Origin: Candidatus Iainarchaeum sp.
Lineage (GTDB): Archaea; Iainarchaeota; Iainarchaeia; Iainarchaeales; JAGVWC01
Length of the DNA stretch: 64,000 nt
Assembly: GCA_018304465.1 (NCBI GenBank)
Contig: JAGVWC010000011.1
Span: 87,757 to 151,756 of the forward strand
Direction of reading: 5' to 3'
Shown one piece after another: positions 1-64,000 of this stretch. The notes beneath the pieces were generated by a model, which saw nothing but the letters and a program-made list of their open reading frames with translations, was not told the origin of the DNA and ran no database searches. Each line of letters starts with the position of its first letter. The first letter of the stretch is position 1. Made by a program: the position numbers and the translations under genes.

Positions 1-476
1 ATCAACGAGACGCCGGCAAATCCGCGGATCGCATGGTCCACAGGCACATCGCTTTGATTCCACGGCCGGGTGTCAAATAAGGATTCTTGCCCGACTAATT
101 CAACTGACAAACCGCTTGCATCCGAAAAATTCAAAACGGATTCTCCAAAACGATTCGTTTCCCCAAAAAAAATCTCGTGTTTTTTCAAGCGTTTTTTCCA
201 AAACGAAATCGAATGAAGCGGAACCGAAAACGCCATCGAATCGATACTGCCTGCGCCGGGTTTTTGGTCCGGCAGCACCCAATTGAAAAAAGTCAAAATC
301 GTTCCGGGTTTACCGGTAACGTCCCCGAAATACAAATGATACACCGACGGGTCGTCAAAATTAACGGTTTTCTTGACAAACCGAAGCCCCAAAATCTTCG
401 TGTAAAAATCAAACGTAGCCTGAGCGTCTGAAGAAATCGCGGTCACGTGATGAATCCCGTTGATCGGTGCAATCAT
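1..476 (-). CDS. Ring-cleaving dioxygenase / VOC (glyoxalase) family protein, MhqO-like; runs off the window start
   Basis: Not in the ORF track. Manual translation from ATG 476 gives MIAPINGIHHVTAISSDAQATFDFYTKILGLRFVKKTVNFDDPSVYHLYFGD...GTILTFF, the typical N-terminus of this family. Frame stays open to position 1. Confidence 0.9.
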   Translation of the reverse strand, partial: MIAPINGIHHVTAISSDAQATFDFYTKILGLRFVKKTVNFDDPSVYHLYFGDVTGKPGTILTFFNWVLPDQKPGAGSIDSMAFSVPLHSISFWKKRLKKHEIFFGETNRFGESVLNFSDASGLSVELVGQESLFDTRPWNQSDVPVDHAIRGFAGVSL

Positions 477-555
477 TACTCAATTATACTCCAAAGTTCT
501 TTAATGGTTTCACTTCAAAAACAAAAATTTTTAAAACAACTGAATTATCTTCACT

Positions 556-782
556 ATGGTCGAAAAGGAGGATCAAAAGACCAAATTTATTCCACTCGTT
601 TTCGTGGGAATTGGATTATTGCTGCTGGTCGTCGGATGCATCCAAGGTTCGCGATTAACGAAGGCTGCGGAAAAGACGCAACAGAACTATTCAACACGCG
701 GCCCACGGGAAGCAGAACACCGTATTCGGATCGCGCGCGAAGCTTTCTGCCAAAATTCTACATCGGCGAATTAAAACAGTAA
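556..782 (+). pseudogene. Internally deleted/frameshifted membrane-anchored cytochrome b5-like protein
   Basis: One frame gives a signal/lipobox-like N-terminus (LLLLVVGC). Another frame gives the C-terminal half of a cyt b5 domain (GCGKDATELF...YSDRARSFLPKFYIGEL). The HPGG half is missing. Confidence 0.6.
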
Positions 783-827
783 CATCTCCTTAATTCTATT
801 CTTTTCTTTTTAATTTAGGAAAATTCT

Positions 828-885
828 GCCAAAAGTTATATTTTTCTTGTTCGTTTTTATTTCAGCGGATAAAGATATCTTCCCA
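828..885 (-). repeat. scpA 3'-end copy (downstream half-site)
   Basis: Minus strand reads TGG GAA GAT ATC TTT ATC CGC TGA AAT AAA AAC GAA CAA GAA AAA, matching scpA 9833-9877. Homology stops at the TGG codon. Confidence 0.9.
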
Positions 886-918
886 CAACGTTGCGTTTAT
901 TACAAAAAAAGAATTTTT

Positions 919-1323
919 TCAATCTGATGAAACAATTTCAAAGGCCAATAAATACTCGTCGTTTATTTTAAGCGCATATTTTCCATTGGCACCCGCTAAA
1001 CCAACCGTACGGGTATAATATTCAGTCCATCCATCAAAACGCGAATCCAACTTCTGCCATCCAAGCTGGTTTAGATCTTGGCTCAAGAGAGTATTTGGGT
1101 ATTCAACAAACTCGAATTGATTCAGAGTGATTTGGGTTTTTGTCAGAACATGCAATTCATCGAACGATTCAAAACTTGAACACCGGAAATTAAAATCGGG
1201 TGGAAGACTAGCTACATTGCATTGTAATACCGGCTTATTTGCCCAAAATGGCTTCTCTCCCACACACCCCATCAACAGGAGCCCCCCTACCAGGAGGATA
1301 CAAACCAAAGAAAGATGTTTCAT
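919..1323 (-). CDS. Hypothetical secreted/lipoprotein (putative cassette cargo)
   Basis: 134-aa ORF with hydrophobic N-terminus ending LLMGC; flanked by scpA-end repeats. Confidence 0.7.
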   Translation of the reverse strand: MKHLSLVCILLVGGLLLMGCVGEKPFWANKPVLQCNVASLPPDFNFRCSSFESFDELHVLTKTQITLNQFEFVEYPNTLLSQDLNQLGWQKLDSRFDGWTEYYTRTVGLAGANGKYALKINDEYLLAFEIVSSD

Positions 1324-1374
1324 GTTTCAAATACAATTAGAAAGAATAAAAATGTTCCTACAACGCATTTGTTT

Positions 1375-1390
1375 TGGCAAGAACAATTTC
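1375..1390 (+). repeat. Inverted scpA upstream half-site (WQEQF)
   Basis: TGGCAAGAACAATTTC is the exact reverse complement of 9174-9189. Confidence 0.6.
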
Positions 1391-1435
1391 CTTTTTCACG
1401 AATTCCACAAAATAAGTTTAATTGCTGTTCTCTTG

Positions 1436-1468
1436 CGTTTTGTTCGAGCGGATGAAAATATCTTCCCA
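1436..1468 (-). repeat. scpA 3'-end copy (downstream half-site)
   Basis: Minus strand TGG GAA GAT ATT TTC ATC CGC TCG AAC AAA = WEDIFIRSNK. Confidence 0.85.
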
Positions 1469-1512
1469 AATTAACGAGTCTATTTTTAAAAGAAATTTTG
1501 TTTGGATCGGTT

Positions 1513-2664
1513 TCAATTCGGAAGCGACAAATCCCATTCTATTTTTTGATTCCCCGTAAAATCATCCGTATCGGGATGCGCGGCCCAAGAGTCATTCAAT
1601 GATCCGTTCAATCTCCCGGATTCGGTCCAGGTTCCCTCGATGAACGCCAGAGTTATTCCCAGTGGTTCGTCGTACGATTGGGCGGTTTCTTCGCAGCCTT
1701 CTTCGTTGGTCTGGGTCACGGTAACGTGCACCATGACCGCTTTGTCCACGATGGGTCCCGAATAAGTTCCGTCCGCATAGACGCCGACATATCCATCCTC
1801 ATATCGATCCAATACTTCGCTTCCACTGCCTGTTCGAACCGTCGTAGCGCAGTCGTCCCGGGTCGTTTCCTGAAACTCCCAGGTCAATAATCCGTCAGAC
1901 CAATAATACGTCAAGGCCTCCGGATTCCGATACCCGAAAACAGCATGTTCTTTCAAAGTCCCGCCCAGTATGGATACTCGAAGGAAATGGTTATACGAAT
2001 AATTTCTCGTCGCCCATTCACGGGTGACCCAACTACACTGCAACGGCGCCGAAGCCGCCCGGTTCATGATCTGGGTATTCAACGCGTCCAAATCCGCGGT
2101 ACTTGTCAATTCGGCTAATTCGATCAAACGCCCCTTGCACAGGGTCGAATTCGTTAACACGCCTTCGATATACGCTTTGATCTTATTCTTCACCGCATCC
2201 ATCAATTCCGGGTCCTTGATGCCAAGCGATTCGGCCCACGAAAACGCATCCAACCATGCGCGCGGAGTGGATGCGGGATCCGATAACACGAACCGAACCC
2301 ATTCCTTGATTCGGGCCACTACTTCAGCCGGCAATTCATCCTCCGAGACACCCGCTTCAATCAGGATCCGCATGGCCGCGGACTGCTGTGCGATCGTCGA
2401 AGAACTGCTTTTCATCACGTCTTTGGCGTCTTCGATCTTGGGATCGTTGTCCGCGTCCGGATCCGGTCCCGGATTGTTTCCCAACGGACCCGAATCGTCA
2501 TTCGAATCCGATGCGGGATTATTCGAACCGCTTGGCGGAAAAGTCGCCGCATTTGGACCCGTCGAAGACGGAACCTGGGCACAACCGACAAGCCACACGA
2601 GCAAAAGCACGGCCAACGGCCACACGATCAATCGAAGACGCCTATTCACGGGAAAACCAATCAC
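1513..2664 (-). CDS. Hypothetical lipoprotein-like secreted protein
   Basis: 383-aa ORF with signal ending LVGC, a Pro/Asp/Ser-rich linker, then helical and beta-rich acidic regions. Confidence 0.75.
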   Translation of the reverse strand: MIGFPVNRRLRLIVWPLAVLLLVWLVGCAQVPSSTGPNAATFPPSGSNNPASDSNDDSGPLGNNPGPDPDADNDPKIEDAKDVMKSSSSTIAQQSAAMRILIEAGVSEDELPAEVVARIKEWVRFVLSDPASTPRAWLDAFSWAESLGIKDPELMDAVKNKIKAYIEGVLTNSTLCKGRLIELAELTSTADLDALNTQIMNRAASAPLQCSWVTREWATRNYSYNHFLRVSILGGTLKEHAVFGYRNPEALTYYWSDGLLTWEFQETTRDDCATTVRTGSGSEVLDRYEDGYVGVYADGTYSGPIVDKAVMVHVTVTQTNEEGCEETAQSYDEPLGITLAFIEGTWTESGRLNGSLNDSWAAHPDTDDFTGNQKIEWDLSLPN

Positions 2665-2740
2665 GCTATCAGAATGAATTTTCCTACTATTTATGGATTG
2701 CGTTATGAATCGCTCATTACGCTTCCGTGTCCCATTTCAC

Positions 2741-2764
2741 GAAGAAGTCTTCCCGCGACCGCAC
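2741..2764 (-). repeat. Degenerate scpA-end/arm junction copy
   Basis: GAAGAAGTCTTCCCGCGACCGCAC matches 30371-30394 at 21/24 positions; intergenic. Confidence 0.6.
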
Positions 2765-2869
2765 AAATCCAAACGAGCCGAGGCCATTTTGCAGGGAAAA
2801 GATATACAGTTGTGAAGGCAAAAAAAAGCATATTTTTATGGGAACAAAACCGCCGTAAAACCACGTTTT

Positions 2870-5149
2870 TCAGGGATTCCGTTTCAGGAGAACCCCTGAT
2901 TTGGCTTCCATTGCAATCGAGGAAACCGGCGCGCCCGAAAGCGTATAAAACGTGCCTGCAAGCGAAACCGTTTCGGTCACGGTTCCCGAATTCACGAGCA
3001 CGAGCACGTTTTGGTATTCGCGCTCATACACGCCGACGGTTCCGGAACGCAGGTGATATTCTTCACGCGGCTGCCCCACGTTGGTGTCCCACGCGTCAAA
3101 ATGCACGTAGGTCTGGTAGGGCCCCGGATCCAAACCGAAATGAAAAAACGCGAACCGCTGGTTTCCAAGCAAGAAAGTCGCGAACGAATAGGACGCCACT
3201 TTTTTCATCTGAATGGTATCCGGATCAGAGGGATTGAGCCTATTCGCGTCCGGCAACCGGAGCCGCCCTTGTGCAAGATAAATCCGCGTCTTCGAAATCG
3301 AATTCAGTTCATCCAACTGCTTTTTCCAAGTGGCGCCTGAAAGCCACGAACCAATGGGAGCCGTCCACGGAGACGCGACGAATTGCTCGTCCATTCCCCC
3401 ATCAGTTAAACTCGGAAACGAATCGTCTTCGGTCCAACTGTAAATGATTCCGTTAAAAACAGTGAGCTTGGGCTTGATTGCGGCCCGAACGAACGAAATC
3501 GTATCACTCATGCGCTGGGGCCACGCGTCAATGAAAGCCTGATCCGGTTCGGACAATGCCCGATAACTCACATACACCGTGCTGTAGGGCTCAACCGGAG
3601 TTCCGAGCACGATCTGGTTTTTGGAATAGCTTCCGCCTGCAAAAAAATCGGTTCCGGTTTGGTCCGGATTATCGAACGCCGTGATGTCGTTTTCACACGC
3701 GTAATACGGTTGTGGCGTGTGCAAATTCTCATCCGGCAGATCAATGGTTTTTCCGTCGGATCCGACCGTCTGGGACTCGCTTGAAACCCAGCGGATAAAT
3801 CGGTTGGCGGTCACAATCCGTCCCAGCGCGTTGTCCAGGAATATTCCGTCCAAATTTTGGTTTTTGGAAAGAAGCGCTTTCGAATAATCGGCCAACGCTT
3901 CCCGCCAAGCGGTTTCCGGATTGATGAGATACCCCGTGAAATAACAACGGTGCCGCAGACGGTTTTCGCGAGTAACCGGATGGTTCCGGGCATGGGCAAA
4001 GGCGTTCTCGTTGTCTTTGATCGCGTCCCAGACCTCTTTCACCCAGGTTTCATTCTCGTAAACCGTGTAGGTCTGGGCATACTCGACCACGGGAAGACGG
4101 TTACTGGATTGAGACAACAACTCCGATCCAAATACCAGGCCCCGAATCGAAAAATCCAGTTTGTCAAGCAAAAAATCATGAATTTGCATCGGATCCGTGA
4201 CTTCCGAGACCGTTCCGTCAAGATGAAACCGCTGTACTTTCGTCACATTGTAGGCCGGAAACTGGATTTTGACTATATCGGACTGGCTTGCGATCAGACA
4301 ATCCCACGGGCAATTGTCTGTTCCCTCGCCTTTGCCGCACACCTGGTCCCCGCAGACACCCGCGCAATCCGAAGGACACGTCAACGCGGTTTCGCCGGCT
4401 TCGCACGCGTCGTTTCCGCACGAGTTGCATTGCGAAACATCGAACCCAGAACAATCCGGCTTGCAGGAAAGCGATCCGCCTGCGAAGCCCTGCAATCCAC
4501 AAGTCTGGGAATTCAAGTCGGAAGAATCACAGGATTCGAATCCCTCAATGATTCCGTTTCCGCAGGAGTAGACCGGCGGGGTTTCCAAAATGCATTGTTT
4601 GACATCAAAGCTTCGGCAATCGGACGCACACAACAAGGTTCCGCCTTTAAATCCAAACGACCGGCAGGTAGTGCCGTTTAACTTCTCCTTGTCGCAGACC
4701 TCCGGCGTTTCAATCACCGAATCGCCGCACACGGGCCGTGAACCGCAATCATTCGAATTGCAGACGGGTAAAGCCGGACAATCGACTTTACACGAATTCG
4801 AATTCTCGCCGATTTCTGATTCACACACGCCATTGGCATTGCACACCCAACAATCCAATAAACAATTATTCACGTTCTCGCCGGTTTCACACACCGAATT
4901 CCCGCAAAGGTACTCCGGATTCGACACCGGAAGAACCGGGTCCGGCAAATTTCCGAAAAAATTGGCATCACTGTTTGAGTCGCCTACCGGCAAAGCAGGC
5001 GGTCTTTGAACCGACAGCCCCACCCAAGTGATTCCGATAACAAGAACAACAAACAAGACCAAGGAAACCGTGTTAAGCATTTGATTGATCGGCGCCTTGC
5101 CAGACGGTGTGGACACGAACACAAGATCTTTCGATGCGTCGGATTCCAT
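2870..5149 (-). CDS. Membrane-anchored protein with Cys-rich (CGNxxCExGE) repeats and a C-terminal putative glycoside hydrolase (GHL15-like) domain
   Basis: N-terminal TM helix, repeated CGN/CGD motifs, LDGIFLDNA and GVYEREYQNVLVLVN motifs. Confidence 0.75.
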   Translation of the reverse strand: MESDASKDLVFVSTPSGKAPINQMLNTVSLVLFVVLVIGITWVGLSVQRPPALPVGDSNSDANFFGNLPDPVLPVSNPEYLCGNSVCETGENVNNCLLDCWVCNANGVCESEIGENSNSCKVDCPALPVCNSNDCGSRPVCGDSVIETPEVCDKEKLNGTTCRSFGFKGGTLLCASDCRSFDVKQCILETPPVYSCGNGIIEGFESCDSSDLNSQTCGLQGFAGGSLSCKPDCSGFDVSQCNSCGNDACEAGETALTCPSDCAGVCGDQVCGKGEGTDNCPWDCLIASQSDIVKIQFPAYNVTKVQRFHLDGTVSEVTDPMQIHDFLLDKLDFSIRGLVFGSELLSQSSNRLPVVEYAQTYTVYENETWVKEVWDAIKDNENAFAHARNHPVTRENRLRHRCYFTGYLINPETAWREALADYSKALLSKNQNLDGIFLDNALGRIVTANRFIRWVSSESQTVGSDGKTIDLPDENLHTPQPYYACENDITAFDNPDQTGTDFFAGGSYSKNQIVLGTPVEPYSTVYVSYRALSEPDQAFIDAWPQRMSDTISFVRAAIKPKLTVFNGIIYSWTEDDSFPSLTDGGMDEQFVASPWTAPIGSWLSGATWKKQLDELNSISKTRIYLAQGRLRLPDANRLNPSDPDTIQMKKVASYSFATFLLGNQRFAFFHFGLDPGPYQTYVHFDAWDTNVGQPREEYHLRSGTVGVYEREYQNVLVLVNSGTVTETVSLAGTFYTLSGAPVSSIAMEAKSGVLLKRNP

Positions 5150-5319
5150 GTAGATTAACAAAGAGGATTCGCCAATAAAAAGCTAACTGAAAAAAAGATT
5201 TTTTTTCTATTTGGAAACGCGAAATCCGTTTTTTTTCAAATCCAAAATCACGGAATTTAGCTTCTCGATTATTTTCCCACAGCCCGATGGCAATTCAAAA
5301 CAAAAAAAATAAAAAGATT

Positions 5320-5336
5320 AGAGGCGATTCGCCTCT
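5320..5336. terminator. Hairpin / probable terminator
   Basis: Perfect 7-bp stem AGAGGCG-ATT-CGCCTCT with T-rich tails on both strands, just past the stop of the DUF4382 gene. Confidence 0.5.
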
Positions 5337-5345
5337 TTTTTGACC

Positions 5346-6686
5346 TTACGGAATCGAAATAATGCCGTCGACTCCGATCTCGAGAATGACTTGGGGTCCA
5401 ATGCGCATATCGACACCCATCTCGCCGTCTTCATTCATTCCAACAGCGTGTTTGGTCGTGGTGATTCCACCCACTAAGATCACTTTTTGGCCTTGGGTCA
5501 CCGAAACATCCACTTCGGATTTGGTTTCAACCAAGATAACGGGGGCCAAAATATACTTTCCATTGCCCGTTACATGCAGCGAATCATCCGCATTAAAATC
5601 CAATACCGCAGTGGCCGTCTCGTTTTGGTCCACTTCAAGATTGGCGTCAATTCGCAGTACATTTGACGGAAGCTTCGCGGTTTTGGCCTGGTTATCGACC
5701 GTCAAGTTGACATCGGACACGGATAACCGAATCTGATCATATGTTCCGGCCATCACATTGACATCCGCCATCAATGCGATTGAACTGTCGGCACTCAATG
5801 CGATCAGGTCGAATGTTTGCACCGAAGAAGAAATGGTATTCCACAGGCCTGCATTCGAATCGCGGACTTCCACGCGTGTAACCGTCAGCAAAATACTGGT
5901 TACATTGTTCAAGTCTTTTTTGGCATCCGTGATTCCAATGACCACGCGTCCGTTTCCCCGGCCTTGCGGACCAAGACCAATTCTAATTTTGCCTTGGGCA
6001 TCAATGTCAAGGGCCGTGTCGCGGGGAATGCCGATTCCAACACCCATGTTTCCCTGGATGTCCATTCCGAATTTGGCGTTTGATTTAACAGTTCCGCCTC
6101 GAACTGAAATGGAATTGTTCGAACCTGCTTCAACTGTTGCATTGCTTCGGGTTTCCATTTGAATTACCGGCGCCAGAATATATTTGCCGTTTCCCGTGAC
6201 ATGCAATGATTCGTCAGCCAATACATCCAAAACAACAGTCGAAGTCGAGTTGCTATTGACATCTAATTGCCCCACTAGTTTTAGTTCGTTGGATGGCAAT
6301 TTGGCTTCGGTGGTTCCGGTTTCATCCGTGACCATCACTTTAGAAATCTGCAACCGCAACTGCTGATACGTTCCAGGCTGCAAATTGACATCCGTCAATG
6401 CAACCACCATGGATTGCGACTTTAAGGCCAACAAATCCACTGTTTTGGATGTGGATGATACGGTTACCCAGCCTTTGGATGCACTATGCACTTGAATCTG
6501 ATCAATCGTCACATCGATTTTTGATACGGACTCCATGTTTGCGGCCGCATCCGTGATTCCGATGACTATCCGACCGGTTGAGGCACCACCATTTGGATTC
6601 GACGGGGCACTTGTACAACCAACGAGTAATAGCAGAAGTACTAAGGCCACCATTCCGATTGGAACTGAAAAACGCTTCAAACTCAT
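5346..6686 (-). CDS. Lipoprotein with two tandem DUF4382-like domains
   Basis: Lipobox LVGC; internal duplication GRxVIGITDA...DLxAL...GTYxQxRL...AKLPSN...LHVTGNGKYILAPVI. Confidence 0.85.
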   Translation of the reverse strand: MSLKRFSVPIGMVALVLLLLLVGCTSAPSNPNGGASTGRIVIGITDAAANMESVSKIDVTIDQIQVHSASKGWVTVSSTSKTVDLLALKSQSMVVALTDVNLQPGTYQQLRLQISKVMVTDETGTTEAKLPSNELKLVGQLDVNSNSTSTVVLDVLADESLHVTGNGKYILAPVIQMETRSNATVEAGSNNSISVRGGTVKSNAKFGMDIQGNMGVGIGIPRDTALDIDAQGKIRIGLGPQGRGNGRVVIGITDAKKDLNNVTSILLTVTRVEVRDSNAGLWNTISSSVQTFDLIALSADSSIALMADVNVMAGTYDQIRLSVSDVNLTVDNQAKTAKLPSNVLRIDANLEVDQNETATAVLDFNADDSLHVTGNGKYILAPVILVETKSEVDVSVTQGQKVILVGGITTTKHAVGMNEDGEMGVDMRIGPQVILEIGVDGIISIP

Positions 6687-6771
6687 TCTATCCACCCAAT
6701 AAACATGAGTAATATTTCAATATAAATCAGTTGCTTTTATAGCGATCGGCCATTGTGACGAGTAACAAACC

Positions 6772-6848
6772 CGGCCAAAAGTCTTATTTTTCCTGTTCGT
6801 TTTTATTCCAGTGGATGAAAATATCTTCCCAGAATTGTTCATGCCAAA
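6772..6848 (-). repeat. scpA 3'-end copy (full site)
   Basis: 6784-6848 matches scpA 9830-9894 at 58/65; translates to WHEQFWEDIFIHWNKNEQEK*. Confidence 0.95.
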
Positions 6849-6879
6849 AATGTGTAAATGTGATTGACCACGAAATGAC

Positions 6880-7239
6880 CTATGCTCGTTTTGGGTTTAA
6901 TGCGGATTCCAATTTAGCCCATATTTTTTTGAACTGTTGAGGAGAACAGCTTTTTTGCAATTGCAAACGGAATGATTTCTTGCTGATGACTCCCGAACGG
7001 ATTAACTGGGCTGCAAACCCAATCCTGAATTGCTCGCTCTGAATAATCTTCGGAACAGGGATTGCGTTCGTAGGAATAAACATCGGGCCGACGGGCTGCC
7101 GTTCTCGAATCTGCTTTTTCGCATAGTCGTTCATTCTCCATTTAACGGTATTCACCGTTTTTCTGATTTGGCGTGCAGTACTTGGCCTTCCTCGTGTTGC
7201 CGTTTTCGTTTTCGGCTTTTTTTGTTTTCTCACACTCAT
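6880..7239 (-). CDS. Small Lys/Arg-rich orphan protein (putative cassette cargo)
   Basis: ATG 7239 preceded by GAGGAGG directly abutting the repeat at 7248. Confidence 0.7.
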   Translation of the reverse strand: MSVRKQKKPKTKTATRGRPSTARQIRKTVNTVKWRMNDYAKKQIRERQPVGPMFIPTNAIPVPKIIQSEQFRIGFAAQLIRSGVISKKSFRLQLQKSCSPQQFKKIWAKLESALNPKRA

Positions 7240-7247
7240 TTCCTCCT

Positions 7248-7284
7248 CAGCCAATCGGCTTATTTTTCCTGCTGATTTTTATTC
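7248..7284 (-). repeat. scpA 3'-end copy (truncated)
   Basis: 34/37 identical to 9818-9854; encodes NKNQQEK*. Confidence 0.9.
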
Positions 7285-7320
7285 TTTTGATTTTTGTCAG
7301 CCAAGAAACGTTTTTTGTTG

Positions 7321-7340
7321 TTAGAACTTGCTCTTGTCAC
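7321..7340 (-). repeat. scpA upstream half-site (degenerate)
   Basis: TTAGAACTTGCTCTTGTCAC is 17/20 identical to 9171-9190. Confidence 0.55.
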
Positions 7341-7398
7341 ATTATTTTTAATTGTGCAAAGAAACGATTCTTTCTCCTCTGGATATAACTCAGGGCCC

Positions 7399-8460
7399 CT
7401 ATGCGCTTTGTTTTTGCTTGATAACATCTCGCATTTGGTATAACCGACTTTCAGCAATGCCGGTAATTTCGGTTACACGAGTCGGATGATAACCGCGCCG
7501 CAAGAATTCTTCTGCAATCGTGTCTCGGATGAACTTCAAGGGAATTCTGAGCTGTTTGGCCATTTTTCTCCAATTGAAGCTCATTGGCGTTTTTTTCGGC
7601 ATGAAAACACGAATGATCCGCTTCTTTGCTTTTTTGCTTTCCTGAAATCGTCGGCCAGTAATTCCATGGGCAACTCTGACTTTGGTAGCGGATTGACGAA
7701 TTGCGTTGATGGTGGTCGAGTACCCGTGACGGGATTCGCGTTCGAGTGCTCGCTGTGCAATTCTATCGCGCGGTTCAAAAGTGAGTTTGAATGCTTTTCG
7801 GAGAAATTCTTCTCTCCGCGCCGCATTGGGTATACGCTTTCCTTCGAATGATCTTCGCTCTTGAAGGCTTCGGATTTTTTTGGCGATTCGTGTCACTGTT
7901 TCTAATCCGACAAAGATATGTTGGTCGGCCAATCGACCCGGAATTTCTGTTTCGGTATACTTGAATTTTCCTTCCGGTGTTCGCGCTGAAAGAAGTTTGG
8001 CAACAGCATCCCACGCGTCTTTGCGAACACGAGCCTTGGCAATCTTTTGTCCCACGCTCTTAGTGTTTTTTCGTCCGTGGATTCGATTGTTCATACTTTT
8101 GACTCCCGCAAAGGAGATCCCTGATTTAGCAGCAATCTCCCCAAGAGTCATCTTTCTTCCGCGCAATTTAGATGTAACCCAATCAACGGTCGCTGGTTCC
8201 AATATAGTCTCCAATCGTCGGCTTCTGCCATTGGCCGCAATTCCTTGTTCAATAATTTTCTCCGGAGTCCGTGCACCAGAAAAAACAAGCACTCGTTTCA
8301 CAGCTTGACCAGACGCACGAACTCTCTGCTTAATACTGGAAATTGGTTCTGTGTCGGGCGATTCAAGGATTCGTGAAAATGTCTGAAAAGGCAATCGTCT
8401 ACGCGAGGCCTTTGCATAGTGCGCATACAAGGAAGGTATTTGATGTGAAGGAATCGGCAT
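7399..8460 (-). CDS. Highly basic orphan protein, possible HTH segments
   Basis: About 353 aa, very Arg/Lys-rich; MTLGEIAAKSGISFAGV and PTRVTEITGIAESRLY look HTH-like. Confidence 0.7.
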   Translation of the reverse strand: MPIPSHQIPSLYAHYAKASRRRLPFQTFSRILESPDTEPISSIKQRVRASGQAVKRVLVFSGARTPEKIIEQGIAANGRSRRLETILEPATVDWVTSKLRGRKMTLGEIAAKSGISFAGVKSMNNRIHGRKNTKSVGQKIAKARVRKDAWDAVAKLLSARTPEGKFKYTETEIPGRLADQHIFVGLETVTRIAKKIRSLQERRSFEGKRIPNAARREEFLRKAFKLTFEPRDRIAQRALERESRHGYSTTINAIRQSATKVRVAHGITGRRFQESKKAKKRIIRVFMPKKTPMSFNWRKMAKQLRIPLKFIRDTIAEEFLRRGYHPTRVTEITGIAESRLYQMRDVIKQKQSA

Positions 8461-8516
8461 TTCAAACACACATCATTGTCGAATATAAATCTTGCCATAG
8501 GCACAGTAGTATTTTT

Positions 8517-8646
8517 CTGCTAATCAGCTTTTTTCCTGATTTTTGTTCCAGCGAATAAAGATGTCTTCCCAAAACAAGAACACGCTGCACGACTTTTTCG
8601 ACAAAAAAATAATTAGAATGGCCGAATTTGGTGCCGTAATTTGAAT
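8517..8646 (-). repeat. scpA downstream half-site (8517-8571) joined to the conserved non-scpA arm (8572-8646)
   Basis: Encodes WEDIFIRWNKNQEKS*. 8564-8587 is identical over 24 nt to 29707-29730. Arm blocks are shared with 30395-30459. Confidence 0.9.
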
Positions 8647-8687
8647 AGTTTTTTATACAAGTCGCCGCACTATTAAATAGTGACATA

Positions 8688-8897
8688 ATGGTTAGTAATG
8701 AGCAGATTTTGCAGGGAAAAGCAATCAAAGAATTGGCTGAGGAAGCCGCCCGCGTAAAAGAAGGCTTGAAAGGATACTTAGAAGACTTGGAATTATACTC
8801 GAATCCTGAATTTTGGGAAGCAATCGCCGAAACCAACGAAAACAAAGGCAAAAAATTCGCTTCAACCAAAAAACTCTTCCAAGAGCTCGATAGCTGA
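8688..8897 (+). CDS. Putative antitoxin
   Basis: 69 aa with LEDLELYSNPEFWEAIAE motif; its stop overlaps the toxin start (TGATG). Confidence 0.75.
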   Translation: MVSNEQILQGKAIKELAEEAARVKEGLKGYLEDLELYSNPEFWEAIAETNENKGKKFASTKKLFQELDS

Positions 8898-9145
8898 TGC
8901 CCTACTCTGTTTTTCGATCCGACAGGTTCAAAAAAGAATACAAAAAACTCGACGGTCGCCAACAACAATTAGTGAAAAAGAAAATCGACAAAATCGTCGA
9001 AAACCCCGAAGTCGGAAAACCCTTGCACGCGCCGTTGCAAAACTTCAAAAGCGAACGAATCGAAAACCTGCGAATCGTCTACACGATTGAAGGAACATTG
9101 ATCAAATTCGCTTGGATCGAAGACCGCGGACACGCATACGATTAA
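8897..9145 (+). CDS. RelE/ParE-family toxin
   Basis: FKKEYKKLD...ENPEVGKPLHAPLQNFKSERIENLRIVY...RGHAY. Confidence 0.85.
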   Translation: MPYSVFRSDRFKKEYKKLDGRQQQLVKKKIDKIVENPEVGKPLHAPLQNFKSERIENLRIVYTIEGTLIKFAWIEDRGHAYD

Positions 9146-9170
9146 AATTGTGTATTAAACGCCTTTATCG

Positions 9171-9190
9171 TTAGAAATTGTTCTTGCCAC
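9171..9190 (-). repeat. scpA upstream half-site (WQEQF)
   Basis: 9176-9189 identical to scpA 9879-9892; minus strand TGG CAA GAA CAA TTT then diverges exactly where TGG GAA would follow. Confidence 0.75.
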
Positions 9191-9199
9191 TTTGTGAAC

Positions 9200-9817
9200 T
9201 TACAAGTTTGGATTATTTCTCGCATCATAAAAAAACATGCTTGTCATCACCACGGAGTGAAAAATGTCATGCCTAATTTGAAACTCCAACAGTTCTTCAA
9301 AAGTTGGATTATTTTTTTGATCCCACCGGTCTTCGTTTGAAGGGTCAAAAAATAAGCCCATTTTACTGATGACGCCTTTGATTCTTGCATCTTCTACATT
9401 GCTGATTTTTTGGGCAAGCTCTCGGATTTGCCAATGAACGGGTTGGTCCATCGAAAAATCTCTCGGATTTCGGGAGAACCAGTCTATCATTCGATTAAAT
9501 GCGTCGGAAGCTTCAGGGGTGACTTTGGATCTCACTTGCTCTTTAAGCGATCCGGCAATGATTGGAATAATTTGTTCAATCGCTCTTGCGGTTCCCGTTT
9601 GTGTTCTTTCAGATCCGACGCCATGCGATAACACAATTCGAAGCGACCTGGCTACAATGGATTTTTCCATCGGATTTTTAACCATCGTGGCCAACGGTTT
9701 CCACCCCTTCTTGCGAGCAGCCAGATACGCCTTTTGATGAGCAACATACTGTGGAGTTTTTCGTTGCGGCAAGTTCAACACCACTAAAAAAGCATTCAAA
9801 CCAATTAAAATAATCAT
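9200..9817 (-). CDS. Orphan protein with basic N-terminal region (first cargo downstream of scpA)
   Basis: 205-aa ORF starting immediately after the scpA post-stop motif; true start may be a downstream TTG. Confidence 0.65.
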   Translation of the reverse strand: MIILIGLNAFLVVLNLPQRKTPQYVAHQKAYLAARKKGWKPLATMVKNPMEKSIVARSLRIVLSHGVGSERTQTGTARAIEQIIPIIAGSLKEQVRSKVTPEASDAFNRMIDWFSRNPRDFSMDQPVHWQIRELAQKISNVEDARIKGVISKMGLFFDPSNEDRWDQKNNPTFEELLEFQIRHDIFHSVVMTSMFFYDARNNPNL

Positions 9818-9829
9818 CAGCCAAACGTC

Positions 9830-10636
9830 TTATTTTTCCTGTTGATTTTTATTCCAGCGAATAAAGATATCTTCCCAGAATTGTTCTTGCCAAATCATGA
9901 TTTGGTTTCGATTGGCCAAAAACAACAATGGAATAAAATTGTTCACGACTTCGATGGGGTCGTTTTTGTGTTCGGCGGTTAACTGCGAAAACAACACGAG
10001 TCCCTGCGAATCCGCGCGCGCTTTGATCTTGTTCAACACATCCGCCATTTTTTCTTCAATGTTAAAACTCGGGTCCGGCATCACGAAGCGCAGTTCCTCG
10101 AGTTTTTTGGCAAACCGCGACTGCGTCGAGGATTTGGCCAGCATGGTTTCAATGGTTTGCACCAGTGAATCAAGCGTAACGGGTCCTTCGCGCATCATGC
10201 GGGTTCCGCGTAACTCCGGGATCTGGGCGGCAAGCAACGCGCGTTCTTCCGGCGACAATTCTTTTTCCTTTAATTCGTCTTCCAGTTCTTCAAGACTTGT
10301 CAAACGCAGGGTTTTCGCTTTGTGTTTAAGCAAAATCGCGGTCGCCAAAATCGCGTTGGCGGGCACGCGCAGATTCGACCGTTCCAACAAATTTATTTTG
10401 GACAAATACAAATCCGCCAAGCGAATCACGTCAATGTTCCACGGATCCATTTTTTCGGCTTTCACGATATCAAGCAAAATCGTTTTCCAAGCCGGCTGGT
10501 CAATCAAGTCCACCAAATATTCATGCGTCACTTCTTCGGGCAACGCGTATTCGATCAACTGTTCCGAATCCGCCTCTTCTTTTTGATGCGATTCCACGGT
10601 GCTTTCGGTTACATCCGGTTTTTTTTTGGGAGACAT
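9830..10636 (-). CDS. scpA: Segregation and condensation protein A (kleisin)
   Basis: MDPWNIDVIRLADLYL, ANAILATAILLKHKA, PVTLDSLV, FIPLLFLAN...QEQFWEDIFI motifs. Confidence 0.9.
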   Translation of the reverse strand: MSPKKKPDVTESTVESHQKEEADSEQLIEYALPEEVTHEYLVDLIDQPAWKTILLDIVKAEKMDPWNIDVIRLADLYLSKINLLERSNLRVPANAILATAILLKHKAKTLRLTSLEELEDELKEKELSPEERALLAAQIPELRGTRMMREGPVTLDSLVQTIETMLAKSSTQSRFAKKLEELRFVMPDPSFNIEEKMADVLNKIKARADSQGLVLFSQLTAEHKNDPIEVVNNFIPLLFLANRNQIMIWQEQFWEDIFIRWNKNQQEK

Positions 10637-10807
10637 ACGATACCAAATAAGGCTTTAAAAAGAATATAAATCAGGGGGTTTCCCACGTTTTATGTAGACT
10701 AAAAGGGCTTTTTTGAAATGCGAAAACCAGTTTCCAGAACCAATGACCACAAACGGATCGTGATTGAAAACCCCTTGTCGCCGCCAACAGCAAATAAAAA
10801 CCTCTTA

Positions 10808-12388
10808 TTATTTTGGAATCCTTTTTTTCATCCGGTTTTTGCGATAAACGTTCGCGAACCGATGCGCTTCGTCGCGAAGATTGGTTAACACGCGTAACCC
10901 GGGGCTGCTTCGATCAAGAGCGATCGCTGTACTGCGAATCGGAACGAATATTTCCTCGTTTCTTTTCGCTAACCCGATGACCGGAAGAGACAAATTCATT
11001 TTTCGGAATACCATAAGCGCCGTGGACAACTGGCCTTTTCCACCGTCCACGACCACCAAATCCGGCAACGGCAAGTCTTTGGACAAGCTTCCGCCGTACC
11101 GGCGGTCCAACACTTCAAACATCGCGGCATAATCGTCTCCCGGTTGCGCCGTCAAAATCCTGAATTTTCGATAATTCGCCTTGTTGGGTTTTCCGTTTTC
11201 AAACACCACCATGGACGCCACGGTTTCGGACCCGCCCATATGTGAAATATCAAAGCATTCAATGCGCTTAGGGGTCTTGGGCAAAAACAGCCTCGTTTTC
11301 AGTTCCACCAATGGATCCGCCGTCGGATTCAACGCGTATTCCAGGTTTTTTTTGGCGATATCCAGCATTCGCTTGGCATCCGCCGAGGGATTCCAACGCA
11401 CCGCTACCGGATAACCGGCCGAATCGGACAAGACAATCATGATTTCATCGGCGCGCGCGATCGGCTCCGACAAAACGATTTCATGCGGCGGAACGTTTTG
11501 CGAATAATACTCAAGCAAAAAATCCTCGACGATATCCGTCGAAACAAGCTTTGAATCAAACGAAAAAAGTTTTTTTCCAAGCAACGTTCCGCGACGAAAC
11601 GGCAGCACCAGCAAGCGAACGCCGTCCTCCGTTTTTTTGAACGCGATGAAATCCTGGTTTTTGTTTTTGAACGTGTCCACGACTTGCTTTTCCATTTTTC
11701 CTTTCAATGTCTCGATGGCCTCGCGTTTCTGCAACGCCAATTCGAAATTCTGGCTTTTGGCCAGCAATTTCATTTCTTCTTCCAGAATCGAAATCAAGGT
11801 TTCGCGTTTTCCCGAAAAAAAATCCGCGGCTTTTTCAACCTGAACGGCGTACTCTTCGCGCGAAACGTTTTGGATGCAAGGCGCCGTGCATTGTCCCATA
11901 TAAAATTTCAAACACGCTTTTTTCGGAAGGGTTTTACAGGTTCGGATCCTGAAAGTTTTTTCGACCATGTCAATCATGGTGTGGCGCGCAGAACCGTCCA
12001 CAAACGGACCGAAAACCAGGTCTTTTGGGTCAAGGTTTTTTTTGGGTTCTCGCACCACCACAATCTTTGAGAACGGTTCGTTCGTGACTTTGACGTACGG
12101 ATAACGATAGGAATCCTTCAAATCGACGTTGTATTTTCCCTTGAATTTCTTGATCAAATTCGATTCCAAAATCAAGGCTTCGGTTTCATTCGACGTAATG
12201 ATGAATTCAATATCTGCGATCTGCTCCACCAATTGCATGGTTTTCGAATCATGTTTTTTGTTGTTAAAATAACTCGAAATGCGATTTTTGAGGTCCTTGG
12301 CTTTGCCAACGTAAATCACGGTCGCCAAAGCGTCTTTCATGAGGTAAACGCCGGGCGAATGAGGGGCAAGCGAAACAAAAGAAGGCAT
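10808..12388 (-). CDS. uvrC: Excinuclease ABC subunit C (no C-terminal HhH)
   Basis: GIY-YIG PGVYLMKD...YVGKAKDL, RIECFDISH, PDLVVVDGGKGQ, LRDEAHRFA; likely start ATG 12388. Confidence 0.95.
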   Translation of the reverse strand: MPSFVSLAPHSPGVYLMKDALATVIYVGKAKDLKNRISSYFNNKKHDSKTMQLVEQIADIEFIITSNETEALILESNLIKKFKGKYNVDLKDSYRYPYVKVTNEPFSKIVVVREPKKNLDPKDLVFGPFVDGSARHTMIDMVEKTFRIRTCKTLPKKACLKFYMGQCTAPCIQNVSREEYAVQVEKAADFFSGKRETLISILEEEMKLLAKSQNFELALQKREAIETLKGKMEKQVVDTFKNKNQDFIAFKKTEDGVRLLVLPFRRGTLLGKKLFSFDSKLVSTDIVEDFLLEYYSQNVPPHEIVLSEPIARADEIMIVLSDSAGYPVAVRWNPSADAKRMLDIAKKNLEYALNPTADPLVELKTRLFLPKTPKRIECFDISHMGGSETVASMVVFENGKPNKANYRKFRILTAQPGDDYAAMFEVLDRRYGGSLSKDLPLPDLVVVDGGKGQLSTALMVFRKMNLSLPVIGLAKRNEEIFVPIRSTAIALDRSSPGLRVLTNLRDEAHRFANVYRKNRMKKRIPK

Positions 12389-12473
12389 GAAGTAATTATG
12401 TACAAGACTTTTTTTAAGGTATTCGACCACCAAAACGAATAATAAGAAAAAAAAACCATTTGAATCGGGAAAA

Positions 12474-13118
12474 ATGGCTTTGCCGCGACCAAGAAAAATT
12501 TTGAAAGAAAAAATCCTGAATGTCAGGCGAAAAGCCCGCGTCATCCGTCGAAAAGCGCGGGTATTCGCATCCAAACAACTGGAACAAAGCGAAAACAGAC
12601 TGCTAAAACCAGTGGATGGCCGAAAACCGGGTCCGGTCCGAAAAAAAATCGCTTTGGCGTTACGCGTATACCGGCTGGGACCCGTAATCCAGCAAAAAAT
12701 GAGACAATTTTCAACCGAAGTCGATGTATCCAGCCAGCGGTTTGGATTGATCAAAGAAAATACCGCGGAACTTGATCGACTGAGTCGGCGAATAAGAAAT
12801 TTGGGCCGCGACAGAACCCGCGGTGACCCCGAACGAATGGATGCCCGGTTGCTTCGGCAAGCCCGGCTGTGCGAAGACGAAATTTTGCGCACGCACCGCA
12901 TCCTTCGGATCGCCGACGAGATTCATTCGTACTTGAATGCCCGAAAAAAAGTCTTGGGCCCATTCATGGGAAAAAAATTCCGCATGATCTATGAAAAAGA
13001 CGCCCGCGTCTGGAGCGACCCCGAATTCCGAAAACGCCAGGAAGACCTGTTGACGTTTCTCACTGCGGCCAAAGAATCCGCCGTTTTTTCCATTAAAACC
13101 CGGGAACGTTATTCTTAA
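12474..13118 (+). CDS. Arg/Lys-rich orphan protein between uvrA and uvrC on the opposite strand
   Basis: 214-aa ORF MALPRPRKILK... fills the uvrA-uvrC gap; stop overlaps the uvrA stop. Confidence 0.65.
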   Translation: MALPRPRKILKEKILNVRRKARVIRRKARVFASKQLEQSENRLLKPVDGRKPGPVRKKIALALRVYRLGPVIQQKMRQFSTEVDVSSQRFGLIKENTAELDRLSRRIRNLGRDRTRGDPERMDARLLRQARLCEDEILRTHRILRIADEIHSYLNARKKVLGPFMGKKFRMIYEKDARVWSDPEFRKRQEDLLTFLTAAKESAVFSIKTRERYS

Positions 13119-15973
13119 TCCGTTTTTTCATTGATCGGCGAAGAAACATTTTTTTCTTTGGGTGAAAGGGTTTGTTTTAGAAACTGACCCGTATAACTCT
13201 TCGAATTGGCCGTAACATCTTCCGGAGTGCCCTTGGCAATGATTTGTCCGCCGCCCAAACCGCCTTCCGGACCCAAATCAATGATGTAATCCGCGGATTT
13301 GATCACGTCCAGGTTGTGCTCCACAATAATCACGGTATTACGGCTCGCAATGAGACGATTGAGGACTTCCAATAGTTTTTTCACGTCTGCAAAATGCAGT
13401 CCCGTCGTCGGCTCGTCCAGCAGATAAATCGTGGAACCCGTTTCGCGTTTGGACAATTCTTTCGCGATTTTCACCCGCTGGGCTTCTCCGCCGGAAAGCG
13501 TGGTCGCGCTTTGACCCATTTTGATGTAATTCAAACCCACGTCCGCCAAAAGCGCGAGTTTGTTGCGAATCCGCGGAATATTCTCGAAAAAAACAACCGC
13601 TTCTTCGACGCTCATGTTCAATACATCGGAAACGTTTTTTCCTTTGTACGTAATCGAAAGCGTTTCCCGGTTAAACCGCGTTCCCTTGCATTCTTCGCAA
13701 ACCACCGTGACGTCAGGCAAAAAATTCATTTCAATCGTGTTCGATCCGTTGCCTTCGCACGCTTCGCATCGCCCCCCCGGAACGTTAAACGAAAAACGAC
13801 CCGGTCCAAAACCCCGAATCTTCGCTTCGCGAGTGGACGCATACAAGTCCCGGACCAAATCGAATACCCCGATATAGGTTCCCGGGTTCGATCGCGGGGT
13901 TCGGCCGATCGGCTGTTGATTAATATTAATGACCTTGTCAATCTGATCCAGGCCCGTGAGCTTTGAAAACAGACCCACTTTCAAATCGGAGTGATTCAAG
14001 CGATTCGAAAGCAACGGAAACAAGGTATCATTGATTAAAGAGCTTTTTCCGCTGCCGGAAACCCCAGTAATACACGTCATGACCCCCAGCGGAAACTCGA
14101 CGTCGATGTTTTTGAGGTTGTGTTCCTTGCAGCCAAACAACACCAGTTTTTTTTCGGATTTCCGACGGGTTTTGGGAACCGGAATTTTTTCTTTTCCGGA
14201 CAAAAACTTTCCCGTAAGCGACTTCGGATTCGCCTCGATTTCCGCCGGAGTCCCCGTAGCCACGACAAATCCGCCGTGAATCCCCGCGCCGGGACCGATG
14301 TCGATCACGAAATCGGCTTGCCGAATCGTATCATCATCATGTTCCACGACGAGCACGGTGTTTCCCAGGTCCCGCAAGCGCTGCAAGGTCTCGATCAAAC
14401 GCTGATTGTCCCGCTGATGCAAGCCAATGCTTGGTTCGTCCAGAATATACATGACGCCGGTCAGATTGGACCCGATTTGCGTCGCCAAGCGAATCCGTTG
14501 GCTTTCGCCGCCCGACAACGTTGCCGCCGGACGAGACAACGTCAAGTACCCCAATCCCACGTTTCGAATGAAAAACAACCGGTCGCGGATTTCCTTTAAA
14601 ACCTGTCGAGAGATTTCGAAATCTTTTTTGGACAAATCCAGGTTCTTGAAAAAATCAACCAGATCCAACACCGTTAAATCAGAGACTTCGATGACGTTTT
14701 TTTCGCCGACAGTCACCGCCAAACTCAACGGTTTTAACCGGTGTCCCTTGCATGTTTCACACGTCTGAACCCGCATGAATTCTTCCATGTCCTGGCGTCT
14801 GCGCTCGGACTTGGTTTCGGTATACAATCGTTTTTGCAACGGAATGATTCCTTCAAACCGCGTGGTTCCCGAAAAACTCGAATCGGTATTAACGGAATTG
14901 TATTCGAACTTCACCGGCTCGTCGCTTCCGTACAAAATGATTTTCTGGTATTGTTTGGACAACTGGTTCCACGAAACATTCAGTGAAAACTTGAAATGCC
15001 GGGCCAAAGACGCGAGTTGCTGGCCGCGCCAACCCGTCAAAGAACCGAATCCCGGCAGTGCAATCGCGCCTTTTAGGATCGATACGGTTTTGTCCGGAAT
15101 TACGAGATCCGGATCGAACTCTTGCTTGTATCCGATTCCGTGGCATTCGTCACAAGCGCCAAACGGCGAATTAAAACTGAACATTCGCGGCTGTAATTCC
15201 TCAAAACTGATCTCGTGCTCGTCACATGAAAGCTTTTTCGAATACGATTTCGAGTCTTTTCCCGACTTGACGACGACAAAACCATTCGCGAGTCCCGCCG
15301 CGGTTTCGATCGCGTCCGCGATCCGCGACTGGTTTTCCTTTAAAACCGCAAGCCGGTCCACGACCACGTCGATGCTGTGTTTTTTTTGCTTGTCCAAATC
15401 CAGTTTGTCTCCGGCCGAATACGAAAACCCGTCGATAAAAAACCGTGCAAACCCCTTTTTTCCGAGGTCTTCCACCATTTTTTCGTAGGTTCCTTTTTTC
15501 TGGCGGACAATCGGCGCCATCACCTGAATGGGCTGGGACGCGTACTGCTTGAAAATCGAATCCACGATGGCGTCGGTTGAAGTCGAAGACAATACTTTTC
15601 CGCACACCGGACAATGAGGAGTACCGATGCGCGCGTACAACAAACGCAAATAATCGAATATTTCGGTAATGGTTCCAACCGTCGAACGCGGGTTCTTACT
15701 GGTCGATTTTTGTTCGATCGAAATCGCGGGAGACAATCCTTCAATGGAATCCACGTCCGGCTTGTTCATCAAACCCAAAAACTGGCGCGCATACGCCGAA
15801 AGGCTTTCCACGTACCGGCGCTGGCCTTCGGCATACAAGGTATCGAACGCAAGGGTCGATTTGCCCGAACCCGAAACTCCCGTGATCACGATCAGTTTGT
15901 TGCGCGGCAAATCCAGACTGATGTTTTTGAGGTTGTGTTCGCGGCAACCGCGTAACCGAATAAAATCATCCAT
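13115..15973 (-). CDS. uvrA: Excinuclease ABC subunit A
   Basis: Two GVSGSGKS Walker A motifs, two LSGGE signatures, Zn-finger CxxC motifs; start MDDFIRLRG. Confidence 0.98.
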   Translation of the reverse strand: MDDFIRLRGCREHNLKNISLDLPRNKLIVITGVSGSGKSTLAFDTLYAEGQRRYVESLSAYARQFLGLMNKPDVDSIEGLSPAISIEQKSTSKNPRSTVGTITEIFDYLRLLYARIGTPHCPVCGKVLSSTSTDAIVDSIFKQYASQPIQVMAPIVRQKKGTYEKMVEDLGKKGFARFFIDGFSYSAGDKLDLDKQKKHSIDVVVDRLAVLKENQSRIADAIETAAGLANGFVVVKSGKDSKSYSKKLSCDEHEISFEELQPRMFSFNSPFGACDECHGIGYKQEFDPDLVIPDKTVSILKGAIALPGFGSLTGWRGQQLASLARHFKFSLNVSWNQLSKQYQKIILYGSDEPVKFEYNSVNTDSSFSGTTRFEGIIPLQKRLYTETKSERRRQDMEEFMRVQTCETCKGHRLKPLSLAVTVGEKNVIEVSDLTVLDLVDFFKNLDLSKKDFEISRQVLKEIRDRLFFIRNVGLGYLTLSRPAATLSGGESQRIRLATQIGSNLTGVMYILDEPSIGLHQRDNQRLIETLQRLRDLGNTVLVVEHDDDTIRQADFVIDIGPGAGIHGGFVVATGTPAEIEANPKSLTGKFLSGKEKIPVPKTRRKSEKKLVLFGCKEHNLKNIDVEFPLGVMTCITGVSGSGKSSLINDTLFPLLSNRLNHSDLKVGLFSKLTGLDQIDKVININQQPIGRTPRSNPGTYIGVFDLVRDLYASTREAKIRGFGPGRFSFNVPGGRCEACEGNGSNTIEMNFLPDVTVVCEECKGTRFNRETLSITYKGKNVSDVLNMSVEEAVVFFENIPRIRNKLALLADVGLNYIKMGQSATTLSGGEAQRVKIAKELSKRETGSTIYLLDEPTTGLHFADVKKLLEVLNRLIASRNTVIIVEHNLDVIKSADYIIDLGPEGGLGGGQIIAKGTPEDVTANSKSYTGQFLKQTLSPKEKNVSSPINEKTD

Positions 15974-15983
15974 TTTTTCTCTC

Positions 15984-17918
15984 CTATTTTCCCGCTTTGA
16001 ACCGTTTTTCCATCTGATGAATCCGGTCCCGAAGCACGATCGCTTTTTCAAACTGCAGTTCTTCCGCGGCCACGTTCATTTCCGCTTCGAGTTCGATCAG
16101 CAACGCGGGAATATTGTCCTTTGGAATCGTTTCCACGCTTGACAAATCCATATCGCCTTCCTTGATGGCCTTGATGATCGTTTTCGGAACGATCCCGTGT
16201 TTTTCGTTGAACTCCAGTTGCTTGGCGCGGCGACGATTCGTCTCGTCAATCGCCCGTTTCATCGAATCCGTCATCCGGGAAGAATACAAAATCACGCGTC
16301 CCTCGGAATTCCGCGCCGCACGTCCAATCGTCTGGATCAACGACCGGTCGTTTCGCAAAAAACCTTCCTGATCCGCGTCCAAAATCGCGACCAAAGCGAC
16401 TTCCGGAATATCCAATCCTTCGCGCAGCAAATTGATTCCGACCAACGTGTCGAATTTTTTCAATCGCAACTGGCGAATCACTTCGGTTCGCTCCAACGTA
16501 TCGATTTCCGAATGCAAATATCTCACTTTCAATTGTTTTTTGGCGAAAAACTCGGTCAAATCCTCCGCCATTTTCTTGGTCAAGGTCGTTACCAGCGTTC
16601 GAAAACCCTTTGCGGTGGTTGATTCGATTTCTTTGAACAAATCATTCACCTGATCGTTTGACGGACGCACTTCAATGATCGGATCCACAAGCCCTGTGGG
16701 ACGAATGATCTGTTCCACGACTTTTTTCGAATGCTTAAACTCGTAATCCGCCGGCGTCGCGCTCGTAAACACCACGTTTTTGAGGTATTTTTCGAATTCC
16801 TCGAACGAAAGCGGACGGTTATCGAACGCGCTGGGCAACCGAAACCCATGGTCCACCAGGCTTTTTTTGCGCGACTGATCCCCTTTCAACATTCCGTGAA
16901 TCTGCGGCAACGACACGTGCGATTCGTCGATAATCATCAAAAAATCTTTCGGAAAAAAATCCAAGAGACAATACGGCGGCTCGCCGGGTTTTCGGCCGTC
17001 AAAATGACGCGAATAATTCTCGATTCCGCTGCAATACCCGAGTTCCTCGATCATTTCCAAATCATAAAACGTGCGCGAACGCAAGCGTTCTTGTTCCAAC
17101 GGACCCAAGTTCGGCAGCCATTCCTTTAACTCTGTTCGAATCGATTCGATCGCCCGGTTCCGCTGGTCTTCTTCGATCACGAAGTGCCGCGCGGGAAACA
17201 ACACGATCGCATTCATTTTTTCGACCAATTGGTTCGTTAACGCGTTTCGAACCGAAATCGCCTCTACCGTGTCCCCGAAAAACTCGATGCGCGTAAACGA
17301 GTCATCGGTTCCGCTTCGAATATCCACAATATCGCCCAGCACCCGGATTTTTCCCGGCGAAAAATCGACATTGTTGCGCTGATACTGAATATCCACCAGC
17401 TTTTCAATCAAAGTATTGCGGTTAATTTCCTCGCCGACCCGCACCGAAACCGCCATTTTGGCATAGTTTTCCGGGTCCCCCAACCCATAAATACACGAGA
17501 CACTTGAAACAATGATCACGTCTTTTCGCGTCATCAACGCATGCGTGGCCTCCAGGCGCAATTGCTCGATTTTTTCATTGATTTGCGCGTCTTTTTCAAT
17601 ATACACGTCTTTTCCCGGCAAATACGATTCCGGCTGGTAATAATCGTAATACGAAACAAAATAATGCACCGAATTATTCGGAAAAAACGCCTTGAACTCG
17701 TTAAACAACTGGGCCGCCAAGGTCTTGTTGTGACACAACACCAACGTGGGTTTTTGGACTTTTTCAATCACGTTTGAAACCGTAAACGTCTTTCCGCTGC
17801 CCGTGACCCCAAGCAACGTGAGCAACCCGCCGGTCTTGAGGCCTTCGGCTAATTCTTTAATCGCTTGGGGCTGGTCTCCAGCAGGCTGGAACGAACTTTC
17901 CACTTTGAATAGAGGCAT
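15984..17918 (-). CDS. uvrB: Excinuclease ABC subunit B
   Basis: GDQPQAI, GVTGSGKT, YYDYYQPE, IDESH, QTIGRAARN. Confidence 0.98.
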   Translation of the reverse strand: MPLFKVESSFQPAGDQPQAIKELAEGLKTGGLLTLLGVTGSGKTFTVSNVIEKVQKPTLVLCHNKTLAAQLFNEFKAFFPNNSVHYFVSYYDYYQPESYLPGKDVYIEKDAQINEKIEQLRLEATHALMTRKDVIIVSSVSCIYGLGDPENYAKMAVSVRVGEEINRNTLIEKLVDIQYQRNNVDFSPGKIRVLGDIVDIRSGTDDSFTRIEFFGDTVEAISVRNALTNQLVEKMNAIVLFPARHFVIEEDQRNRAIESIRTELKEWLPNLGPLEQERLRSRTFYDLEMIEELGYCSGIENYSRHFDGRKPGEPPYCLLDFFPKDFLMIIDESHVSLPQIHGMLKGDQSRKKSLVDHGFRLPSAFDNRPLSFEEFEKYLKNVVFTSATPADYEFKHSKKVVEQIIRPTGLVDPIIEVRPSNDQVNDLFKEIESTTAKGFRTLVTTLTKKMAEDLTEFFAKKQLKVRYLHSEIDTLERTEVIRQLRLKKFDTLVGINLLREGLDIPEVALVAILDADQEGFLRNDRSLIQTIGRAARNSEGRVILYSSRMTDSMKRAIDETNRRRAKQLEFNEKHGIVPKTIIKAIKEGDMDLSSVETIPKDNIPALLIELEAEMNVAAEELQFEKAIVLRDRIHQMEKRFKAGK

Positions 17919-18110
17919 ATCTCATCAGACAAATAATTTTTTTGGGGAATTCGGCACCTGCTCGTAGAATGAAAGGAAAAAACAGGAACAGAACAAACAA
18001 TTAGTTCAGGAAAACGTTAAAAGAATATGCAAGCCGATTCGCCAGTAAAACCCGACAAAAACCACAAGCAAAAGTCTCAAGCCGAAAAAACATTTTTGAA
18101 AAGGTTCTTC

Positions 18111-18863
18111 TTACGCTTTACTTGCTTCCCACATAATATTGAAGTAAACCTTAAAGCTATCCGCCAAAGATTTGTCCCGAACCAATAACGCAAGCGGGGT
18201 TTTTAACACAAAACAAAATAGCACGCATTCATTGTAAATATCCACCCAATTCGGACTGACCAGCTCATTTGGCAGGTATCGAACTTTTGTTAACTTGAAT
18301 TTTTTTCGAACTTGTCCAAAATCACGCACATTGCTGTTATACAAAATTTTCATGCGAATTCCACGACTTTCCCGTCGACGATGAAAATTCAAAAACCACG
18401 ACTCCCATTTTTCGTTTGCGATGCGAGGAGCCCCAAAAACAAGCAAGGAATCCCCTGATTTTAGGCCTTTAAGCAATTCTTCGCGAACGGACCGCAAACC
18501 ATGAAAACCTTCGGTTACTTCCGCAAAAGACCCAAAGGAAAAAGATTTCCGCTGCTGTTCAAGGGATGGAAGCAGCGTCAAAATCTTTTTCTTCATCACG
18601 GCTAATTTTTGCTCTTTTTTTTGAACATACTCGACTAGGGTGTGGGTATCATTTGCAAGAAACTGTTTCACTCTGTTTTTGATAATGTATCCGGCTAAGC
18701 CCTTGTCAATCAACCGGTTTAAAATGTCATAAATCTTAGATTTTGAAACACCGCTTTCCTTGGCTATTCTTCCAACACCGCTTTCCCCCAAGCGAACCAA
18801 CGAAAAATACACTCGTGTTTCTCCGTTGCTTAATCCCAATTCTCGAAAAACTTCTTCTTCCAT
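18111..18863 (-). CDS. TrmB-family transcriptional regulator
   Basis: LGLSNGETRVYFSL...IAKESGVSKSKIYDILNRLIDKGL wHTH. Confidence 0.85.
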   Translation of the reverse strand: MEEEVFRELGLSNGETRVYFSLVRLGESGVGRIAKESGVSKSKIYDILNRLIDKGLAGYIIKNRVKQFLANDTHTLVEYVQKKEQKLAVMKKKILTLLPSLEQQRKSFSFGSFAEVTEGFHGLRSVREELLKGLKSGDSLLVFGAPRIANEKWESWFLNFHRRRESRGIRMKILYNSNVRDFGQVRKKFKLTKVRYLPNELVSPNWVDIYNECVLFCFVLKTPLALLVRDKSLADSFKVYFNIMWEASKA

Positions 18864-18941
18864 AACCTATTTACAAAACAAATGTATTAAAAGTATCCCC
18901 CTAGGGGGGAAATCGAAAATATATGGCTAAAACACAGCAAT

Positions 18942-19655
18942 ATGTATGGTGAAAAAGTGGCAAATGCTCGACCAGACGAATTAAACTATGACCAATACGA
19001 AAAGAAAAAATACGATCATGATATCGTACGGGTAATCCCAGGTCATGAAGAAGTACATAAACAAATTCCAAGGTTACTGCTAGGAATAAACCAAAAAAAA
19101 CCAAAAATTCTTGAACTTGGAATCGGTACCGGAATAACCGCGGATATCATCCTACGAAGGTTCCCAAAAGCGCAATATATTGGAATCGATTTTTCAAAAA
19201 ATATGCTTGTAGGCGCACAACAGCGGTTAGAACCGTACAAACCCACTTTGATCTGTGCAGATTATGCCACATGCAAATGGCCAATTGAAAATGATGTCAT
19301 CGTCTCTGTGATTTCGATTCATCATCAAGAAACAGACAGGGATAAGAAAAAATTATTCAAAAAAATTTATCGCCATCTTGCGGCGGGAGGAATCTTTATT
19401 TTTGGAGACCTAGTCACTTTCGAAGACAAAAATACCGCCGCATTCAACGAAGCACTTCATTTCCATCACCTGGTCGAAAACGCTTCTAGCCGGAAAAATC
19501 TCACGGAATGGGCGTTTCATCATAAATATCTCAATTGCTTGGCTCCTGTCGAAAAACAACTCCAGTGGCTTCAGCAAACCGGATTTGAAAAAGTCCGCCT
19601 GATTTACCACCGATATAATACCGTTCTTATTGTCGCCAACAAGGGTCATTTATGA
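18942..19655 (+). CDS. Class I SAM-dependent methyltransferase
   Basis: ILELGIGTG, GIDFSKNML, SIHH, LAAGGIFIFGD. Confidence 0.9.
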   Translation: MYGEKVANARPDELNYDQYEKKKYDHDIVRVIPGHEEVHKQIPRLLLGINQKKPKILELGIGTGITADIILRRFPKAQYIGIDFSKNMLVGAQQRLEPYKPTLICADYATCKWPIENDVIVSVISIHHQETDRDKKKLFKKIYRHLAAGGIFIFGDLVTFEDKNTAAFNEALHFHHLVENASSRKNLTEWAFHHKYLNCLAPVEKQLQWLQQTGFEKVRLIYHRYNTVLIVANKGHL

Positions 19656-21025
19656 AATTTCAAGCAATCGCGCGTGTTATCGGTCAAAAGAATAGATTTC
19701 GAACTATTTGTGGATCTACTGTTCGGGTGATTCGATTAAACAATGCCGCCACCACGCCTCCGTTTGTAGAAACATGCTCTGCCGTAAACCGATTTCTTAA
19801 AACCTATGGCGCTCTTCACAGAGGCGCCGGACCCAATGCCAATAAAACCGTAAACGAAGTTAATCAGTCGGTTCGAATTATCCGCTCATTTGTAAATGCA
19901 TCCAAAGACCAGTCCGTTTTATTCACTCAAAACACCAGTGAAGCGATCAATCTCTTGGCTCGACTCTTTCGTCTGAATAAAAAAGACGTTATTTTGACTT
20001 CTTCCGTTGAACATACTTCCAACAATCTTCCCTGGAGATATAATACTCCCGCCAAAATAGTATCCGTTCATTCATTTCCGGATGGCTCACTTGATCTGCG
20101 GGATTTTGAAAAAAAGGCAATTCGATTTCGAAAAAAACTACGAATCGTTGCGATTACGGGTGCTTCGAATCAGACAGGATATATCCCCAATATCCCGAAA
20201 ATTTCCAAAATAACACACCAGAATAACGGGCTTCTCTTTATTGATGCGGCTCAATTGGCGCCTCATCGACCGATAAATATGAAACGCGACGGGATTGATG
20301 CGTTGGCTTTTTCAGGGCATAAACTATATGCGCCCTTTGGAACCGGAGTTCTGGTCCTTCCGCAAAAGCTGTTAGATTCCGTTCCCGTGAATCCCGGCGG
20401 GGGATCAATCGACATGATTAGTACTCACGGAATCATCTGGTCGGCGCCAGCAGTGCGGCATCAGACCGGTACCTGGAACGCCACAGGAATAATTGCATTG
20501 GGCGCAAGCTGTCGGATCATTCGAAAAATAGGCTGGAAAAAAATTATGAAACACGAACGGCAATTGCTCAATTATACGCTTCAACAGTTGCAAAAAATTC
20601 CGGAAGTAACCTTATATGTTTCTCCAGAAAAATATCTTTTGGAAAACCGGGTCGCGACAATCCCCTTCAATCTGAAAGGATTTCATCATGCCAAACTATC
20701 CGCAATACTTGATCATGAATACGGGATTGAAACTCGTGCTGGAACCATTTGCAATCACCAATTAGTCCGAAAATGGTTTCAGGTCAGCAACAAGACCCAA
20801 AAAGAAATCGAAAAGAAAATCCGAAAAAAAAATCGATTGGCAAGTTATGGAATTGTACGAATCAGTATCGGTCTGCACAACAGCTTTTCAGACATGAGAA
20901 AATTGATTCGAGCAATAAAAAAAGTGAATCAAAATGGATCCGCACTGAAATACAAGCCAGATCCACTTGACGAAACATTTGTTCCCGATCAACGTCAGGT
21001 TCCTTCTTTCCACGACGCCAAATAG
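19652..21025 (+). CDS. Class V PLP-dependent aminotransferase / cysteine desulfurase-like
   Basis: LNNAATT, EHTSN, DAAQLAPH, FSGHKLYAP, RAGTIC. Confidence 0.9.
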   Translation: MKFQAIARVIGQKNRFRTICGSTVRVIRLNNAATTPPFVETCSAVNRFLKTYGALHRGAGPNANKTVNEVNQSVRIIRSFVNASKDQSVLFTQNTSEAINLLARLFRLNKKDVILTSSVEHTSNNLPWRYNTPAKIVSVHSFPDGSLDLRDFEKKAIRFRKKLRIVAITGASNQTGYIPNIPKISKITHQNNGLLFIDAAQLAPHRPINMKRDGIDALAFSGHKLYAPFGTGVLVLPQKLLDSVPVNPGGGSIDMISTHGIIWSAPAVRHQTGTWNATGIIALGASCRIIRKIGWKKIMKHERQLLNYTLQQLQKIPEVTLYVSPEKYLLENRVATIPFNLKGFHHAKLSAILDHEYGIETRAGTICNHQLVRKWFQVSNKTQKEIEKKIRKKNRLASYGIVRISIGLHNSFSDMRKLIRAIKKVNQNGSALKYKPDPLDETFVPDQRQVPSFHDAK

Positions 21026-22251
21026 TCTTTTTGAGCCTGCGTTAACTGGTCGATTTTGACGTTCAAACTATCCAGTTTGAGCTTGGCGATATTCGAATCC
21101 ACTTCGCTTGGCAACACGTGCACGCCCGCTTTTAATTTTCCCTTGTTTTTGACGCCGAATTCGAGCGCCAATGCCTGGCCGCAAAAACTCAAATCCATGA
21201 CTTCGGATGGATGACCTTCGGCCGCCGCGAGATTGACCAATCGTCCTTCACCGCACAAAAAAATCTTGTGCCCGTTTGGCAGTAAATACTCGTCTAATTG
21301 CCAGCGCAATCGGCGCTTTGATTTCGCGTTTTTTTCCAAGGCCTCAATATCGATTTCGACATTAAAGTGCCCGCTGTTCGCCAAAATCGCGCCGTTTTTC
21401 ATTTCTTTCATATGATCCCAGGTAATGACATCTTTGTCACCTGTGACCGTAATGAAAATATCCGCGATCGAAGCAACATCCTTCATTTTCAGAACCCGAA
21501 AACCGTCCGCGTACGCCTGCAAACCACAAACCGAATCCACTTCCGTAACGATCACGTTGGCACCGAAGCCTTTGGCGCGCAATGCCACGCCTTTTCCGCA
21601 ATCCCCGTACCCCGCAATGACCACGGTTTTTCCCGCGAACAAAATATTGGTCGCGCGAAGAATGCCATCCAAGGTCGATTGGCCGGTACCATAATAATTG
21701 TCAAACAAATGCTTGGTTTTGTTGTCGTTTACCGCGACAATCGGGTACCGCAACGCGTTATCGCGTTCCATCGCGCGCAACCGGATGATTCCCGTCGTGG
21801 TTTCTTCGGTTCCGACAATCAAATCCTTCAACAATTCCGGCCGCTTCAAATGAATTTCCGAAATCAAATCCGCACCGTCATCAATCGTGGCCTGCGGTTT
21901 GAAATCCAGCACCGCGTTCAAAAATTTGTAGTAATCTTCCTTGGTTTCTCCTTTGTACGCGTACACCCGCACGCCTTCCGCCGCCAACGCCGCCGCCACG
22001 TCGTCTTGGGTGGACAACGGATTACAACCCGTGATCGCGACTTCGGCTCCGCCCGCAATCAACGTTCGAACCAATACCCCGGTTTCTTTGGTGACATGCA
22101 ACGCCATTCCAACGCGAATACCCTGGAGCGGCTTTTCTTTTTCAAAGCGTTTTCGAACCTGGGCCAAAGCACCCATCTGCATTTCCGCCCATTCCATATT
22201 TTTTTTTCCCTGTTCGGCCAAGGATTCGTCTTTCACAAAAAAATTTTTCAT
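20995..22251 (-). CDS. ahcY: S-adenosyl-L-homocysteine hydrolase
   Basis: CNPLSTQD, EETTTG, KHLFDNYYGTGQS, GRLVNLAAAEGHP. Confidence 0.97.
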   Translation of the reverse strand: MKNFFVKDESLAEQGKKNMEWAEMQMGALAQVRKRFEKEKPLQGIRVGMALHVTKETGVLVRTLIAGGAEVAITGCNPLSTQDDVAAALAAEGVRVYAYKGETKEDYYKFLNAVLDFKPQATIDDGADLISEIHLKRPELLKDLIVGTEETTTGIIRLRAMERDNALRYPIVAVNDNKTKHLFDNYYGTGQSTLDGILRATNILFAGKTVVIAGYGDCGKGVALRAKGFGANVIVTEVDSVCGLQAYADGFRVLKMKDVASIADIFITVTGDKDVITWDHMKEMKNGAILANSGHFNVEIDIEALEKNAKSKRRLRWQLDEYLLPNGHKIFLCGEGRLVNLAAAEGHPSEVMDLSFCGQALALEFGVKNKGKLKAGVHVLPSEVDSNIAKLKLDSLNVKIDQLTQAQKDYLASWKEGT

Positions 22252-22391
22252 TCCGTCACTTCCGCAAAAAAAAAACCGGTCTTTTTTAGGATTCATGGGA
22301 CGCATTCATTAAATATGTTTGGTTCAAACCCCAAAATCCACTCCAAAAGGTTTTATACATTTGCCAAAGGATTCTAATAACCGGTTACCCT

Positions 22392-23660
22392 ATGGCCCAC
22401 ACCACGTATTTCAGCGAAATATATCACAAGCCCATTTTGGACGACAAGGGAAAACACCTGGAAAAACTATCCGACTTGATTTTTAAAGATGGAGAAGAAC
22501 TCGCCGAAATCACGCACATGGTGCTGATCGTAAACGGAAAAAAACTCAAATTCAAATGGGACTACGTGGCGACCATCGGACCCAAGATTTACCTTAACGC
22601 GGTCAAGGAAAAAGTGCACGTATCCGAAGTAACCGACTCGGATTTGCTGGTCAACGAAATCCTGATGGACCGCCAGTTGGTCGACATCAACGGACTCAAA
22701 GTCGTGCGTGTCAATGACGTGTTGTTGACCAAAAACAAGCAAAAATTCTTCATTTCCGCCGTCGGAGTGGGTCTTCGAAGCCTTCTTCGCCGCCTCGGAC
22801 TCGAAAAACCCGTGCTGCTCGCGATTCCGAATCTCAAAGCAAACCTCGTGCCCTGGCAGTACGTGCAGTCGCTTTCCACCGCAAGCTCCCACTTAGAACT
22901 CAAGTTTTCCAGACAAAAAATAAACGACGTTCATCCCGCGGACATCGCGGACTTGATGGACGAATTATCGCATTCCGAACGACAGATCCTGTTCAATTCG
23001 TTGGATGAACAAACCGCGGCCGAAACACTCGCAGAAGCCCAACCCGAAATCCAGCGAAGCCTGGTGGAACACCTTCACGAAGCCAAGATGAATTCGATTC
23101 TGCGCAAATTATCCCCCTCCGAAATCGTCGATTTGTTCGGAAGCGCTTCCACGGCGTCACGCGTCAAGCTATTCGCATTGATGGAACAAATGGACAAACA
23201 AGTATTCAAAAAAATCGCCCGATTACTGCCGTTTCCAGACGAATGGGCCGGCGGACTGATGAAAACCGAATATTTCGCCATTCCCGTGAATTTCACGGTC
23301 CAACAAACGCGCAATTACCTCAAAAAACAAAAAGACATCGAGGATTTTCATCATTTATACGTGGTTGACGAGGAAAGAAAACTCGTAGGACAATTATTGT
23401 TAAAAGATTTGTTCCTGCAAAAATCAAAATCAAAAATCCGAGACATCATGGATTCGCAAGTGATTTACGTGCACCTCAAAGACCCGCTTAAAAAAGTCGC
23501 GAATACGTTCTCGAAATACCACTTGTACGCGTTACCCGTCGTTGACAAAAACGAACGACTCGCGGGCATCATCACCATGAATGACGTCTTCGAAGAAGTC
23601 TCGCCCAAACACTGGCGCAAACAATCGTACTTTGCCAAACGCACCCACCCCGAAAAATGA
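22392..23660 (+). CDS. MgtE intracellular N-domain/CBS protein (PRC barrel + MgtE_N + CBS pair)
   Basis: DRQLVDINGLKVVRVNDV, HPADIADLM, two CBS domains; no TM segments. Confidence 0.85.
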   Translation: MAHTTYFSEIYHKPILDDKGKHLEKLSDLIFKDGEELAEITHMVLIVNGKKLKFKWDYVATIGPKIYLNAVKEKVHVSEVTDSDLLVNEILMDRQLVDINGLKVVRVNDVLLTKNKQKFFISAVGVGLRSLLRRLGLEKPVLLAIPNLKANLVPWQYVQSLSTASSHLELKFSRQKINDVHPADIADLMDELSHSERQILFNSLDEQTAAETLAEAQPEIQRSLVEHLHEAKMNSILRKLSPSEIVDLFGSASTASRVKLFALMEQMDKQVFKKIARLLPFPDEWAGGLMKTEYFAIPVNFTVQQTRNYLKKQKDIEDFHHLYVVDEERKLVGQLLLKDLFLQKSKSKIRDIMDSQVIYVHLKDPLKKVANTFSKYHLYALPVVDKNERLAGIITMNDVFEEVSPKHWRKQSYFAKRTHPEK

Positions 23661-23669
23661 AGTGATGCC

Positions 23670-24911
23670 ATGGGATTCAAATTCGACAAAAAAACAATCC
23701 TGATTTTCCTGATGACGCTCGGCCCCGGAATCATTACGAGCGCCGTGGACAACGACGCCGGCGGCATCACGACGTACTCGATTGCCGGAGCGCACTTCGG
23801 ATACTCGTTGCTTTGGACCATGATTCCGATCGCGATTCTTTTGATCGTCATCCAGGAAATGGGAATCCGCATGGGAATCGCCACGGGCAAAGGATTATCC
23901 GACCTGATCCGCGAAAATTTCAAAGTCAAAATCACCATGCTGCTCATGATCGGGCTTGTTCTCACCAATCTGGGAAACGTCATCGCCGAATTCGCAGGAA
24001 TCGCGGCATCGGGAGAATTATTTGCCATTCCCAAACTGATACTCGTTCCGTTATGCGCGATTTTCGTCTGGATCTTAATCGTCAAGGGAAACTACCAAAG
24101 CATCGAACGCGCGTTTTTGGTCGCCACCTTGTTTTATTTCTGTTACGTCGCCGCGGGAATCATGTCAAATCCGGATTGGGCCGAAGTCGCTCGAAACGTT
24201 GTGACGCCCCAAATGGCGTTCGAAGCCGCTTATATCACGATCCTGGTGGGGCTGGTGGGAACCACGATCGCGCCCTGGATGCAGTTTTATTTACAATCCG
24301 CCGTGGTTGAAAAAGGCGTCAAAAAAGAACAATACCAATTTTCGCGTATCGACGTCATCATCGGAAGCCTGATCACCGTCGTCATCATGTTTTTCATCAT
24401 CGTGGCGACCGCGGCGCTTCACCCAGCCGGAATCCGCATTGAAACCGCCGGAGACGCCGCACGCGCATTGGAACCGCTCGCCGGGGCATACGCCACGATT
24501 CTGTTTGGCGTGGGATTGTTCGTGGCCTCGTTGTTTGCCGCCGCGATTCTTCCGCTTTCCACCGCGTATTTCGTTTGCGAAGCCTTCGGATGGAACAGCG
24601 GCGTCAACAAAACCCTAAAAGAAGCGCCTGAATTCTACGGTCTCATCACGTTTTTGCTCGGAATCGGCGCCCTGATCATTTTACTGCCCGACATCCCGCT
24701 TGTCCGCATTATGTACTTTTCCCAAGTACTCAACGGTCTGATGCTGCCCGTCATTCTGATCATGATGCTGTTGCTCGTCAACAACAAAAAACTCATGGGA
24801 GAACACGCCAACGGCCAGTGGTTCAATATTTTTTCGATTGTTTCAATCGTGGTCCTGATTCTTTTGAACCTGACGATGATCGGACAAGCCATCGGCTTGA
24901 TCCAATCCTAA
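23670..24911 (+). CDS. NRAMP-family divalent metal transporter
   Basis: GPGIITSAVDNDAGGITTYS, GTTIAPWMQFY; multiple TM helices. Confidence 0.9.
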   Translation: MGFKFDKKTILIFLMTLGPGIITSAVDNDAGGITTYSIAGAHFGYSLLWTMIPIAILLIVIQEMGIRMGIATGKGLSDLIRENFKVKITMLLMIGLVLTNLGNVIAEFAGIAASGELFAIPKLILVPLCAIFVWILIVKGNYQSIERAFLVATLFYFCYVAAGIMSNPDWAEVARNVVTPQMAFEAAYITILVGLVGTTIAPWMQFYLQSAVVEKGVKKEQYQFSRIDVIIGSLITVVIMFFIIVATAALHPAGIRIETAGDAARALEPLAGAYATILFGVGLFVASLFAAAILPLSTAYFVCEAFGWNSGVNKTLKEAPEFYGLITFLLGIGALIILLPDIPLVRIMYFSQVLNGLMLPVILIMMLLLVNNKKLMGEHANGQWFNIFSIVSIVVLILLNLTMIGQAIGLIQS

Positions 24912-24936
24912 AAATCGTTTGCAAAAAGAAACCGGT

Positions 24937-25131
24937 TCAATCAATCCATTTGAACTGGCAGGTTTTGCATACCCAGTCCGGGTTTCCTTCTTCGTAAAAA
25001 TTTCCGCCGACAATCGCCCGTCCCGCGGCGACTTCTTGTCTTAGATTCGAATCCATTTCCGCGTACACGATGGGAACTACGTTGGTTCCTCGGCACTTGG
25101 GACAATTCGGTTTTAGAAACTGTATCGCCAT
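24937..25131 (-). CDS. Small Zn-ribbon protein
   Basis: CPKC...WVCKTC; GAGGTG SD upstream. Confidence 0.7.
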   Translation of the reverse strand: MAIQFLKPNCPKCRGTNVVPIVYAEMDSNLRQEVAAGRAIVGGNFYEEGNPDWVCKTCQFKWID

Positions 25132-25145
25132 CACAAACACCTCGC

Positions 25146-26057
25146 TTAAAATAAAACGATTTTTCTGAATTCTCTTACGCGTTGCCGGATTTCGGTTTGG
25201 GTCAGCGACAAGAGCCGATTGAACGAAAAGTCTTCGGCGTTAAACGACGCCACCGCGCTTGCCGTCACCAAGGCGCGTCGAATATTTGATTCGTCAAAAT
25301 TCATGGATTGCGCCAAAAACCCCAAAAAAGCCCCCGCGAACGCGTCTCCGCACCCCGTGGGATCCTTGATGTTTTCCAACGCGTATCCCGGCAAGGCAAA
25401 ATACGAATTGTTATCCGAAAAAAGCACCACGCCGTTTTCGCCTTTCTTGATAATCGCGTACTTGGAATTCAGTTTCAAAATTTCCTTGGCGCATTTCACC
25501 AGATTCGTTGTTTTAAACAACATGCGCGCTTCCGCGTCGTTCATCAACCCGATGTCCGCGCTTCTCACCATTTCGCGTACTTTGGCCGGATTTTTCTTGA
25601 TGTAAAAATTCATGGTGTCGCACACCGACAACCGGGGCTTTCGCGCCATTTGCTTTAACACCGACAACTGCTGTTCCGGATCGGAATTGGCCAAAAACAA
25701 AAAAGGAATCCGCGCGTGTCTTTCGGACAACGTCGGAACAAAATCCGCGTACGCGTTCAATTTGATCGCGTCTGTTTTGGCGTCGTTAATATCGTATCCG
25801 TAATGCGCCCGCCACACCATGGTTTTCTTGGACGGATGCACTTCGATTCCACTGGTGTCAATTCCTTGTTTTTCAAATACTTCCATGTGTTTTTTGGAAA
25901 AATCTTTTCCCACCATCGACACCAACGCAGTGGGAACAAAAAAACTCGCGGCAATCGCGGAATACGAACCGGATCCGCCCACGACTTTGTTGGCCCGGCC
26001 AAACGGCGTGGAAACCGAATCGATTCCAATGCTTCCAACCGACAACAAATTCGGCAT
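25146..26057 (-). CDS. PfkB-family carbohydrate/nucleoside kinase
   Basis: GGSGSY, DPTGCGDAFAGAF. Confidence 0.92.
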   Translation of the reverse strand: MPNLLSVGSIGIDSVSTPFGRANKVVGGSGSYSAIAASFFVPTALVSMVGKDFSKKHMEVFEKQGIDTSGIEVHPSKKTMVWRAHYGYDINDAKTDAIKLNAYADFVPTLSERHARIPFLFLANSDPEQQLSVLKQMARKPRLSVCDTMNFYIKKNPAKVREMVRSADIGLMNDAEARMLFKTTNLVKCAKEILKLNSKYAIIKKGENGVVLFSDNNSYFALPGYALENIKDPTGCGDAFAGAFLGFLAQSMNFDESNIRRALVTASAVASFNAEDFSFNRLLSLTQTEIRQRVREFRKIVLF

Positions 26058-26744
26058 TTATTTTTTCCCCTTTTTCGAACCCGGAACCATCTGGTTTTTG
26101 ACGGCGTCCAGTTTGGCGGTAATGTCGGACAAAATCTTCGGGATTTCCCCGCCCGCATTCACTTCGAATACCATTCCGCGTTTCTTGTAAAAATCAATAA
26201 TGGGACGCGTTTGTTCTTCGAACAATTGCCAGCGTTTTCGAATCGCTTCTTCCTTGTCGTCTTCGCGCTGGTACAGTTCTCCGCCGTCCAAATCGCATTT
26301 GCCCGGAACTTTGGAAGGCAAATTCGTCACGTGATAAATCTTTCCGCATACCTTGCATTGAATGCGACCCGTAATGCGCTGCAACAAAATCTTGTCATCA
26401 GCCCCAAACAACAAAACCAAATCAAGTTTTTTTTTCGTTTGATCCATCAAAGAATCCAGCATCTGGGCTTGCTTGACGGTTCGAGGATACCCGTCCAGAA
26501 TAAAACCGTTTTTGCAGTCCTCCGCGCCAAGACGCAATTCCAACAATTGCGAAACCAGTTCATCCGAAACCAATCCGCCTTCTTTCATGGTTTTGGCGAC
26601 ACGTTGACCCAGCGGGGACGGCTTTTTGGCTTCTTCGCGCAGCAAATCGCCCGTTGAAATCTGCGGCAAGGAATACTTCGCGCTGATGCGCTGGGCATAG
26701 GTTCCTTTTCCAACGCCTTGCTTTCCCAAAAACACCAAATTCAT
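26058..26744 (-). CDS. adk: Adenylate kinase
   Basis: GKQGVGKGT, STGDLLR, GFILDGYPRT, LID domain with CxxC. Confidence 0.95.
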   Translation of the reverse strand: MNLVFLGKQGVGKGTYAQRISAKYSLPQISTGDLLREEAKKPSPLGQRVAKTMKEGGLVSDELVSQLLELRLGAEDCKNGFILDGYPRTVKQAQMLDSLMDQTKKKLDLVLLFGADDKILLQRITGRIQCKVCGKIYHVTNLPSKVPGKCDLDGGELYQREDDKEEAIRKRWQLFEEQTRPIIDFYKKRGMVFEVNAGGEIPKILSDITAKLDAVKNQMVPGSKKGKK

Positions 26745-26816
26745 TTTTCCGACCTCGCTCTTGCTGATTACAAGAACACCGCACTTTTTAAAAGTGTTCC
26801 CCCAAAACCACTCGGA

Positions 26817-27698
26817 TCACTTTTGGGCCTTGACTGAAAAATCAATCACGGCTTGCAGGATTTCCTTTGAAAACGAACGGACTTTTTTCTTTTCCAGAAA
26901 AACAACCGAAAACCCGTGTTCCTTCGCTTTTTTGGTGATCAATTTTTCAAGAGCAGAAAACGGGTCGCTTGCGGGAGCGAATGCGTAAAAATGAATGACG
27001 CACCCCGCGGGATTAGCCCCAAAAAGCGCAGCGTCCAAAAAATCCTCGCTTCCGCGGGGCATCGGCATGGTGATCCGGTCAAACGCGCCTTTGAATTTTT
27101 TGGGAACAATCCTATTAACGTCCCCAAGCACGGGCACGACTTTTTCACCGACTTTGTTCGCGGCGATGTTAAATTCCATGTCTTTGACCGCGATCGGATT
27201 CAGTTCGATCGCAACCGCTTTTTTCATCAAAGAATTTTTCGCGAAAACAATCGGAAACGGGCCCACGCCGGCAAACAACGTACCGATGGTTTCACCCGCT
27301 TGAATCAATTTCGAAATGCGCAGCCGTTCGGTTCCAAGTCGCGGTGAAAAAAAAACTTTTCCCAAATGAATCTGAAACACGCAGCCGCTTTCGCGATACG
27401 TGGCCAGTAATCTTTTTTTTCCCGCGATGACTTTAAGCGGTTCCGCCCGAAAACGCCCTTTGTGCGCGCCGGCTTTCTTGGCAATCGTTTCGAAACGTGG
27501 ATTGGTTTCAAGCAACGCCTGACCGATCTTTTTTTCTTTTTTCACCAGTTCATCCGGAATTTCAATGATCGCGACGTTGCCCAGCGAATCAAAACTCGAA
27601 ACCAAGTACTCGAATTCTTTTGGGGTCAAAATTCCTTTGAGCCGCTCTTTTAGACTTTGCGGACGCGACCCTTTTTTTATTTCAACCAAACGAGCCAT
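26817..27698 (-). CDS. Trm5/TYW2-family tRNA methyltransferase
   Basis: VFFSPRLGTER, LFAGVGPF, ELNP, DRITMPMP. Confidence 0.88.
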   Translation of the reverse strand: MARLVEIKKGSRPQSLKERLKGILTPKEFEYLVSSFDSLGNVAIIEIPDELVKKEKKIGQALLETNPRFETIAKKAGAHKGRFRAEPLKVIAGKKRLLATYRESGCVFQIHLGKVFFSPRLGTERLRISKLIQAGETIGTLFAGVGPFPIVFAKNSLMKKAVAIELNPIAVKDMEFNIAANKVGEKVVPVLGDVNRIVPKKFKGAFDRITMPMPRGSEDFLDAALFGANPAGCVIHFYAFAPASDPFSALEKLITKKAKEHGFSVVFLEKKKVRSFSKEILQAVIDFSVKAQK

Positions 27699-27759
27699 AA
27701 TCAATATGAAAAACAACAGGCGTTTTGTTTAAAACCATTTTCCAAACACAAATCGTATC

Positions 27760-28602
27760 ATGGTCATCGAAATATTGAACGATTTTTTCTGCAAGCCAAT
27801 CCTAAACTACGAAGGATACAACCTCGTCAACACCTTGGTGTACGGCGTGATTTTGCTCGTGATCGCGTTCAAAATCGTCTACCCGTTTTTTAACAAACGA
27901 AACATCCGCTTTGACCACCGATTCCTGATTTCCCTGTTGCCCTTTATCCTATTGGGTTCCTCGTTTCGGATTTTCGAAGACCTCAAACTGATTCCGCGGT
28001 CCTGCAATCCATTAGAACCCGCATTTTACACCATTTCTCCCGGCGTATACATTTTCATCGGAATCTTAACGATTCTTTCCTTATGGCTCTCGCTTGAAAT
28101 ATCCAAAAAAACCAAGTACAGCGCCTTGACCGTGTTCACGGCCATCGGAAGCGTTTTCGCTCTGATCAGCCTCGTATTTTTGGCGCCCTTCATCACCGAA
28201 TGGATCGCCGTAATCGCGATACCGGTTTTCACGCTGCTCCTCGTGATCGGCGCGACGATCCTGACGCGTATGCACTCCAAAACCAAAACGCTTCTGGATC
28301 ACAACCCGCAAAACCAACTCGTTTTGTTCGGACAATTACTCGACGGAAGCGCGACGTTTACCGCGATCCAGTTCTTCGGTTTTTCCGAACAACACGTCGT
28401 CAGCAACGCCATCATCCAGGGTTTTGGCCCCATCGCGTTTTTAATCGTAAAATTCGGTTTGATGCTCGCGATACTGTATTTTGCCGACAAGGAAATCGAA
28501 GATGAAAACCTTCGCGGATTCATCAAGATTTTTATCGCCATCATCGGGTTTGCTCCAGGAATCCGGGACGTTCTCCTCATCGGAGTCGGACTCGGATCCT
28601 AA
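27760..28602 (+). CDS. DUF63-family membrane protein
   Basis: GYNLVNTLVYG, GQLLDGSATF, EQHVV, GFAPGIRD. Confidence 0.85.
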   Translation: MVIEILNDFFCKPILNYEGYNLVNTLVYGVILLVIAFKIVYPFFNKRNIRFDHRFLISLLPFILLGSSFRIFEDLKLIPRSCNPLEPAFYTISPGVYIFIGILTILSLWLSLEISKKTKYSALTVFTAIGSVFALISLVFLAPFITEWIAVIAIPVFTLLLVIGATILTRMHSKTKTLLDHNPQNQLVLFGQLLDGSATFTAIQFFGFSEQHVVSNAIIQGFGPIAFLIVKFGLMLAILYFADKEIEDENLRGFIKIFIAIIGFAPGIRDVLLIGVGLGS

Positions 28603-28636
28603 AAAGGTTTAATAACTTCCAATGGAAATAGTCGCT

Positions 28637-29398
28637 ATGCTGTACGTGATCGGAATCGGACTTTCGCCGCAACAAATGACGCTTGAAGCAGTGGCAGCTG
28701 TCAAAAAAAGCCGGAAAATATACCTTGAAAACTATACCAGCGCGTTTGCCAGTGGAACCCGCAAACAATTGGAAAAAATCCTGCACAAAAAAATAACGGT
28801 TTTGACGCGAAAACAAGTCGAAGAAGAATTCACGCCGGTTCTATCGCTTGCGCGCAAAAAAACCGTCGCATTACTGGTCTACGGAAACCCCTTGTTTGCC
28901 ACCACCCACATCCAGTTGATCCTCGACGCGCAAGCCAAGCGAACCCCTATTACCGTCATTCCGGGAATTTCCATTGTGAATTATGTCGGCGCCACCGGAC
29001 TTGACGCCTACAAATTCGGCCGCACTGCAACCGTCGTGTTCCAAGAACCCAATTATTCGCCTCACTCGTTTTTTGACATCATCGAAAAAAACAGCCAAGC
29101 GGGACTACACTCGCTGTGCCTGCTTGATATTCGCACGGATGAAAACCGTTTCATGACCGTTACCGAGGCCATCGCGATACTGCGAAAAATAGCGGATTTT
29201 CGAAACTCCGATTTGATCCAAAACACAGTGCTAATTGGGTTGTATGGTGTCGGCGGCAAAAACCAGCGGATCCGAATCGAAAACCCTTCGATCACCCGAA
29301 AACCCATCGAAGCGTATCCCCAATCCCTGATCGTTTGCGGCAAACTCAATCCCAAAGAACAAGAAGCCATTGAATTGTTTCGGGGGAAAAAACGATGA
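28637..29398 (+). CDS. dph5: Diphthine synthase
   Basis: LYVIGIGL, YLENYTS, GNPLFATTH, YKFGRT, GLHSLCLLDI. Confidence 0.93.
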   Translation: MLYVIGIGLSPQQMTLEAVAAVKKSRKIYLENYTSAFASGTRKQLEKILHKKITVLTRKQVEEEFTPVLSLARKKTVALLVYGNPLFATTHIQLILDAQAKRTPITVIPGISIVNYVGATGLDAYKFGRTATVVFQEPNYSPHSFFDIIEKNSQAGLHSLCLLDIRTDENRFMTVTEAIAILRKIADFRNSDLIQNTVLIGLYGVGGKNQRIRIENPSITRKPIEAYPQSLIVCGKLNPKEQEAIELFRGKKR

Positions 29399-29682
29399 AC
29401 GAAACACTTCGGCACAAAACCAAAAAATACCGGCTATTAACCGAAGAAGCATTGCGAGTCATCCAAGTCTCAAAACCGCTTTCAACCAAAGAAAAAAAAA
29501 TCGCGGCCGACTTTTTGCAAATGACGCGAAATTATTTTTCCGACGGACAACACTTCGAACATCAAAAAGAATTCGCTACGGCACTTGCGGCCTATTCGTA
29601 TGCACACGCATGGCTGGACGCAGGAGTACGCGCCGGATTATTCGACGCAAAAGGAAACGACCGGTTGTTCACGCTACAATAA
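29395..29682 (+). CDS. DUF357 protein
   Basis: NYFSDGQHF...YAHAWLDAGVRAGLF. Confidence 0.88.
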   Translation: MNETLRHKTKKYRLLTEEALRVIQVSKPLSTKEKKIAADFLQMTRNYFSDGQHFEHQKEFATALAAYSYAHAWLDAGVRAGLFDAKGNDRLFTLQ

Positions 29683-29695
29683 AAAAAGATTGGGG

Positions 29696-29730
29696 GGATG
29701 AAAATATCTTCCCAAAACAAGAACACGCTG
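29696..29730 (-). repeat. scpA downstream half-site (short) plus start of the arm
   Basis: Minus strand TGG GAA GAT ATT TTC ATC (WEDIFI); 24-nt identity with 8564-8587. Confidence 0.85.
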
Positions 29731-29767
29731 TTTGATTTTCAGGCGGAAAAAATGCTGGAATTGGCTG

Positions 29768-30025
29768 TCAAAACTGGGTATACACTTTTTTCCGGTGTTC
29801 GATCCGCAGGACAATTATTTTTTTTGTTGCTGGAAATTTTTGGACAATTACCCGATAATGCCCCACACGAACCTTTTGGTATGGCGTTCCTTTTACGGCC
29901 TCGAGAAAAACGGAATCTTCTTTTTCAAATAATTCCATCTTGTCGAGAATTCGACGAGTAAGTTCTTTTTCAAGGGACTCAAGATCTTTCTTTGCGCGGT
30001 TCGTCCAAACAAGTGTGAAAGGCAT
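29768..30025 (-). CDS. RelE-family toxin
   Basis: WTNRAKKDLESL...KVRVGHYRVI...IEHRKKVY. Confidence 0.9.
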   Translation of the reverse strand: MPFTLVWTNRAKKDLESLEKELTRRILDKMELFEKEDSVFLEAVKGTPYQKVRVGHYRVIVQKFPATKKIIVLRIEHRKKVYTQF

Positions 30026-30274
30026 TCATAAACCCAGTTCTTTGCGTAATTGCTTGGAAGAAAACACGCGTCCGTGCCGCAGGTCTTTTTTAGCCTCTTC
30101 AATCCCCCTCAAGGTTTCCGAACTCAATTCGAACTCGGCCTCTTCATCTTCACGTATGCGACTTAATAATTTCTCAATCACATCCGCGTAGGTTTCACGC
30201 TCGTTTTCCTTGAATGCATCCAAATCCTTCTTTACTTTAACCGGGATCTGAATAGTCGAATTATCAGCCATCAT
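30026..30274 (-). CDS. Putative antitoxin (RHH-like)
   Basis: STIQI...ETYADVIEKLL...IEEAKKDLRHGRVFS; abuts the toxin start. Confidence 0.8.
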   Translation of the reverse strand: MMADNSTIQIPVKVKKDLDAFKENERETYADVIEKLLSRIREDEEAEFELSSETLRGIEEAKKDLRHGRVFSSKQLRKELGL

Positions 30275-30353
30275 AACACCTTATAGTATATTACAAACAA
30301 CTATAATAAAAGACGTTTCTTTCGATGATTGTGGAAATATCTTTTTGCCGCAG

Positions 30354-30459
30354 GTTTTGTTCCAGCGGATGAAGATGTCTTCCCACGACCGCTCCACGCT
30401 GCACGGTTTATCGACGGTTTTCTAAAGAAGACTGGCCGAGAACTTCGCCCGTTTTGAAT
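30354..30459 (-). repeat. scpA downstream half-site (30354-30385) plus conserved arm
   Basis: TGG GAA GAC ATC TTC ATC CGC TGG AAC AAA = WEDIFIRWNK, with 4 changes, all synonymous; arm homologous to 8581-8646. Confidence 0.9.
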
Positions 30460-30500
30460 TCGCCGGAACCTTTTTTAATTATAGGAACTCCGTATATACA

Positions 30501-31682
30501 ATGCCCGCACGAAATCGTCGCATACAACGAGTCCAAGCGGAAACCAATCGTGTGATGGACTCTGCCTTTGGAAATCCGCAGCACCGAGGAATAACACGTA
30601 GGCAACGCCTGGGAGAACTGCGCAACCAAGCCGCCCGTTATGCAAAACATGCGCCCGTCCAATTTGCAGCCCGACAAATCGTTAAACACCTCAGCCGCGC
30701 GCAAACTACGTTTGAAGGCCATTCAAAGATCACTCCTATCCAAAGCGCTTCTGTTTTTTACGGGGGTCAAAACATCCGGTTCGGAAAAGCGATTCGGGAA
30801 CACTTTCGAAAACGCAGGATCACCGCTCGATCCATGCAGCTAGATTCAAAACGATCTCCCACCAGCACAGTTGAGAATCGGCGCATCGACGCATTATCAC
30901 GAGCAAACGCGGTTGTATTTGCAGCGAATGGTCCCGCCAGCAAGCTTGATGGCCCCGTAGACCGGATTGTGAATAGTGTGGAGCGGCGATACGGAAAAAA
31001 AAGCGGTACTCGTCTTGCGCTGATGTACGGCATTACACCGCAAGCAGTCCGAGAAGTGCTATCCCTAAACTCCAAACGCATGCATGAATTCACACGGCGG
31101 ACTTTTCAAGCGGTACACGGATGCAAAACCATCCAAGTCCGGTCTTCCAGCGGGACCAACATGACTTTTTCGATTACTCCCCGACATCGCTGGGTTCAAG
31201 ATAACGCTATTCTCTCTAAAAACTATTGGGGAAACCTGCCCGCAGGAGAAGTATTCACCGCGCCCGCTTCCGCCAACGGAAACCTTGTGATCGATGCCGT
31301 GATGAACAACGTTGGCGACTGTCATAAAACGCCCATCACTGTGCAAATCCGAAACGGTCGCGCGATCCCTCAAACCGCACGGTGCAAGAACCCGCGACTG
31401 CTCAGAAAGTTTCTTGCCCAAATCCATGCGGAACCCAACGCGGACCGCATCGGCGAACTTGGTTTAGGGACCAATGTGGCGGTGACCAAACTCACCGGTA
31501 ACGATTTGGTGGATGAAAAGCATGTGGGCGTGCACGTGGCGTTTGGAGACCCCGAAGGCGCAGACACGGGGGCCACATGGACGACGGCAGAAGGCACTCA
31601 TAACGATGCGATTCTGCGAAAACCCAGCATATTTGTGGATGGGCGCTGCATCATGCGAAACGGAAAAAGTCTACTGATGTAA
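30501..31682 (+). CDS. M29 (aminopeptidase T-like) metallopeptidase with Arg-rich N-terminal extension
   Basis: NLPAGEVFTAP, IGELGLGTN, DEKHVGVHVAFG, HNDAI. Confidence 0.85.
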   Translation: MPARNRRIQRVQAETNRVMDSAFGNPQHRGITRRQRLGELRNQAARYAKHAPVQFAARQIVKHLSRAQTTFEGHSKITPIQSASVFYGGQNIRFGKAIREHFRKRRITARSMQLDSKRSPTSTVENRRIDALSRANAVVFAANGPASKLDGPVDRIVNSVERRYGKKSGTRLALMYGITPQAVREVLSLNSKRMHEFTRRTFQAVHGCKTIQVRSSSGTNMTFSITPRHRWVQDNAILSKNYWGNLPAGEVFTAPASANGNLVIDAVMNNVGDCHKTPITVQIRNGRAIPQTARCKNPRLLRKFLAQIHAEPNADRIGELGLGTNVAVTKLTGNDLVDEKHVGVHVAFGDPEGADTGATWTTAEGTHNDAILRKPSIFVDGRCIMRNGKSLLM

Positions 31683-31697
31683 AACTCATGGCTGTCA

Positions 31698-31771
31698 CAG
31701 CCAATCAGCTTATTTTTCCTACTCGTTTTTATTCCAGCGAATAAAGATATCTTCCCAGAATTGTTCTTGCC
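31698..31771 (-). repeat. scpA 3'-end copy (full site)
   Basis: 31710-31771 matches scpA 9830-9891 at 58/62, including a 46-nt perfect run. Confidence 0.97.
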
Positions 31772-31840
31772 TCGATGCGTTCACTTTTCCCAGTAAAAAG
31801 GTTTAAATATTTCGAATCTGTATCTAATAAAGGCCTGGAC

Positions 31841-32350
31841 ATGGGAATATACGATTCGCTTCCGCAACTCGATCTGGACATGGATTCCGCCAAAAAATAC
31901 GCGGCGATTGTCGCAGCCATTGTGGTGGTCGGATGCCTGGCATTTGTGCTGTTCACCCAAAACAACACCGCGTTTAGTATTTTTTCGTTTCTCAATGGAA
32001 ACCCGATCGACGCCAAATTCGACGGACCCATCAACCTTAGCATCGGATCCGACGGCTTGCCGGTAAAAACCAGTACGAATCTTGTGGTAACATTAACCAA
32101 CCCGTCCAATCAACCCGCACGCGACGTATCGATTCTGGTGCGCGCGTCCGATGACCAAGCCCTGATCATTTATCCGTCTTCACGCGTCATCCCCGTGCTT
32201 GACAAAACGCGTAACGCCCAATTCACGATCCGACCCAACCCCGTGCAACCCGCTTTGTCCGGAACCTATCTTATTGAAATACAGGCGTTTGTCGGCGACA
32301 AAGAATACTCCAAACAAATCGAATTACAGGTCAAAACCAACGAACCGTGA
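31841..32350 (+). CDS. Hypothetical membrane-anchored Ig-like protein
   Basis: N-terminal TM helix followed by a beta-rich domain. Confidence 0.7.
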   Translation: MGIYDSLPQLDLDMDSAKKYAAIVAAIVVVGCLAFVLFTQNNTAFSIFSFLNGNPIDAKFDGPINLSIGSDGLPVKTSTNLVVTLTNPSNQPARDVSILVRASDDQALIIYPSSRVIPVLDKTRNAQFTIRPNPVQPALSGTYLIEIQAFVGDKEYSKQIELQVKTNEP

Positions 32351-32351
32351 C

Positions 32352-32630
32352 CTAAAACCGGATTTCAAACTTTGAAAACGATTCGTAGGATTCCATCCAA
32401 TCCGACACCACGTGATCCACTCGGGCCAACCAGGTTCCTTTTTCGAGCATCGCCAAAAAATCGTTCAGTTTTTCTTTTTCGCCGACCGCGACGATTTCAA
32501 CGCTTCCATCCGGCACATTTCGGACGAATCCTGTCAGTTTATTTCGATTCGCCGCGGAAGAAACAAAAAAACGGTATCCCACGCCTTGCACGCGACCAAA
32601 AACAAAGACATGAACCTGAAGAATCGGCAT
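32352..32630 (-). CDS. acyP: Acylphosphatase
   Basis: GRVQGVGYR, GFVRNVPDGSVE. Confidence 0.95.
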   Translation of the reverse strand: MPILQVHVFVFGRVQGVGYRFFVSSAANRNKLTGFVRNVPDGSVEIVAVGEKEKLNDFLAMLEKGTWLARVDHVVSDWMESYESFSKFEIRF

Positions 32631-32639
32631 TTTTCATCC

Positions 32640-33086
32640 CTAACCGAGAGTTTTTTTCAATTCGTCTTGCGCAAACGAAATCAAGCGTTTCGTATCCGAA
32701 AATTTCAGTTTTCGAATCGCTTCGGAACCCGACAACCATTCAAATCCGTCATGTTCTTTCACGATATTATTGGAAAACGAAACCGATTCTTCTTCGTCGG
32801 TTTTCACTAAAAATACCGACAATTCATTCTGGATTTTCCGGTTCCGATCCCAATACACCATGTTCGTATCCAAGTGCTTGATGATCTCGATTTTTTTCAA
32901 ACCGCTTTCCTCGAAAATTTCGCGCCGCAACGCGTTTTCCTCGCTTTCGTTCGGTTCGATTCCGCCTTTTAACAATTCCCAACCGGACCAATTCAATTTT
33001 CGGTGCATGATCAAGAACAACGGCTCGCCGGACACCGAATCCAAACGGTAAATAATCGCCAAAACGCCAAATCGTTTGAGAACCAT
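32640..33086 (-). CDS. NUDIX hydrolase
   Basis: GGIEPNESEENALRREIFEESGL Nudix box. Confidence 0.92.
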   Translation of the reverse strand: MVLKRFGVLAIIYRLDSVSGEPLFLIMHRKLNWSGWELLKGGIEPNESEENALRREIFEESGLKKIEIIKHLDTNMVYWDRNRKIQNELSVFLVKTDEEESVSFSNNIVKEHDGFEWLSGSEAIRKLKFSDTKRLISFAQDELKKTLG

Positions 33087-33098
33087 GATTCCCTCAAT

Positions 33099-33446
33099 TC
33101 AGCGGATGTGAAATCCTTCCGGCATCTGATCCAATTCGGCGCCTTCCGATTCCACTTTTCGTTTCTTTACTTTTTCCGCGTAGTCATTCCAGACTTTTTT
33201 GGCCACGTCTCCGCGCAAAATCTTGACCACGACCTGCTTTGGCACGGGAATCGTCTGATACTTGGGAGAATAATCCAGCAACACCACGTCATTATCCTTG
33301 ATTTTGTCCGCCAACACCGGTTCGACTTCCACCGTCAACAAATTGTCATCCCACATCAACACAACCGCTTGAACGCTTTTATCCGCTCCTAAAACGCCTT
33401 TATCATCGTTTCTTAAAACCGTCAACACTTTTCCAGGATGAAACAT
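33099..33446 (-). CDS. Hypothetical protein
   Basis: 115-aa ORF in operon with the NUDIX and acyP genes. Confidence 0.7.
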   Translation of the reverse strand: MFHPGKVLTVLRNDDKGVLGADKSVQAVVLMWDDNLLTVEVEPVLADKIKDNDVVLLDYSPKYQTIPVPKQVVVKILRGDVAKKVWNDYAEKVKKRKVESEGAELDQMPEGFHIR

Positions 33447-33504
33447 CGGCCATCACTCCAACTCAATAGAAACAACCAAATGCTTTAATACATTCCGAAA
33501 CCCG

Positions 33505-33972
33505 ATGGTATTAGACTCCCCTATGACATCGCCGCATTCCGATCAATTGCTTGCGCGCCGCTGCGCCCAAATCTGCCGAGAATACTTCAAAGGAAAAGAA
33601 ATCACCAACTTACTCGTGGTCCGATGGGGAAAACCATGGAAAACAAAACTCGGGCACATCAAACCCCTGCGAGGCAATGTTCAATACGGATCCATCATTG
33701 AAATCAACACGGTTTTCCAGGATCCGCGCGTCCCCCAATTCGTCGTGGACGTCACCATGCTCCACGAACTCATTCATTACTTTCAGGGGTTCGGATCCAA
33801 TCATCCGCGCAAACACCGTCATCCCCATCGCGGCGGAAGCGTTACCAACGAATTCCGCGAATTCGGCTGGGTCGAGCTCCTCAAAAAACAAAACAAGTGG
33901 ATCAAGGAAAACTGGGTCAAAATGTGGAAAGAACACCACGCCCAATACAAACTCAGCCGGATCAAGGCATAA
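33505..33972 (+). CDS. SprT-like zinc metalloprotease domain protein
   Basis: HELIH motif with downstream HPHRG. Confidence 0.75.
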   Translation: MVLDSPMTSPHSDQLLARRCAQICREYFKGKEITNLLVVRWGKPWKTKLGHIKPLRGNVQYGSIIEINTVFQDPRVPQFVVDVTMLHELIHYFQGFGSNHPRKHRHPHRGGSVTNEFREFGWVELLKKQNKWIKENWVKMWKEHHAQYKLSRIKA

Positions 33973-33974
33973 GA

Positions 33975-35075
33975 CTACTTGGCCACATTTCGCTTGCGCA
34001 ATTCCGAAAGGAGGTTGTTCTTGAACAATTCCAAATTTTCCCGCGACACTTTTCCCGCGGCCGCCGGCGCATGCCCGCCCGCGCTTGCGTTTTCGATTCC
34101 TTTGACGCTTTCTTCAAGCAAATCATTCACGCGCACCTTGCCGTCTTGCCGACGGCCAGAAAAATTCGCGGTCTTCATTCCGTCCAGCAACTGAACCAAC
34201 ACCACGGTTTGATTGGGATAAAAATCGAACGAAATCTTGTTGATGAACGGGGACTTGATGGGAAAACGCGGATGGAACACGAACCACACGAGTTCGATCT
34301 CCGGAAAAAACTCGGCTTTTTTTTTGAATTCCAAAAGCCAATAATCCATTTCTTCCTCCAAATCCTTGGCCAAACCGAAAAAATCCGAAGCCAAAATGTC
34401 TCTGGTGCCCGACGCGTCCAAAAACAATCGGTACAACTCCGAAAACTTCGAGTTATCGATGATTCCAACCGCGTCGATCACCTGACAGCTTTTTTTGATC
34501 GCGTCCAAATCGGTCTTGCTTTTTTTCAATTCCGAGTCGAAAAAAGTTTTCCACGCGCCGTTCGCACAATCCGCGTACAATCCGATGCAGCAAAGCCAAC
34601 TCGACGAAGACAAATCCACCTGACGCGAAAACAAATCGAACGCCATTTTGGACGCGGGATACTTGGACGGATCCATTCCTTTGGGAGCGATCCATTCCGC
34701 CTTGATGAACACGGTTTTCTCCGAATTAAAATCGTTATACACCTTGTGATGATCGACAAACAGCACTTCTGCGAACGGTTCCAGGTTTTTGATGACAAAA
34801 TCATCCTGGTCCAGTGACAAATCCAAAATCAACACCTTGTTGCATTGGCGGTCCTTTAAAACGGAAATTTTTCTCATTAAACCGTCTTGATTCGGATACC
34901 CCGAACAGAAAAAAATATCCGGTCGTTTTCCAATCAAGGACTCAACGGCTTTCGCCGCGATCGCCCCGGACATCAAACCATCGCCGTCGCAATGCACCCA
35001 CAATCCAACCCGATCGTTCTTCGAAAGCGCTTTTAGGAACAGATCGAACCGCTTCAAAATCTTCGACTTTTGCAT
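33975..35075 (-). CDS. DHH/DHHA1 phosphoesterase (RecJ-like)
   Basis: HCDGDG, ILDL, VDHH, GGHAPAAAG. Confidence 0.9.
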   Translation of the reverse strand: MQKSKILKRFDLFLKALSKNDRVGLWVHCDGDGLMSGAIAAKAVESLIGKRPDIFFCSGYPNQDGLMRKISVLKDRQCNKVLILDLSLDQDDFVIKNLEPFAEVLFVDHHKVYNDFNSEKTVFIKAEWIAPKGMDPSKYPASKMAFDLFSRQVDLSSSSWLCCIGLYADCANGAWKTFFDSELKKSKTDLDAIKKSCQVIDAVGIIDNSKFSELYRLFLDASGTRDILASDFFGLAKDLEEEMDYWLLEFKKKAEFFPEIELVWFVFHPRFPIKSPFINKISFDFYPNQTVVLVQLLDGMKTANFSGRRQDGKVRVNDLLEESVKGIENASAGGHAPAAAGKVSRENLELFKNNLLSELRKRNVAK

Positions 35076-35140
35076 AAGGAAAGGTTTTTTACAAACGTTT
35101 AATAACCCCAATACCCCAAAACAATACCGAAGGAACTGCC

Positions 35141-35329
35141 ATGGGATTTGAATACAAAAACAGCAAAGGAAAAACATATTACCTCAACCAAAACGGAAAA
35201 CTATTCTTTTTTTCATCCGAAAAAAAACCCAGTGCCATCGACTTGCCCATCGGATACAACGTGGTGGAAAACTCGAAAACCGGGCTTCCCATGCTCAAAA
35301 AAAATAAGCCGCTAAAAGAATTTCAGTGA
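35141..35329 (+). CDS. Small hypothetical protein
   Basis: 62-aa ORF YKNSKGKTYYL...LPIGYNVVENSKTGLPMLKK. Confidence 0.7.
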   Translation: MGFEYKNSKGKTYYLNQNGKLFFFSSEKKPSAIDLPIGYNVVENSKTGLPMLKKNKPLKEFQ

Positions 35330-35341
35330 CAGTAGATTACA

Positions 35342-36418
35342 ATGAAAGAAAAAATCCGGGACTTGTTCCGTCAAACCCCCGCCACGACCGTAATCATCCG
35401 AAACACCCGCCAATCCCTCGATCCGGCGTTTCAATATTTTTCAGGACTCGACCCCAAACGGTTTGACAACAACATTTTGCTCCTTGAAAAAAACAAACCG
35501 CATCCCACGCTTTTGGTTCACTCGATGGAATTCGACGAAGACCTCAAACGATTACCTCTACACGTGGTCATTATCGACCGCCAAAAAAAAATGGACCTTT
35601 TTTTGTCCCAGCGATTCAAAAACAAAATCGTCGGCCTCAATTATGACACCTATCCCTATCAACGCGTCTTGTATTTGCGCAAACACTTTCACCCCAAACG
35701 ACTCGTGAACATTTCTTCGGGTTTGGCGACTGTTCGCGCTGAAAAAACCCCGCAAGAAATCAAAAAAATCAAAACCGCCTGCAAAATCACGAGCGAAATC
35801 CTCGAACACGCGCCGGAATTCGTCAAAAAAATCCGAACCGAAAAAGAACTCGCCGAAAAACTCGAAAACGAGGCATTCAAAACCGTTGACGAACTCGCGT
35901 ACCCCACGATTGTTGCTTTTGGAAAAAACGCGGGAATCCCGCATCATAATCCGGCGCCGCAAAAAATCGGAAAAAATAATTTTCTGCTGATTGATTTTGG
36001 CGTGAAGTACGACGGATACTGCGCGGACCTCACGCGGACTTTTTTTAGGGGAAAACCAACCGAAGAACAGCAATGGCAATACTGGGTCGTCTCTCAATCC
36101 AAAAAACGCGCCTTTGAACTTGCAAAACCCGGCGCAATCGCGTCGGATCTCTTCGAAGCCGCCGACGACGTGATTTTTTCCGGTTTCAAAACCCATATTC
36201 CGCACGCGCTCGGACACGGCATCGGACTCGAAGTCCACGATTATCCCACGCGCATGGCGACCAAAGAAACATGGAAACTCGCGCCAAACCAAGTCGTGAC
36301 GCTTGAACCCGCGATTTACACCCGCTCATTCGGCATCCGGATCGAAGACGACATTCGAATCACCAAAACAGGCGCCGAGTACCTGACCCGTGCACCAGAA
36401 GAACTCCACACCCTCTAA
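35342..36418 (+). CDS. Xaa-Pro peptidase (M24B)
   Basis: IDFGVKYDGYCADLTRT, HALGHGIGLEVHD, TLEPAIY, GIRIEDD. Confidence 0.95.
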   Translation: MKEKIRDLFRQTPATTVIIRNTRQSLDPAFQYFSGLDPKRFDNNILLLEKNKPHPTLLVHSMEFDEDLKRLPLHVVIIDRQKKMDLFLSQRFKNKIVGLNYDTYPYQRVLYLRKHFHPKRLVNISSGLATVRAEKTPQEIKKIKTACKITSEILEHAPEFVKKIRTEKELAEKLENEAFKTVDELAYPTIVAFGKNAGIPHHNPAPQKIGKNNFLLIDFGVKYDGYCADLTRTFFRGKPTEEQQWQYWVVSQSKKRAFELAKPGAIASDLFEAADDVIFSGFKTHIPHALGHGIGLEVHDYPTRMATKETWKLAPNQVVTLEPAIYTRSFGIRIEDDIRITKTGAEYLTRAPEELHTL

Positions 36419-36513
36419 AAAACATACCATAAACCTCTTTCTACAAGAAAACACCCCCGATCCATCGTTTTTAAGACTATCGTCAATAGTATATGCAGGG
36501 TAGGTGAAAACAC

Positions 36514-36666
36514 ATGCGAATCAACCCACAGCCTGGATTTACGGCAAACCCGCTCCGAAAAAAAAGAAAATGCCTCAACTGCGCAAAAGACATCGTGGAT
36601 GACAATAGCGTCGCATTCCTAAGAGGATTTTGTTCGGACAAATGCCGAAACGAATACATGGAATAA
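36514..36666 (+). CDS. 50-aa Zn-finger (CxxC...FCSxxC) microprotein
   Basis: Not in the ORF track. AGGTGA SD, then MRINPQPGFTANPLRKKRKCLNCAKDIVDDNSVAFLRGFCSDKCRNEYME*. Confidence 0.75.
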   Translation: MRINPQPGFTANPLRKKRKCLNCAKDIVDDNSVAFLRGFCSDKCRNEYME

Positions 36667-36680
36667 AAGGAGACAAAAAA

Positions 36681-37061
36681 ATGACCACCAGCCCCGAATC
36701 GATGCTTTGGACCAAAAACGCCACCAAAAGAATACTTCAATTGGTGTTCGATGAAAACGACGACGTCCTCAAATGCCTTGAAACCGCCATGATCGAACAC
36801 AATATCCACGAAGTCACGATTATCGAAGCCACCGGTAACATCAAAAGCGGCATCGGAAACTATTTGCTGGGATCCCGCTTATTTTCTTACAATTTCGACA
36901 ACACCCGCATCAAAATGACCACCGGTCATTTCAAACGATCCAAAGACGGCTTGTTTGGCGTCCTCAAAATCATTCCGCAAGACGACAACAACCACGTCAC
37001 GATCGCCAAAGCCATCGCGGGACCCGATCTGGAACTCAAAGTATCCTACTACGAGTTCTAA
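36681..37061 (+). CDS. PPC/DUF296-like protein
   Basis: LVFDENDDVLKCL...IIEATGNI; AGGAG SD. Confidence 0.6.
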   Translation: MTTSPESMLWTKNATKRILQLVFDENDDVLKCLETAMIEHNIHEVTIIEATGNIKSGIGNYLLGSRLFSYNFDNTRIKMTTGHFKRSKDGLFGVLKIIPQDDNNHVTIAKAIAGPDLELKVSYYEF

Positions 37062-37219
37062 GCCGACGGATTTTCGTTCAGCGCTTTCTGCCGGACCGGA
37101 AAAAGGGTTCCTGAATTTTTTTCAAACCATTCCACCACACGTTTCTTTGCTTCGAAAAGGCAAATCACAAAGGGACCACACGCTTTCAAATTAAAAAGAA
37201 ATTGGTGGTCGCATTAATA

Positions 37220-37966
37220 ATGGAACTATCTTTCGTCAAAGAACGAATTGAACACGCGGTGTTGTGCAAACAATTGGCGAACATCGTCGGCACTTGTTAT
37301 GTAGAGTACTGGGGTCGCGCGGCCTCCAAACTCCCCAAAGGAAAACGACTGCTTATGATCAAAGGCGACGGCTCGTTTGCGATTCACCAGAACCGATTGT
37401 TGCGTCCAACGAACTACATGATGGGTTCGACCATCGGATGCGAACTATCCGACGACACCCTGATCATCACCGCAAGCAAATTGCACCCCAAAGAAACCAT
37501 GAAAGTCATTTTTTACAACGTCGACGACCTTCAAAGCTACGAAATGGACGAAGCAAGCGATCTGCGATTATTCGGAAGCGAACGCGAACTCTCCGACCAA
37601 CTCATGCAAGACTTATCGTTTCTCGAAGCCGGATTAAAACCGCTCAACCAAGAAGAAGTCCTGCGCAAAGGACTCGTGGACATCCTCGCCGAAGACAAGG
37701 AAGGACGACTCGTGGTCATTGAACTCAAGCGACGCCAAGCCGACTTTAACGCGGTGCAACAACTGAAACGCTATATGGACCAGGTCCAAAACATGAAAGG
37801 AAAAAAAACGCGAGGCCTCCTGATCGCCCCCGAAATCCGAAAAAACGCCCGGGAACTCCTCGAAAAATACGGTCTCGAGTTTTTCGCGATCGATTTTGAA
37901 GTATCAAACCCGTCCACCAAAATCAAAGGACTGCAAAAAAAACAAAAAACCCTTTTTGAACTGTGA
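37220..37966 (+). CDS. nucS: Endonuclease NucS/EndoMS
   Basis: VEYWGRAASKL, IKGDGSFAIH, DILAED...VVIELKR, AVQQLKRY. Confidence 0.93.
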   Translation: MELSFVKERIEHAVLCKQLANIVGTCYVEYWGRAASKLPKGKRLLMIKGDGSFAIHQNRLLRPTNYMMGSTIGCELSDDTLIITASKLHPKETMKVIFYNVDDLQSYEMDEASDLRLFGSERELSDQLMQDLSFLEAGLKPLNQEEVLRKGLVDILAEDKEGRLVVIELKRRQADFNAVQQLKRYMDQVQNMKGKKTRGLLIAPEIRKNARELLEKYGLEFFAIDFEVSNPSTKIKGLQKKQKTLFEL

Positions 37967-37981
37967 AAAAGAAAAATCCCT

Positions 37982-39511
37982 TCACTTCACCGAAATCTGA
38001 TTGATGACAATGCTTTGATTCGGAACCGTAGTAAACATTTTGATTCCGATCCCGCCGTGACTGACCGCGTCCAGATGATTCGCGGTCAACACCCGAATCC
38101 CGTTGATGCTGCAACTGATTTCTCTTGGACCGACAAATGTTGACAAAACCACGAAACTACCGTCGGTCAAATGGATTTGCGACGGAAGCGCGGCTTGTTT
38201 TAACACCTCGGTCGAATTATTGTAGGTCATGACCGCTGAAACCGAGTTTCCTCGAAAAAGACACGCCAAATAATTTTCCGGATTCTGGTATCGGACCAGT
38301 TGGGCAACGGAAAGATCGGAAAAAAACTGGGTCGAAAAAGAATACTCGTAATCCGTCCACAAATACGATCCGTCCAGATACACCAACCCCGTGGTCTTGT
38401 CATCGCCCGGAACCAGGCTAATCGAATCTTTTTCCAATGAAAACTTTCCCCAATTGTCAATCCAGCGAAAACGACTGGAATAATCTTCCGCGTACGGCAA
38501 ATCCAACGCGCGACTTGCTTCCATTTGCTCCATCACGTCAAGCGCCGAATCCTCGGAATACACTGTCAGACGAATCACGAAATCGGATCCTTGCCCCGGA
38601 TCCGGATAGTTGGATCGAAAATCGCGGTTGGCAATCGGTTTAAACTGATAATAAACAATCGGAAAATTCTGCTTCAAAAGCAGTGACATAATCGGCATGA
38701 CATTGCGGTCGTTGGATTTATACTGTCCAAAATCGCTAAACGGCAAGGCAAACGCCAACAACTCCGGATTGAATTCTTCCCGAACCAGGTTTTTGGCCTT
38801 GATCAAATCCGTTCCCACGCGCGAATAAAACTCGTCATCGGTTTCCAGACGGTTTTCGTCATTTAGCCACAGCTTGTTTCCATAAAACGAATTTCGATTC
38901 GACGCGCTATCGATTGGAATCGTCACATGACCATTGTAACTATGCGCCCCGATTTCCCACCGGCCCGTTGCCCGCATTTCGTTGATTTCCGCCTTGTTCA
39001 GGTAATACCGATGGTTTCCTTCCACGGAATACTTGGCGACAATAAACATCGCGGCCTTGTAATCCAGGGCTTTTAGAATCAAATCCGTGTTGTAAAAAGA
39101 GCTTTTTCGCCCGTCATCAAACGTCAAAACAAACGATTTGTCCGGCAACGTTTTTGTTCCCTTCAAAAACTCGTACAAATCCTTTTGAGTCACGGTTTCA
39201 TACCCCGCTTTTTTTAACGCGAACATATGTTGCTTGAATTGATCGATGGTCACGCTTCCGCTTTCGGGAAACGGCGTCACGCCATGGTACACCAACACGG
39301 GAACCGACTTTGCCTCGCCCCCCGAACGGTTTTCATCGAAAAAAACCTGTTTTTCCACGATTTCTTCCTCGAGTTTAAGGTAATCCACATGCATGTCCAC
39401 CGAAAAATCGGATGGTTTTGGATTCAACACCTTCGGATCGTAATACTTGACCAACAGCACCGCGAAAATGAAAACAAGCACCAACACGATGGCCACTTCT
39501 TTTAACCTCAT
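37982..39511 (-). CDS. Polysaccharide deacetylase (CE4, PgaB/IcaB-like) with C-terminal beta domain
   Basis: N-terminal [24 protein letters not shown]. Confidence 0.9.
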
Positions 39512-41763
39512 GACCCAACACCACCGTTTAGTTCGTTCACAAAGACCATTTCTTCCGGTCGCATCAAATGCTCAAAACCAAACTCGATCACGCGATCCGA
39601 ATCCCGGACCCTAAAACGAATCCGATCCCCTGAATCCTCAAGCAAAGTCACCGAAATATCCGGATCCTTATCCCCGATTTTGATCAACGTAATGAATTCC
39701 GCAGAAGAACCCGTTTTGGTAAACCCCACGTACTCGCACGGAACCGCGATTTCGTATTGTTTGGAACACCAGCCCCGAAAAGGAGTCGTTTCCCCCTTAT
39801 AAAACGACGTCGACGCGGGGGACGGATGCACCTGGATCAACGCCACCGCACGATCGGAATCCAAATCCACGCCCCGCAAAATATTGCCGTCGCTGATGAG
39901 TTGCGCTTCCGGAAAAAAATGAAACGCCTGTTCAAACGAATGATTCGAATCCGAGATCAAACGATCGATGATGACCACGTATTCCGAGCCGTACAACAGA
40001 AAACCGCGTACATGCGTCACTTCCGGATACAGTTGATGAAAACCCGACTGATATGCAAACCCGTTGCCGGAAATAAAGTTTCCGCTGATGGCAGCGCCTT
40101 CGTTCTGATCTTTTCCATCCACCACCACGGTATTGTGCGCGGAAGTCCCATGAAAATAATCCCTTTCTTCGTTGGATTCGTACGTGAACAACCCGGAGTC
40201 CGGCATCAAAACCCCTCCCGAACCATACAAGGTAAAACTAAGCGCGTCAAGGTCGGAGTGCTTGGTTCGATACGCTCCGAAATCAAAAATCGCTTGCGAG
40301 GCTTTTTTGAATTCTTCTCCCGCCTCCCAATCCGACCGAAAAATCGTCTGCCCGGCATGCGGCAGATACACCGATGTTTTAGGCGGTTTTGTTCCTTCGG
40401 CGCCGCGCGTCAACACGTACTTCAAATAAGAATTGATTTCGGTCATTTCCCGAAATTCCTGCGCGTAATTGACCTGGGTCTCAAGCGAAGCGCCCAGCGT
40501 CGGAGTCGAAAGATCCGGCTGCAAAATAAACGCGGCATATCCGATCATTCCCTTAAGCTTGTCCTCGAAATGATCCCCCAATTCAATCTTGTTTTCCTTG
40601 GCGTACTTGAAAATTTCCCAGTACAACGCCATGCTGTAAAAATGATAATACGGCGAATTTTCGTTTAACACCCCGTCGGCATCCACGTTATTTTCGATGG
40701 AATCATTCAAACGCGAAATCGCAAGCGCTTTCCATTCCGCCGATTTTGGCAGATCCGGAAAATTCTCGGCAATCAGCAATAACCCCGCTGCTTGATTGAT
40801 GCCGTGATTGTGTTCGCCCTGAAAATTCTCTTCTTTTTCCAAAAACTCGCCGTGGACTTCAATCGCTTTTAGCATCTTGGTCGAAAGCGGTTCGGGCAAC
40901 AACCCGGCTTCGCGCAGTTTCCACCAGGAATTCACCAGCACCATGGTCCTAAACGCCGCGCCATGCAAATCCCATGAATACGGCTTGTTTTCATCCATGC
41001 CGGTATCGATAAAACCCTCGATGATTTCCGAAAGTTTCTGATAGTACTTGGGATCCTCCGTTACTTTTCCGGCAAACACCAAGTGGCGGGTTTCCCGCAA
41101 ACTATAGAACATGAACTGCCAATACTTTTCGTCATACGGATCCTCCGTCCACGAAAGCGGCGGCTTGAATTCGACGGGTTTATACCGCGGAATCACGAAC
41201 TGATCCCTTAAGAACTGGTCCGCAATATCGATGCTTCCCTCGTTTAAAAAATCATACAAAGTGGATTTCGAATCGTTTGCTTTCGGATACGAATCGAAAA
41301 TAGCCACATACGGCGACGGCAGAAGCGACGCGTTCCGGCAAATAAATCCCCCCGTCAAATTTTTGCAGGTCTCGCCGGTTCCACACGCATCGGACTGAAC
41401 CGAACATTCGTCAATGTCAACGCACACCGCGCCTATTTTCTGAAAACCCGCATTACACCGCCATTCGCACGAGATGTCCTCCGGCGTCCACTGGCCGTTT
41501 TGAAAAGACTGCGTCACCAAGGTTCCTAACGAAGACGCGTTTTGAGGCGTTCGTTTCTCGCACACCACTTTTCGTTCAGGCGGAAGCGAAAAATTCGAAT
41601 TCACGACCGGGTCCTTTGACGGTTCGATATCAACCGACGGCCCGAAAACCGACAACCCCGTCAACTGATACACGTCAATTTCGGCGAACCGCACCGCAAC
41701 GGTTGCCAAAAAACCGACGACAACTACTAGAATGACAAACTGGAATATCTTCGTCGAATCCAT
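39508..41763 (-). CDS. Heparinase II/III-like polysaccharide lyase with N-terminal TM and EGF-like domain
   Basis: [39 protein letters not shown]; CVDIDEC motif near the N-terminus. Confidence 0.88.
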
Positions 41764-41766
41764 GGT

Positions 41767-43140
41767 TTAACCCCGATGCCACACGTTTTTTCGAATCGTC
41801 AAAATCGAATAAAAAATGAACCATGACAAAACCAACGTTGACATCAAGCTCATGAGCGGTCGATACACCCAAAGATCGCTTTTCGGATTCTCAAGCTTAT
41901 AGAGAATGCCGTACAGCAAACCCACGAAGAAAATCCCGCCCAAATACAATGCCCCCGTCAAGAATTGTCCGGACGCCGGGAGCAAAATCAAATGCCTAAA
42001 CACGATGAACGGGCCCATGAACACGTAAATGATTCCCAGATAGTATCGCAACGCGGCCAAGAACGGTTTTCGCCAGTAAAACGTTCCCGTCAAAAAAATA
42101 CTCCGAATAAAACTTTTTTTCCATCGAATATGCTGTTTGAAAATCTTTCCGATGGTTTCGGGTACTTTGGTCCACACTTTGGCGGATTTACAGTACACGA
42201 TTTTCCAATCCCGCGTCGCATACTCGGTGCCTTTCACGAACGGTGAATCCGCGAATTTTTTCTGCAAAGTCGGTCCGATAAACCGGCTGCCGAGCACGAA
42301 CGCGGTCATGGTGCGATCCGTGGCAAACCGGAATTCTTTCGCCAAAAAACGGTCATTGGCCCATGCGGGAACGTAATTGTATACGGCTTCGCGCCTAAAA
42401 ACAGCCAGCGGACCCGACACGCAGGTCACTGCCCCGTACACGCTTTCAAACGCTTTCTTGATGGAATACTGTCCTTCGTACCACGAATCCTGGATCTTGG
42501 TCCAGATGTTTTTTTCGGCATTCAACGCCCTGCCATGCCCCGAAACCGCTCCCACCGTATCGTCGAAAACGAAAATATTGACGATCCGTTCCACGGCGTC
42601 ACGCGCAAGCACGCTGTCGCTATCCGTGAAAACAAATAGTTCTCCCTTGGCGATCCGCAATCCTTCCGCGATCGCTTTTTTCTTTCCGATATTTTGCTTG
42701 AGATTGAGTATTTTTACGTCGGAATATTTTTCGTATTGGCCAAGCACCTGGGCGGTGCCATCCGTGGAACCGTCGTTTACCACGATGATTTCGCGGTTTT
42801 TGTAACTCGTTCGAATCAGAGAATCGACGCACTGAGAAATCAGTTTTTCCTCGTTATACGCGGCCACGATTATCGAAATGAACGGCATTTTTTTTCCGGC
42901 GTTTAGGTTAAACCGGAAAATATTCTCCACGGGATCCCGGTACTGGGTGTGCGCGATGTAAAACGTGATGAAAATAATCGTTGTCACGCTTATTCCATAA
43001 CCGAGCAGAAAAATGTTGGGGTCGTGATGAACAAACAACTTTCCGTTGATGATCACCACGAGGGCAAGAAGGATGAACAGCATCACGAAATTCCGCATGA
43101 ACTTCGAAGCTCCGCTTGACGAATTACCGACTGCTGCCAT
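41767..43140 (-). CDS. Processive GT2 glycosyltransferase (hyaluronan synthase/NodC/PgaC-like)
   Basis: AAYNEE, VNDGSTD, GKKKA, TDSDS, TDR, QHIRW; TM helices at both ends. Confidence 0.92.
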   Translation of the reverse strand: MAAVGNSSSGASKFMRNFVMLFILLALVVIINGKLFVHHDPNIFLLGYGISVTTIIFITFYIAHTQYRDPVENIFRFNLNAGKKMPFISIIVAAYNEEKLISQCVDSLIRTSYKNREIIVVNDGSTDGTAQVLGQYEKYSDVKILNLKQNIGKKKAIAEGLRIAKGELFVFTDSDSVLARDAVERIVNIFVFDDTVGAVSGHGRALNAEKNIWTKIQDSWYEGQYSIKKAFESVYGAVTCVSGPLAVFRREAVYNYVPAWANDRFLAKEFRFATDRTMTAFVLGSRFIGPTLQKKFADSPFVKGTEYATRDWKIVYCKSAKVWTKVPETIGKIFKQHIRWKKSFIRSIFLTGTFYWRKPFLAALRYYLGIIYVFMGPFIVFRHLILLPASGQFLTGALYLGGIFFVGLLYGILYKLENPKSDLWVYRPLMSLMSTLVLSWFIFYSILTIRKNVWHRG

Positions 43141-43185
43141 GCCATTTCCTCCTTTTACCCACAACAGGCCCTACTCGATCAATAT

Positions 43186-43995
43186 TCACTTTCGTGCGCG
43201 CACCATGCTTTTTTGGACAAAGTCGTTTTCGTAACGCATGTTCGTTTCAATCGAGTTCCGAAAGACAAGATTGTTGTCAAAGAAATTATCCAACAAGGCG
43301 GTGTCTTTCGGCAGACATTTGCCACCGATACCCGTTCGCGCTTCCTTGATGTCGATATTCCATTTGGTGTTGGCGGCTTGACGCAAAAGTTTGTAGTTGA
43401 TTCCTTTTTCCTCGCAAACGCGTCGAAGATCCTCCGCGAACGCGATCTCGTAATAACGATACGCGTTTTCGAGGGGCTTTGACAATTCGACGACTTCCAT
43501 TGGAAACATATGGATCAATTTTCGGTCCATGAAATCCGAATAGAATTCGATCGCGCGCTGTTCGGCCCGTTTACTTTCGCCACCCATGATCCGGTGCAGA
43601 TTAAACAACTGGTGATCCGCATCATCCGGATTGTATCGGTGAGGAAAAAAAACGAGATCGAACGAAACCTCGTTCTTGCGTTTGTAGTCTTGAATCCATT
43701 TGTGGGTCCCAGGCAGAACCGTCGATTCGACAACGATCAACGGGTTATTGTCCAATGGAATCTGCTGGATGACGCTCTTGACCTGATCCGTCAAATACAC
43801 CGAAATGATGTAGACATCATCCGATTTGATGGTGTCCCCGACGTCAAACCCTTCCTTGCGCAGGCTTGAAATTTTTCTCGGGTCGATATCCACTCCCCAA
43901 GTCTGTTTTTTCGGGCTGATCTGACGAATCAAAAGTTCGCCTAGTTCTCCAAGACCGATGATTCCAACGATGAAAATCCCTCCCTCTAACCACAC
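43186..43995 (-). CDS. Short UDP-sugar 6-dehydrogenase family protein
   Basis: GIIGLGELG, VESTVLPG, ENAYR, GIGGKCLPKD; lacks the C-terminal domain; start uncertain. Confidence 0.8.
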   Translation of the reverse strand: MWLEGGIFIVGIIGLGELGELLIRQISPKKQTWGVDIDPRKISSLRKEGFDVGDTIKSDDVYIISVYLTDQVKSVIQQIPLDNNPLIVVESTVLPGTHKWIQDYKRKNEVSFDLVFFPHRYNPDDADHQLFNLHRIMGGESKRAEQRAIEFYSDFMDRKLIHMFPMEVVELSKPLENAYRYYEIAFAEDLRRVCEEKGINYKLLRQAANTKWNIDIKEARTGIGGKCLPKDTALLDNFFDNNLVFRNSIETNMRYENDFVQKSMVRARK

Positions 43996-44007
43996 GTTGT
44001 TGCATAC

Positions 44008-44027
44008 AATCCGATTATTATCGGATT
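44008..44027. promoter_or_regulatory. Palindromic candidate operator
   Basis: AATCCGAT-TATT-ATCGGATT, perfect 8-bp inverted repeat between a TTTATATAA box (44048-44056) and the first gene of the polysaccharide operon. Confidence 0.4.
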
Positions 44028-44285
44028 ATAATTTTCGAACGCGTGAGTTTATATAATCCCCTAAAACATTTTTAAAGGTATGCCAAAATGTTCAAAAAAA
44101 ATCGAAAACAAAAATCGAATCTACCTCCGCCAAGCAAACGACGAAAGGAACATCGGCGATGCGCGTATCCGACCCTGCTACGCAACGCGAAAACAAATTC
44201 GCTTCTTCTCCGCCAAGGCGAACCCGAATCCGCTTGGTAACGAAGAGCGAACGGAAAAGCAAAAAGAAAAAAGGAATCCGGGGCC

Positions 44286-45554
44286 TTATCGCGCGGTAAT
44301 GGAACCGAACCGGGCTTTCGAACCCAAGGTCTCCTCGATTTGAAGCAATCGATTGTATTTTGCGGTCCGTTCGCTTCGCGCGGGAGCCCCGAATTTCGAT
44401 TGTCCGCACCCAAGCCCCACGACCAAATCCGCGATAAAAGAATCCTCGGTTTCTCCGCTGCGATGAGAAACAACCGTCGTCCAACCCGCGTTTTTGGCTA
44501 TTAAAAACGCGTCAATCGACTCCGAAACGGTTCCGATCTGATTGACTTTTAGCAAAAGCGAATTACAGGCTTTTTCCGAAATCGCGCGCTTGATCCGCTC
44601 CGGATTCGTGACGAGAAGGTCGTCTCCAACGATCTGCAATTGTGAACCAAGTTTCTTGGTGAGCGCTGTCCAGCCGGACCAATCATCATCAGAAAACGCA
44701 TCTTCAAGCGAAACGATCGAATAATTCGAAATGAATTCGGAATAATACTCCACCAAAGATTCGCTTGAAAATTTTTGGGACCCGATCTGATATGATCCGT
44801 TCGCATAGAACTCGCTTGCCGCAGCATCGATTGCAAAATCTATTTTTTTGGCATACCCGGTTTCTTCGGCCGCTTGCTGTATCAACGTCATTCGATCCGC
44901 CTGCTTTTTTACGGCTTCAGGAACAAACCCGCCTTCGGCACCGATCAACGTGGCTGAAACGCCGTATTTTTGCAGGAGGATTTTTTTCAGGCAGTGGTAC
45001 GCTTCAGTCCCAATTCGAAGCGCTTCTGAAAAACTCTTCGCGCCTGACGGGAAAAACATGGATTCCTGAATATCGTTTTTCAATCCCACATGGTAACCGC
45101 CGTTCATGACATTCAACTGCGGAACGGGCAGAACAAACGACTTATTTCCCGCCAACTGACCGATATATTCGTACAGATTCATTCTCCGTTCGTCGGCACC
45201 AGCCCGGCAAACCGCCATGGAAACCGCGAGAATCGCGTTTCCGCCAAGCCTGGATTTGTTTTTGGTCCCATCCAACTTGATCAAGGCGGTATCCACATCC
45301 CGCTGGGTCTGAAATAATTTTCCCACCAGCGCTTTGGCGATGGGACCATTGACGTTTTGAACGGCCTTTAAGACCCCTTTTCCGTCAAATTCTTTTCCGG
45401 CATCCCGCAGTTCAAGGGCTTCATATTGTCCCGTTGAAGTTCCGCTTGGAACCATAGCCGAAAAAGACCCAGTACCCGTTTTGATCGAACACGCCACGGT
45501 GGGGATTCCGCGCGAATCGAGTATCTGACTGCCTTTAATCGAAACTATTTTCAT
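44286..45554 (-). CDS. eno: Enolase
   Basis: DSRGIPTV, VPSGTSTG, VGDDL, LLKVNQIG, SHRSGETED. Confidence 0.97.
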   Translation of the reverse strand: MKIVSIKGSQILDSRGIPTVACSIKTGTGSFSAMVPSGTSTGQYEALELRDAGKEFDGKGVLKAVQNVNGPIAKALVGKLFQTQRDVDTALIKLDGTKNKSRLGGNAILAVSMAVCRAGADERRMNLYEYIGQLAGNKSFVLPVPQLNVMNGGYHVGLKNDIQESMFFPSGAKSFSEALRIGTEAYHCLKKILLQKYGVSATLIGAEGGFVPEAVKKQADRMTLIQQAAEETGYAKKIDFAIDAAASEFYANGSYQIGSQKFSSESLVEYYSEFISNYSIVSLEDAFSDDDWSGWTALTKKLGSQLQIVGDDLLVTNPERIKRAISEKACNSLLLKVNQIGTVSESIDAFLIAKNAGWTTVVSHRSGETEDSFIADLVVGLGCGQSKFGAPARSERTAKYNRLLQIEETLGSKARFGSITAR

Positions 45555-45613
45555 GAGAAATCACTGGAAAGAAAAAAGCCCCTCATAAATAAATAGGTAT
45601 GGGTCGCGACGAT

Positions 45614-46363
45614 TTATAGTTCCATGAGATCTTTACGCGCTTTTTCTTCCAATTGTTTTTGGCGCGCTTCCACGAGTTTTCCCATGGTTTCGGACGACAC
45701 CAACTGGCGCTGCAACTGAAAATGAATGAAATTCTTTAACGGATCCAGGTTTTGAACGGGAAGTTTTCCCAGCAACACTTTTCGCAGGTCATCCCAATCC
45801 AAATGAATGTAATTCAATCCCTTCATCACTCGCTCGAACGGAACGCTTTGATTCGCCAAACCGTCTTTGACCAAAACGAAATCAACTTGGGAAAAACGCT
45901 GGGAATAAAACGCGTCAAACCAGATGTCATGCCCCACGAACACGACCCGATCTTTGGAAACGTTTAACGATTCAACGATTTGATCAATGGCTTTTTGCTT
46001 GAAAAACTCGTCTTTGAAAAGCGGATCCTTGGCGATCTGCTGGTCATAGATTTCGCGATCCATCGGTTCCTTAGAATCCAAAAATTCCTGAGAAACGAAC
46101 CGCGTGTTTTCTTCGGAAAAAAAAGCATCCAATTTGTTTTCCCTGATTTTTTCGAATGTTTTTTCTTTCTGATACCCGCACACAAGAAAAAAACGAAACG
46201 AAGGGATTTTTTCGGAAAGCGTTTTCAAATGAGCCAACACGATTCCAATTTTTTTGTGATCTACCGACTGCAATACTTTTCCCGGAACCAAAATATCATC
46301 CAAACCGAAAATGACCACGGTTTTTTTCAGTGATTTCCCAGTTAACCCCTCAAGTCCAGCCAT
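45614..46363 (-). CDS. HAD-like hypothetical protein
   Basis: VIFGLDDILV and VFVGHDIWFD resemble degenerate HAD motifs I and IV. Confidence 0.6.
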   Translation of the reverse strand: MAGLEGLTGKSLKKTVVIFGLDDILVPGKVLQSVDHKKIGIVLAHLKTLSEKIPSFRFFLVCGYQKEKTFEKIRENKLDAFFSEENTRFVSQEFLDSKEPMDREIYDQQIAKDPLFKDEFFKQKAIDQIVESLNVSKDRVVFVGHDIWFDAFYSQRFSQVDFVLVKDGLANQSVPFERVMKGLNYIHLDWDDLRKVLLGKLPVQNLDPLKNFIHFQLQRQLVSSETMGKLVEARQKQLEEKARKDLMEL

Positions 46364-46414
46364 ATACGTACACCCAACCCAAACGAATAAAAAACAAAAG
46401 GAACCAATATCCGC

Positions 46415-47197
46415 ATGGAAAACGAATTGCAAACCGCAATCGAAGTCGTAAAAGCGACGCAGATTTTATTAAAAGCAAATTTCGGAAAAGGAATTTACAA
46501 CCAAAAAACAAGTGCACAGGATATTGTCACCCAAACCGATTTAGACGTCGAAAATATCGTGAAAGCCGCGTTAAAGGAAAAATTCCCAAAATACGGCTTT
46601 TTAGGTGAAGAAACAACGGAAAAAAACGAAAAAAAAGATTTTTGGGTGCTGGATCCAATCGACGGCACCACGAATTACGCGGTTGGCCTGCCCGAATTCG
46701 CGGTCTCCCTCGCGCTCATCAAGGATCAAAAAACTGTCCTGGGAATTATCTTTGATCCGATTCACGACGAACTCTTTCATGCGACGCTCGGGGGCGGCGC
46801 TTTCTGCAATAACAAACCAATCGTTGTATCCAAAACCCCCACGCTTGCCAAAAGCGTGATCCACTTCAATTCGGGTTACAATCACCGAAGCGAATGCGGA
46901 CAAATCGTTGCCAAAATCGGCGACGCCATTCGACAACCCTGCATGGGCCGAAGCACCGCCATTCAATTGACCGATATTGCGTGCGGTCGAAGCGATGCTG
47001 TGGTAAAAAACCATAGCTCACTGATAGATACGCTTGCTGGATTCCTTTTGATCACGGAAGCAGGTGGAAAAGTAACGGATTTCTTGGGAAAACCGCTAAC
47101 CCTGACAAAGATTTCACAGAATGCAAAGAATTGGAACGTCCATTACCTGGCCACCAACAGGCGTATCCACGACGAACTCGTTTTGGCGTTGAAATAG
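46415..47197 (+). CDS. Inositol monophosphatase family protein
   Basis: DIVTQTD, GEE, WVLDPIDGTTNY, EAGG. Confidence 0.92.
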   Translation: MENELQTAIEVVKATQILLKANFGKGIYNQKTSAQDIVTQTDLDVENIVKAALKEKFPKYGFLGEETTEKNEKKDFWVLDPIDGTTNYAVGLPEFAVSLALIKDQKTVLGIIFDPIHDELFHATLGGGAFCNNKPIVVSKTPTLAKSVIHFNSGYNHRSECGQIVAKIGDAIRQPCMGRSTAIQLTDIACGRSDAVVKNHSSLIDTLAGFLLITEAGGKVTDFLGKPLTLTKISQNAKNWNVHYLATNRRIHDELVLALK

Positions 47198-47201
47198 GCA
47201 T

Positions 47202-47813
47202 CTATTTTTGTTTGGCGATTCGCCGCGCAATGAAAATCCGCTGTAACGCCGAGAAATTCGTCAAAACCGCAAGCAATGCCAGCACGTACACGAGCCAAAG
47301 CGGGTTAAATGCCGCCAAAACAATCCCGATGAACAGGATAAACAAGCGTTCCGCGCGTTCCAACAAACCTCCTTTGAGTTCTTTTCCTTCGCGGATGATT
47401 TCTTTTTCTTTTGCCGCGGATTTCGCGTAGGTCGTCAGAAAACTGCCGAAAAAATAAGCGAAAATCCACGCGGTTACCGGCAGATACCAGTTGGGAAGCA
47501 CCGCAAACACCAATCCAAAAATAATGAGCCCTTCGATATAACGATCCATGATCGTATCCAGGTACGCGCCGTATTTCGAAGCCGTGTTCGTCACGCGCGC
47601 AACGGCACCGTCCACCATGTCCAAAAAAGCGGAAATCAAAAACAAGACGCCGGCTGCCAAAAAATCCTGGCGCATCAAAAACCAGACCGCGAAAATAACG
47701 GGTACAAGAGACAAAACCGTCCACTGGTTCGCGGTCAAGGGGATCTTCGAAAAAAGAAGCCCGATCTTGATGCTCACCTGCTTGAATTTTTCCCGTTGCG
47801 CGTACAAAGTCAT
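47202..47813 (-). CDS. CDP-alcohol phosphatidyltransferase (archaetidylinositol-phosphate synthase-like)
   Basis: DMVDGAVAR...GAYLDTIMDR; directly downstream of ino1. Confidence 0.9.
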   Translation of the reverse strand: MTLYAQREKFKQVSIKIGLLFSKIPLTANQWTVLSLVPVIFAVWFLMRQDFLAAGVLFLISAFLDMVDGAVARVTNTASKYGAYLDTIMDRYIEGLIIFGLVFAVLPNWYLPVTAWIFAYFFGSFLTTYAKSAAKEKEIIREGKELKGGLLERAERLFILFIGIVLAAFNPLWLVYVLALLAVLTNFSALQRIFIARRIAKQK

Positions 47814-47866
47814 GTGTTATTTCCTCTTTGAACTTCATTTAATGATATCTTTTGTCGAATGTCCGA

Positions 47867-48970
47867 TTATCGTTCTCTTTCTCCGCGGATAAACTCTTCT
47901 AGCATGGACCTAGCCACCTCATCCGGATACTGGATGGGCGGATGCTTCATCAGGTAGGCTGAAAAACTGGTCAATGGCCCGGAAATTTTTCGATCCAACG
48001 CGAGTTTGGCCGCGCGCACCGCGTCGATGACTACGCCGGCTGAATTCGGGGAATCTTCCACCGAAAGACGCACTTCGATGTTCATGGGCACGTCTCCGAA
48101 TTGGAGTCCTTCGATACGCGTAAAACAAATTTTCTGGTCATTAAGCCACGGTACGTAGTCACTGGGGCCAATGTGGATTTTTTCCCAAGGCAACGGCACC
48201 GGAAGATTCGACTGAACCGATTCGGTTTTAGAAATTTTTTTCGATTTTAAGCGGTCGTATTCCTTCATGTTCAAAAAATCGGTGTTTCCGCCCACGTTCA
48301 ATTGGTAGGTTCCCATGATCTTGATCCCGCGATCGGCCGCTAGTTTGGCGAGCACACGATGCGTAATCGTGGCACCGTACTGGGACTTCATGTCGTCGCC
48401 GACAATCGGAAGCCCTTTTTTGCGGAACTTTTCCGCCCACTCGGGATTACTCGCGATGAAAACCGGCATGCAGTTGACCATAGCGCACCCGGCGTCCAAC
48501 GCAGCCTGGGCATAGTACTTGGTGGCTTCTTCCGAACCCACCGGCATATAATTGATGAGGACTTCGGCGTTGGCTTTTTTCAGTTCTTGTGTAACATCCA
48601 CGGGTTTTTGCTTTTCATCCACGCGAAAACTGCGTTCTTCCGGCCAGTCCGCCATGTGCGACGCGACGCCGTCCAACACGGGGCCTTTTTGGACCACCAC
48701 GTTTTGCTTTGGAACGTCCCTGCAGAAAACATTGGTGCAATTGGGTTTTTCGAAAATCGCTTCGGAAAGGTCTTTTCCAACTTTTCGCGAATCGATATCA
48801 AACGCGGCGACAAATTCGATGTCCGAAATACGGTATCCGCCGAGCACGTTGTGCATCAGACCCGAAACCGTGCCATCATTGGCCGACACGTCACGATAAT
48901 AATACACGCCCTGCAAAAGCGATGAAAAACAGTTTCCGACGCCCGCAACCGCAACACGAATCTTTGCCAA
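47867..48970 (-). CDS. ino1: myo-Inositol-1-phosphate synthase
   Basis: [37 protein letters not shown]. Confidence 0.96.
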
Positions 48971-49052
48971 AACAACACCTCATTTACCACTGTAAAATAC
49001 TGTTTTATGGGTATGAAACAATTTAATAATCTTTGTGGTCTTACTTAAAAAG

Positions 49053-49535
49053 ATGAATCGGGGCATTCGAGCCAGCGGCAGGCGAGGCCACTTGCTTGGA
49101 AAAAAAATAATTCGAAAACGTTTGAATCGAAAGATTGGACCTGATCAACGGCCGGTGATATCAGATACACGACCCGTGGTAGTTATGTTCATATGTCTTC
49201 ATGGCCTTACCAGCCAGGCGATTTCGACCAGTATCCGCAGAGACCTCCAACGCAGGGGAATCAAGTGGATTCGAACCAGATTTGGGGCTATTGCGGACGA
49301 TGAACAACTATGGTCTCAATACAAAACCGAACCCAAAGTGAAACGGATGTTTTCAGGTGTCGACTTAATCATCCCCGTCACGCCTCAACCCCAATACCCA
49401 CTACTTCAAAAAACGATGCCCCCCAACAGCAAACTCGGTCCGCAAATAAGCATATTGGATTTGAATACGAACAAGCTGTTAAAAATGATCAAAAAAAAAT
49501 ATCGAGTAGCGGGAGGAATCACAAATCACGCTTGA
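49053..49535 (+). CDS. Basic orphan protein with PTS-EIIB/LMW-phosphatase-like Cys loop
   Basis: Arg-rich N-terminus, then VMFICLHGLTS...GVDLIIP. Confidence 0.55.
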   Translation: MNRGIRASGRRGHLLGKKIIRKRLNRKIGPDQRPVISDTRPVVVMFICLHGLTSQAISTSIRRDLQRRGIKWIRTRFGAIADDEQLWSQYKTEPKVKRMFSGVDLIIPVTPQPQYPLLQKTMPPNSKLGPQISILDLNTNKLLKMIKKKYRVAGGITNHA

Positions 49536-49548
49536 AGAATCTCCCGAA

Positions 49549-49842
49549 ATGCAGCGCCTGGAACGCAAACTCGGCGTCGAACTCCTCTGGGTCTTCATTC
49601 TCGCATTGCTGAAAAAAAAACCGTCCCACGCCTACGTAATACGGAAAAAAATCCAGGAAGAATTCGGATTTTTGCCGGGAAACGTTTCTTCGTACGTGGT
49701 GTTGTACAAACTCGAGTCCCGTGGATTCGTTTCCACCCAAAAACAAGACACCAAAGTAATCTATTCCATCACGCTGGAAGGAAAAAAACTGCTTCAAACC
49801 GCAAAAAAGCATTTGGCCCAAAAAATCGGGTTATTGGACTAA
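49549..49842 (+). CDS. PadR-family transcriptional regulator
   Basis: ILALLKKKPSHAY...YVVLYKLESRGFV...YSITLEG. Confidence 0.9.
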   Translation: MQRLERKLGVELLWVFILALLKKKPSHAYVIRKKIQEEFGFLPGNVSSYVVLYKLESRGFVSTQKQDTKVIYSITLEGKKLLQTAKKHLAQKIGLLD

Positions 49843-49936
49843 AGCGCGGTCCTTAATAAAATTTTCTTTTCCGTAATCTATTACACGAAAAACCAAAACA
49901 GGTTCTTTTCCCGGTTTTCTTTCAAAGAAAAGCTGT

Positions 49937-50052
49937 GGGGCGTTAGTCTAGCTTGGTAGGATCGGAGCTTCGGGAAAGCCTTTTCCAAGAAAAGCCTTGG
50001 GAAAAGCCGTTCGGACGAGCTTCAGACGGGAGTTCGAATCTCCCACGTCCCA
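49937..50052 (+). tRNA. tRNA-Pro(CGG) with 43-nt intron at 37/38 (49975-50017)
   Basis: Acceptor GGGGCGT/ACGTCCC, D stem GTCT/GGAT, anticodon stem GGAGC/GCTTC, T arm GGGAG-TTCGAAT-CTCCC; BHB central helix TTCG/CGGA with 3-nt bulges. Confidence 0.92.
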
Positions 50053-50143
50053 AACAGCCTTTTTTCAATGCAAAAAATCCGGGAAAAAAAGTTTTTGCCG
50101 GACCTTCCAAAACAAATAAAAACAGTAAAATTACTTGTTTCAC

Positions 50144-50830
50144 ATGGCGCCTGCACAAAGTTTTCTCCTCGACAACTGGCTGCGAAAATTCATTCCGCAG
50201 GACATTACGGACTGGTCCTTGATTATATCCAATCTGGGCACCATTGTTCTCGCGATTTTTGCCGGATGGACCGTCATGACCGTGCTTTGGGGATACTGGC
50301 TGCAAAGCGTGATCATCGGTTTTTTCACCGTGGTCAAAATCATGATTTTCGGAGCCAAACAAAACACGCAAATAGAAGCCGAGACCACCGAAAAAGGAAA
50401 AAAAAAGACGATTTTGTTGGGATCTCTCGCCGCAAGCGGTTTTTTCGCGTTTCATTACGGATTTTTTCATCTGGTGTACGCCGTTTTTCTCGGCGCATTC
50501 ACCTTCGGGGGATCACAACCCTTCGATTTGACCGCGGTCGTCATCATGGGCGCGATTTTTTTCGCCAACCACCTAATATCAACCTCCGTTCACCTCCATA
50601 AAGACCTTCAATCGCCAGGCGACGCAGGAAAAAAAATTTCCGAATACTTCACGAGCCCGTACCTGCGCATCGTACCGATGCATTTGACGATTATTTTTGG
50701 CGGACTGTTTCTTAGCAGCGGAATCGGAGGCACTTTTGTCATGATTTTTTTTCTGTTATTAAAATCCGTGCTCGATTATGGCGGTCACCGCATTCAACAC
50801 GCAAACGAAGGGATTCAAAATCACGTCTAA
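50144..50830 (+). CDS. DUF6498-like membrane protein
   Basis: YWLQSVIIG, FFAFHYGFF, PYLRIVPMHLTII. Confidence 0.75.
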   Translation: MAPAQSFLLDNWLRKFIPQDITDWSLIISNLGTIVLAIFAGWTVMTVLWGYWLQSVIIGFFTVVKIMIFGAKQNTQIEAETTEKGKKKTILLGSLAASGFFAFHYGFFHLVYAVFLGAFTFGGSQPFDLTAVVIMGAIFFANHLISTSVHLHKDLQSPGDAGKKISEYFTSPYLRIVPMHLTIIFGGLFLSSGIGGTFVMIFFLLLKSVLDYGGHRIQHANEGIQNHV

Positions 50831-51365
50831 ACGCGTTTTTTTCATTCACGGATGGGGCGGAACCCACCCCGATCACTGGCAAAACTGGATGGTTTCCCAA
50901 GCCAAAGAAAACGTTTTTGCACAAATGGTTCTCATGCCAAACCCGGATTTTCCGGTTGTACACGAATGGATTTCCACGCTTTTTGACGTCATTGTAAAAC
51001 CGGACAAAAACACGATTTTGGTCGGACACAGCCTCGGGTGCCCCGCGATTCTTCGATTCCTCGAAAAACTTCCTACTGGACAAAAAATCGGAAAAGCGGT
51101 GTTGGTCGCGGGGTTTTGCCAGCCCTTAAAAGTTCCCGCCATCGACGGATTTGTCCAAGAACCGTTTGATTGGAAAAAAATAAAATCCGCGTGTTCCGAA
51201 TTCATCGTTGTTCACGCGGATAACGATCTCCGCGTGCCCTTAAAACGCGGCCAATTCCTGGCGGATCAATTGGGCGTTACCCTTGCAATTGAACCGAACG
51301 GCGGACATATTACAACACCCCAATTCGGACCCTACCCCCGCCTTTGGAAACGAATTCTGAAATAA
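50778..51365 (+). CDS. RBBP9/YdeN-family alpha/beta hydrolase
   Basis: FIHGWGG, HWQNW, GHSLG, DND, GGH; start uncertain. Confidence 0.9.
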   Translation: MAVTAFNTQTKGFKITSKRVFFIHGWGGTHPDHWQNWMVSQAKENVFAQMVLMPNPDFPVVHEWISTLFDVIVKPDKNTILVGHSLGCPAILRFLEKLPTGQKIGKAVLVAGFCQPLKVPAIDGFVQEPFDWKKIKSACSEFIVVHADNDLRVPLKRGQFLADQLGVTLAIEPNGGHITTPQFGPYPRLWKRILK

Positions 51366-51370
51366 AAAAA

Positions 51371-52942
51371 CTATTGAATCGTTCCCTGATACTCGTTATT
51401 CGAAGAACTGGTCTCCACAAACAAGTCGTTCGGATCAATCACCACGCGCACCGTTTTTCCGAGCAGGTTTGAATCCGTCTGATAATACAAAATGTGGGTT
51501 CCGCTGTTAATCGCGTTGGCAAAACTCGTCAACACGCCGTTTTCATGGGCATACACCTGCGTATATTCGGCCGCCAGGACGCCGTCGATATACAATTCCA
51601 CCGGGATCATCGTGGCCCCCAACTTGTTGGAATCCGAAAAACCGTAATCCACCACGAAACCTGACACCCTTAATTCGTTATCGTCAAATCCAAGACCCCA
51701 GGTCGCCGGACCTGCAATCGACAAATCCCCCGAAGCACAGCCATACACTTCCGTGCGGTTAATGTCACAGCAATACGCGGAATCCGACGCGGTCGACCAC
51801 CCGTTTTCATCCGGCGTATAATGAATGCCGGTTTGCGGCAAGAAATCGACAATACACGCCGAACCCACGGAACAAATCTGACCGCCTTGCGCACTGCACG
51901 TCGGAGCCGGGGGCGCTTGGCACGTACCCGTACAACAGGCATTGGAACCATTCGCGTCCACTACGGTCGTTGAGCACGAAAGCCCAGTTCCGCACACGCT
52001 TCCGTTCATTTGCGCGCAGGTTTTCAGCACACACGTGCCCGCGACACACGTTTTGTTCGAATCCGCACACGTGACCCCTGCACACGGATCAATCGCGGCG
52101 CACGTCCCCGTACAGCACGAATTCGTGTCTTTCGAAGAAACCACGGAAACCGAACAAACCTTGTTGACATCGCACACGCTTCCGTTCAAATCCGCGCAGA
52201 ATTTGAAGGAACACGCCGTGCAACACAACCCCGTATTGTTCGCGTTAATGTAACCGCCCGTGCACGCCTGATTACTTGCACAAATCACGCCGTTTTGATC
52301 CGAACAATTCTTCAAACCCGCCTGAAAAGTACACGGCAATGATTCCGAAGGTTTGTTTTGGTCGATTACACAACCCGATTTCAAAGAACACGTGCGCGTC
52401 TGCTTGTTGCCGTCGCACAAGGTCCACAACGAACAATTCCACGGATTTTCGCACGGATTCGGCGGCGTCTGGTTCAAATCGGGAACAACTTGATTCGCAT
52501 CCGGCACCGGAGAGCCGTTTTGATCCGACACCCCGGTGTTTTGATCCGCATCCGAATTCGAATCCGATGCATTTAAATCGGACGGATTGGAAAAACCCGT
52601 TTGTTTTTCAAACGCGCACACCAGTTGCAGATTCTGGTCCACCAAAACAACCAACACCAAATCGGCATCCTTAAAAGTGCCCGAATAAAAATCCCGCGAT
52701 GCGATGTTTTGATCGCAGTTTTCCGTCCAATAATTCGCGTCCGCTTCAAACGACGCTTTTGGATAACTTCCAAACGACAGGACCGCGTTCGGATGCGACG
52801 CCAAAAATTGTTTGACTTGCGGAAAATCCTTCACGATGGTTTCCGGCGAACTGGACGAAAGACACCCAAGTAAAAGCACGGAAACCAATACATAAAACAA
52901 TAACCCGTATCGACCAAAAACACTTCCGAATCCTTGCGACAT
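51371..52942 (-). CDS. Cys-rich repeat surface protein with C-terminal CARDB-like domain
   Basis: Lipobox LLGC; repeated CxxxNGxxC...CC units; VIDPNDLFVETSSSNN. Confidence 0.8.
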   Translation of the reverse strand: MSQGFGSVFGRYGLLFYVLVSVLLLGCLSSSSPETIVKDFPQVKQFLASHPNAVLSFGSYPKASFEADANYWTENCDQNIASRDFYSGTFKDADLVLVVLVDQNLQLVCAFEKQTGFSNPSDLNASDSNSDADQNTGVSDQNGSPVPDANQVVPDLNQTPPNPCENPWNCSLWTLCDGNKQTRTCSLKSGCVIDQNKPSESLPCTFQAGLKNCSDQNGVICASNQACTGGYINANNTGLCCTACSFKFCADLNGSVCDVNKVCSVSVVSSKDTNSCCTGTCAAIDPCAGVTCADSNKTCVAGTCVLKTCAQMNGSVCGTGLSCSTTVVDANGSNACCTGTCQAPPAPTCSAQGGQICSVGSACIVDFLPQTGIHYTPDENGWSTASDSAYCCDINRTEVYGCASGDLSIAGPATWGLGFDDNELRVSGFVVDYGFSDSNKLGATMIPVELYIDGVLAAEYTQVYAHENGVLTSFANAINSGTHILYYQTDSNLLGKTVRVVIDPNDLFVETSSSNNEYQGTIQ

Positions 52943-53160
52943 GTCACAAATTGCTTTGAAGGAGTTAATAAATTTTTCCTGCATAACCCCAAAAAACCAA
53001 TGAAAACCGTTTCTTTGAAGATTGGGCCGAAGAAGAAATGCGCCCTTTGAATGAATGCAACGAGAATTATAAAAAACTTGTTTTGTCCAACATAAGCCGA
53101 GAGATTTTTAAGGGGGAACCGCCAAAAGAATCTTGGACGAAAACAAAAGCAGGCTGTGCC

Positions 53161-54828
53161 ATGAAACACCCGAAACAAAACGGAAACAAGACCAAATACA
53201 TCGTGGTTACCGGCGGCGTCATCAGCGGGCTTGGCAAAGGAATCGTCACCGCAAGCATCGGAAACCTTCTCAAAGCCCACGGATTCTCGGCAACCGCCAT
53301 CAAAATCGACCCCTATCTGAATTTCGACGCGGGAACCATGCGTCCCACCGAACACGGCGAAGTATTCGTCACGTTTGACGGCGGAGAAACCGACCAGGAC
53401 ATCGGAACCTACGAACGATTCATGGACGAAAAACTCTCCCGCACCCATAACATCACTACCGGACAAGTATTCGGATCCGTGATCCAACGCGAACGAAACC
53501 TCGAATACGCCGGAAAAACCGTCCAGGTCACCCCGCATATTCCGGATGAAATCATTCGCCGCATCCGCGAAATCGAACAAAAAACCGATGCGGATTTCAT
53601 TTTGATCGAAGTCGGCGGTGTCATCGGCGACTACGAAAACGTTTTGTTCATCGAAGCCGTCAAACAAATGTACCTCAAAGGAGACCCCATGGCGTTCGTA
53701 CACGTGGTGTTTCTTCCGGTTCCAAACAATCTCGGGGAAATGAAAACAAAACCCGCACAACACTCGATTCGCGCCTTAAACGAACTCGGAATATTCCCCG
53801 ACTTTGTGATCGCGCGTTCTTCACAGCCCATTGACGACCCGCGCAAAGAAAAATTATCCGTTTTTTCCAACATTCCCGTCGAAGCCACGATTTCGGCGCC
53901 CGACCTTGAAACCGTGTACGCCGAGCCATTGGTTTTTGAACAACAAGGATTCTCCCAAAAAATCCTCAATCACTTCGGACTCATTTCGCGCAACATGGAT
54001 TACATCAATTCCTGGCGTGAATTCGTGTTATCCATCAAAAAAGCGTCGGAAACCAAAAAAATCGGCATCGTCGGAAAATACTTTGATACCGGAGACTTCA
54101 CGCTCGAAGACTCCTACGTATCCGTCATCGAAAGCGTCAAACACGCCTGCTGGAAACACGGAATCAAACCCCAAATCCACTGGATCGACTCGAAACGATT
54201 CGAAAAAAACTCCGAAACCCTCGAAGAACTCAAAGAACTCGACGGCGTCATCGTTCCAGGAGGATTCGGATCCAGCGGCGTTGAAGGAAAAATCAAAGCG
54301 ATTCAATTTTGCCGCGAAAACAAAATTCCTTTTCTCGGACTATGCTATGGACTCCAATTGGCAGTGGTCGAATACTGCCGCAACGTCGTCGGACTCAAAG
54401 ACGCGCACACCACCGAAATCAATCCCGACACGCTTTTTCCCGTGATCGACATTATGAAAGAACAAAAACACAATCTGGAAACCAAAAATTTCGGAAACAC
54501 CATGCGATTAGGCGAATACGACGCCCAACTATTACCCGGAAGCATCGTTTCGAGTTTGTACGGAAAAGACGTTATCAAAGAACGCCACCGGCACCGCTAC
54601 GAAGTCAACCCCGAATACGAAAAACAAATCGAAAACGCGGGACTCGTGTTTTCAGGGCGAAATCCGCAACGAAGACTCGTGGAATTCATCGAATTACCGG
54701 GCCACCCGTATTTCGTGGCCACGCAAGCGCACCCCGAATTCACCAGTCGACCCTTGCGACCCCACCCGTTGTTTAACGGCTTTGTTGCCGCCATGAAACA
54801 ACAAAAAATTACTTTAAAAACTCTTTAA
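53161..54828 (+). CDS. pyrG: CTP synthase
   Basis: GGVISGLGKG, KTKPAQ, GLCYGLQ, ERHRHRYE, HPEF. Confidence 0.98.
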   Translation: MKHPKQNGNKTKYIVVTGGVISGLGKGIVTASIGNLLKAHGFSATAIKIDPYLNFDAGTMRPTEHGEVFVTFDGGETDQDIGTYERFMDEKLSRTHNITTGQVFGSVIQRERNLEYAGKTVQVTPHIPDEIIRRIREIEQKTDADFILIEVGGVIGDYENVLFIEAVKQMYLKGDPMAFVHVVFLPVPNNLGEMKTKPAQHSIRALNELGIFPDFVIARSSQPIDDPRKEKLSVFSNIPVEATISAPDLETVYAEPLVFEQQGFSQKILNHFGLISRNMDYINSWREFVLSIKKASETKKIGIVGKYFDTGDFTLEDSYVSVIESVKHACWKHGIKPQIHWIDSKRFEKNSETLEELKELDGVIVPGGFGSSGVEGKIKAIQFCRENKIPFLGLCYGLQLAVVEYCRNVVGLKDAHTTEINPDTLFPVIDIMKEQKHNLETKNFGNTMRLGEYDAQLLPGSIVSSLYGKDVIKERHRHRYEVNPEYEKQIENAGLVFSGRNPQRRLVEFIELPGHPYFVATQAHPEFTSRPLRPHPLFNGFVAAMKQQKITLKTL

Positions 54829-54847
54829 ACTTCTTTTTTACGTCCAC

Positions 54848-56011
54848 ATGACTTTGGAACGATTATTCGTCGGCGAAAAAGAAATTCTTCTTATTGGAAC
54901 CGCCCATATTTCAGCCGAAAGCGTTCGCCTCGCACAAGAAACCATCTTGACCGAAAAACCGGATGTTGTCGGAATCGAACTCGACGAACAACGCTATCAC
55001 CAGCTCAAAAACGATTCCAAATGGCAGTCAACCGACATTGGCGCCGTTATCAAAGAAGGAAAAACCTATTTGCTTTTGCTCAATATTTTCCTGTCCAATC
55101 TCCAGCGACGCCTCGGCGAAAGCGTTTCCATGAAACCCGGACAAGAAATGATCATCGCCGAACAAACCGCGACCCAAAACGGAATCCCCGTCGCGTTACT
55201 GGACCGAAACATCCAGGTCACGATGCAACGCGCGTTCGGCCTCATGCCATTAATGGAAAAACTCCGACTCGGGTATTACTTGCTGATGGGAATATTCGGC
55301 GGCGGAACCGGAGAAAAAATCACTCCCGAAAAAATCGAAGAACTCAAACGCCAAGACATCGTCACCAATCTGATCCAAGAACTCGGACAAAAAGCGCCCA
55401 CCGTCAAACAAGTACTCGTGGACGAACGCGACCAATTCATCGCCAAACGCATCCTGGACACGCCCGCCAAAAAAATCGTGTGCGTCATCGGCGCGGGACA
55501 CGTAGCCGGAATCAAAAAAATTCTTCAAAACCCGGTTTTTATCGATGAAAAAAAACTCATGGAGCTCCCCAAAAAAAACAACACGTGGAGTTTTCTCAAA
55601 TGGGTCATTCCACTTGCCTTCGTTGCCCTCATGGCCTGGTTTTTTTTGGAAAAAGGACTCGTATCCAGCATTCACGCGATCGCATACTGGATTCTCATTA
55701 CGGGAATGTTTTCGGCCATCGGCGCCGCTTTTGCCAAAAGCCATCCGCTCACAATCGCCACCGCTTTTTTGGCCGCGCCGCTCACCACCCTGCACCCGTT
55801 TTTGGCTTCAGGTTGGATCGCCGGCGGAATCGAAGCCAAATACAACACGCCTCAAGTCCGCGATTTTCAATCGCTCAATCAATTGAACAGCTACTCGGAT
55901 TTCGAAAAAAACCGCGTCACGCATTTATTGATCGTTGCTTCATACACGAACCTCGGAAGCACGCTCGGCGTTCTCATCGCATTTCCGTATTTACTTAGCA
56001 GTCTGGCGTAA
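54848..56011 (+). CDS. TraB/PrgY (pheromone shutdown) family protein
   Basis: GTAHIS, ELDEQR, PGQEM, LVDERD, GAGHVAG; C-terminal TMs. Confidence 0.9.
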   Translation: MTLERLFVGEKEILLIGTAHISAESVRLAQETILTEKPDVVGIELDEQRYHQLKNDSKWQSTDIGAVIKEGKTYLLLLNIFLSNLQRRLGESVSMKPGQEMIIAEQTATQNGIPVALLDRNIQVTMQRAFGLMPLMEKLRLGYYLLMGIFGGGTGEKITPEKIEELKRQDIVTNLIQELGQKAPTVKQVLVDERDQFIAKRILDTPAKKIVCVIGAGHVAGIKKILQNPVFIDEKKLMELPKKNNTWSFLKWVIPLAFVALMAWFFLEKGLVSSIHAIAYWILITGMFSAIGAAFAKSHPLTIATAFLAAPLTTLHPFLASGWIAGGIEAKYNTPQVRDFQSLNQLNSYSDFEKNRVTHLLIVASYTNLGSTLGVLIAFPYLLSSLA

Positions 56012-56018
56012 AAAAAAG

Positions 56019-56894
56019 CTATTCCGTCAGTCTGCCGCCGAGTTCCGCAAGCAAACCGCGCCATTTCCGGGACTCGATACTGGTTTCCTGAACCAATTCC
56101 TGATTTTGTCGAACCAATTCCGCGAAATGAATCGTGAAATTCGGATGCAACCGGCGTTGTTGACGCAGCGCCGCCCACACCAACCGCAATTGTTCTTGTC
56201 GAGCGGAGAGAACGCTGGTGAAAGTGTCCATGTTACGCGCGATTTGCCGGACATACATGCGCGCCAATTGGGTTTCGTCAAAACCGCCTTTCGAATACCG
56301 CGCGTAAATGGTTCGACGCACCCGACGCCCTTCAATATGCGATCGAGCCATGGCACGCCGGGCAAAGTCAAAATTTTCCGACGCGTTTTGAAAACCAGGG
56401 TTATTGGCTTCAAAATTCGCGACGAACATTTTTTCGCGGAAAAACTGCGGTTTTTCAAGCAGCCGGTCGTATGCGGAAAGCCACTGGGTTACTGCGGGCA
56501 CGCGCGCTTGTGTCGTAAGCTTCATCGCCCGCGTCAAATAGGCCCGATTCAAAGGCTGATGCTCGCCCAACAGAAAAGAATAATACACCGCTTTTCGATA
56601 CACTTCGCCGGTTGCTTGATAAAGTTTCGTTTCAAGAATCCAAAGATTTTTTTCCTGTTCAATCGCCGGTTCCGTGCCTTTAGGCAAACGATTAATTTCC
56701 AGTAGCGCTTTCAAGAATTGTTCGGCCGCTTTTTCAGCGTTTTCGTGCAAGGCCTTCATTCGGCCGCGGGCAATCCGAAGCAACCGAATGCGAATGCGTT
56801 CCAGTTGGGTTTTGGAATACGTTTTGATGAATTCCCCCGTTCGAGTCATTCGCCGTTTGATAACGTCATACCCTTTGATCCGATACCGGGCCAT
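56019..56894 (-). CDS. Arg-rich helical orphan protein
   Basis: 291-aa ORF MARYRIKG..., no recognisable motif. Confidence 0.7.
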   Translation of the reverse strand: MARYRIKGYDVIKRRMTRTGEFIKTYSKTQLERIRIRLLRIARGRMKALHENAEKAAEQFLKALLEINRLPKGTEPAIEQEKNLWILETKLYQATGEVYRKAVYYSFLLGEHQPLNRAYLTRAMKLTTQARVPAVTQWLSAYDRLLEKPQFFREKMFVANFEANNPGFQNASENFDFARRAMARSHIEGRRVRRTIYARYSKGGFDETQLARMYVRQIARNMDTFTSVLSARQEQLRLVWAALRQQRRLHPNFTIHFAELVRQNQELVQETSIESRKWRGLLAELGGRLTE

Positions 56895-57027
56895 GACAAA
56901 AAAGTGGTTTTTGAATTATTTAATGATTACGAATCCGATGGTTGGCTAAGACGGACAACAACAAAAATAAAAAAAAGAATTAGAACGAACTTGCTCTATA
57001 AATTCTTACGAATTAAATAGAAACAAC

Positions 57028-57192
57028 TTAGAAGCGATCGTTGCGCTTTGGTTTGTGTTTGGCGTAGCAGTCCCTACAGTAAACGGGTCGGGCACCATCC
57101 GGTTGGAAAGGAACTTGCGTTTGCTTTCCGCAATCGGAACAGGTGACGTCGAACATTTGCCGTGGACCAGAATTAAACCGGTCGAAAGCCAT
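57028..57192 (-). CDS. CxxC-x17-CxxC domain protein
   Basis: CSDCGKQTQVPFQPDGARPVYCRDCY; AGGAGTGA SD. Confidence 0.9.
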   Translation of the reverse strand: MAFDRFNSGPRQMFDVTCSDCGKQTQVPFQPDGARPVYCRDCYAKHKPKRNDRF

Positions 57193-57314
57193 TGTCTTTT
57201 CACTCCTATTATACTTTATCATCAAACCGAAGTTCAATGATATAGTAAATCCCATAAGACATCTTTTAAACCCGCGGTTTGGCTGGATTGCCGGTAAAAC
57301 GACGTTTACAAGGG

Positions 57315-57650
57315 TTATTCGACCGAAAGGCCGTTTGGCATGGGCTTGTCCAGGCCCACTAACGAAAGAATGGTCACGCCATCGCCGACCGCCAAAAGCA
57401 TTCCTTTGGACTCGATTCCCGCGATTTTTCGCGCGGCCAAATTCGAAACCACGATGATTTGCCGGCCGACCAATTGTTCCACGGAATACAAGGGACGCAG
57501 GCCCGAAACAATGGTACGCGGCGACTCCTCGCCGATATCGATCGAAAGCCGGAATAATTTGTCTTTTCCCGCCACGGGCTCCGCGGCCAGAATCGTCGCG
57601 GTCCGCAGATCCATTTTTTTGAATTCGTCAAACGAAATTTCGTCACTCAT
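57315..57650 (-). CDS. tRNA-binding domain protein (Trbp111 / MetRS C-terminal-like)
   Basis: FDEFKKMDLR, DKL, RTIVSGL, NLAARKIAGIESKGMLL. Confidence 0.9.
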   Translation of the reverse strand: MSDEISFDEFKKMDLRTATILAAEPVAGKDKLFRLSIDIGEESPRTIVSGLRPLYSVEQLVGRQIIVVSNLAARKIAGIESKGMLLAVGDGVTILSLVGLDKPMPNGLSVE

Positions 57651-58311
57651 TTTTTTTCCTCCGAAACAAGGTTTTTTTCTTGAACTGGGTTTCATCGGGC
57701 GCAAGCGTTCCCTCGGTTTTTTCGGCCAGAATCGAATTCAGTCCAAACCAAATCCGGTTGATTCCCCCGATCCAAACCAAGAGCACGATGAACCACAAAA
57801 ACAATTCCATGGTTGCAAACCCGAATACCGACGGCTGCCACAACGAAACAATCACGCCAAGCAAAAGCAACAGCAATCGTTGGGTACGATTCCCCCGGTT
57901 CGGCCAGTTTTTGGAATCCGTTTTCAGGACGAGACCCGCGCGGGCCTTGGAATACGACACCAAATTTGCGCCGCACACCGCCAAAAACGCGGCCAACGGA
58001 AAATCAAAAACAAAACCCAGGAAAAAAAATGTTTCCGAAATCCGGGCCACGGTGGCATCCAAAAAACTTCGCGTGGACGAATGACCATTCTGGATGTCCG
58101 CCAAACCGTCGTCCAAACCGTCCAACAAAAGGGAAATGACCAAAAATACGACCGCGATTTCGTAGCGGCTGCGCATGAAAAAAAAAGCCGCGATTACGGC
58201 CGCGGGAACCGAAAGAATCGTCACGGCATTCGGCGAAAGACCCATGGAATCCAATGGCCTCGCCAGCCACCGAAACAAAGGCTTTGACCAATCCCGAAAT
58301 TGCGAAAACAT
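57643..58311 (-). CDS. CDP-alcohol phosphatidyltransferase family protein (degenerate motif)
   Basis: GLSPNAVT, DGLDDGLA...FLDATVAR, VSYSKARA. Confidence 0.75.
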   Translation of the reverse strand: MFSQFRDWSKPLFRWLARPLDSMGLSPNAVTILSVPAAVIAAFFFMRSRYEIAVVFLVISLLLDGLDDGLADIQNGHSSTRSFLDATVARISETFFFLGFVFDFPLAAFLAVCGANLVSYSKARAGLVLKTDSKNWPNRGNRTQRLLLLLLGVIVSLWQPSVFGFATMELFLWFIVLLVWIGGINRIWFGLNSILAEKTEGTLAPDETQFKKKTLFRRKKNE

Positions 58312-58331
58312 GCCAAAAAACCAAAAAAAAA

Positions 58332-59039
58332 CTATTTTCCACCCATCGGCGGTTCGCGTTTTCGGGTTAAAAAACGCCGAAACAAAGGAAACCGCAAGAC
58401 ACTCGCCGCAAACAAATTCACAGGACCCGTCGTGTGCACTTCGCGCACTCCGTTGTTTTTTACGAGATTTTTCCGGGCGTCCTCTAAGGAATCTCCGTCC
58501 ACGTGCAAGTGGCAATTGCTGATTTCCCAGGGCAGATGCGCGTCGGAGCCAACAGAAAACGGTTTGTTATGTTGCAGCGCGTATTCGAGCGCACGATCGT
58601 TTCGCTCCATCAAGCGAATCCGCGCGTTAAAAACCTCAATCAAATCCACCCGCGGCAAAATATCATCCAAGCGCTGAAACTTTCGCGACGCCATGGGATT
58701 ACGATTGTCAAACGGATGCGGAATCGCGACCAAACCCCCCTGGTCATGAATCTCGTCCAACACTTCTTCCACCAGGCTTTTTTTCAACGGCTGGTTCAAA
58801 AACAAACCCAGAATTTCCCCGGCAAAAGAAGATCCCCAATACACGCGTTGCTCTTGGCCCCGAATAAACATCCAATCCTGACGCTTGGCTTCGCGCTCCA
58901 AAACCCCCCATGAATTCGCGTTTCCATGATCTGTTGACGCCAAAACCACGCCTTGCTTTTTGGACCGGGAAATAAACGCTTTGGGTGACGTGACGCAATC
59001 GACCGAATACCACGTATGATTATGAAGATCCAATTTCAT
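58332..59039 (-). CDS. PHP-domain metallophosphoesterase
   Basis: DLHNHTWYS, TDH, PHPFD, EVFNAR, GSDAH. Confidence 0.9.
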   Translation of the reverse strand: MKLDLHNHTWYSVDCVTSPKAFISRSKKQGVVLASTDHGNANSWGVLEREAKRQDWMFIRGQEQRVYWGSSFAGEILGLFLNQPLKKSLVEEVLDEIHDQGGLVAIPHPFDNRNPMASRKFQRLDDILPRVDLIEVFNARIRLMERNDRALEYALQHNKPFSVGSDAHLPWEISNCHLHVDGDSLEDARKNLVKNNGVREVHTTGPVNLFAASVLRFPLFRRFLTRKREPPMGGK

Positions 59040-59108
59040 TCGAATGCCCTGTTAAAAAATAGGAACCAACCTGCTTAAAATAGTAAAATAGACTATTATT
59101 GACTATAT

Positions 59109-60329
59109 ATGAATACCACGGATATTCGCCGGGATTTTCCGGTTCTGGAACGCAAAATCAATGGAAAACACCTGGTGTATCTGGACAACGCCGCCACGTC
59201 CCTAAAACCCAAACAAGTCAGCGACGCCATGCACCGCTACTACATCGAAATGCCCGCCAATGTTCACCGAGGACTCCACCGATTATCCGAACAAGCCTCG
59301 CAAATCTACGAAGAAAGCCACAAAACCGTGGCCAAGTTCATCAACAGCTCCGAAACCGAAATCGCTTACATGCAAAACGCCACGGCCGCGATTAACGCCG
59401 TCATGTACTCGCTTCTTGAAAGCGGAAAACTCGATCACAAAGAAATCGTCATCAGCCGCGCCGAACACCATGCGAACCTCGTGCCCTGGCAATTCGCCGC
59501 CAAAAAAGCGCATGCCACCCTGAAATTCGTCGACTTGAATCCCGATTATACCCTTAACATGGACGACTTGGAACAAAAAATATCGGACCAAACCGCGATT
59601 GTCGCCATGGCCCACATTACCAACACGGTTGCCGCCATCAACGATGTCGCCAAAATCGCAAAAATCTCGCACGATCACGGCGCGTTGTGTCTGGTCGACG
59701 GCGCGCAATCTGTTCCTCACTTGCCCATCGACGTCAAAAAAATTGACTGCGATTTCCTCGCGTTTTCCGCCCACAAAATGCTCGGTCCCACTGGCATCGG
59801 CGTGCTCTATGGCAAAGAAAAACAACTGGACGCCATGGAACCGTTTCTTTACGGCGGAAGCATGATTCACTCGGTGACCTTGGAAACCAGCACGTGGAAC
59901 AAACTGCCCGACAAATTCGAAGCCGGGACTCCGCCGATCGGAGAAGCGTTTGGATTCCAAGCCGCCGTGCAATACCTCAAAAAAATCGGAATGACCGAAG
60001 TCCGCGAACACGAAAAACAACTCGTCGGATACGCGTTGAAAAAAATGAGCGCGATTGACGGACTCCGAATTTATGGACCCAAAGACCCGAAAAAACAAGG
60101 CGGAATCATTTTGTTCGATTATCCGCGCTTGGGTTGCCATGAACTCGCCTTGGCGATGGATGAAGCCAACAACATCGCGATCCGAAGCGGAATGCACTGC
60201 GCCGAACCCATTGTTTCAAGCATCAATCCCAACGGTCTTTGCCGCGCCAGTTTTTACATTTACAACACCGAAGAAGAAATCGACTTGTTGGCCACCACCC
60301 TGGAAGAATTACTGGGCGCGTTTTCATGA
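59109..60329 (+). CDS. sufS: Cysteine desulfurase (SufS type)
   Basis: YLDNAATS, ANVHRG, EHHAN, DGAQSVPH, SAHKMLGPTG, RSGMHCA. Confidence 0.93.
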   Translation: MNTTDIRRDFPVLERKINGKHLVYLDNAATSLKPKQVSDAMHRYYIEMPANVHRGLHRLSEQASQIYEESHKTVAKFINSSETEIAYMQNATAAINAVMYSLLESGKLDHKEIVISRAEHHANLVPWQFAAKKAHATLKFVDLNPDYTLNMDDLEQKISDQTAIVAMAHITNTVAAINDVAKIAKISHDHGALCLVDGAQSVPHLPIDVKKIDCDFLAFSAHKMLGPTGIGVLYGKEKQLDAMEPFLYGGSMIHSVTLETSTWNKLPDKFEAGTPPIGEAFGFQAAVQYLKKIGMTEVREHEKQLVGYALKKMSAIDGLRIYGPKDPKKQGGIILFDYPRLGCHELALAMDEANNIAIRSGMHCAEPIVSSINPNGLCRASFYIYNTEEEIDLLATTLEELLGAFS

Positions 60330-61042
60330 AAAAAACCGTTGACGCCATTCTCTTTGATTTAGACCAAACCCTCGTCGATTTTTTGGCAATGAAACGGTAT
60401 TCTTGCCGCGCCGCCATCCACGCCATGATCCAAAGCGGCTTGCACTTAAAACCAAAACAAGCCGAAAAACAATTGTTTGAATTATACGACCGCTTCGGAA
60501 TCGAAGACCCGCAGATATTCCAAAGATTCCTCCGAAAAACCCAGGGAACCGTCAATTACCGGCTGCTTTCAAAAGCGATCGCCGCCTACCGCAAAGCGCA
60601 ACCCAAAGTACTGATCCCGTACCCCAACACCCGCGCCGTCTTATTGCGCCTGCAAAAAAAAGGACTGAAACTCGGCATTGTTTCCGACGCGCCGCGACTC
60701 AAAGCCTGGACACGCCTGGCGGAAATGGAACTGGAAGATTTTTTCGAAACCGTCATCGGTTTTGAAGACACCAAAAAACTAAAACCAAATCCAGCGCCGT
60801 TCAAAAAAGCCGTTCAAAAACTCAAAACTTCCGCCTACAACATTCTTTTTGTGGGCGACAATCCGCAACGCGACATCGCCGGCGCCGCGGCCGCGGGAAT
60901 GAAAACCTGCTGGGCCCAATACGGTTATCCAGCCCAATACTTCGGGAAAAAAAACACTGGAAAAAAGAAAATTTCACCGGATTACAAAATCGGTTCTTTT
61001 GCGGCGCTTGAAAAACTCGTGCAACGAATCAATTCACGGTAA
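60326..61042 (+). CDS. HAD-superfamily hydrolase
   Basis: FDLDQTL, KPNP, VGDNPQRDI. Confidence 0.92.
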   Translation: MKKTVDAILFDLDQTLVDFLAMKRYSCRAAIHAMIQSGLHLKPKQAEKQLFELYDRFGIEDPQIFQRFLRKTQGTVNYRLLSKAIAAYRKAQPKVLIPYPNTRAVLLRLQKKGLKLGIVSDAPRLKAWTRLAEMELEDFFETVIGFEDTKKLKPNPAPFKKAVQKLKTSAYNILFVGDNPQRDIAGAAAAGMKTCWAQYGYPAQYFGKKNTGKKKISPDYKIGSFAALEKLVQRINSR

Positions 61043-61484
61043 TATCCGCGACGACAAAATCATCCACGTATTCCTTGATTTCACCAGGAGAAATCTCCAG
61101 CAAGGTTTTGGAATTCCCTCCGCCCGAAAAAACGGAGGATTCCTGCATTACTTTTTCGTCACAAATCGTTTTGATGCCGAAAATACTGATGGGCGGCACC
61201 CCGCCGATTTCATACCCCGTGATCTCCAACACCTGTTTCGGATTGGCCAATTTCAATTGTTTGATTCCGAGCAAGGTTTTCACTTTTTCCATGTCCGCCT
61301 GGTCGCTTCCACGCAACAACAGCACAACGGGTTCACGGGTTTCATCCAGAAAAACAAGCGACTTGACGATACGCGAAAGCGGCGCCTGAACGAGTTTTGC
61401 CGCTTGAAAAGAAGAACCCACGTCGTCTTCGAACGGAATCAAACGAGCCTTAAGCTTGTTCACTACAATAAATTCGGATATCAT
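61029..61484 (-). CDS. YbaK/EbsC aminoacyl-tRNA deacylase family protein
   Basis: IVKSLVF, TGYEIGGVPP, SGGG. Confidence 0.88.
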   Translation of the reverse strand: MISEFIVVNKLKARLIPFEDDVGSSFQAAKLVQAPLSRIVKSLVFLDETREPVVLLLRGSDQADMEKVKTLLGIKQLKLANPKQVLEITGYEIGGVPPISIFGIKTICDEKVMQESSVFSGGGNSKTLLEISPGEIKEYVDDFVVADITVN

Positions 61485-61533
61485 CGCACACCCCACACAA
61501 CTGAAAAAAGAAAAAAAGAAAAAGAAACCGGTA

Positions 61534-62730
61534 TTAAAAACCGGCAACCGCAGGGGCTTTGATTCCCGCTTTGGAAGCCAACAAGGCGGCCTTGTCGGTT
61601 TTTTCCCACGAAAAATCGGGGTCGTTTCGTCCAAAATGACCGTACGCCGCGGTTTTAGCGTAAATCGGACGCAACAAATCCAGTTCTTTGATGATGTCCG
61701 CCGGCTTGAGATGAAAAACCTCGCGTACGGCGTGTTCAATGACTTCTTCGGAAACCTTTGCCGTTCCTTCGGTATGAACGAGCACGGAAACCGGTTCGGC
61801 GACTCCGATGGCATACGCGAGTTGAATTTCGCATTGTTCGGCCAAGCCCGCGGCAACGATGTTTTTGGCAATGTAACGCGCCATATAGGCCGCACTACGA
61901 TCGACTTTGGTCGGGCATTTACCCGAAAAAGCGCCGCCGCCATGCGCCGAATGGCCGCCGTAAGAATCCACAATGATTTTTCGCCCGGTCAAACCGGTGT
62001 CAGCCGTTGGTCCACCCAATACAAAGCGACCGGTCGAATTGATGAACAGTTTCGTTTTTGCATCCAGCCATTTTCCGCAAACAGGCCGGATCACATGTTC
62101 CAAAATCTGTTCTCGCAACTCTTCCACAGACACGTTTTCGGAATGATGCGCTGCGATTACCACTGTTTCCAAGCGTTTGGCTTTTCCGTTTTCATACTCG
62201 ACGGTTACCTGGCTTTTTCCATCCGGAAACAAACCCGACACAATATTCTTTTTCCGCACTTCGGATAACCGCATGGTCAAACGATGCGCCAAAACAATGG
62301 TCAAGGGAAGAAACTCCGGAGTTTCGTTACACGCAAAACCAAACATCAAACCTTGATCGCCGGCGCCTTGCTCTTTAAACTCGCCTTCGCCTTCGTTCAC
62401 ACCCTGCGCAATATCCGGGCTTTGACTGTGAATCGCGCTTAAGACAGCGGCATTCTTGAAATCAAAACCAATTTCAGGATACACATACCCGATTTCCCGG
62501 ATCTTTTCGCGGGCAACATTCTGAAAATCCACTTTGGCTTTGGTGTTAATTTCCCCCGCCAAAATGCACAAATTCGTGGTCACAAGGGTTTCGATCCCGG
62601 TATGGGAATTGGGATCCTGCGCCAAACAAGCGTCCAAAATAGCATCGGAAATCTGATCCGCCACCTTATCCGGGTGTCCTTCGGTCACAGACTCGGATGA
62701 AAACAAATAGTTACCCTTCTTTATAGACAT
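61534..62730 (-). CDS. metK: S-adenosylmethionine synthetase (bacterial/eukaryotic type)
   Basis: [38 protein letters not shown]. Confidence 0.97.
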
Positions 62731-62842
62731 AAAAATCCTCCAAGCGATGAAATAATAGTGCCTCGAATTTTATTAATAATATTTGACAAAAATATTCCAA
62801 TCAGAATACCATTTTTATGCCTTTTGGTGCATAAGCTAATTC

Positions 62843-63427
62843 ATGCTACCCCAATTATCAGACATCAAAATCCGCCGCAAACAACTCGGAATCACGCAAA
62901 GCGAACTCGCACAGCAAACATCGGTTTCCCAATCACTCATCGCCAAAATCGAATCCGGAAAAGTGATTCCAAGCTACGAAAACGCCAAAAAACTGTTCGA
63001 TTACCTGGATTCCGTCGAGGAAAAAAACCAGTTGATCGCCGGAGACCTGATGAACGACAAAGTCGTATTCATCGAAGCGGATTCACCGGTGAAAAAAGCG
63101 GTGCGATTGATGGAACAATACTCCGTATCCCAATTGCCCGTGGTCCGAAACGGACACGTCGTTGGAACCATCGATGAAAAAGACGTGTTAGGCCAAATAG
63201 GCAAAAGCAAAAATCCGGAACAAATCGCTTCTTCGCGGGTTGAAGACATCATGACTGACGCTTTGCCGCAAATCTCGAAAACATCCCCGTTCAAAATCGT
63301 CTCCGCACTCATGCAACACCACAACGCCGTGCTCGTGATGGAAAAAGGAAAAATCATTGGAATCCTGTCCAAATCCGATTTATTGAAATTAATCCTGAAT
63401 CAAAAACGGAAAATCATCCAATTTTGA
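62843..63427 (+). CDS. HTH-XRE plus CBS-pair transcriptional regulator
   Basis: RKQLGITQSELAQQTSVSQSLIAKIESG, then two CBS domains. Confidence 0.9.
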   Translation: MLPQLSDIKIRRKQLGITQSELAQQTSVSQSLIAKIESGKVIPSYENAKKLFDYLDSVEEKNQLIAGDLMNDKVVFIEADSPVKKAVRLMEQYSVSQLPVVRNGHVVGTIDEKDVLGQIGKSKNPEQIASSRVEDIMTDALPQISKTSPFKIVSALMQHHNAVLVMEKGKIIGILSKSDLLKLILNQKRKIIQF

Positions 63428-63435
63428 ATTCGAAA

Positions 63436-64000
63436 CTATTTTTTGAAATACTCGTATCCGATCGCGCCCAACGCCAACACGATCACACTGATGGAAACCC
63501 ACAAAATCGGATCGGATTCCGAAACCGGTGCCAATTGCTGCGAAACATTCGTACACACACCCGCTTTGCACACGCTTCCCACATCACACGGCTCCCCCTC
63601 AGGTAATTGTCCCCCATAACACTGATTACGAATACAACGGCTAATACTGCACGCGGTGGAGACACCACAATCCGCATCTTTTTCACACGCTTTATTCTGC
63701 GGAACCAACGGAACCGTCACCGGATTCTGGCTTCCCGTCGGACTCGGAACAGTCACATCCAGGATTTCTCCCGGTTGTCTCCCGCAGTCCGTTGGACACG
63801 TGCGATCCGATTCTTGCACATCGCAAATCCCGTTTCCACAGCCAACCGCACAATCAAACGGACACGAAAAATTATTTTCGGTATGCGTACACGCACGATC
63901 ACCGCAAACGTTGGGACAATCCAAGGGACATACCGACGCATTTTCATCCACTTCACAAATATTGTTACCGCACGAAACACTCGTTGAACCGCCGCCAGCA
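63436..64000 (-). CDS. Cys-rich repeat surface protein with C-terminal TM anchor (5' end outside the window)
   Basis: CGD/CGNxxC...CPxDC repeats; C-terminal ILWVSISVIVLALGAIG. Confidence 0.8.
   Translation of the reverse strand, partial: AGGGSTSVSCGNNICEVDENASVCPLDCPNVCGDRACTHTENNFSCPFDCAVGCGNGICDVQESDRTCPTDCGRQPGEILDVTVPSPTGSQNPVTVPLVPQNKACEKDADCGVSTACSISRCIRNQCYGGQLPEGEPCDVGSVCKAGVCTNVSQQLAPVSESDPILWVSISVIVLALGAIGYEYFKK

What the first reader, a model, noticed from the sequence alone, without database searches (positions are those of the whole stretch)
828..9894. Integron-like single-gene cassette array built at the 3' end of scpA, each cargo gene delimited by a copy of the scpA C-terminus
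SEEN: the last codons of scpA plus about 12 nt after the stop (9818-9894) recur in the same orientation at 828-885, 1436-1468, 2741-2764 (degenerate), 6772-6848, 7248-7284 and 8517-8571. That is almost every spacer between the unrelated accessory genes downstream of scpA (lipoproteins, a glycosidase-like surface protein, basic orphans, a TA pair). All cargo except the TA pair is co-oriented with scpA. No integrase or transposase is visible in the window. KNOWN: integrative elements that target the 3' end of a coding gene carry a replacement 3' end in attP and displace the old end to their distal side. Integron arrays are single-gene cassettes, often with TA modules, mobilised by one recombinase. 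INFERENCE: small non-autonomous cassettes were inserted repeatedly at an attachment site inside scpA by a recombinase acting in trans. I know of no description of such a system, but could not search for one.
Basis: partly seen in the sequence, partly recalled or inferred. Interest (0 to 1): 0.92.

Follow-up and report, generated by a model that had tools for sequence, protein, structure and literature searches.

The report
Gene cassettes stacked behind archaeal scpA
In a small-genome DPANN archaeon, mobile DNA has inserted again and again at one spot near the end of the chromosome-segregation gene scpA, each time giving the gene a new end and pushing the old end downstream; this is a known way of building gene islands, seen here with a new target gene and unusually small inserts.

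Summary
The repeats are real. A profile search finds 14 copies in the 1.25 Mb genome, at five loci and not only at scpA. Differences among copies fall mainly on third codon positions of the ScpA frame, so each copy once served as a coding ScpA end. Six related archaea also carry displaced scpA ends just downstream of scpA. In four relatives a tyrosine integrase gene lies directly after scpA, once with a primase-helicase and once with a terminase. In one relative an integrase is preceded by a free-standing scpA tail. The array is therefore best read as tandem accretion at an attB in the codons for the last conserved ScpA motif (WEDIFI here, GEIFI in relatives). The cassettes here carry no integrase, and the genome has no close homologue of the scpA-linked integrases. 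Mobilisation in trans is plausible but not shown. The units show no integron features: no IntI, no attC-like fold. Tandem accretion with integrase-less members is already described in bacteria, and 3'-end targeting in archaea. New here are the target, the host group, sub-kilobase cassettes and secondary arrays.

The parts
9830..10636 (-). scpA (kleisin of the SMC complex), intact, 268 aa
   Evidence: ORF; Pfam SMC_ScpA 3.9e-16; only full scpA in the genome (tblastn)
9818..9894 (-). att copy 0: present 3' end of scpA (WQEQFWEDIFIRWNKNQQEK*, plus about 12 nt); 18-nt core at 9860-9877
8578..9817 (-). cassette 1: 205-aa orphan (9200-9817, -), ParE-like toxin with upstream small ORF (8688-9145, +), conserved non-scpA arm 'ext' at 8574-8657
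   Evidence: ParE_toxin; ext shared with C15 12771-12887, 75% over 121 nt
8520..8577 (-). att copy 1 (type B: ext + core 8554-8571 + tail WEDIFIRWNKNQEKS*)
   Evidence: E 2.5e-13
7285..8519 (-). cassette 2: basic 356-aa orphan (7399-8469); paralogues at C15 5137-6185 (beside an integrase gene; broken) and C15 238518-239543
   Evidence: family found in 3 of 196 genomes of the order
7244..7284 (-). att copy 2: tail only, no core
   Evidence: D3, 90% to scpA end; E 0.0035
6849..7243 (-). cassette 3: basic 124-aa orphan (6880-7254); homologue in the C15 array (13503-13859, 67% aa identity)
6772..6848 (-). att copy 3 (type A: scpA-like from WHEQF on; core 6814-6831)
   Evidence: 89% over 75 nt; E 3.8e-18
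1473..6771 (-). cassette 4 (three genes, no copy between them): DUF4382 lipoprotein 5346-6695, GHL15-like 763-aa protein 2870-5161, 383-aa lipoprotein-like 1513-2664
1415..1472 (-). att copy 4 (core 1451-1468, diverged tail)
   Evidence: E 1.9e-11
903..1414 (-). cassette 5: 134-aa lipoprotein-like gene (919-1323)
826..902 (-). att copy 5, most distal and decayed (in-frame TGA, stop codon lost); candidate for the oldest or original scpA end
29696..31771 (-). second array, not next to scpA: copy 31698-31771 (type A); M29 peptidase 30501-31682 (+); copy 30336-30391 with ext to 30439; ParE/antitoxin 29768-30274 (-); junction 29696-29764 with ext and core but no tail

Best explanation
The array is the product of serial site-specific recombination at an attB inside scpA. 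The crossover region lies in the DNA coding the last conserved ScpA motif (W-E-D-I-F-I here, F-G-E-I-F-I in relatives). Each incoming element carries an attP made of an arm, this core, and a replacement ScpA C-terminus with stop codon and about 12-15 nt. Integration keeps scpA intact and moves the former end to the far side of the insert. Repeated insertion next to scpA stacks the elements, newest nearest the gene. The recombinase is a dedicated clade of tyrosine integrases carried by proviruses and integrative plasmids of this archaeal order. The units in this genome (0.4-5.3 kb; 1-3 genes; lipoproteins, a glycosidase-like protein, basic orphans, toxin-antitoxin pairs) have no integrase. I take them to be non-autonomous att-bearing cassettes (CIME- or satellite-like) that were inserted, and could be excised, by such an integrase supplied in trans. 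Shown: the repeats, their coding-type divergence, use of the same site in relatives, and integrases at that site. Inferred: the crossover position, the order of insertion, and trans-mobilisation.
For: (1) There are 14 copies with E <= 0.0035 in the genome. All 10 on C7 and all 4 on C15 lie on one strand of their contig. (2) Of 45 differences from the consensus over the 11 codons WEDIFIRWNKN, 32 are at third positions, 7 at second and 6 at first. That gives 24 synonymous against 14 non-synonymous codon changes, where random change would give 13% synonymous. The most distal copy, 826-902, carries an in-frame stop. (3) The closest relative (L009, 70% ScpA identity) ends FWEDIFIRWNKNEQK*, so the tail is native to ScpA. 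(4) Displaced, co-oriented scpA ends lie downstream of scpA in L009 (1), L010 (2), L017 (3), L018 (2), L024/L069 (1), L052 (2) and G028 (1). Each has its own tail after a shared core. In the strict scan (<=3 mismatches of 20 nt) of the 47 of 51 loci in which the motif was found, every hit except one palindromic self-hit was downstream on the scpA strand. (5) A tyrosine integrase gene starts 32-40 nt after the scpA stop in L018 (530 aa; with a D5-type primase-helicase; about 9.4 kb), G028 (478 aa; 10.7 kb; 18-bp direct repeat) and G091 (481 aa; with a terminase large subunit). In G015 a partial integrase match begins 99 nt after the end of the ScpA match. Of the 30 integrase-homologue loci fetched, only the two best hits are next to scpA. 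The third best (G015:C10) has a free-standing FGEIFISTVKE* tail about 165 nt upstream of the integrase. (6) Integrase-less inserts at the same site recur in relatives. L010 has two cassettes of about 0.7 kb, one of them HicB/HicA. L069 has a 2.6-kb island. L018 has a 475-bp one-gene cassette whose arm next to the core matches that of the integrase element beside it. (7) Five junctions here share a conserved non-scpA arm of 45-85 nt next to the core, in three different arrays.
Against: No integrase with this specificity was found in this genome. The L018 integrase gives no match at E <= 1e-8. The best local relative is 29% identical over 154 aa. No scpA-type tail lies within 1.5 kb of the three local non-Xer integrase genes. 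The genome is 92% complete. No excised circle, empty site or cassette gain or loss in a same-species strain was seen, and the laid contigs gave nothing decisive. Four loci with copies are not at scpA and lack any scpA 5' part, which simple accretion at scpA does not explain. One junction (7244-7284) lacks the core. Cassette 4 holds three genes with no copy between them. Two junction types (A and B) with different left limits imply either two element families or a crossover position that I have not fixed.
Confidence: 0.55

Rival explanations
1. Decay in place. Each cassette is what is left of a full-length integrase-bearing provirus or plasmid that integrated at scpA and then lost its integrase and replication genes by deletion. 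The units were never mobile as small cassettes.
For: Full elements of 9-11 kb use the site in relatives. The 356-aa basic cargo protein has a broken paralogue 1 kb from an integrase gene on C15. In L069 the tail and the first nucleotides after the stop match the integrase-proximal arm of the G091 and G028 elements, but the integrase is absent. The review PMC8371274 (passage read) notes integrase loss after integration in archaeal elements.
Against: Deletion would have to spare both junctions every time and leave tidy inserts of 0.4-0.7 kb with one gene or one operon, independently in several lineages (this genome, L010, L018). Five junctions in three arrays keep the same 45-85-nt arm next to the core.
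Confidence: 0.28
2. The host XerA recombinase does the work, as for bacterial IMEX elements at dif. The scpA end would double as a Xer site, and integrase-less DNA would exploit it.
For: The genome encodes a Xer-like recombinase (C6 162321-164450; Phage_integrase 120.7 bits, SAM-like N-domain). The cassettes lack integrases. The core holds a 10-bp palindrome in copies that read GATATC (sequence).
Against: Elements at this site in four relatives bring their own integrase placed right at the junction, which Xer-exploiting elements do not need. The palindrome is lost in copies with synonymous changes. No archaeal dif model was available to test.
Confidence: 0.06
3. A true integron: single-stranded attC-type sites recombined by an IntI-type integrase at an attI in scpA.
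For: Arrays of small, mostly co-oriented cassettes with toxin-antitoxin modules.
Against: No integrase beside scpA; uvrC lies upstream. The units fold no better than shuffles as single-stranded DNA on either strand: z -0.34 to +0.70 for 6 sequences. The sites are conserved in sequence and in reading frame, not in structure.
Confidence: 0.01
4. No site-specific recombination: the copies arose by segmental duplication, homologous recombination or misassembly.
For: Repeats break short-read assemblies: contigs of four runs end at several copies.
Against: An independent contig, L008, spans the scpA junction, and other contigs bridge five copies. The flanking cargo is unrelated between copies. The same pattern with lineage-specific sequence occurs in six relatives.
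Confidence: 0.03

Closest known systems
Tandem accretion of ICEs and cis-mobilizable elements (CIMEs) at the 3' end of fda in Streptococcus thermophilus (ICESt1 family; Pavlovic et al. 2004). Seen only as a citation in PMC3146451 and in the listing of PMC7563491; the fda and ICESt1 details are recalled.
   Same: Target is the 3' end of a protein-coding gene. Direct repeats of that end bound each unit. Some units lack recombination genes yet keep both att sites. Growth is by repeated site-specific insertion.
   Different: Bacterial and conjugative, with units of many kb. Here the host is a DPANN archaeon, the target is scpA, the units go down to about 0.4-0.7 kb, and no conjugation genes were seen.
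Dehalococcoides ssrA-specific genomic islands (PMC3146451; passages read)
   Same: A small streamlined genome. Many tandem islands lie downstream of one essential single-copy gene, each bounded by a direct repeat of its 3' end. A short conserved motif lies next to the repeat. 15 islands have no integration module and are discussed as CIMEs.
   Different: The target is the tmRNA gene, the repeat is 20 bp, the recombinase is a serine recombinase (CcrB-like), and the islands are larger. All those repeats lie within 100 kb downstream of ssrA, whereas copies here also occur at unrelated loci.
Archaeal integrated elements in 3'-distal regions of protein genes (Thaumarchaeota; PMC6563490, passages read) and the review of archaeal tyrosine recombinases (PMC8371274, section 19 and passages read)
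   Same: Tyrosine-integrase elements insert in the 3' end of protein genes and supply a new stop codon. Arrays arise by re-use of one site.
   Different: scpA is not named as a target in the passages I read; the list of targets was cut off in my view, and supplementary Table S2 was not seen. No arrays of single-gene integrase-less cassettes are described there.
Tycheposons of Prochlorococcus (preprint 10.1101/2020.12.28.424599; passages read)
   Same: Successive integrations at one site push older elements further into an island. Partial target copies and degraded elements are scattered through the island. Cargo is adaptive.
   Different: Targets are tRNA genes, the hosts are bacteria, and the elements usually carry their integrase.
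Integrons
   Same: An array of small cassettes, often with toxin-antitoxin genes, at one docking site.
   Different: No IntI, no attI with Pc beside an integrase, and no folded attC. The sites here are double-strand-type att sites that double as coding sequence.

Membership tests
Integrative elements with a tyrosine integrase that target the 3' end of a gene | Direct repeats of the target's 3' end bound the inserted DNA, in the orientation of the gene | tested here: met
   Six copies downstream of scpA, all on the scpA strand
Integrative elements with a tyrosine integrase that target the 3' end of a gene | The element restores the target gene with its own version of the 3' end | tested here: met
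   scpA is intact. Copies differ mostly synonymously. Proximal and distal tails differ after a shared core in L018, G028, L010 and L052. A free tail lies in front of an integrase in G015:C10.
Integrative elements with a tyrosine integrase that target the 3' end of a gene | An integrase gene lies inside the element, usually next to one junction | tested here: not met
   None in the window or at any of the five loci with copies. Met in relatives L018, G028, G091 and G015.
Integrative elements with a tyrosine integrase that target the 3' end of a gene | An empty site exists in close relatives | tested here: inconclusive
   No same-species genome is held. 0 of 40 relatives match the repeat at DNA level, apart from one 25-nt hit. 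Most scpA loci of other genera show no displaced end within the DNA held, but these are distant.
Cis-mobilizable elements / satellites moved in trans | Both att sites are kept but no recombinase is present | tested here: met
Cis-mobilizable elements / satellites moved in trans | Excision or integration when the integrase is supplied | not testable with these tools
   Laid contigs cannot show rare circles. A single weak joint, 6831->8638 (20 nt on one side), probably comes from another locus.
Integron | An IntI-type integrase gene beside attI, with promoter Pc | tested here: not met
   uvrC lies upstream of scpA and there is no PF00589 match in the window. Pc was not tested.
Integron | attC sites that fold as imperfect hairpins in single-stranded DNA | tested here: not met
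   z-scores from -0.34 to +0.70 against 200 shuffles each, 6 sequences, both strands
IMEX (elements exploiting Xer at dif) | The site is the chromosome dimer resolution site bound by Xer | not tested
   No archaeal dif model was at hand. Dedicated integrases at the site in relatives argue against it.

The most novel reading that the evidence does not exclude
A working cassette system in DPANN archaea. Sub-kilobase units, each one gene or one toxin-antitoxin operon plus a compact attP (arm, core, ScpA tail), would be captured, shuffled and released in trans by scpA-specific tyrosine integrases of passing proviruses and plasmids. They could also seed secondary arrays elsewhere in the chromosome. 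This would be a functional analogue of integrons built from ordinary double-strand att sites that double as the coding end of the kleisin gene.
Probability: 0.3. Interest if true: 0.8.

Novelty: new variant of a known kind. Interest (0 to 1): 0.55.

Why it matters
DPANN archaea have very small genomes, and little is known about how they gain genes. This locus shows a hotspot at which surface proteins and toxin-antitoxin modules pile up. The comparison with relatives identifies a previously undescribed pairing of target and recombinase: the scpA 3' end and a clade of tyrosine integrases found on a provirus and on integrative plasmids. I found no paper on it in three full-text searches. Each insertion rewrites the last residues of the kleisin ScpA. 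The site sits exactly where conservation of the protein ends, which illustrates how elements pick targets that are conserved yet tolerant. If the small cassettes prove mobile in trans, this would be a simple archaeal counterpart of cassette capture. The integrases would also be candidates for site-specific tools in organisms that have no genetics.

Tried and rejected
- **Repeat in relatives by DNA.** 0 of 40 relatives gave a real match; one 25-nt hit had E 4.7e-4. The genome is the only member of its genus among those held, so no same-species comparison was possible.
- **Viral contigs.** A pattern for core plus tail gave 0 matches. The L018 integrase gave no locus.
- **Reads.** Only Logan contigs were available. 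They reproduce the window in pieces. One joint, 6831->8638, has only 20 nt on one side and fits the C15 12742-12887 junction as well, so I do not count it as an excision product.
- **'No support' items.** No circle, no empty site and no deleted form was seen. This is not evidence of absence.
- **Single-strand folding of the units.** No signal.
- **GC profile.** 41-53% across the array, with no clear foreign signature.
- **PHROGs on five cargo proteins.** 0 families.
- **Extra copies of the non-scpA arm elsewhere in the genome.** None beyond the arrays.
- **Local integrases as the cognate enzyme.** Int C7, Int C15 and the broken C13 gene are only 22-29% identical to the L018 integrase and have no scpA tail nearby.
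- **A second scpA or scpA pseudogene next to the other arrays.** Not found. The apparent 59-aa match at C15 15064-14888 runs through a stop codon and rests on the tail alone.
- **Unexplained.** How copies reached four loci without an scpA body. Why junction 29696 has arm and core but no tail while 31698 carries the longer scpA-like left part. Why G091 shows no distal copy.
- **Supplementary tables** of PMC6563490 (list of target genes) were not seen and might name scpA.

Full report
**What is there**

The window is G000:C7:87757-151756 of a 1.25 Mb, 15-contig genome that is 92% complete. Relatives found with its ScpA are labelled Iainarchaeum, Diapherotrites or Micrarchaeota MAGs, so this is a DPANN archaeon.

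scpA is 9830-10636 on the minus strand (Pfam SMC_ScpA), with uvrC upstream. The last about 20 codons of scpA plus about 12 nt recur downstream on the same strand at five places: 8520-8577, 7244-7284, 6772-6848, 1415-1472 and 826-902.

An nhmmer profile built from the copies finds 14 copies in the whole genome at E <= 0.0035. The next hit has E 0.43. Between the copies lie nine genes:
- a 205-aa orphan and a ParE-like pair;
- a basic 356-aa orphan;
- a basic 124-aa orphan;
- three larger genes: DUF4382, a GHL15-like protein and a 383-aa lipoprotein-like protein;
- a 134-aa lipoprotein-like gene.

**The copies were once coding ends**

Over the 11 codons WEDIFIRWNKN, the 12 full copies differ from their consensus at 45 positions. 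Of these, 32 are third codon positions, 7 second and 6 first. By codon, 24 changes are synonymous and 14 are not, while random change would give 13% synonymous. The copies are related to each other, so these counts are not independent events, but the direction is clear.

The closest relative, L009 (70% identical ScpA), ends FWEDIFIRWNKNEQK*, so this tail belongs to ScpA. The copy furthest from scpA (826-902) has an in-frame stop and has lost its stop codon, as expected for the oldest displaced end.

**Two kinds of junction**

In type A junctions (6772-6848, 31698-31771, C15 14871-14948), similarity to scpA begins about 15 nt before the core. In type B junctions it begins at the W codon of WEDIFI. 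There it is preceded by a conserved stretch of 45-85 nt that is not scpA. This stretch is shared by 8574-8657, 30392-30439, 29720-29764, C15 12803-12887 and C15 13958-14011.

I read this stretch as the arm of an attP. An internal junction of a stacked array should have the form arm(new)-core-tail(old), which is what is seen.

**Relatives**

I fetched 74 scpA loci (39 metagenomic, 35 genomic) and tested 51 that had usable sequence downstream.

A strict scan used the 20 nt from the motif with <=3 mismatches on both strands. It hit only downstream on the scpA strand, in L010, L017, L018 and L024/L069. The one exception was a palindromic self-hit in L015.

A looser scan (21 nt, <=5 mismatches) and my own profile added L009, L052 and further copies in L017 and L018. 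Its background was 15 hits in 1.19 Mb of control sequence, against 20 hits in 0.38 Mb downstream.

In each lineage the copies share the core and then diverge into different in-frame tails. In L018, for example, the proximal tail is FGEIFISVVNP* and the distal tails are FGEIFISVINHQEN* and FGEIFISLLEKVKQQ*. The common denominator across lineages is the DNA coding (F/W)xGEIFI or WEDIFI, the last conserved motif of the protein. After it the ScpA tails vary freely in length and sequence.

**The recombinase**

In L018 a 530-aa tyrosine integrase (Phage_integrase, 57.9 bits) starts 32 nt after the scpA stop. It is followed by wHTH genes and a D5-type primase-helicase. The first displaced end lies about 9.4 kb downstream.

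Homologues of this integrase occur in 103 of 196 genomes of the order at E <= 1e-8. Of the 30 best loci fetched, only the two best (G091:C3 and G028:C8) have scpA directly upstream on the same strand.
- G028 carries a 10.7-kb insert ending in an 18-bp repeat and a displaced tail FGEIFISLVSGETR*.
- G091 carries a terminase large subunit, so it is a provirus. I found no distal copy there.
- The third best hit, G015:C10, has a 23-codon open frame ending FGEIFISTVKE* about 165 nt upstream of the integrase and no scpA body. That is an attP, or an internal junction of a tandem.
- In the same genome, scpA (C5 36860-37540) is followed by an integrase fragment at 37639-38481, where the contig ends.

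So the three best hits, plus a further partial hit in G015, are tied to scpA ends.

**Small integrase-less inserts recur**

- L010 has two cassettes of about 0.7 kb between displaced ends. One is HicB/HicA by Pfam. The other is two small ORFs without a family.
- L052 has two inserts, one of them carrying a nucleotidyltransferase/HEPN pair.
- L069 has a 2.6-kb island with a Fic protein. Its tail and the first nucleotides after the stop resemble the integrase-proximal arm of G091 and G028.
- L009 has a 2.8-kb island.
- In L018, a 475-bp unit with one 71-aa gene lies between two junctions. Both junctions carry the same roughly 20-nt arm next to the core as the end of the integrase element.

This last case is the best evidence that mini-units use the att arms of an autonomous element.

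**What does not fit**

This genome has no close homologue of the scpA-linked integrases. It has a Xer-like recombinase interrupted by an intein, two other integrases (C7 680-2038, C15 2593-4077) and a broken one on C13. None of the non-Xer ones has an scpA tail nearby.

Copies also occur at four loci that are not at scpA:
- window 29696-31771, with two cassettes: a ParE pair and an M29 peptidase;
- C15 12742-14948, with a methyltransferase and a homologue of the 124-aa basic protein plus HicA;
- a solo copy at C15 104691-104754, in front of a 629-aa lipoprotein-like gene;
- a solo copy at C7 9985-10042, beside a ParE-like pair.

None of these loci has an scpA 5' part. The junction at 29696 has arm and core but no tail, as expected for the far end of an insertion into a secondary site. 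The near end at 31698 carries the longer scpA-like left part, which that model does not predict. I leave this open. Secondary attachment sites with tandem integration are reported for SGI1 (PMC2297512, abstract listing only). In G041, the genome of L069, the scpA end recurs only at scpA.

**Comparison with what is known**

Integration of archaeal elements into 3'-distal regions of protein genes (14 of 68 thaumarchaeal elements), with element-supplied stop codons and re-use of one site, is described in PMC6563490 (passages read). It is summarised in PMC8371274 (section 19 read).

Tandem islands bounded by repeats of the 3' end of one essential gene are described for Dehalococcoides ssrA in PMC3146451 (passages read). 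That paper reports a conserved motif beside the repeat and 15 islands without any integration module, which it interprets as cis-mobilizable elements. It cites the accretion model of Pavlovic et al. 2004.

Tycheposons show successive integrations that push older elements inward (preprint 10.1101/2020.12.28.424599, passages read).

The mechanism is therefore of a known kind. Three full-text searches found no report of scpA as a target or of such arrays in DPANN archaea. One archaeal provirus preprint has no mention of scpA. Integron membership fails on the integrase and on attC folding.

**Verdict**

The core of the interpretation, repeated site-specific insertion at scpA with replacement ends, is well supported by comparative evidence. 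The trans-mobilised cassette idea is plausible and unproven. The integron label and the claim of no precedent are not supported.

I rate this a new variant of a known kind, of moderate interest. My confidence is 0.55 that non-autonomous cassettes were accreted by an integrase supplied in trans, and 0.28 that they are decayed full elements. Together that is about 0.83 for tyrosine-integrase accretion at scpA. The remaining rivals are 0.06 for Xer, 0.01 for an integron and 0.03 for no site-specific recombination, which leaves 0.07 unassigned.

Noticed in passing
G000 contig C6 162321-164450 (-), outside the window: The Xer-like tyrosine recombinase (SAM-like N-domain plus catalytic domain) is interrupted, just after its HSMRH motif, by an intein with a LAGLIDADG homing endonuclease. 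Pfam: Phage_integrase 120.7 bits in two stretches, Intein_splicing 52.2, LAGLIDADG_3 64.0.
   Followed up: partly
window 29696-31771: A second small array of the same repeat sits among core-like genes, 19 kb upstream of scpA. It holds three junctions, a ParE/antitoxin pair and an M29 peptidase. The far junction has arm and core but no ScpA tail.
   Followed up: partly
L001 (G000:C15) 12742-14948, and C15 104691-104754, C7 9985-10042: A third array (methyltransferase; homologue of the 124-aa basic protein; HicA pair) begins right after the stop of a double wHTH gene. Two solo copies lie beside a 629-aa lipoprotein-like gene and a ParE-like pair.
   Followed up: partly
window 2870-5161 (residues about 247-300 of the 763-aa protein) and many contig ends: A roughly 50-aa Cys-rich segment of the GHL15-like protein matches sequences within a few hundred bases of the ends of contigs C4, C7, C9, C10, C12, C13 and C14. 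This suggests a multi-copy surface-protein family that breaks the assembly.
   Followed up: no
L114 (G091:C3) about 5097-15000 in locus coordinates: A provirus-like insert sits directly after scpA: a tyrosine integrase (481 aa) and a terminase large subunit (Terminase_6N and 6C). No distal scpA copy was found.
   Followed up: partly
L069 13564-15936 (-): A 790-aa ORF downstream of the scpA island looks by eye like a purine-synthesis ATP-grasp enzyme interrupted by an intein. It was not scanned against Pfam.
   Followed up: no
window 7399-8469; G000:C15 5137-6185 and 238518-239543: The basic 356-aa orphan forms a small family with three copies in this genome, one of them broken and 1 kb from an integrase gene. 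It was found in only 3 of 196 genomes of the order. It has no Pfam or PHROG match.
   Followed up: partly
L017 10669-17000: The scpA-linked array of this relative repeats whole gene sets: two copies of a 127/138-aa Zn-finger-like ORF, three PIN-like ORFs by eye, and two ParE-like ORFs. This suggests duplicated or related cassettes within one array.
   Followed up: no
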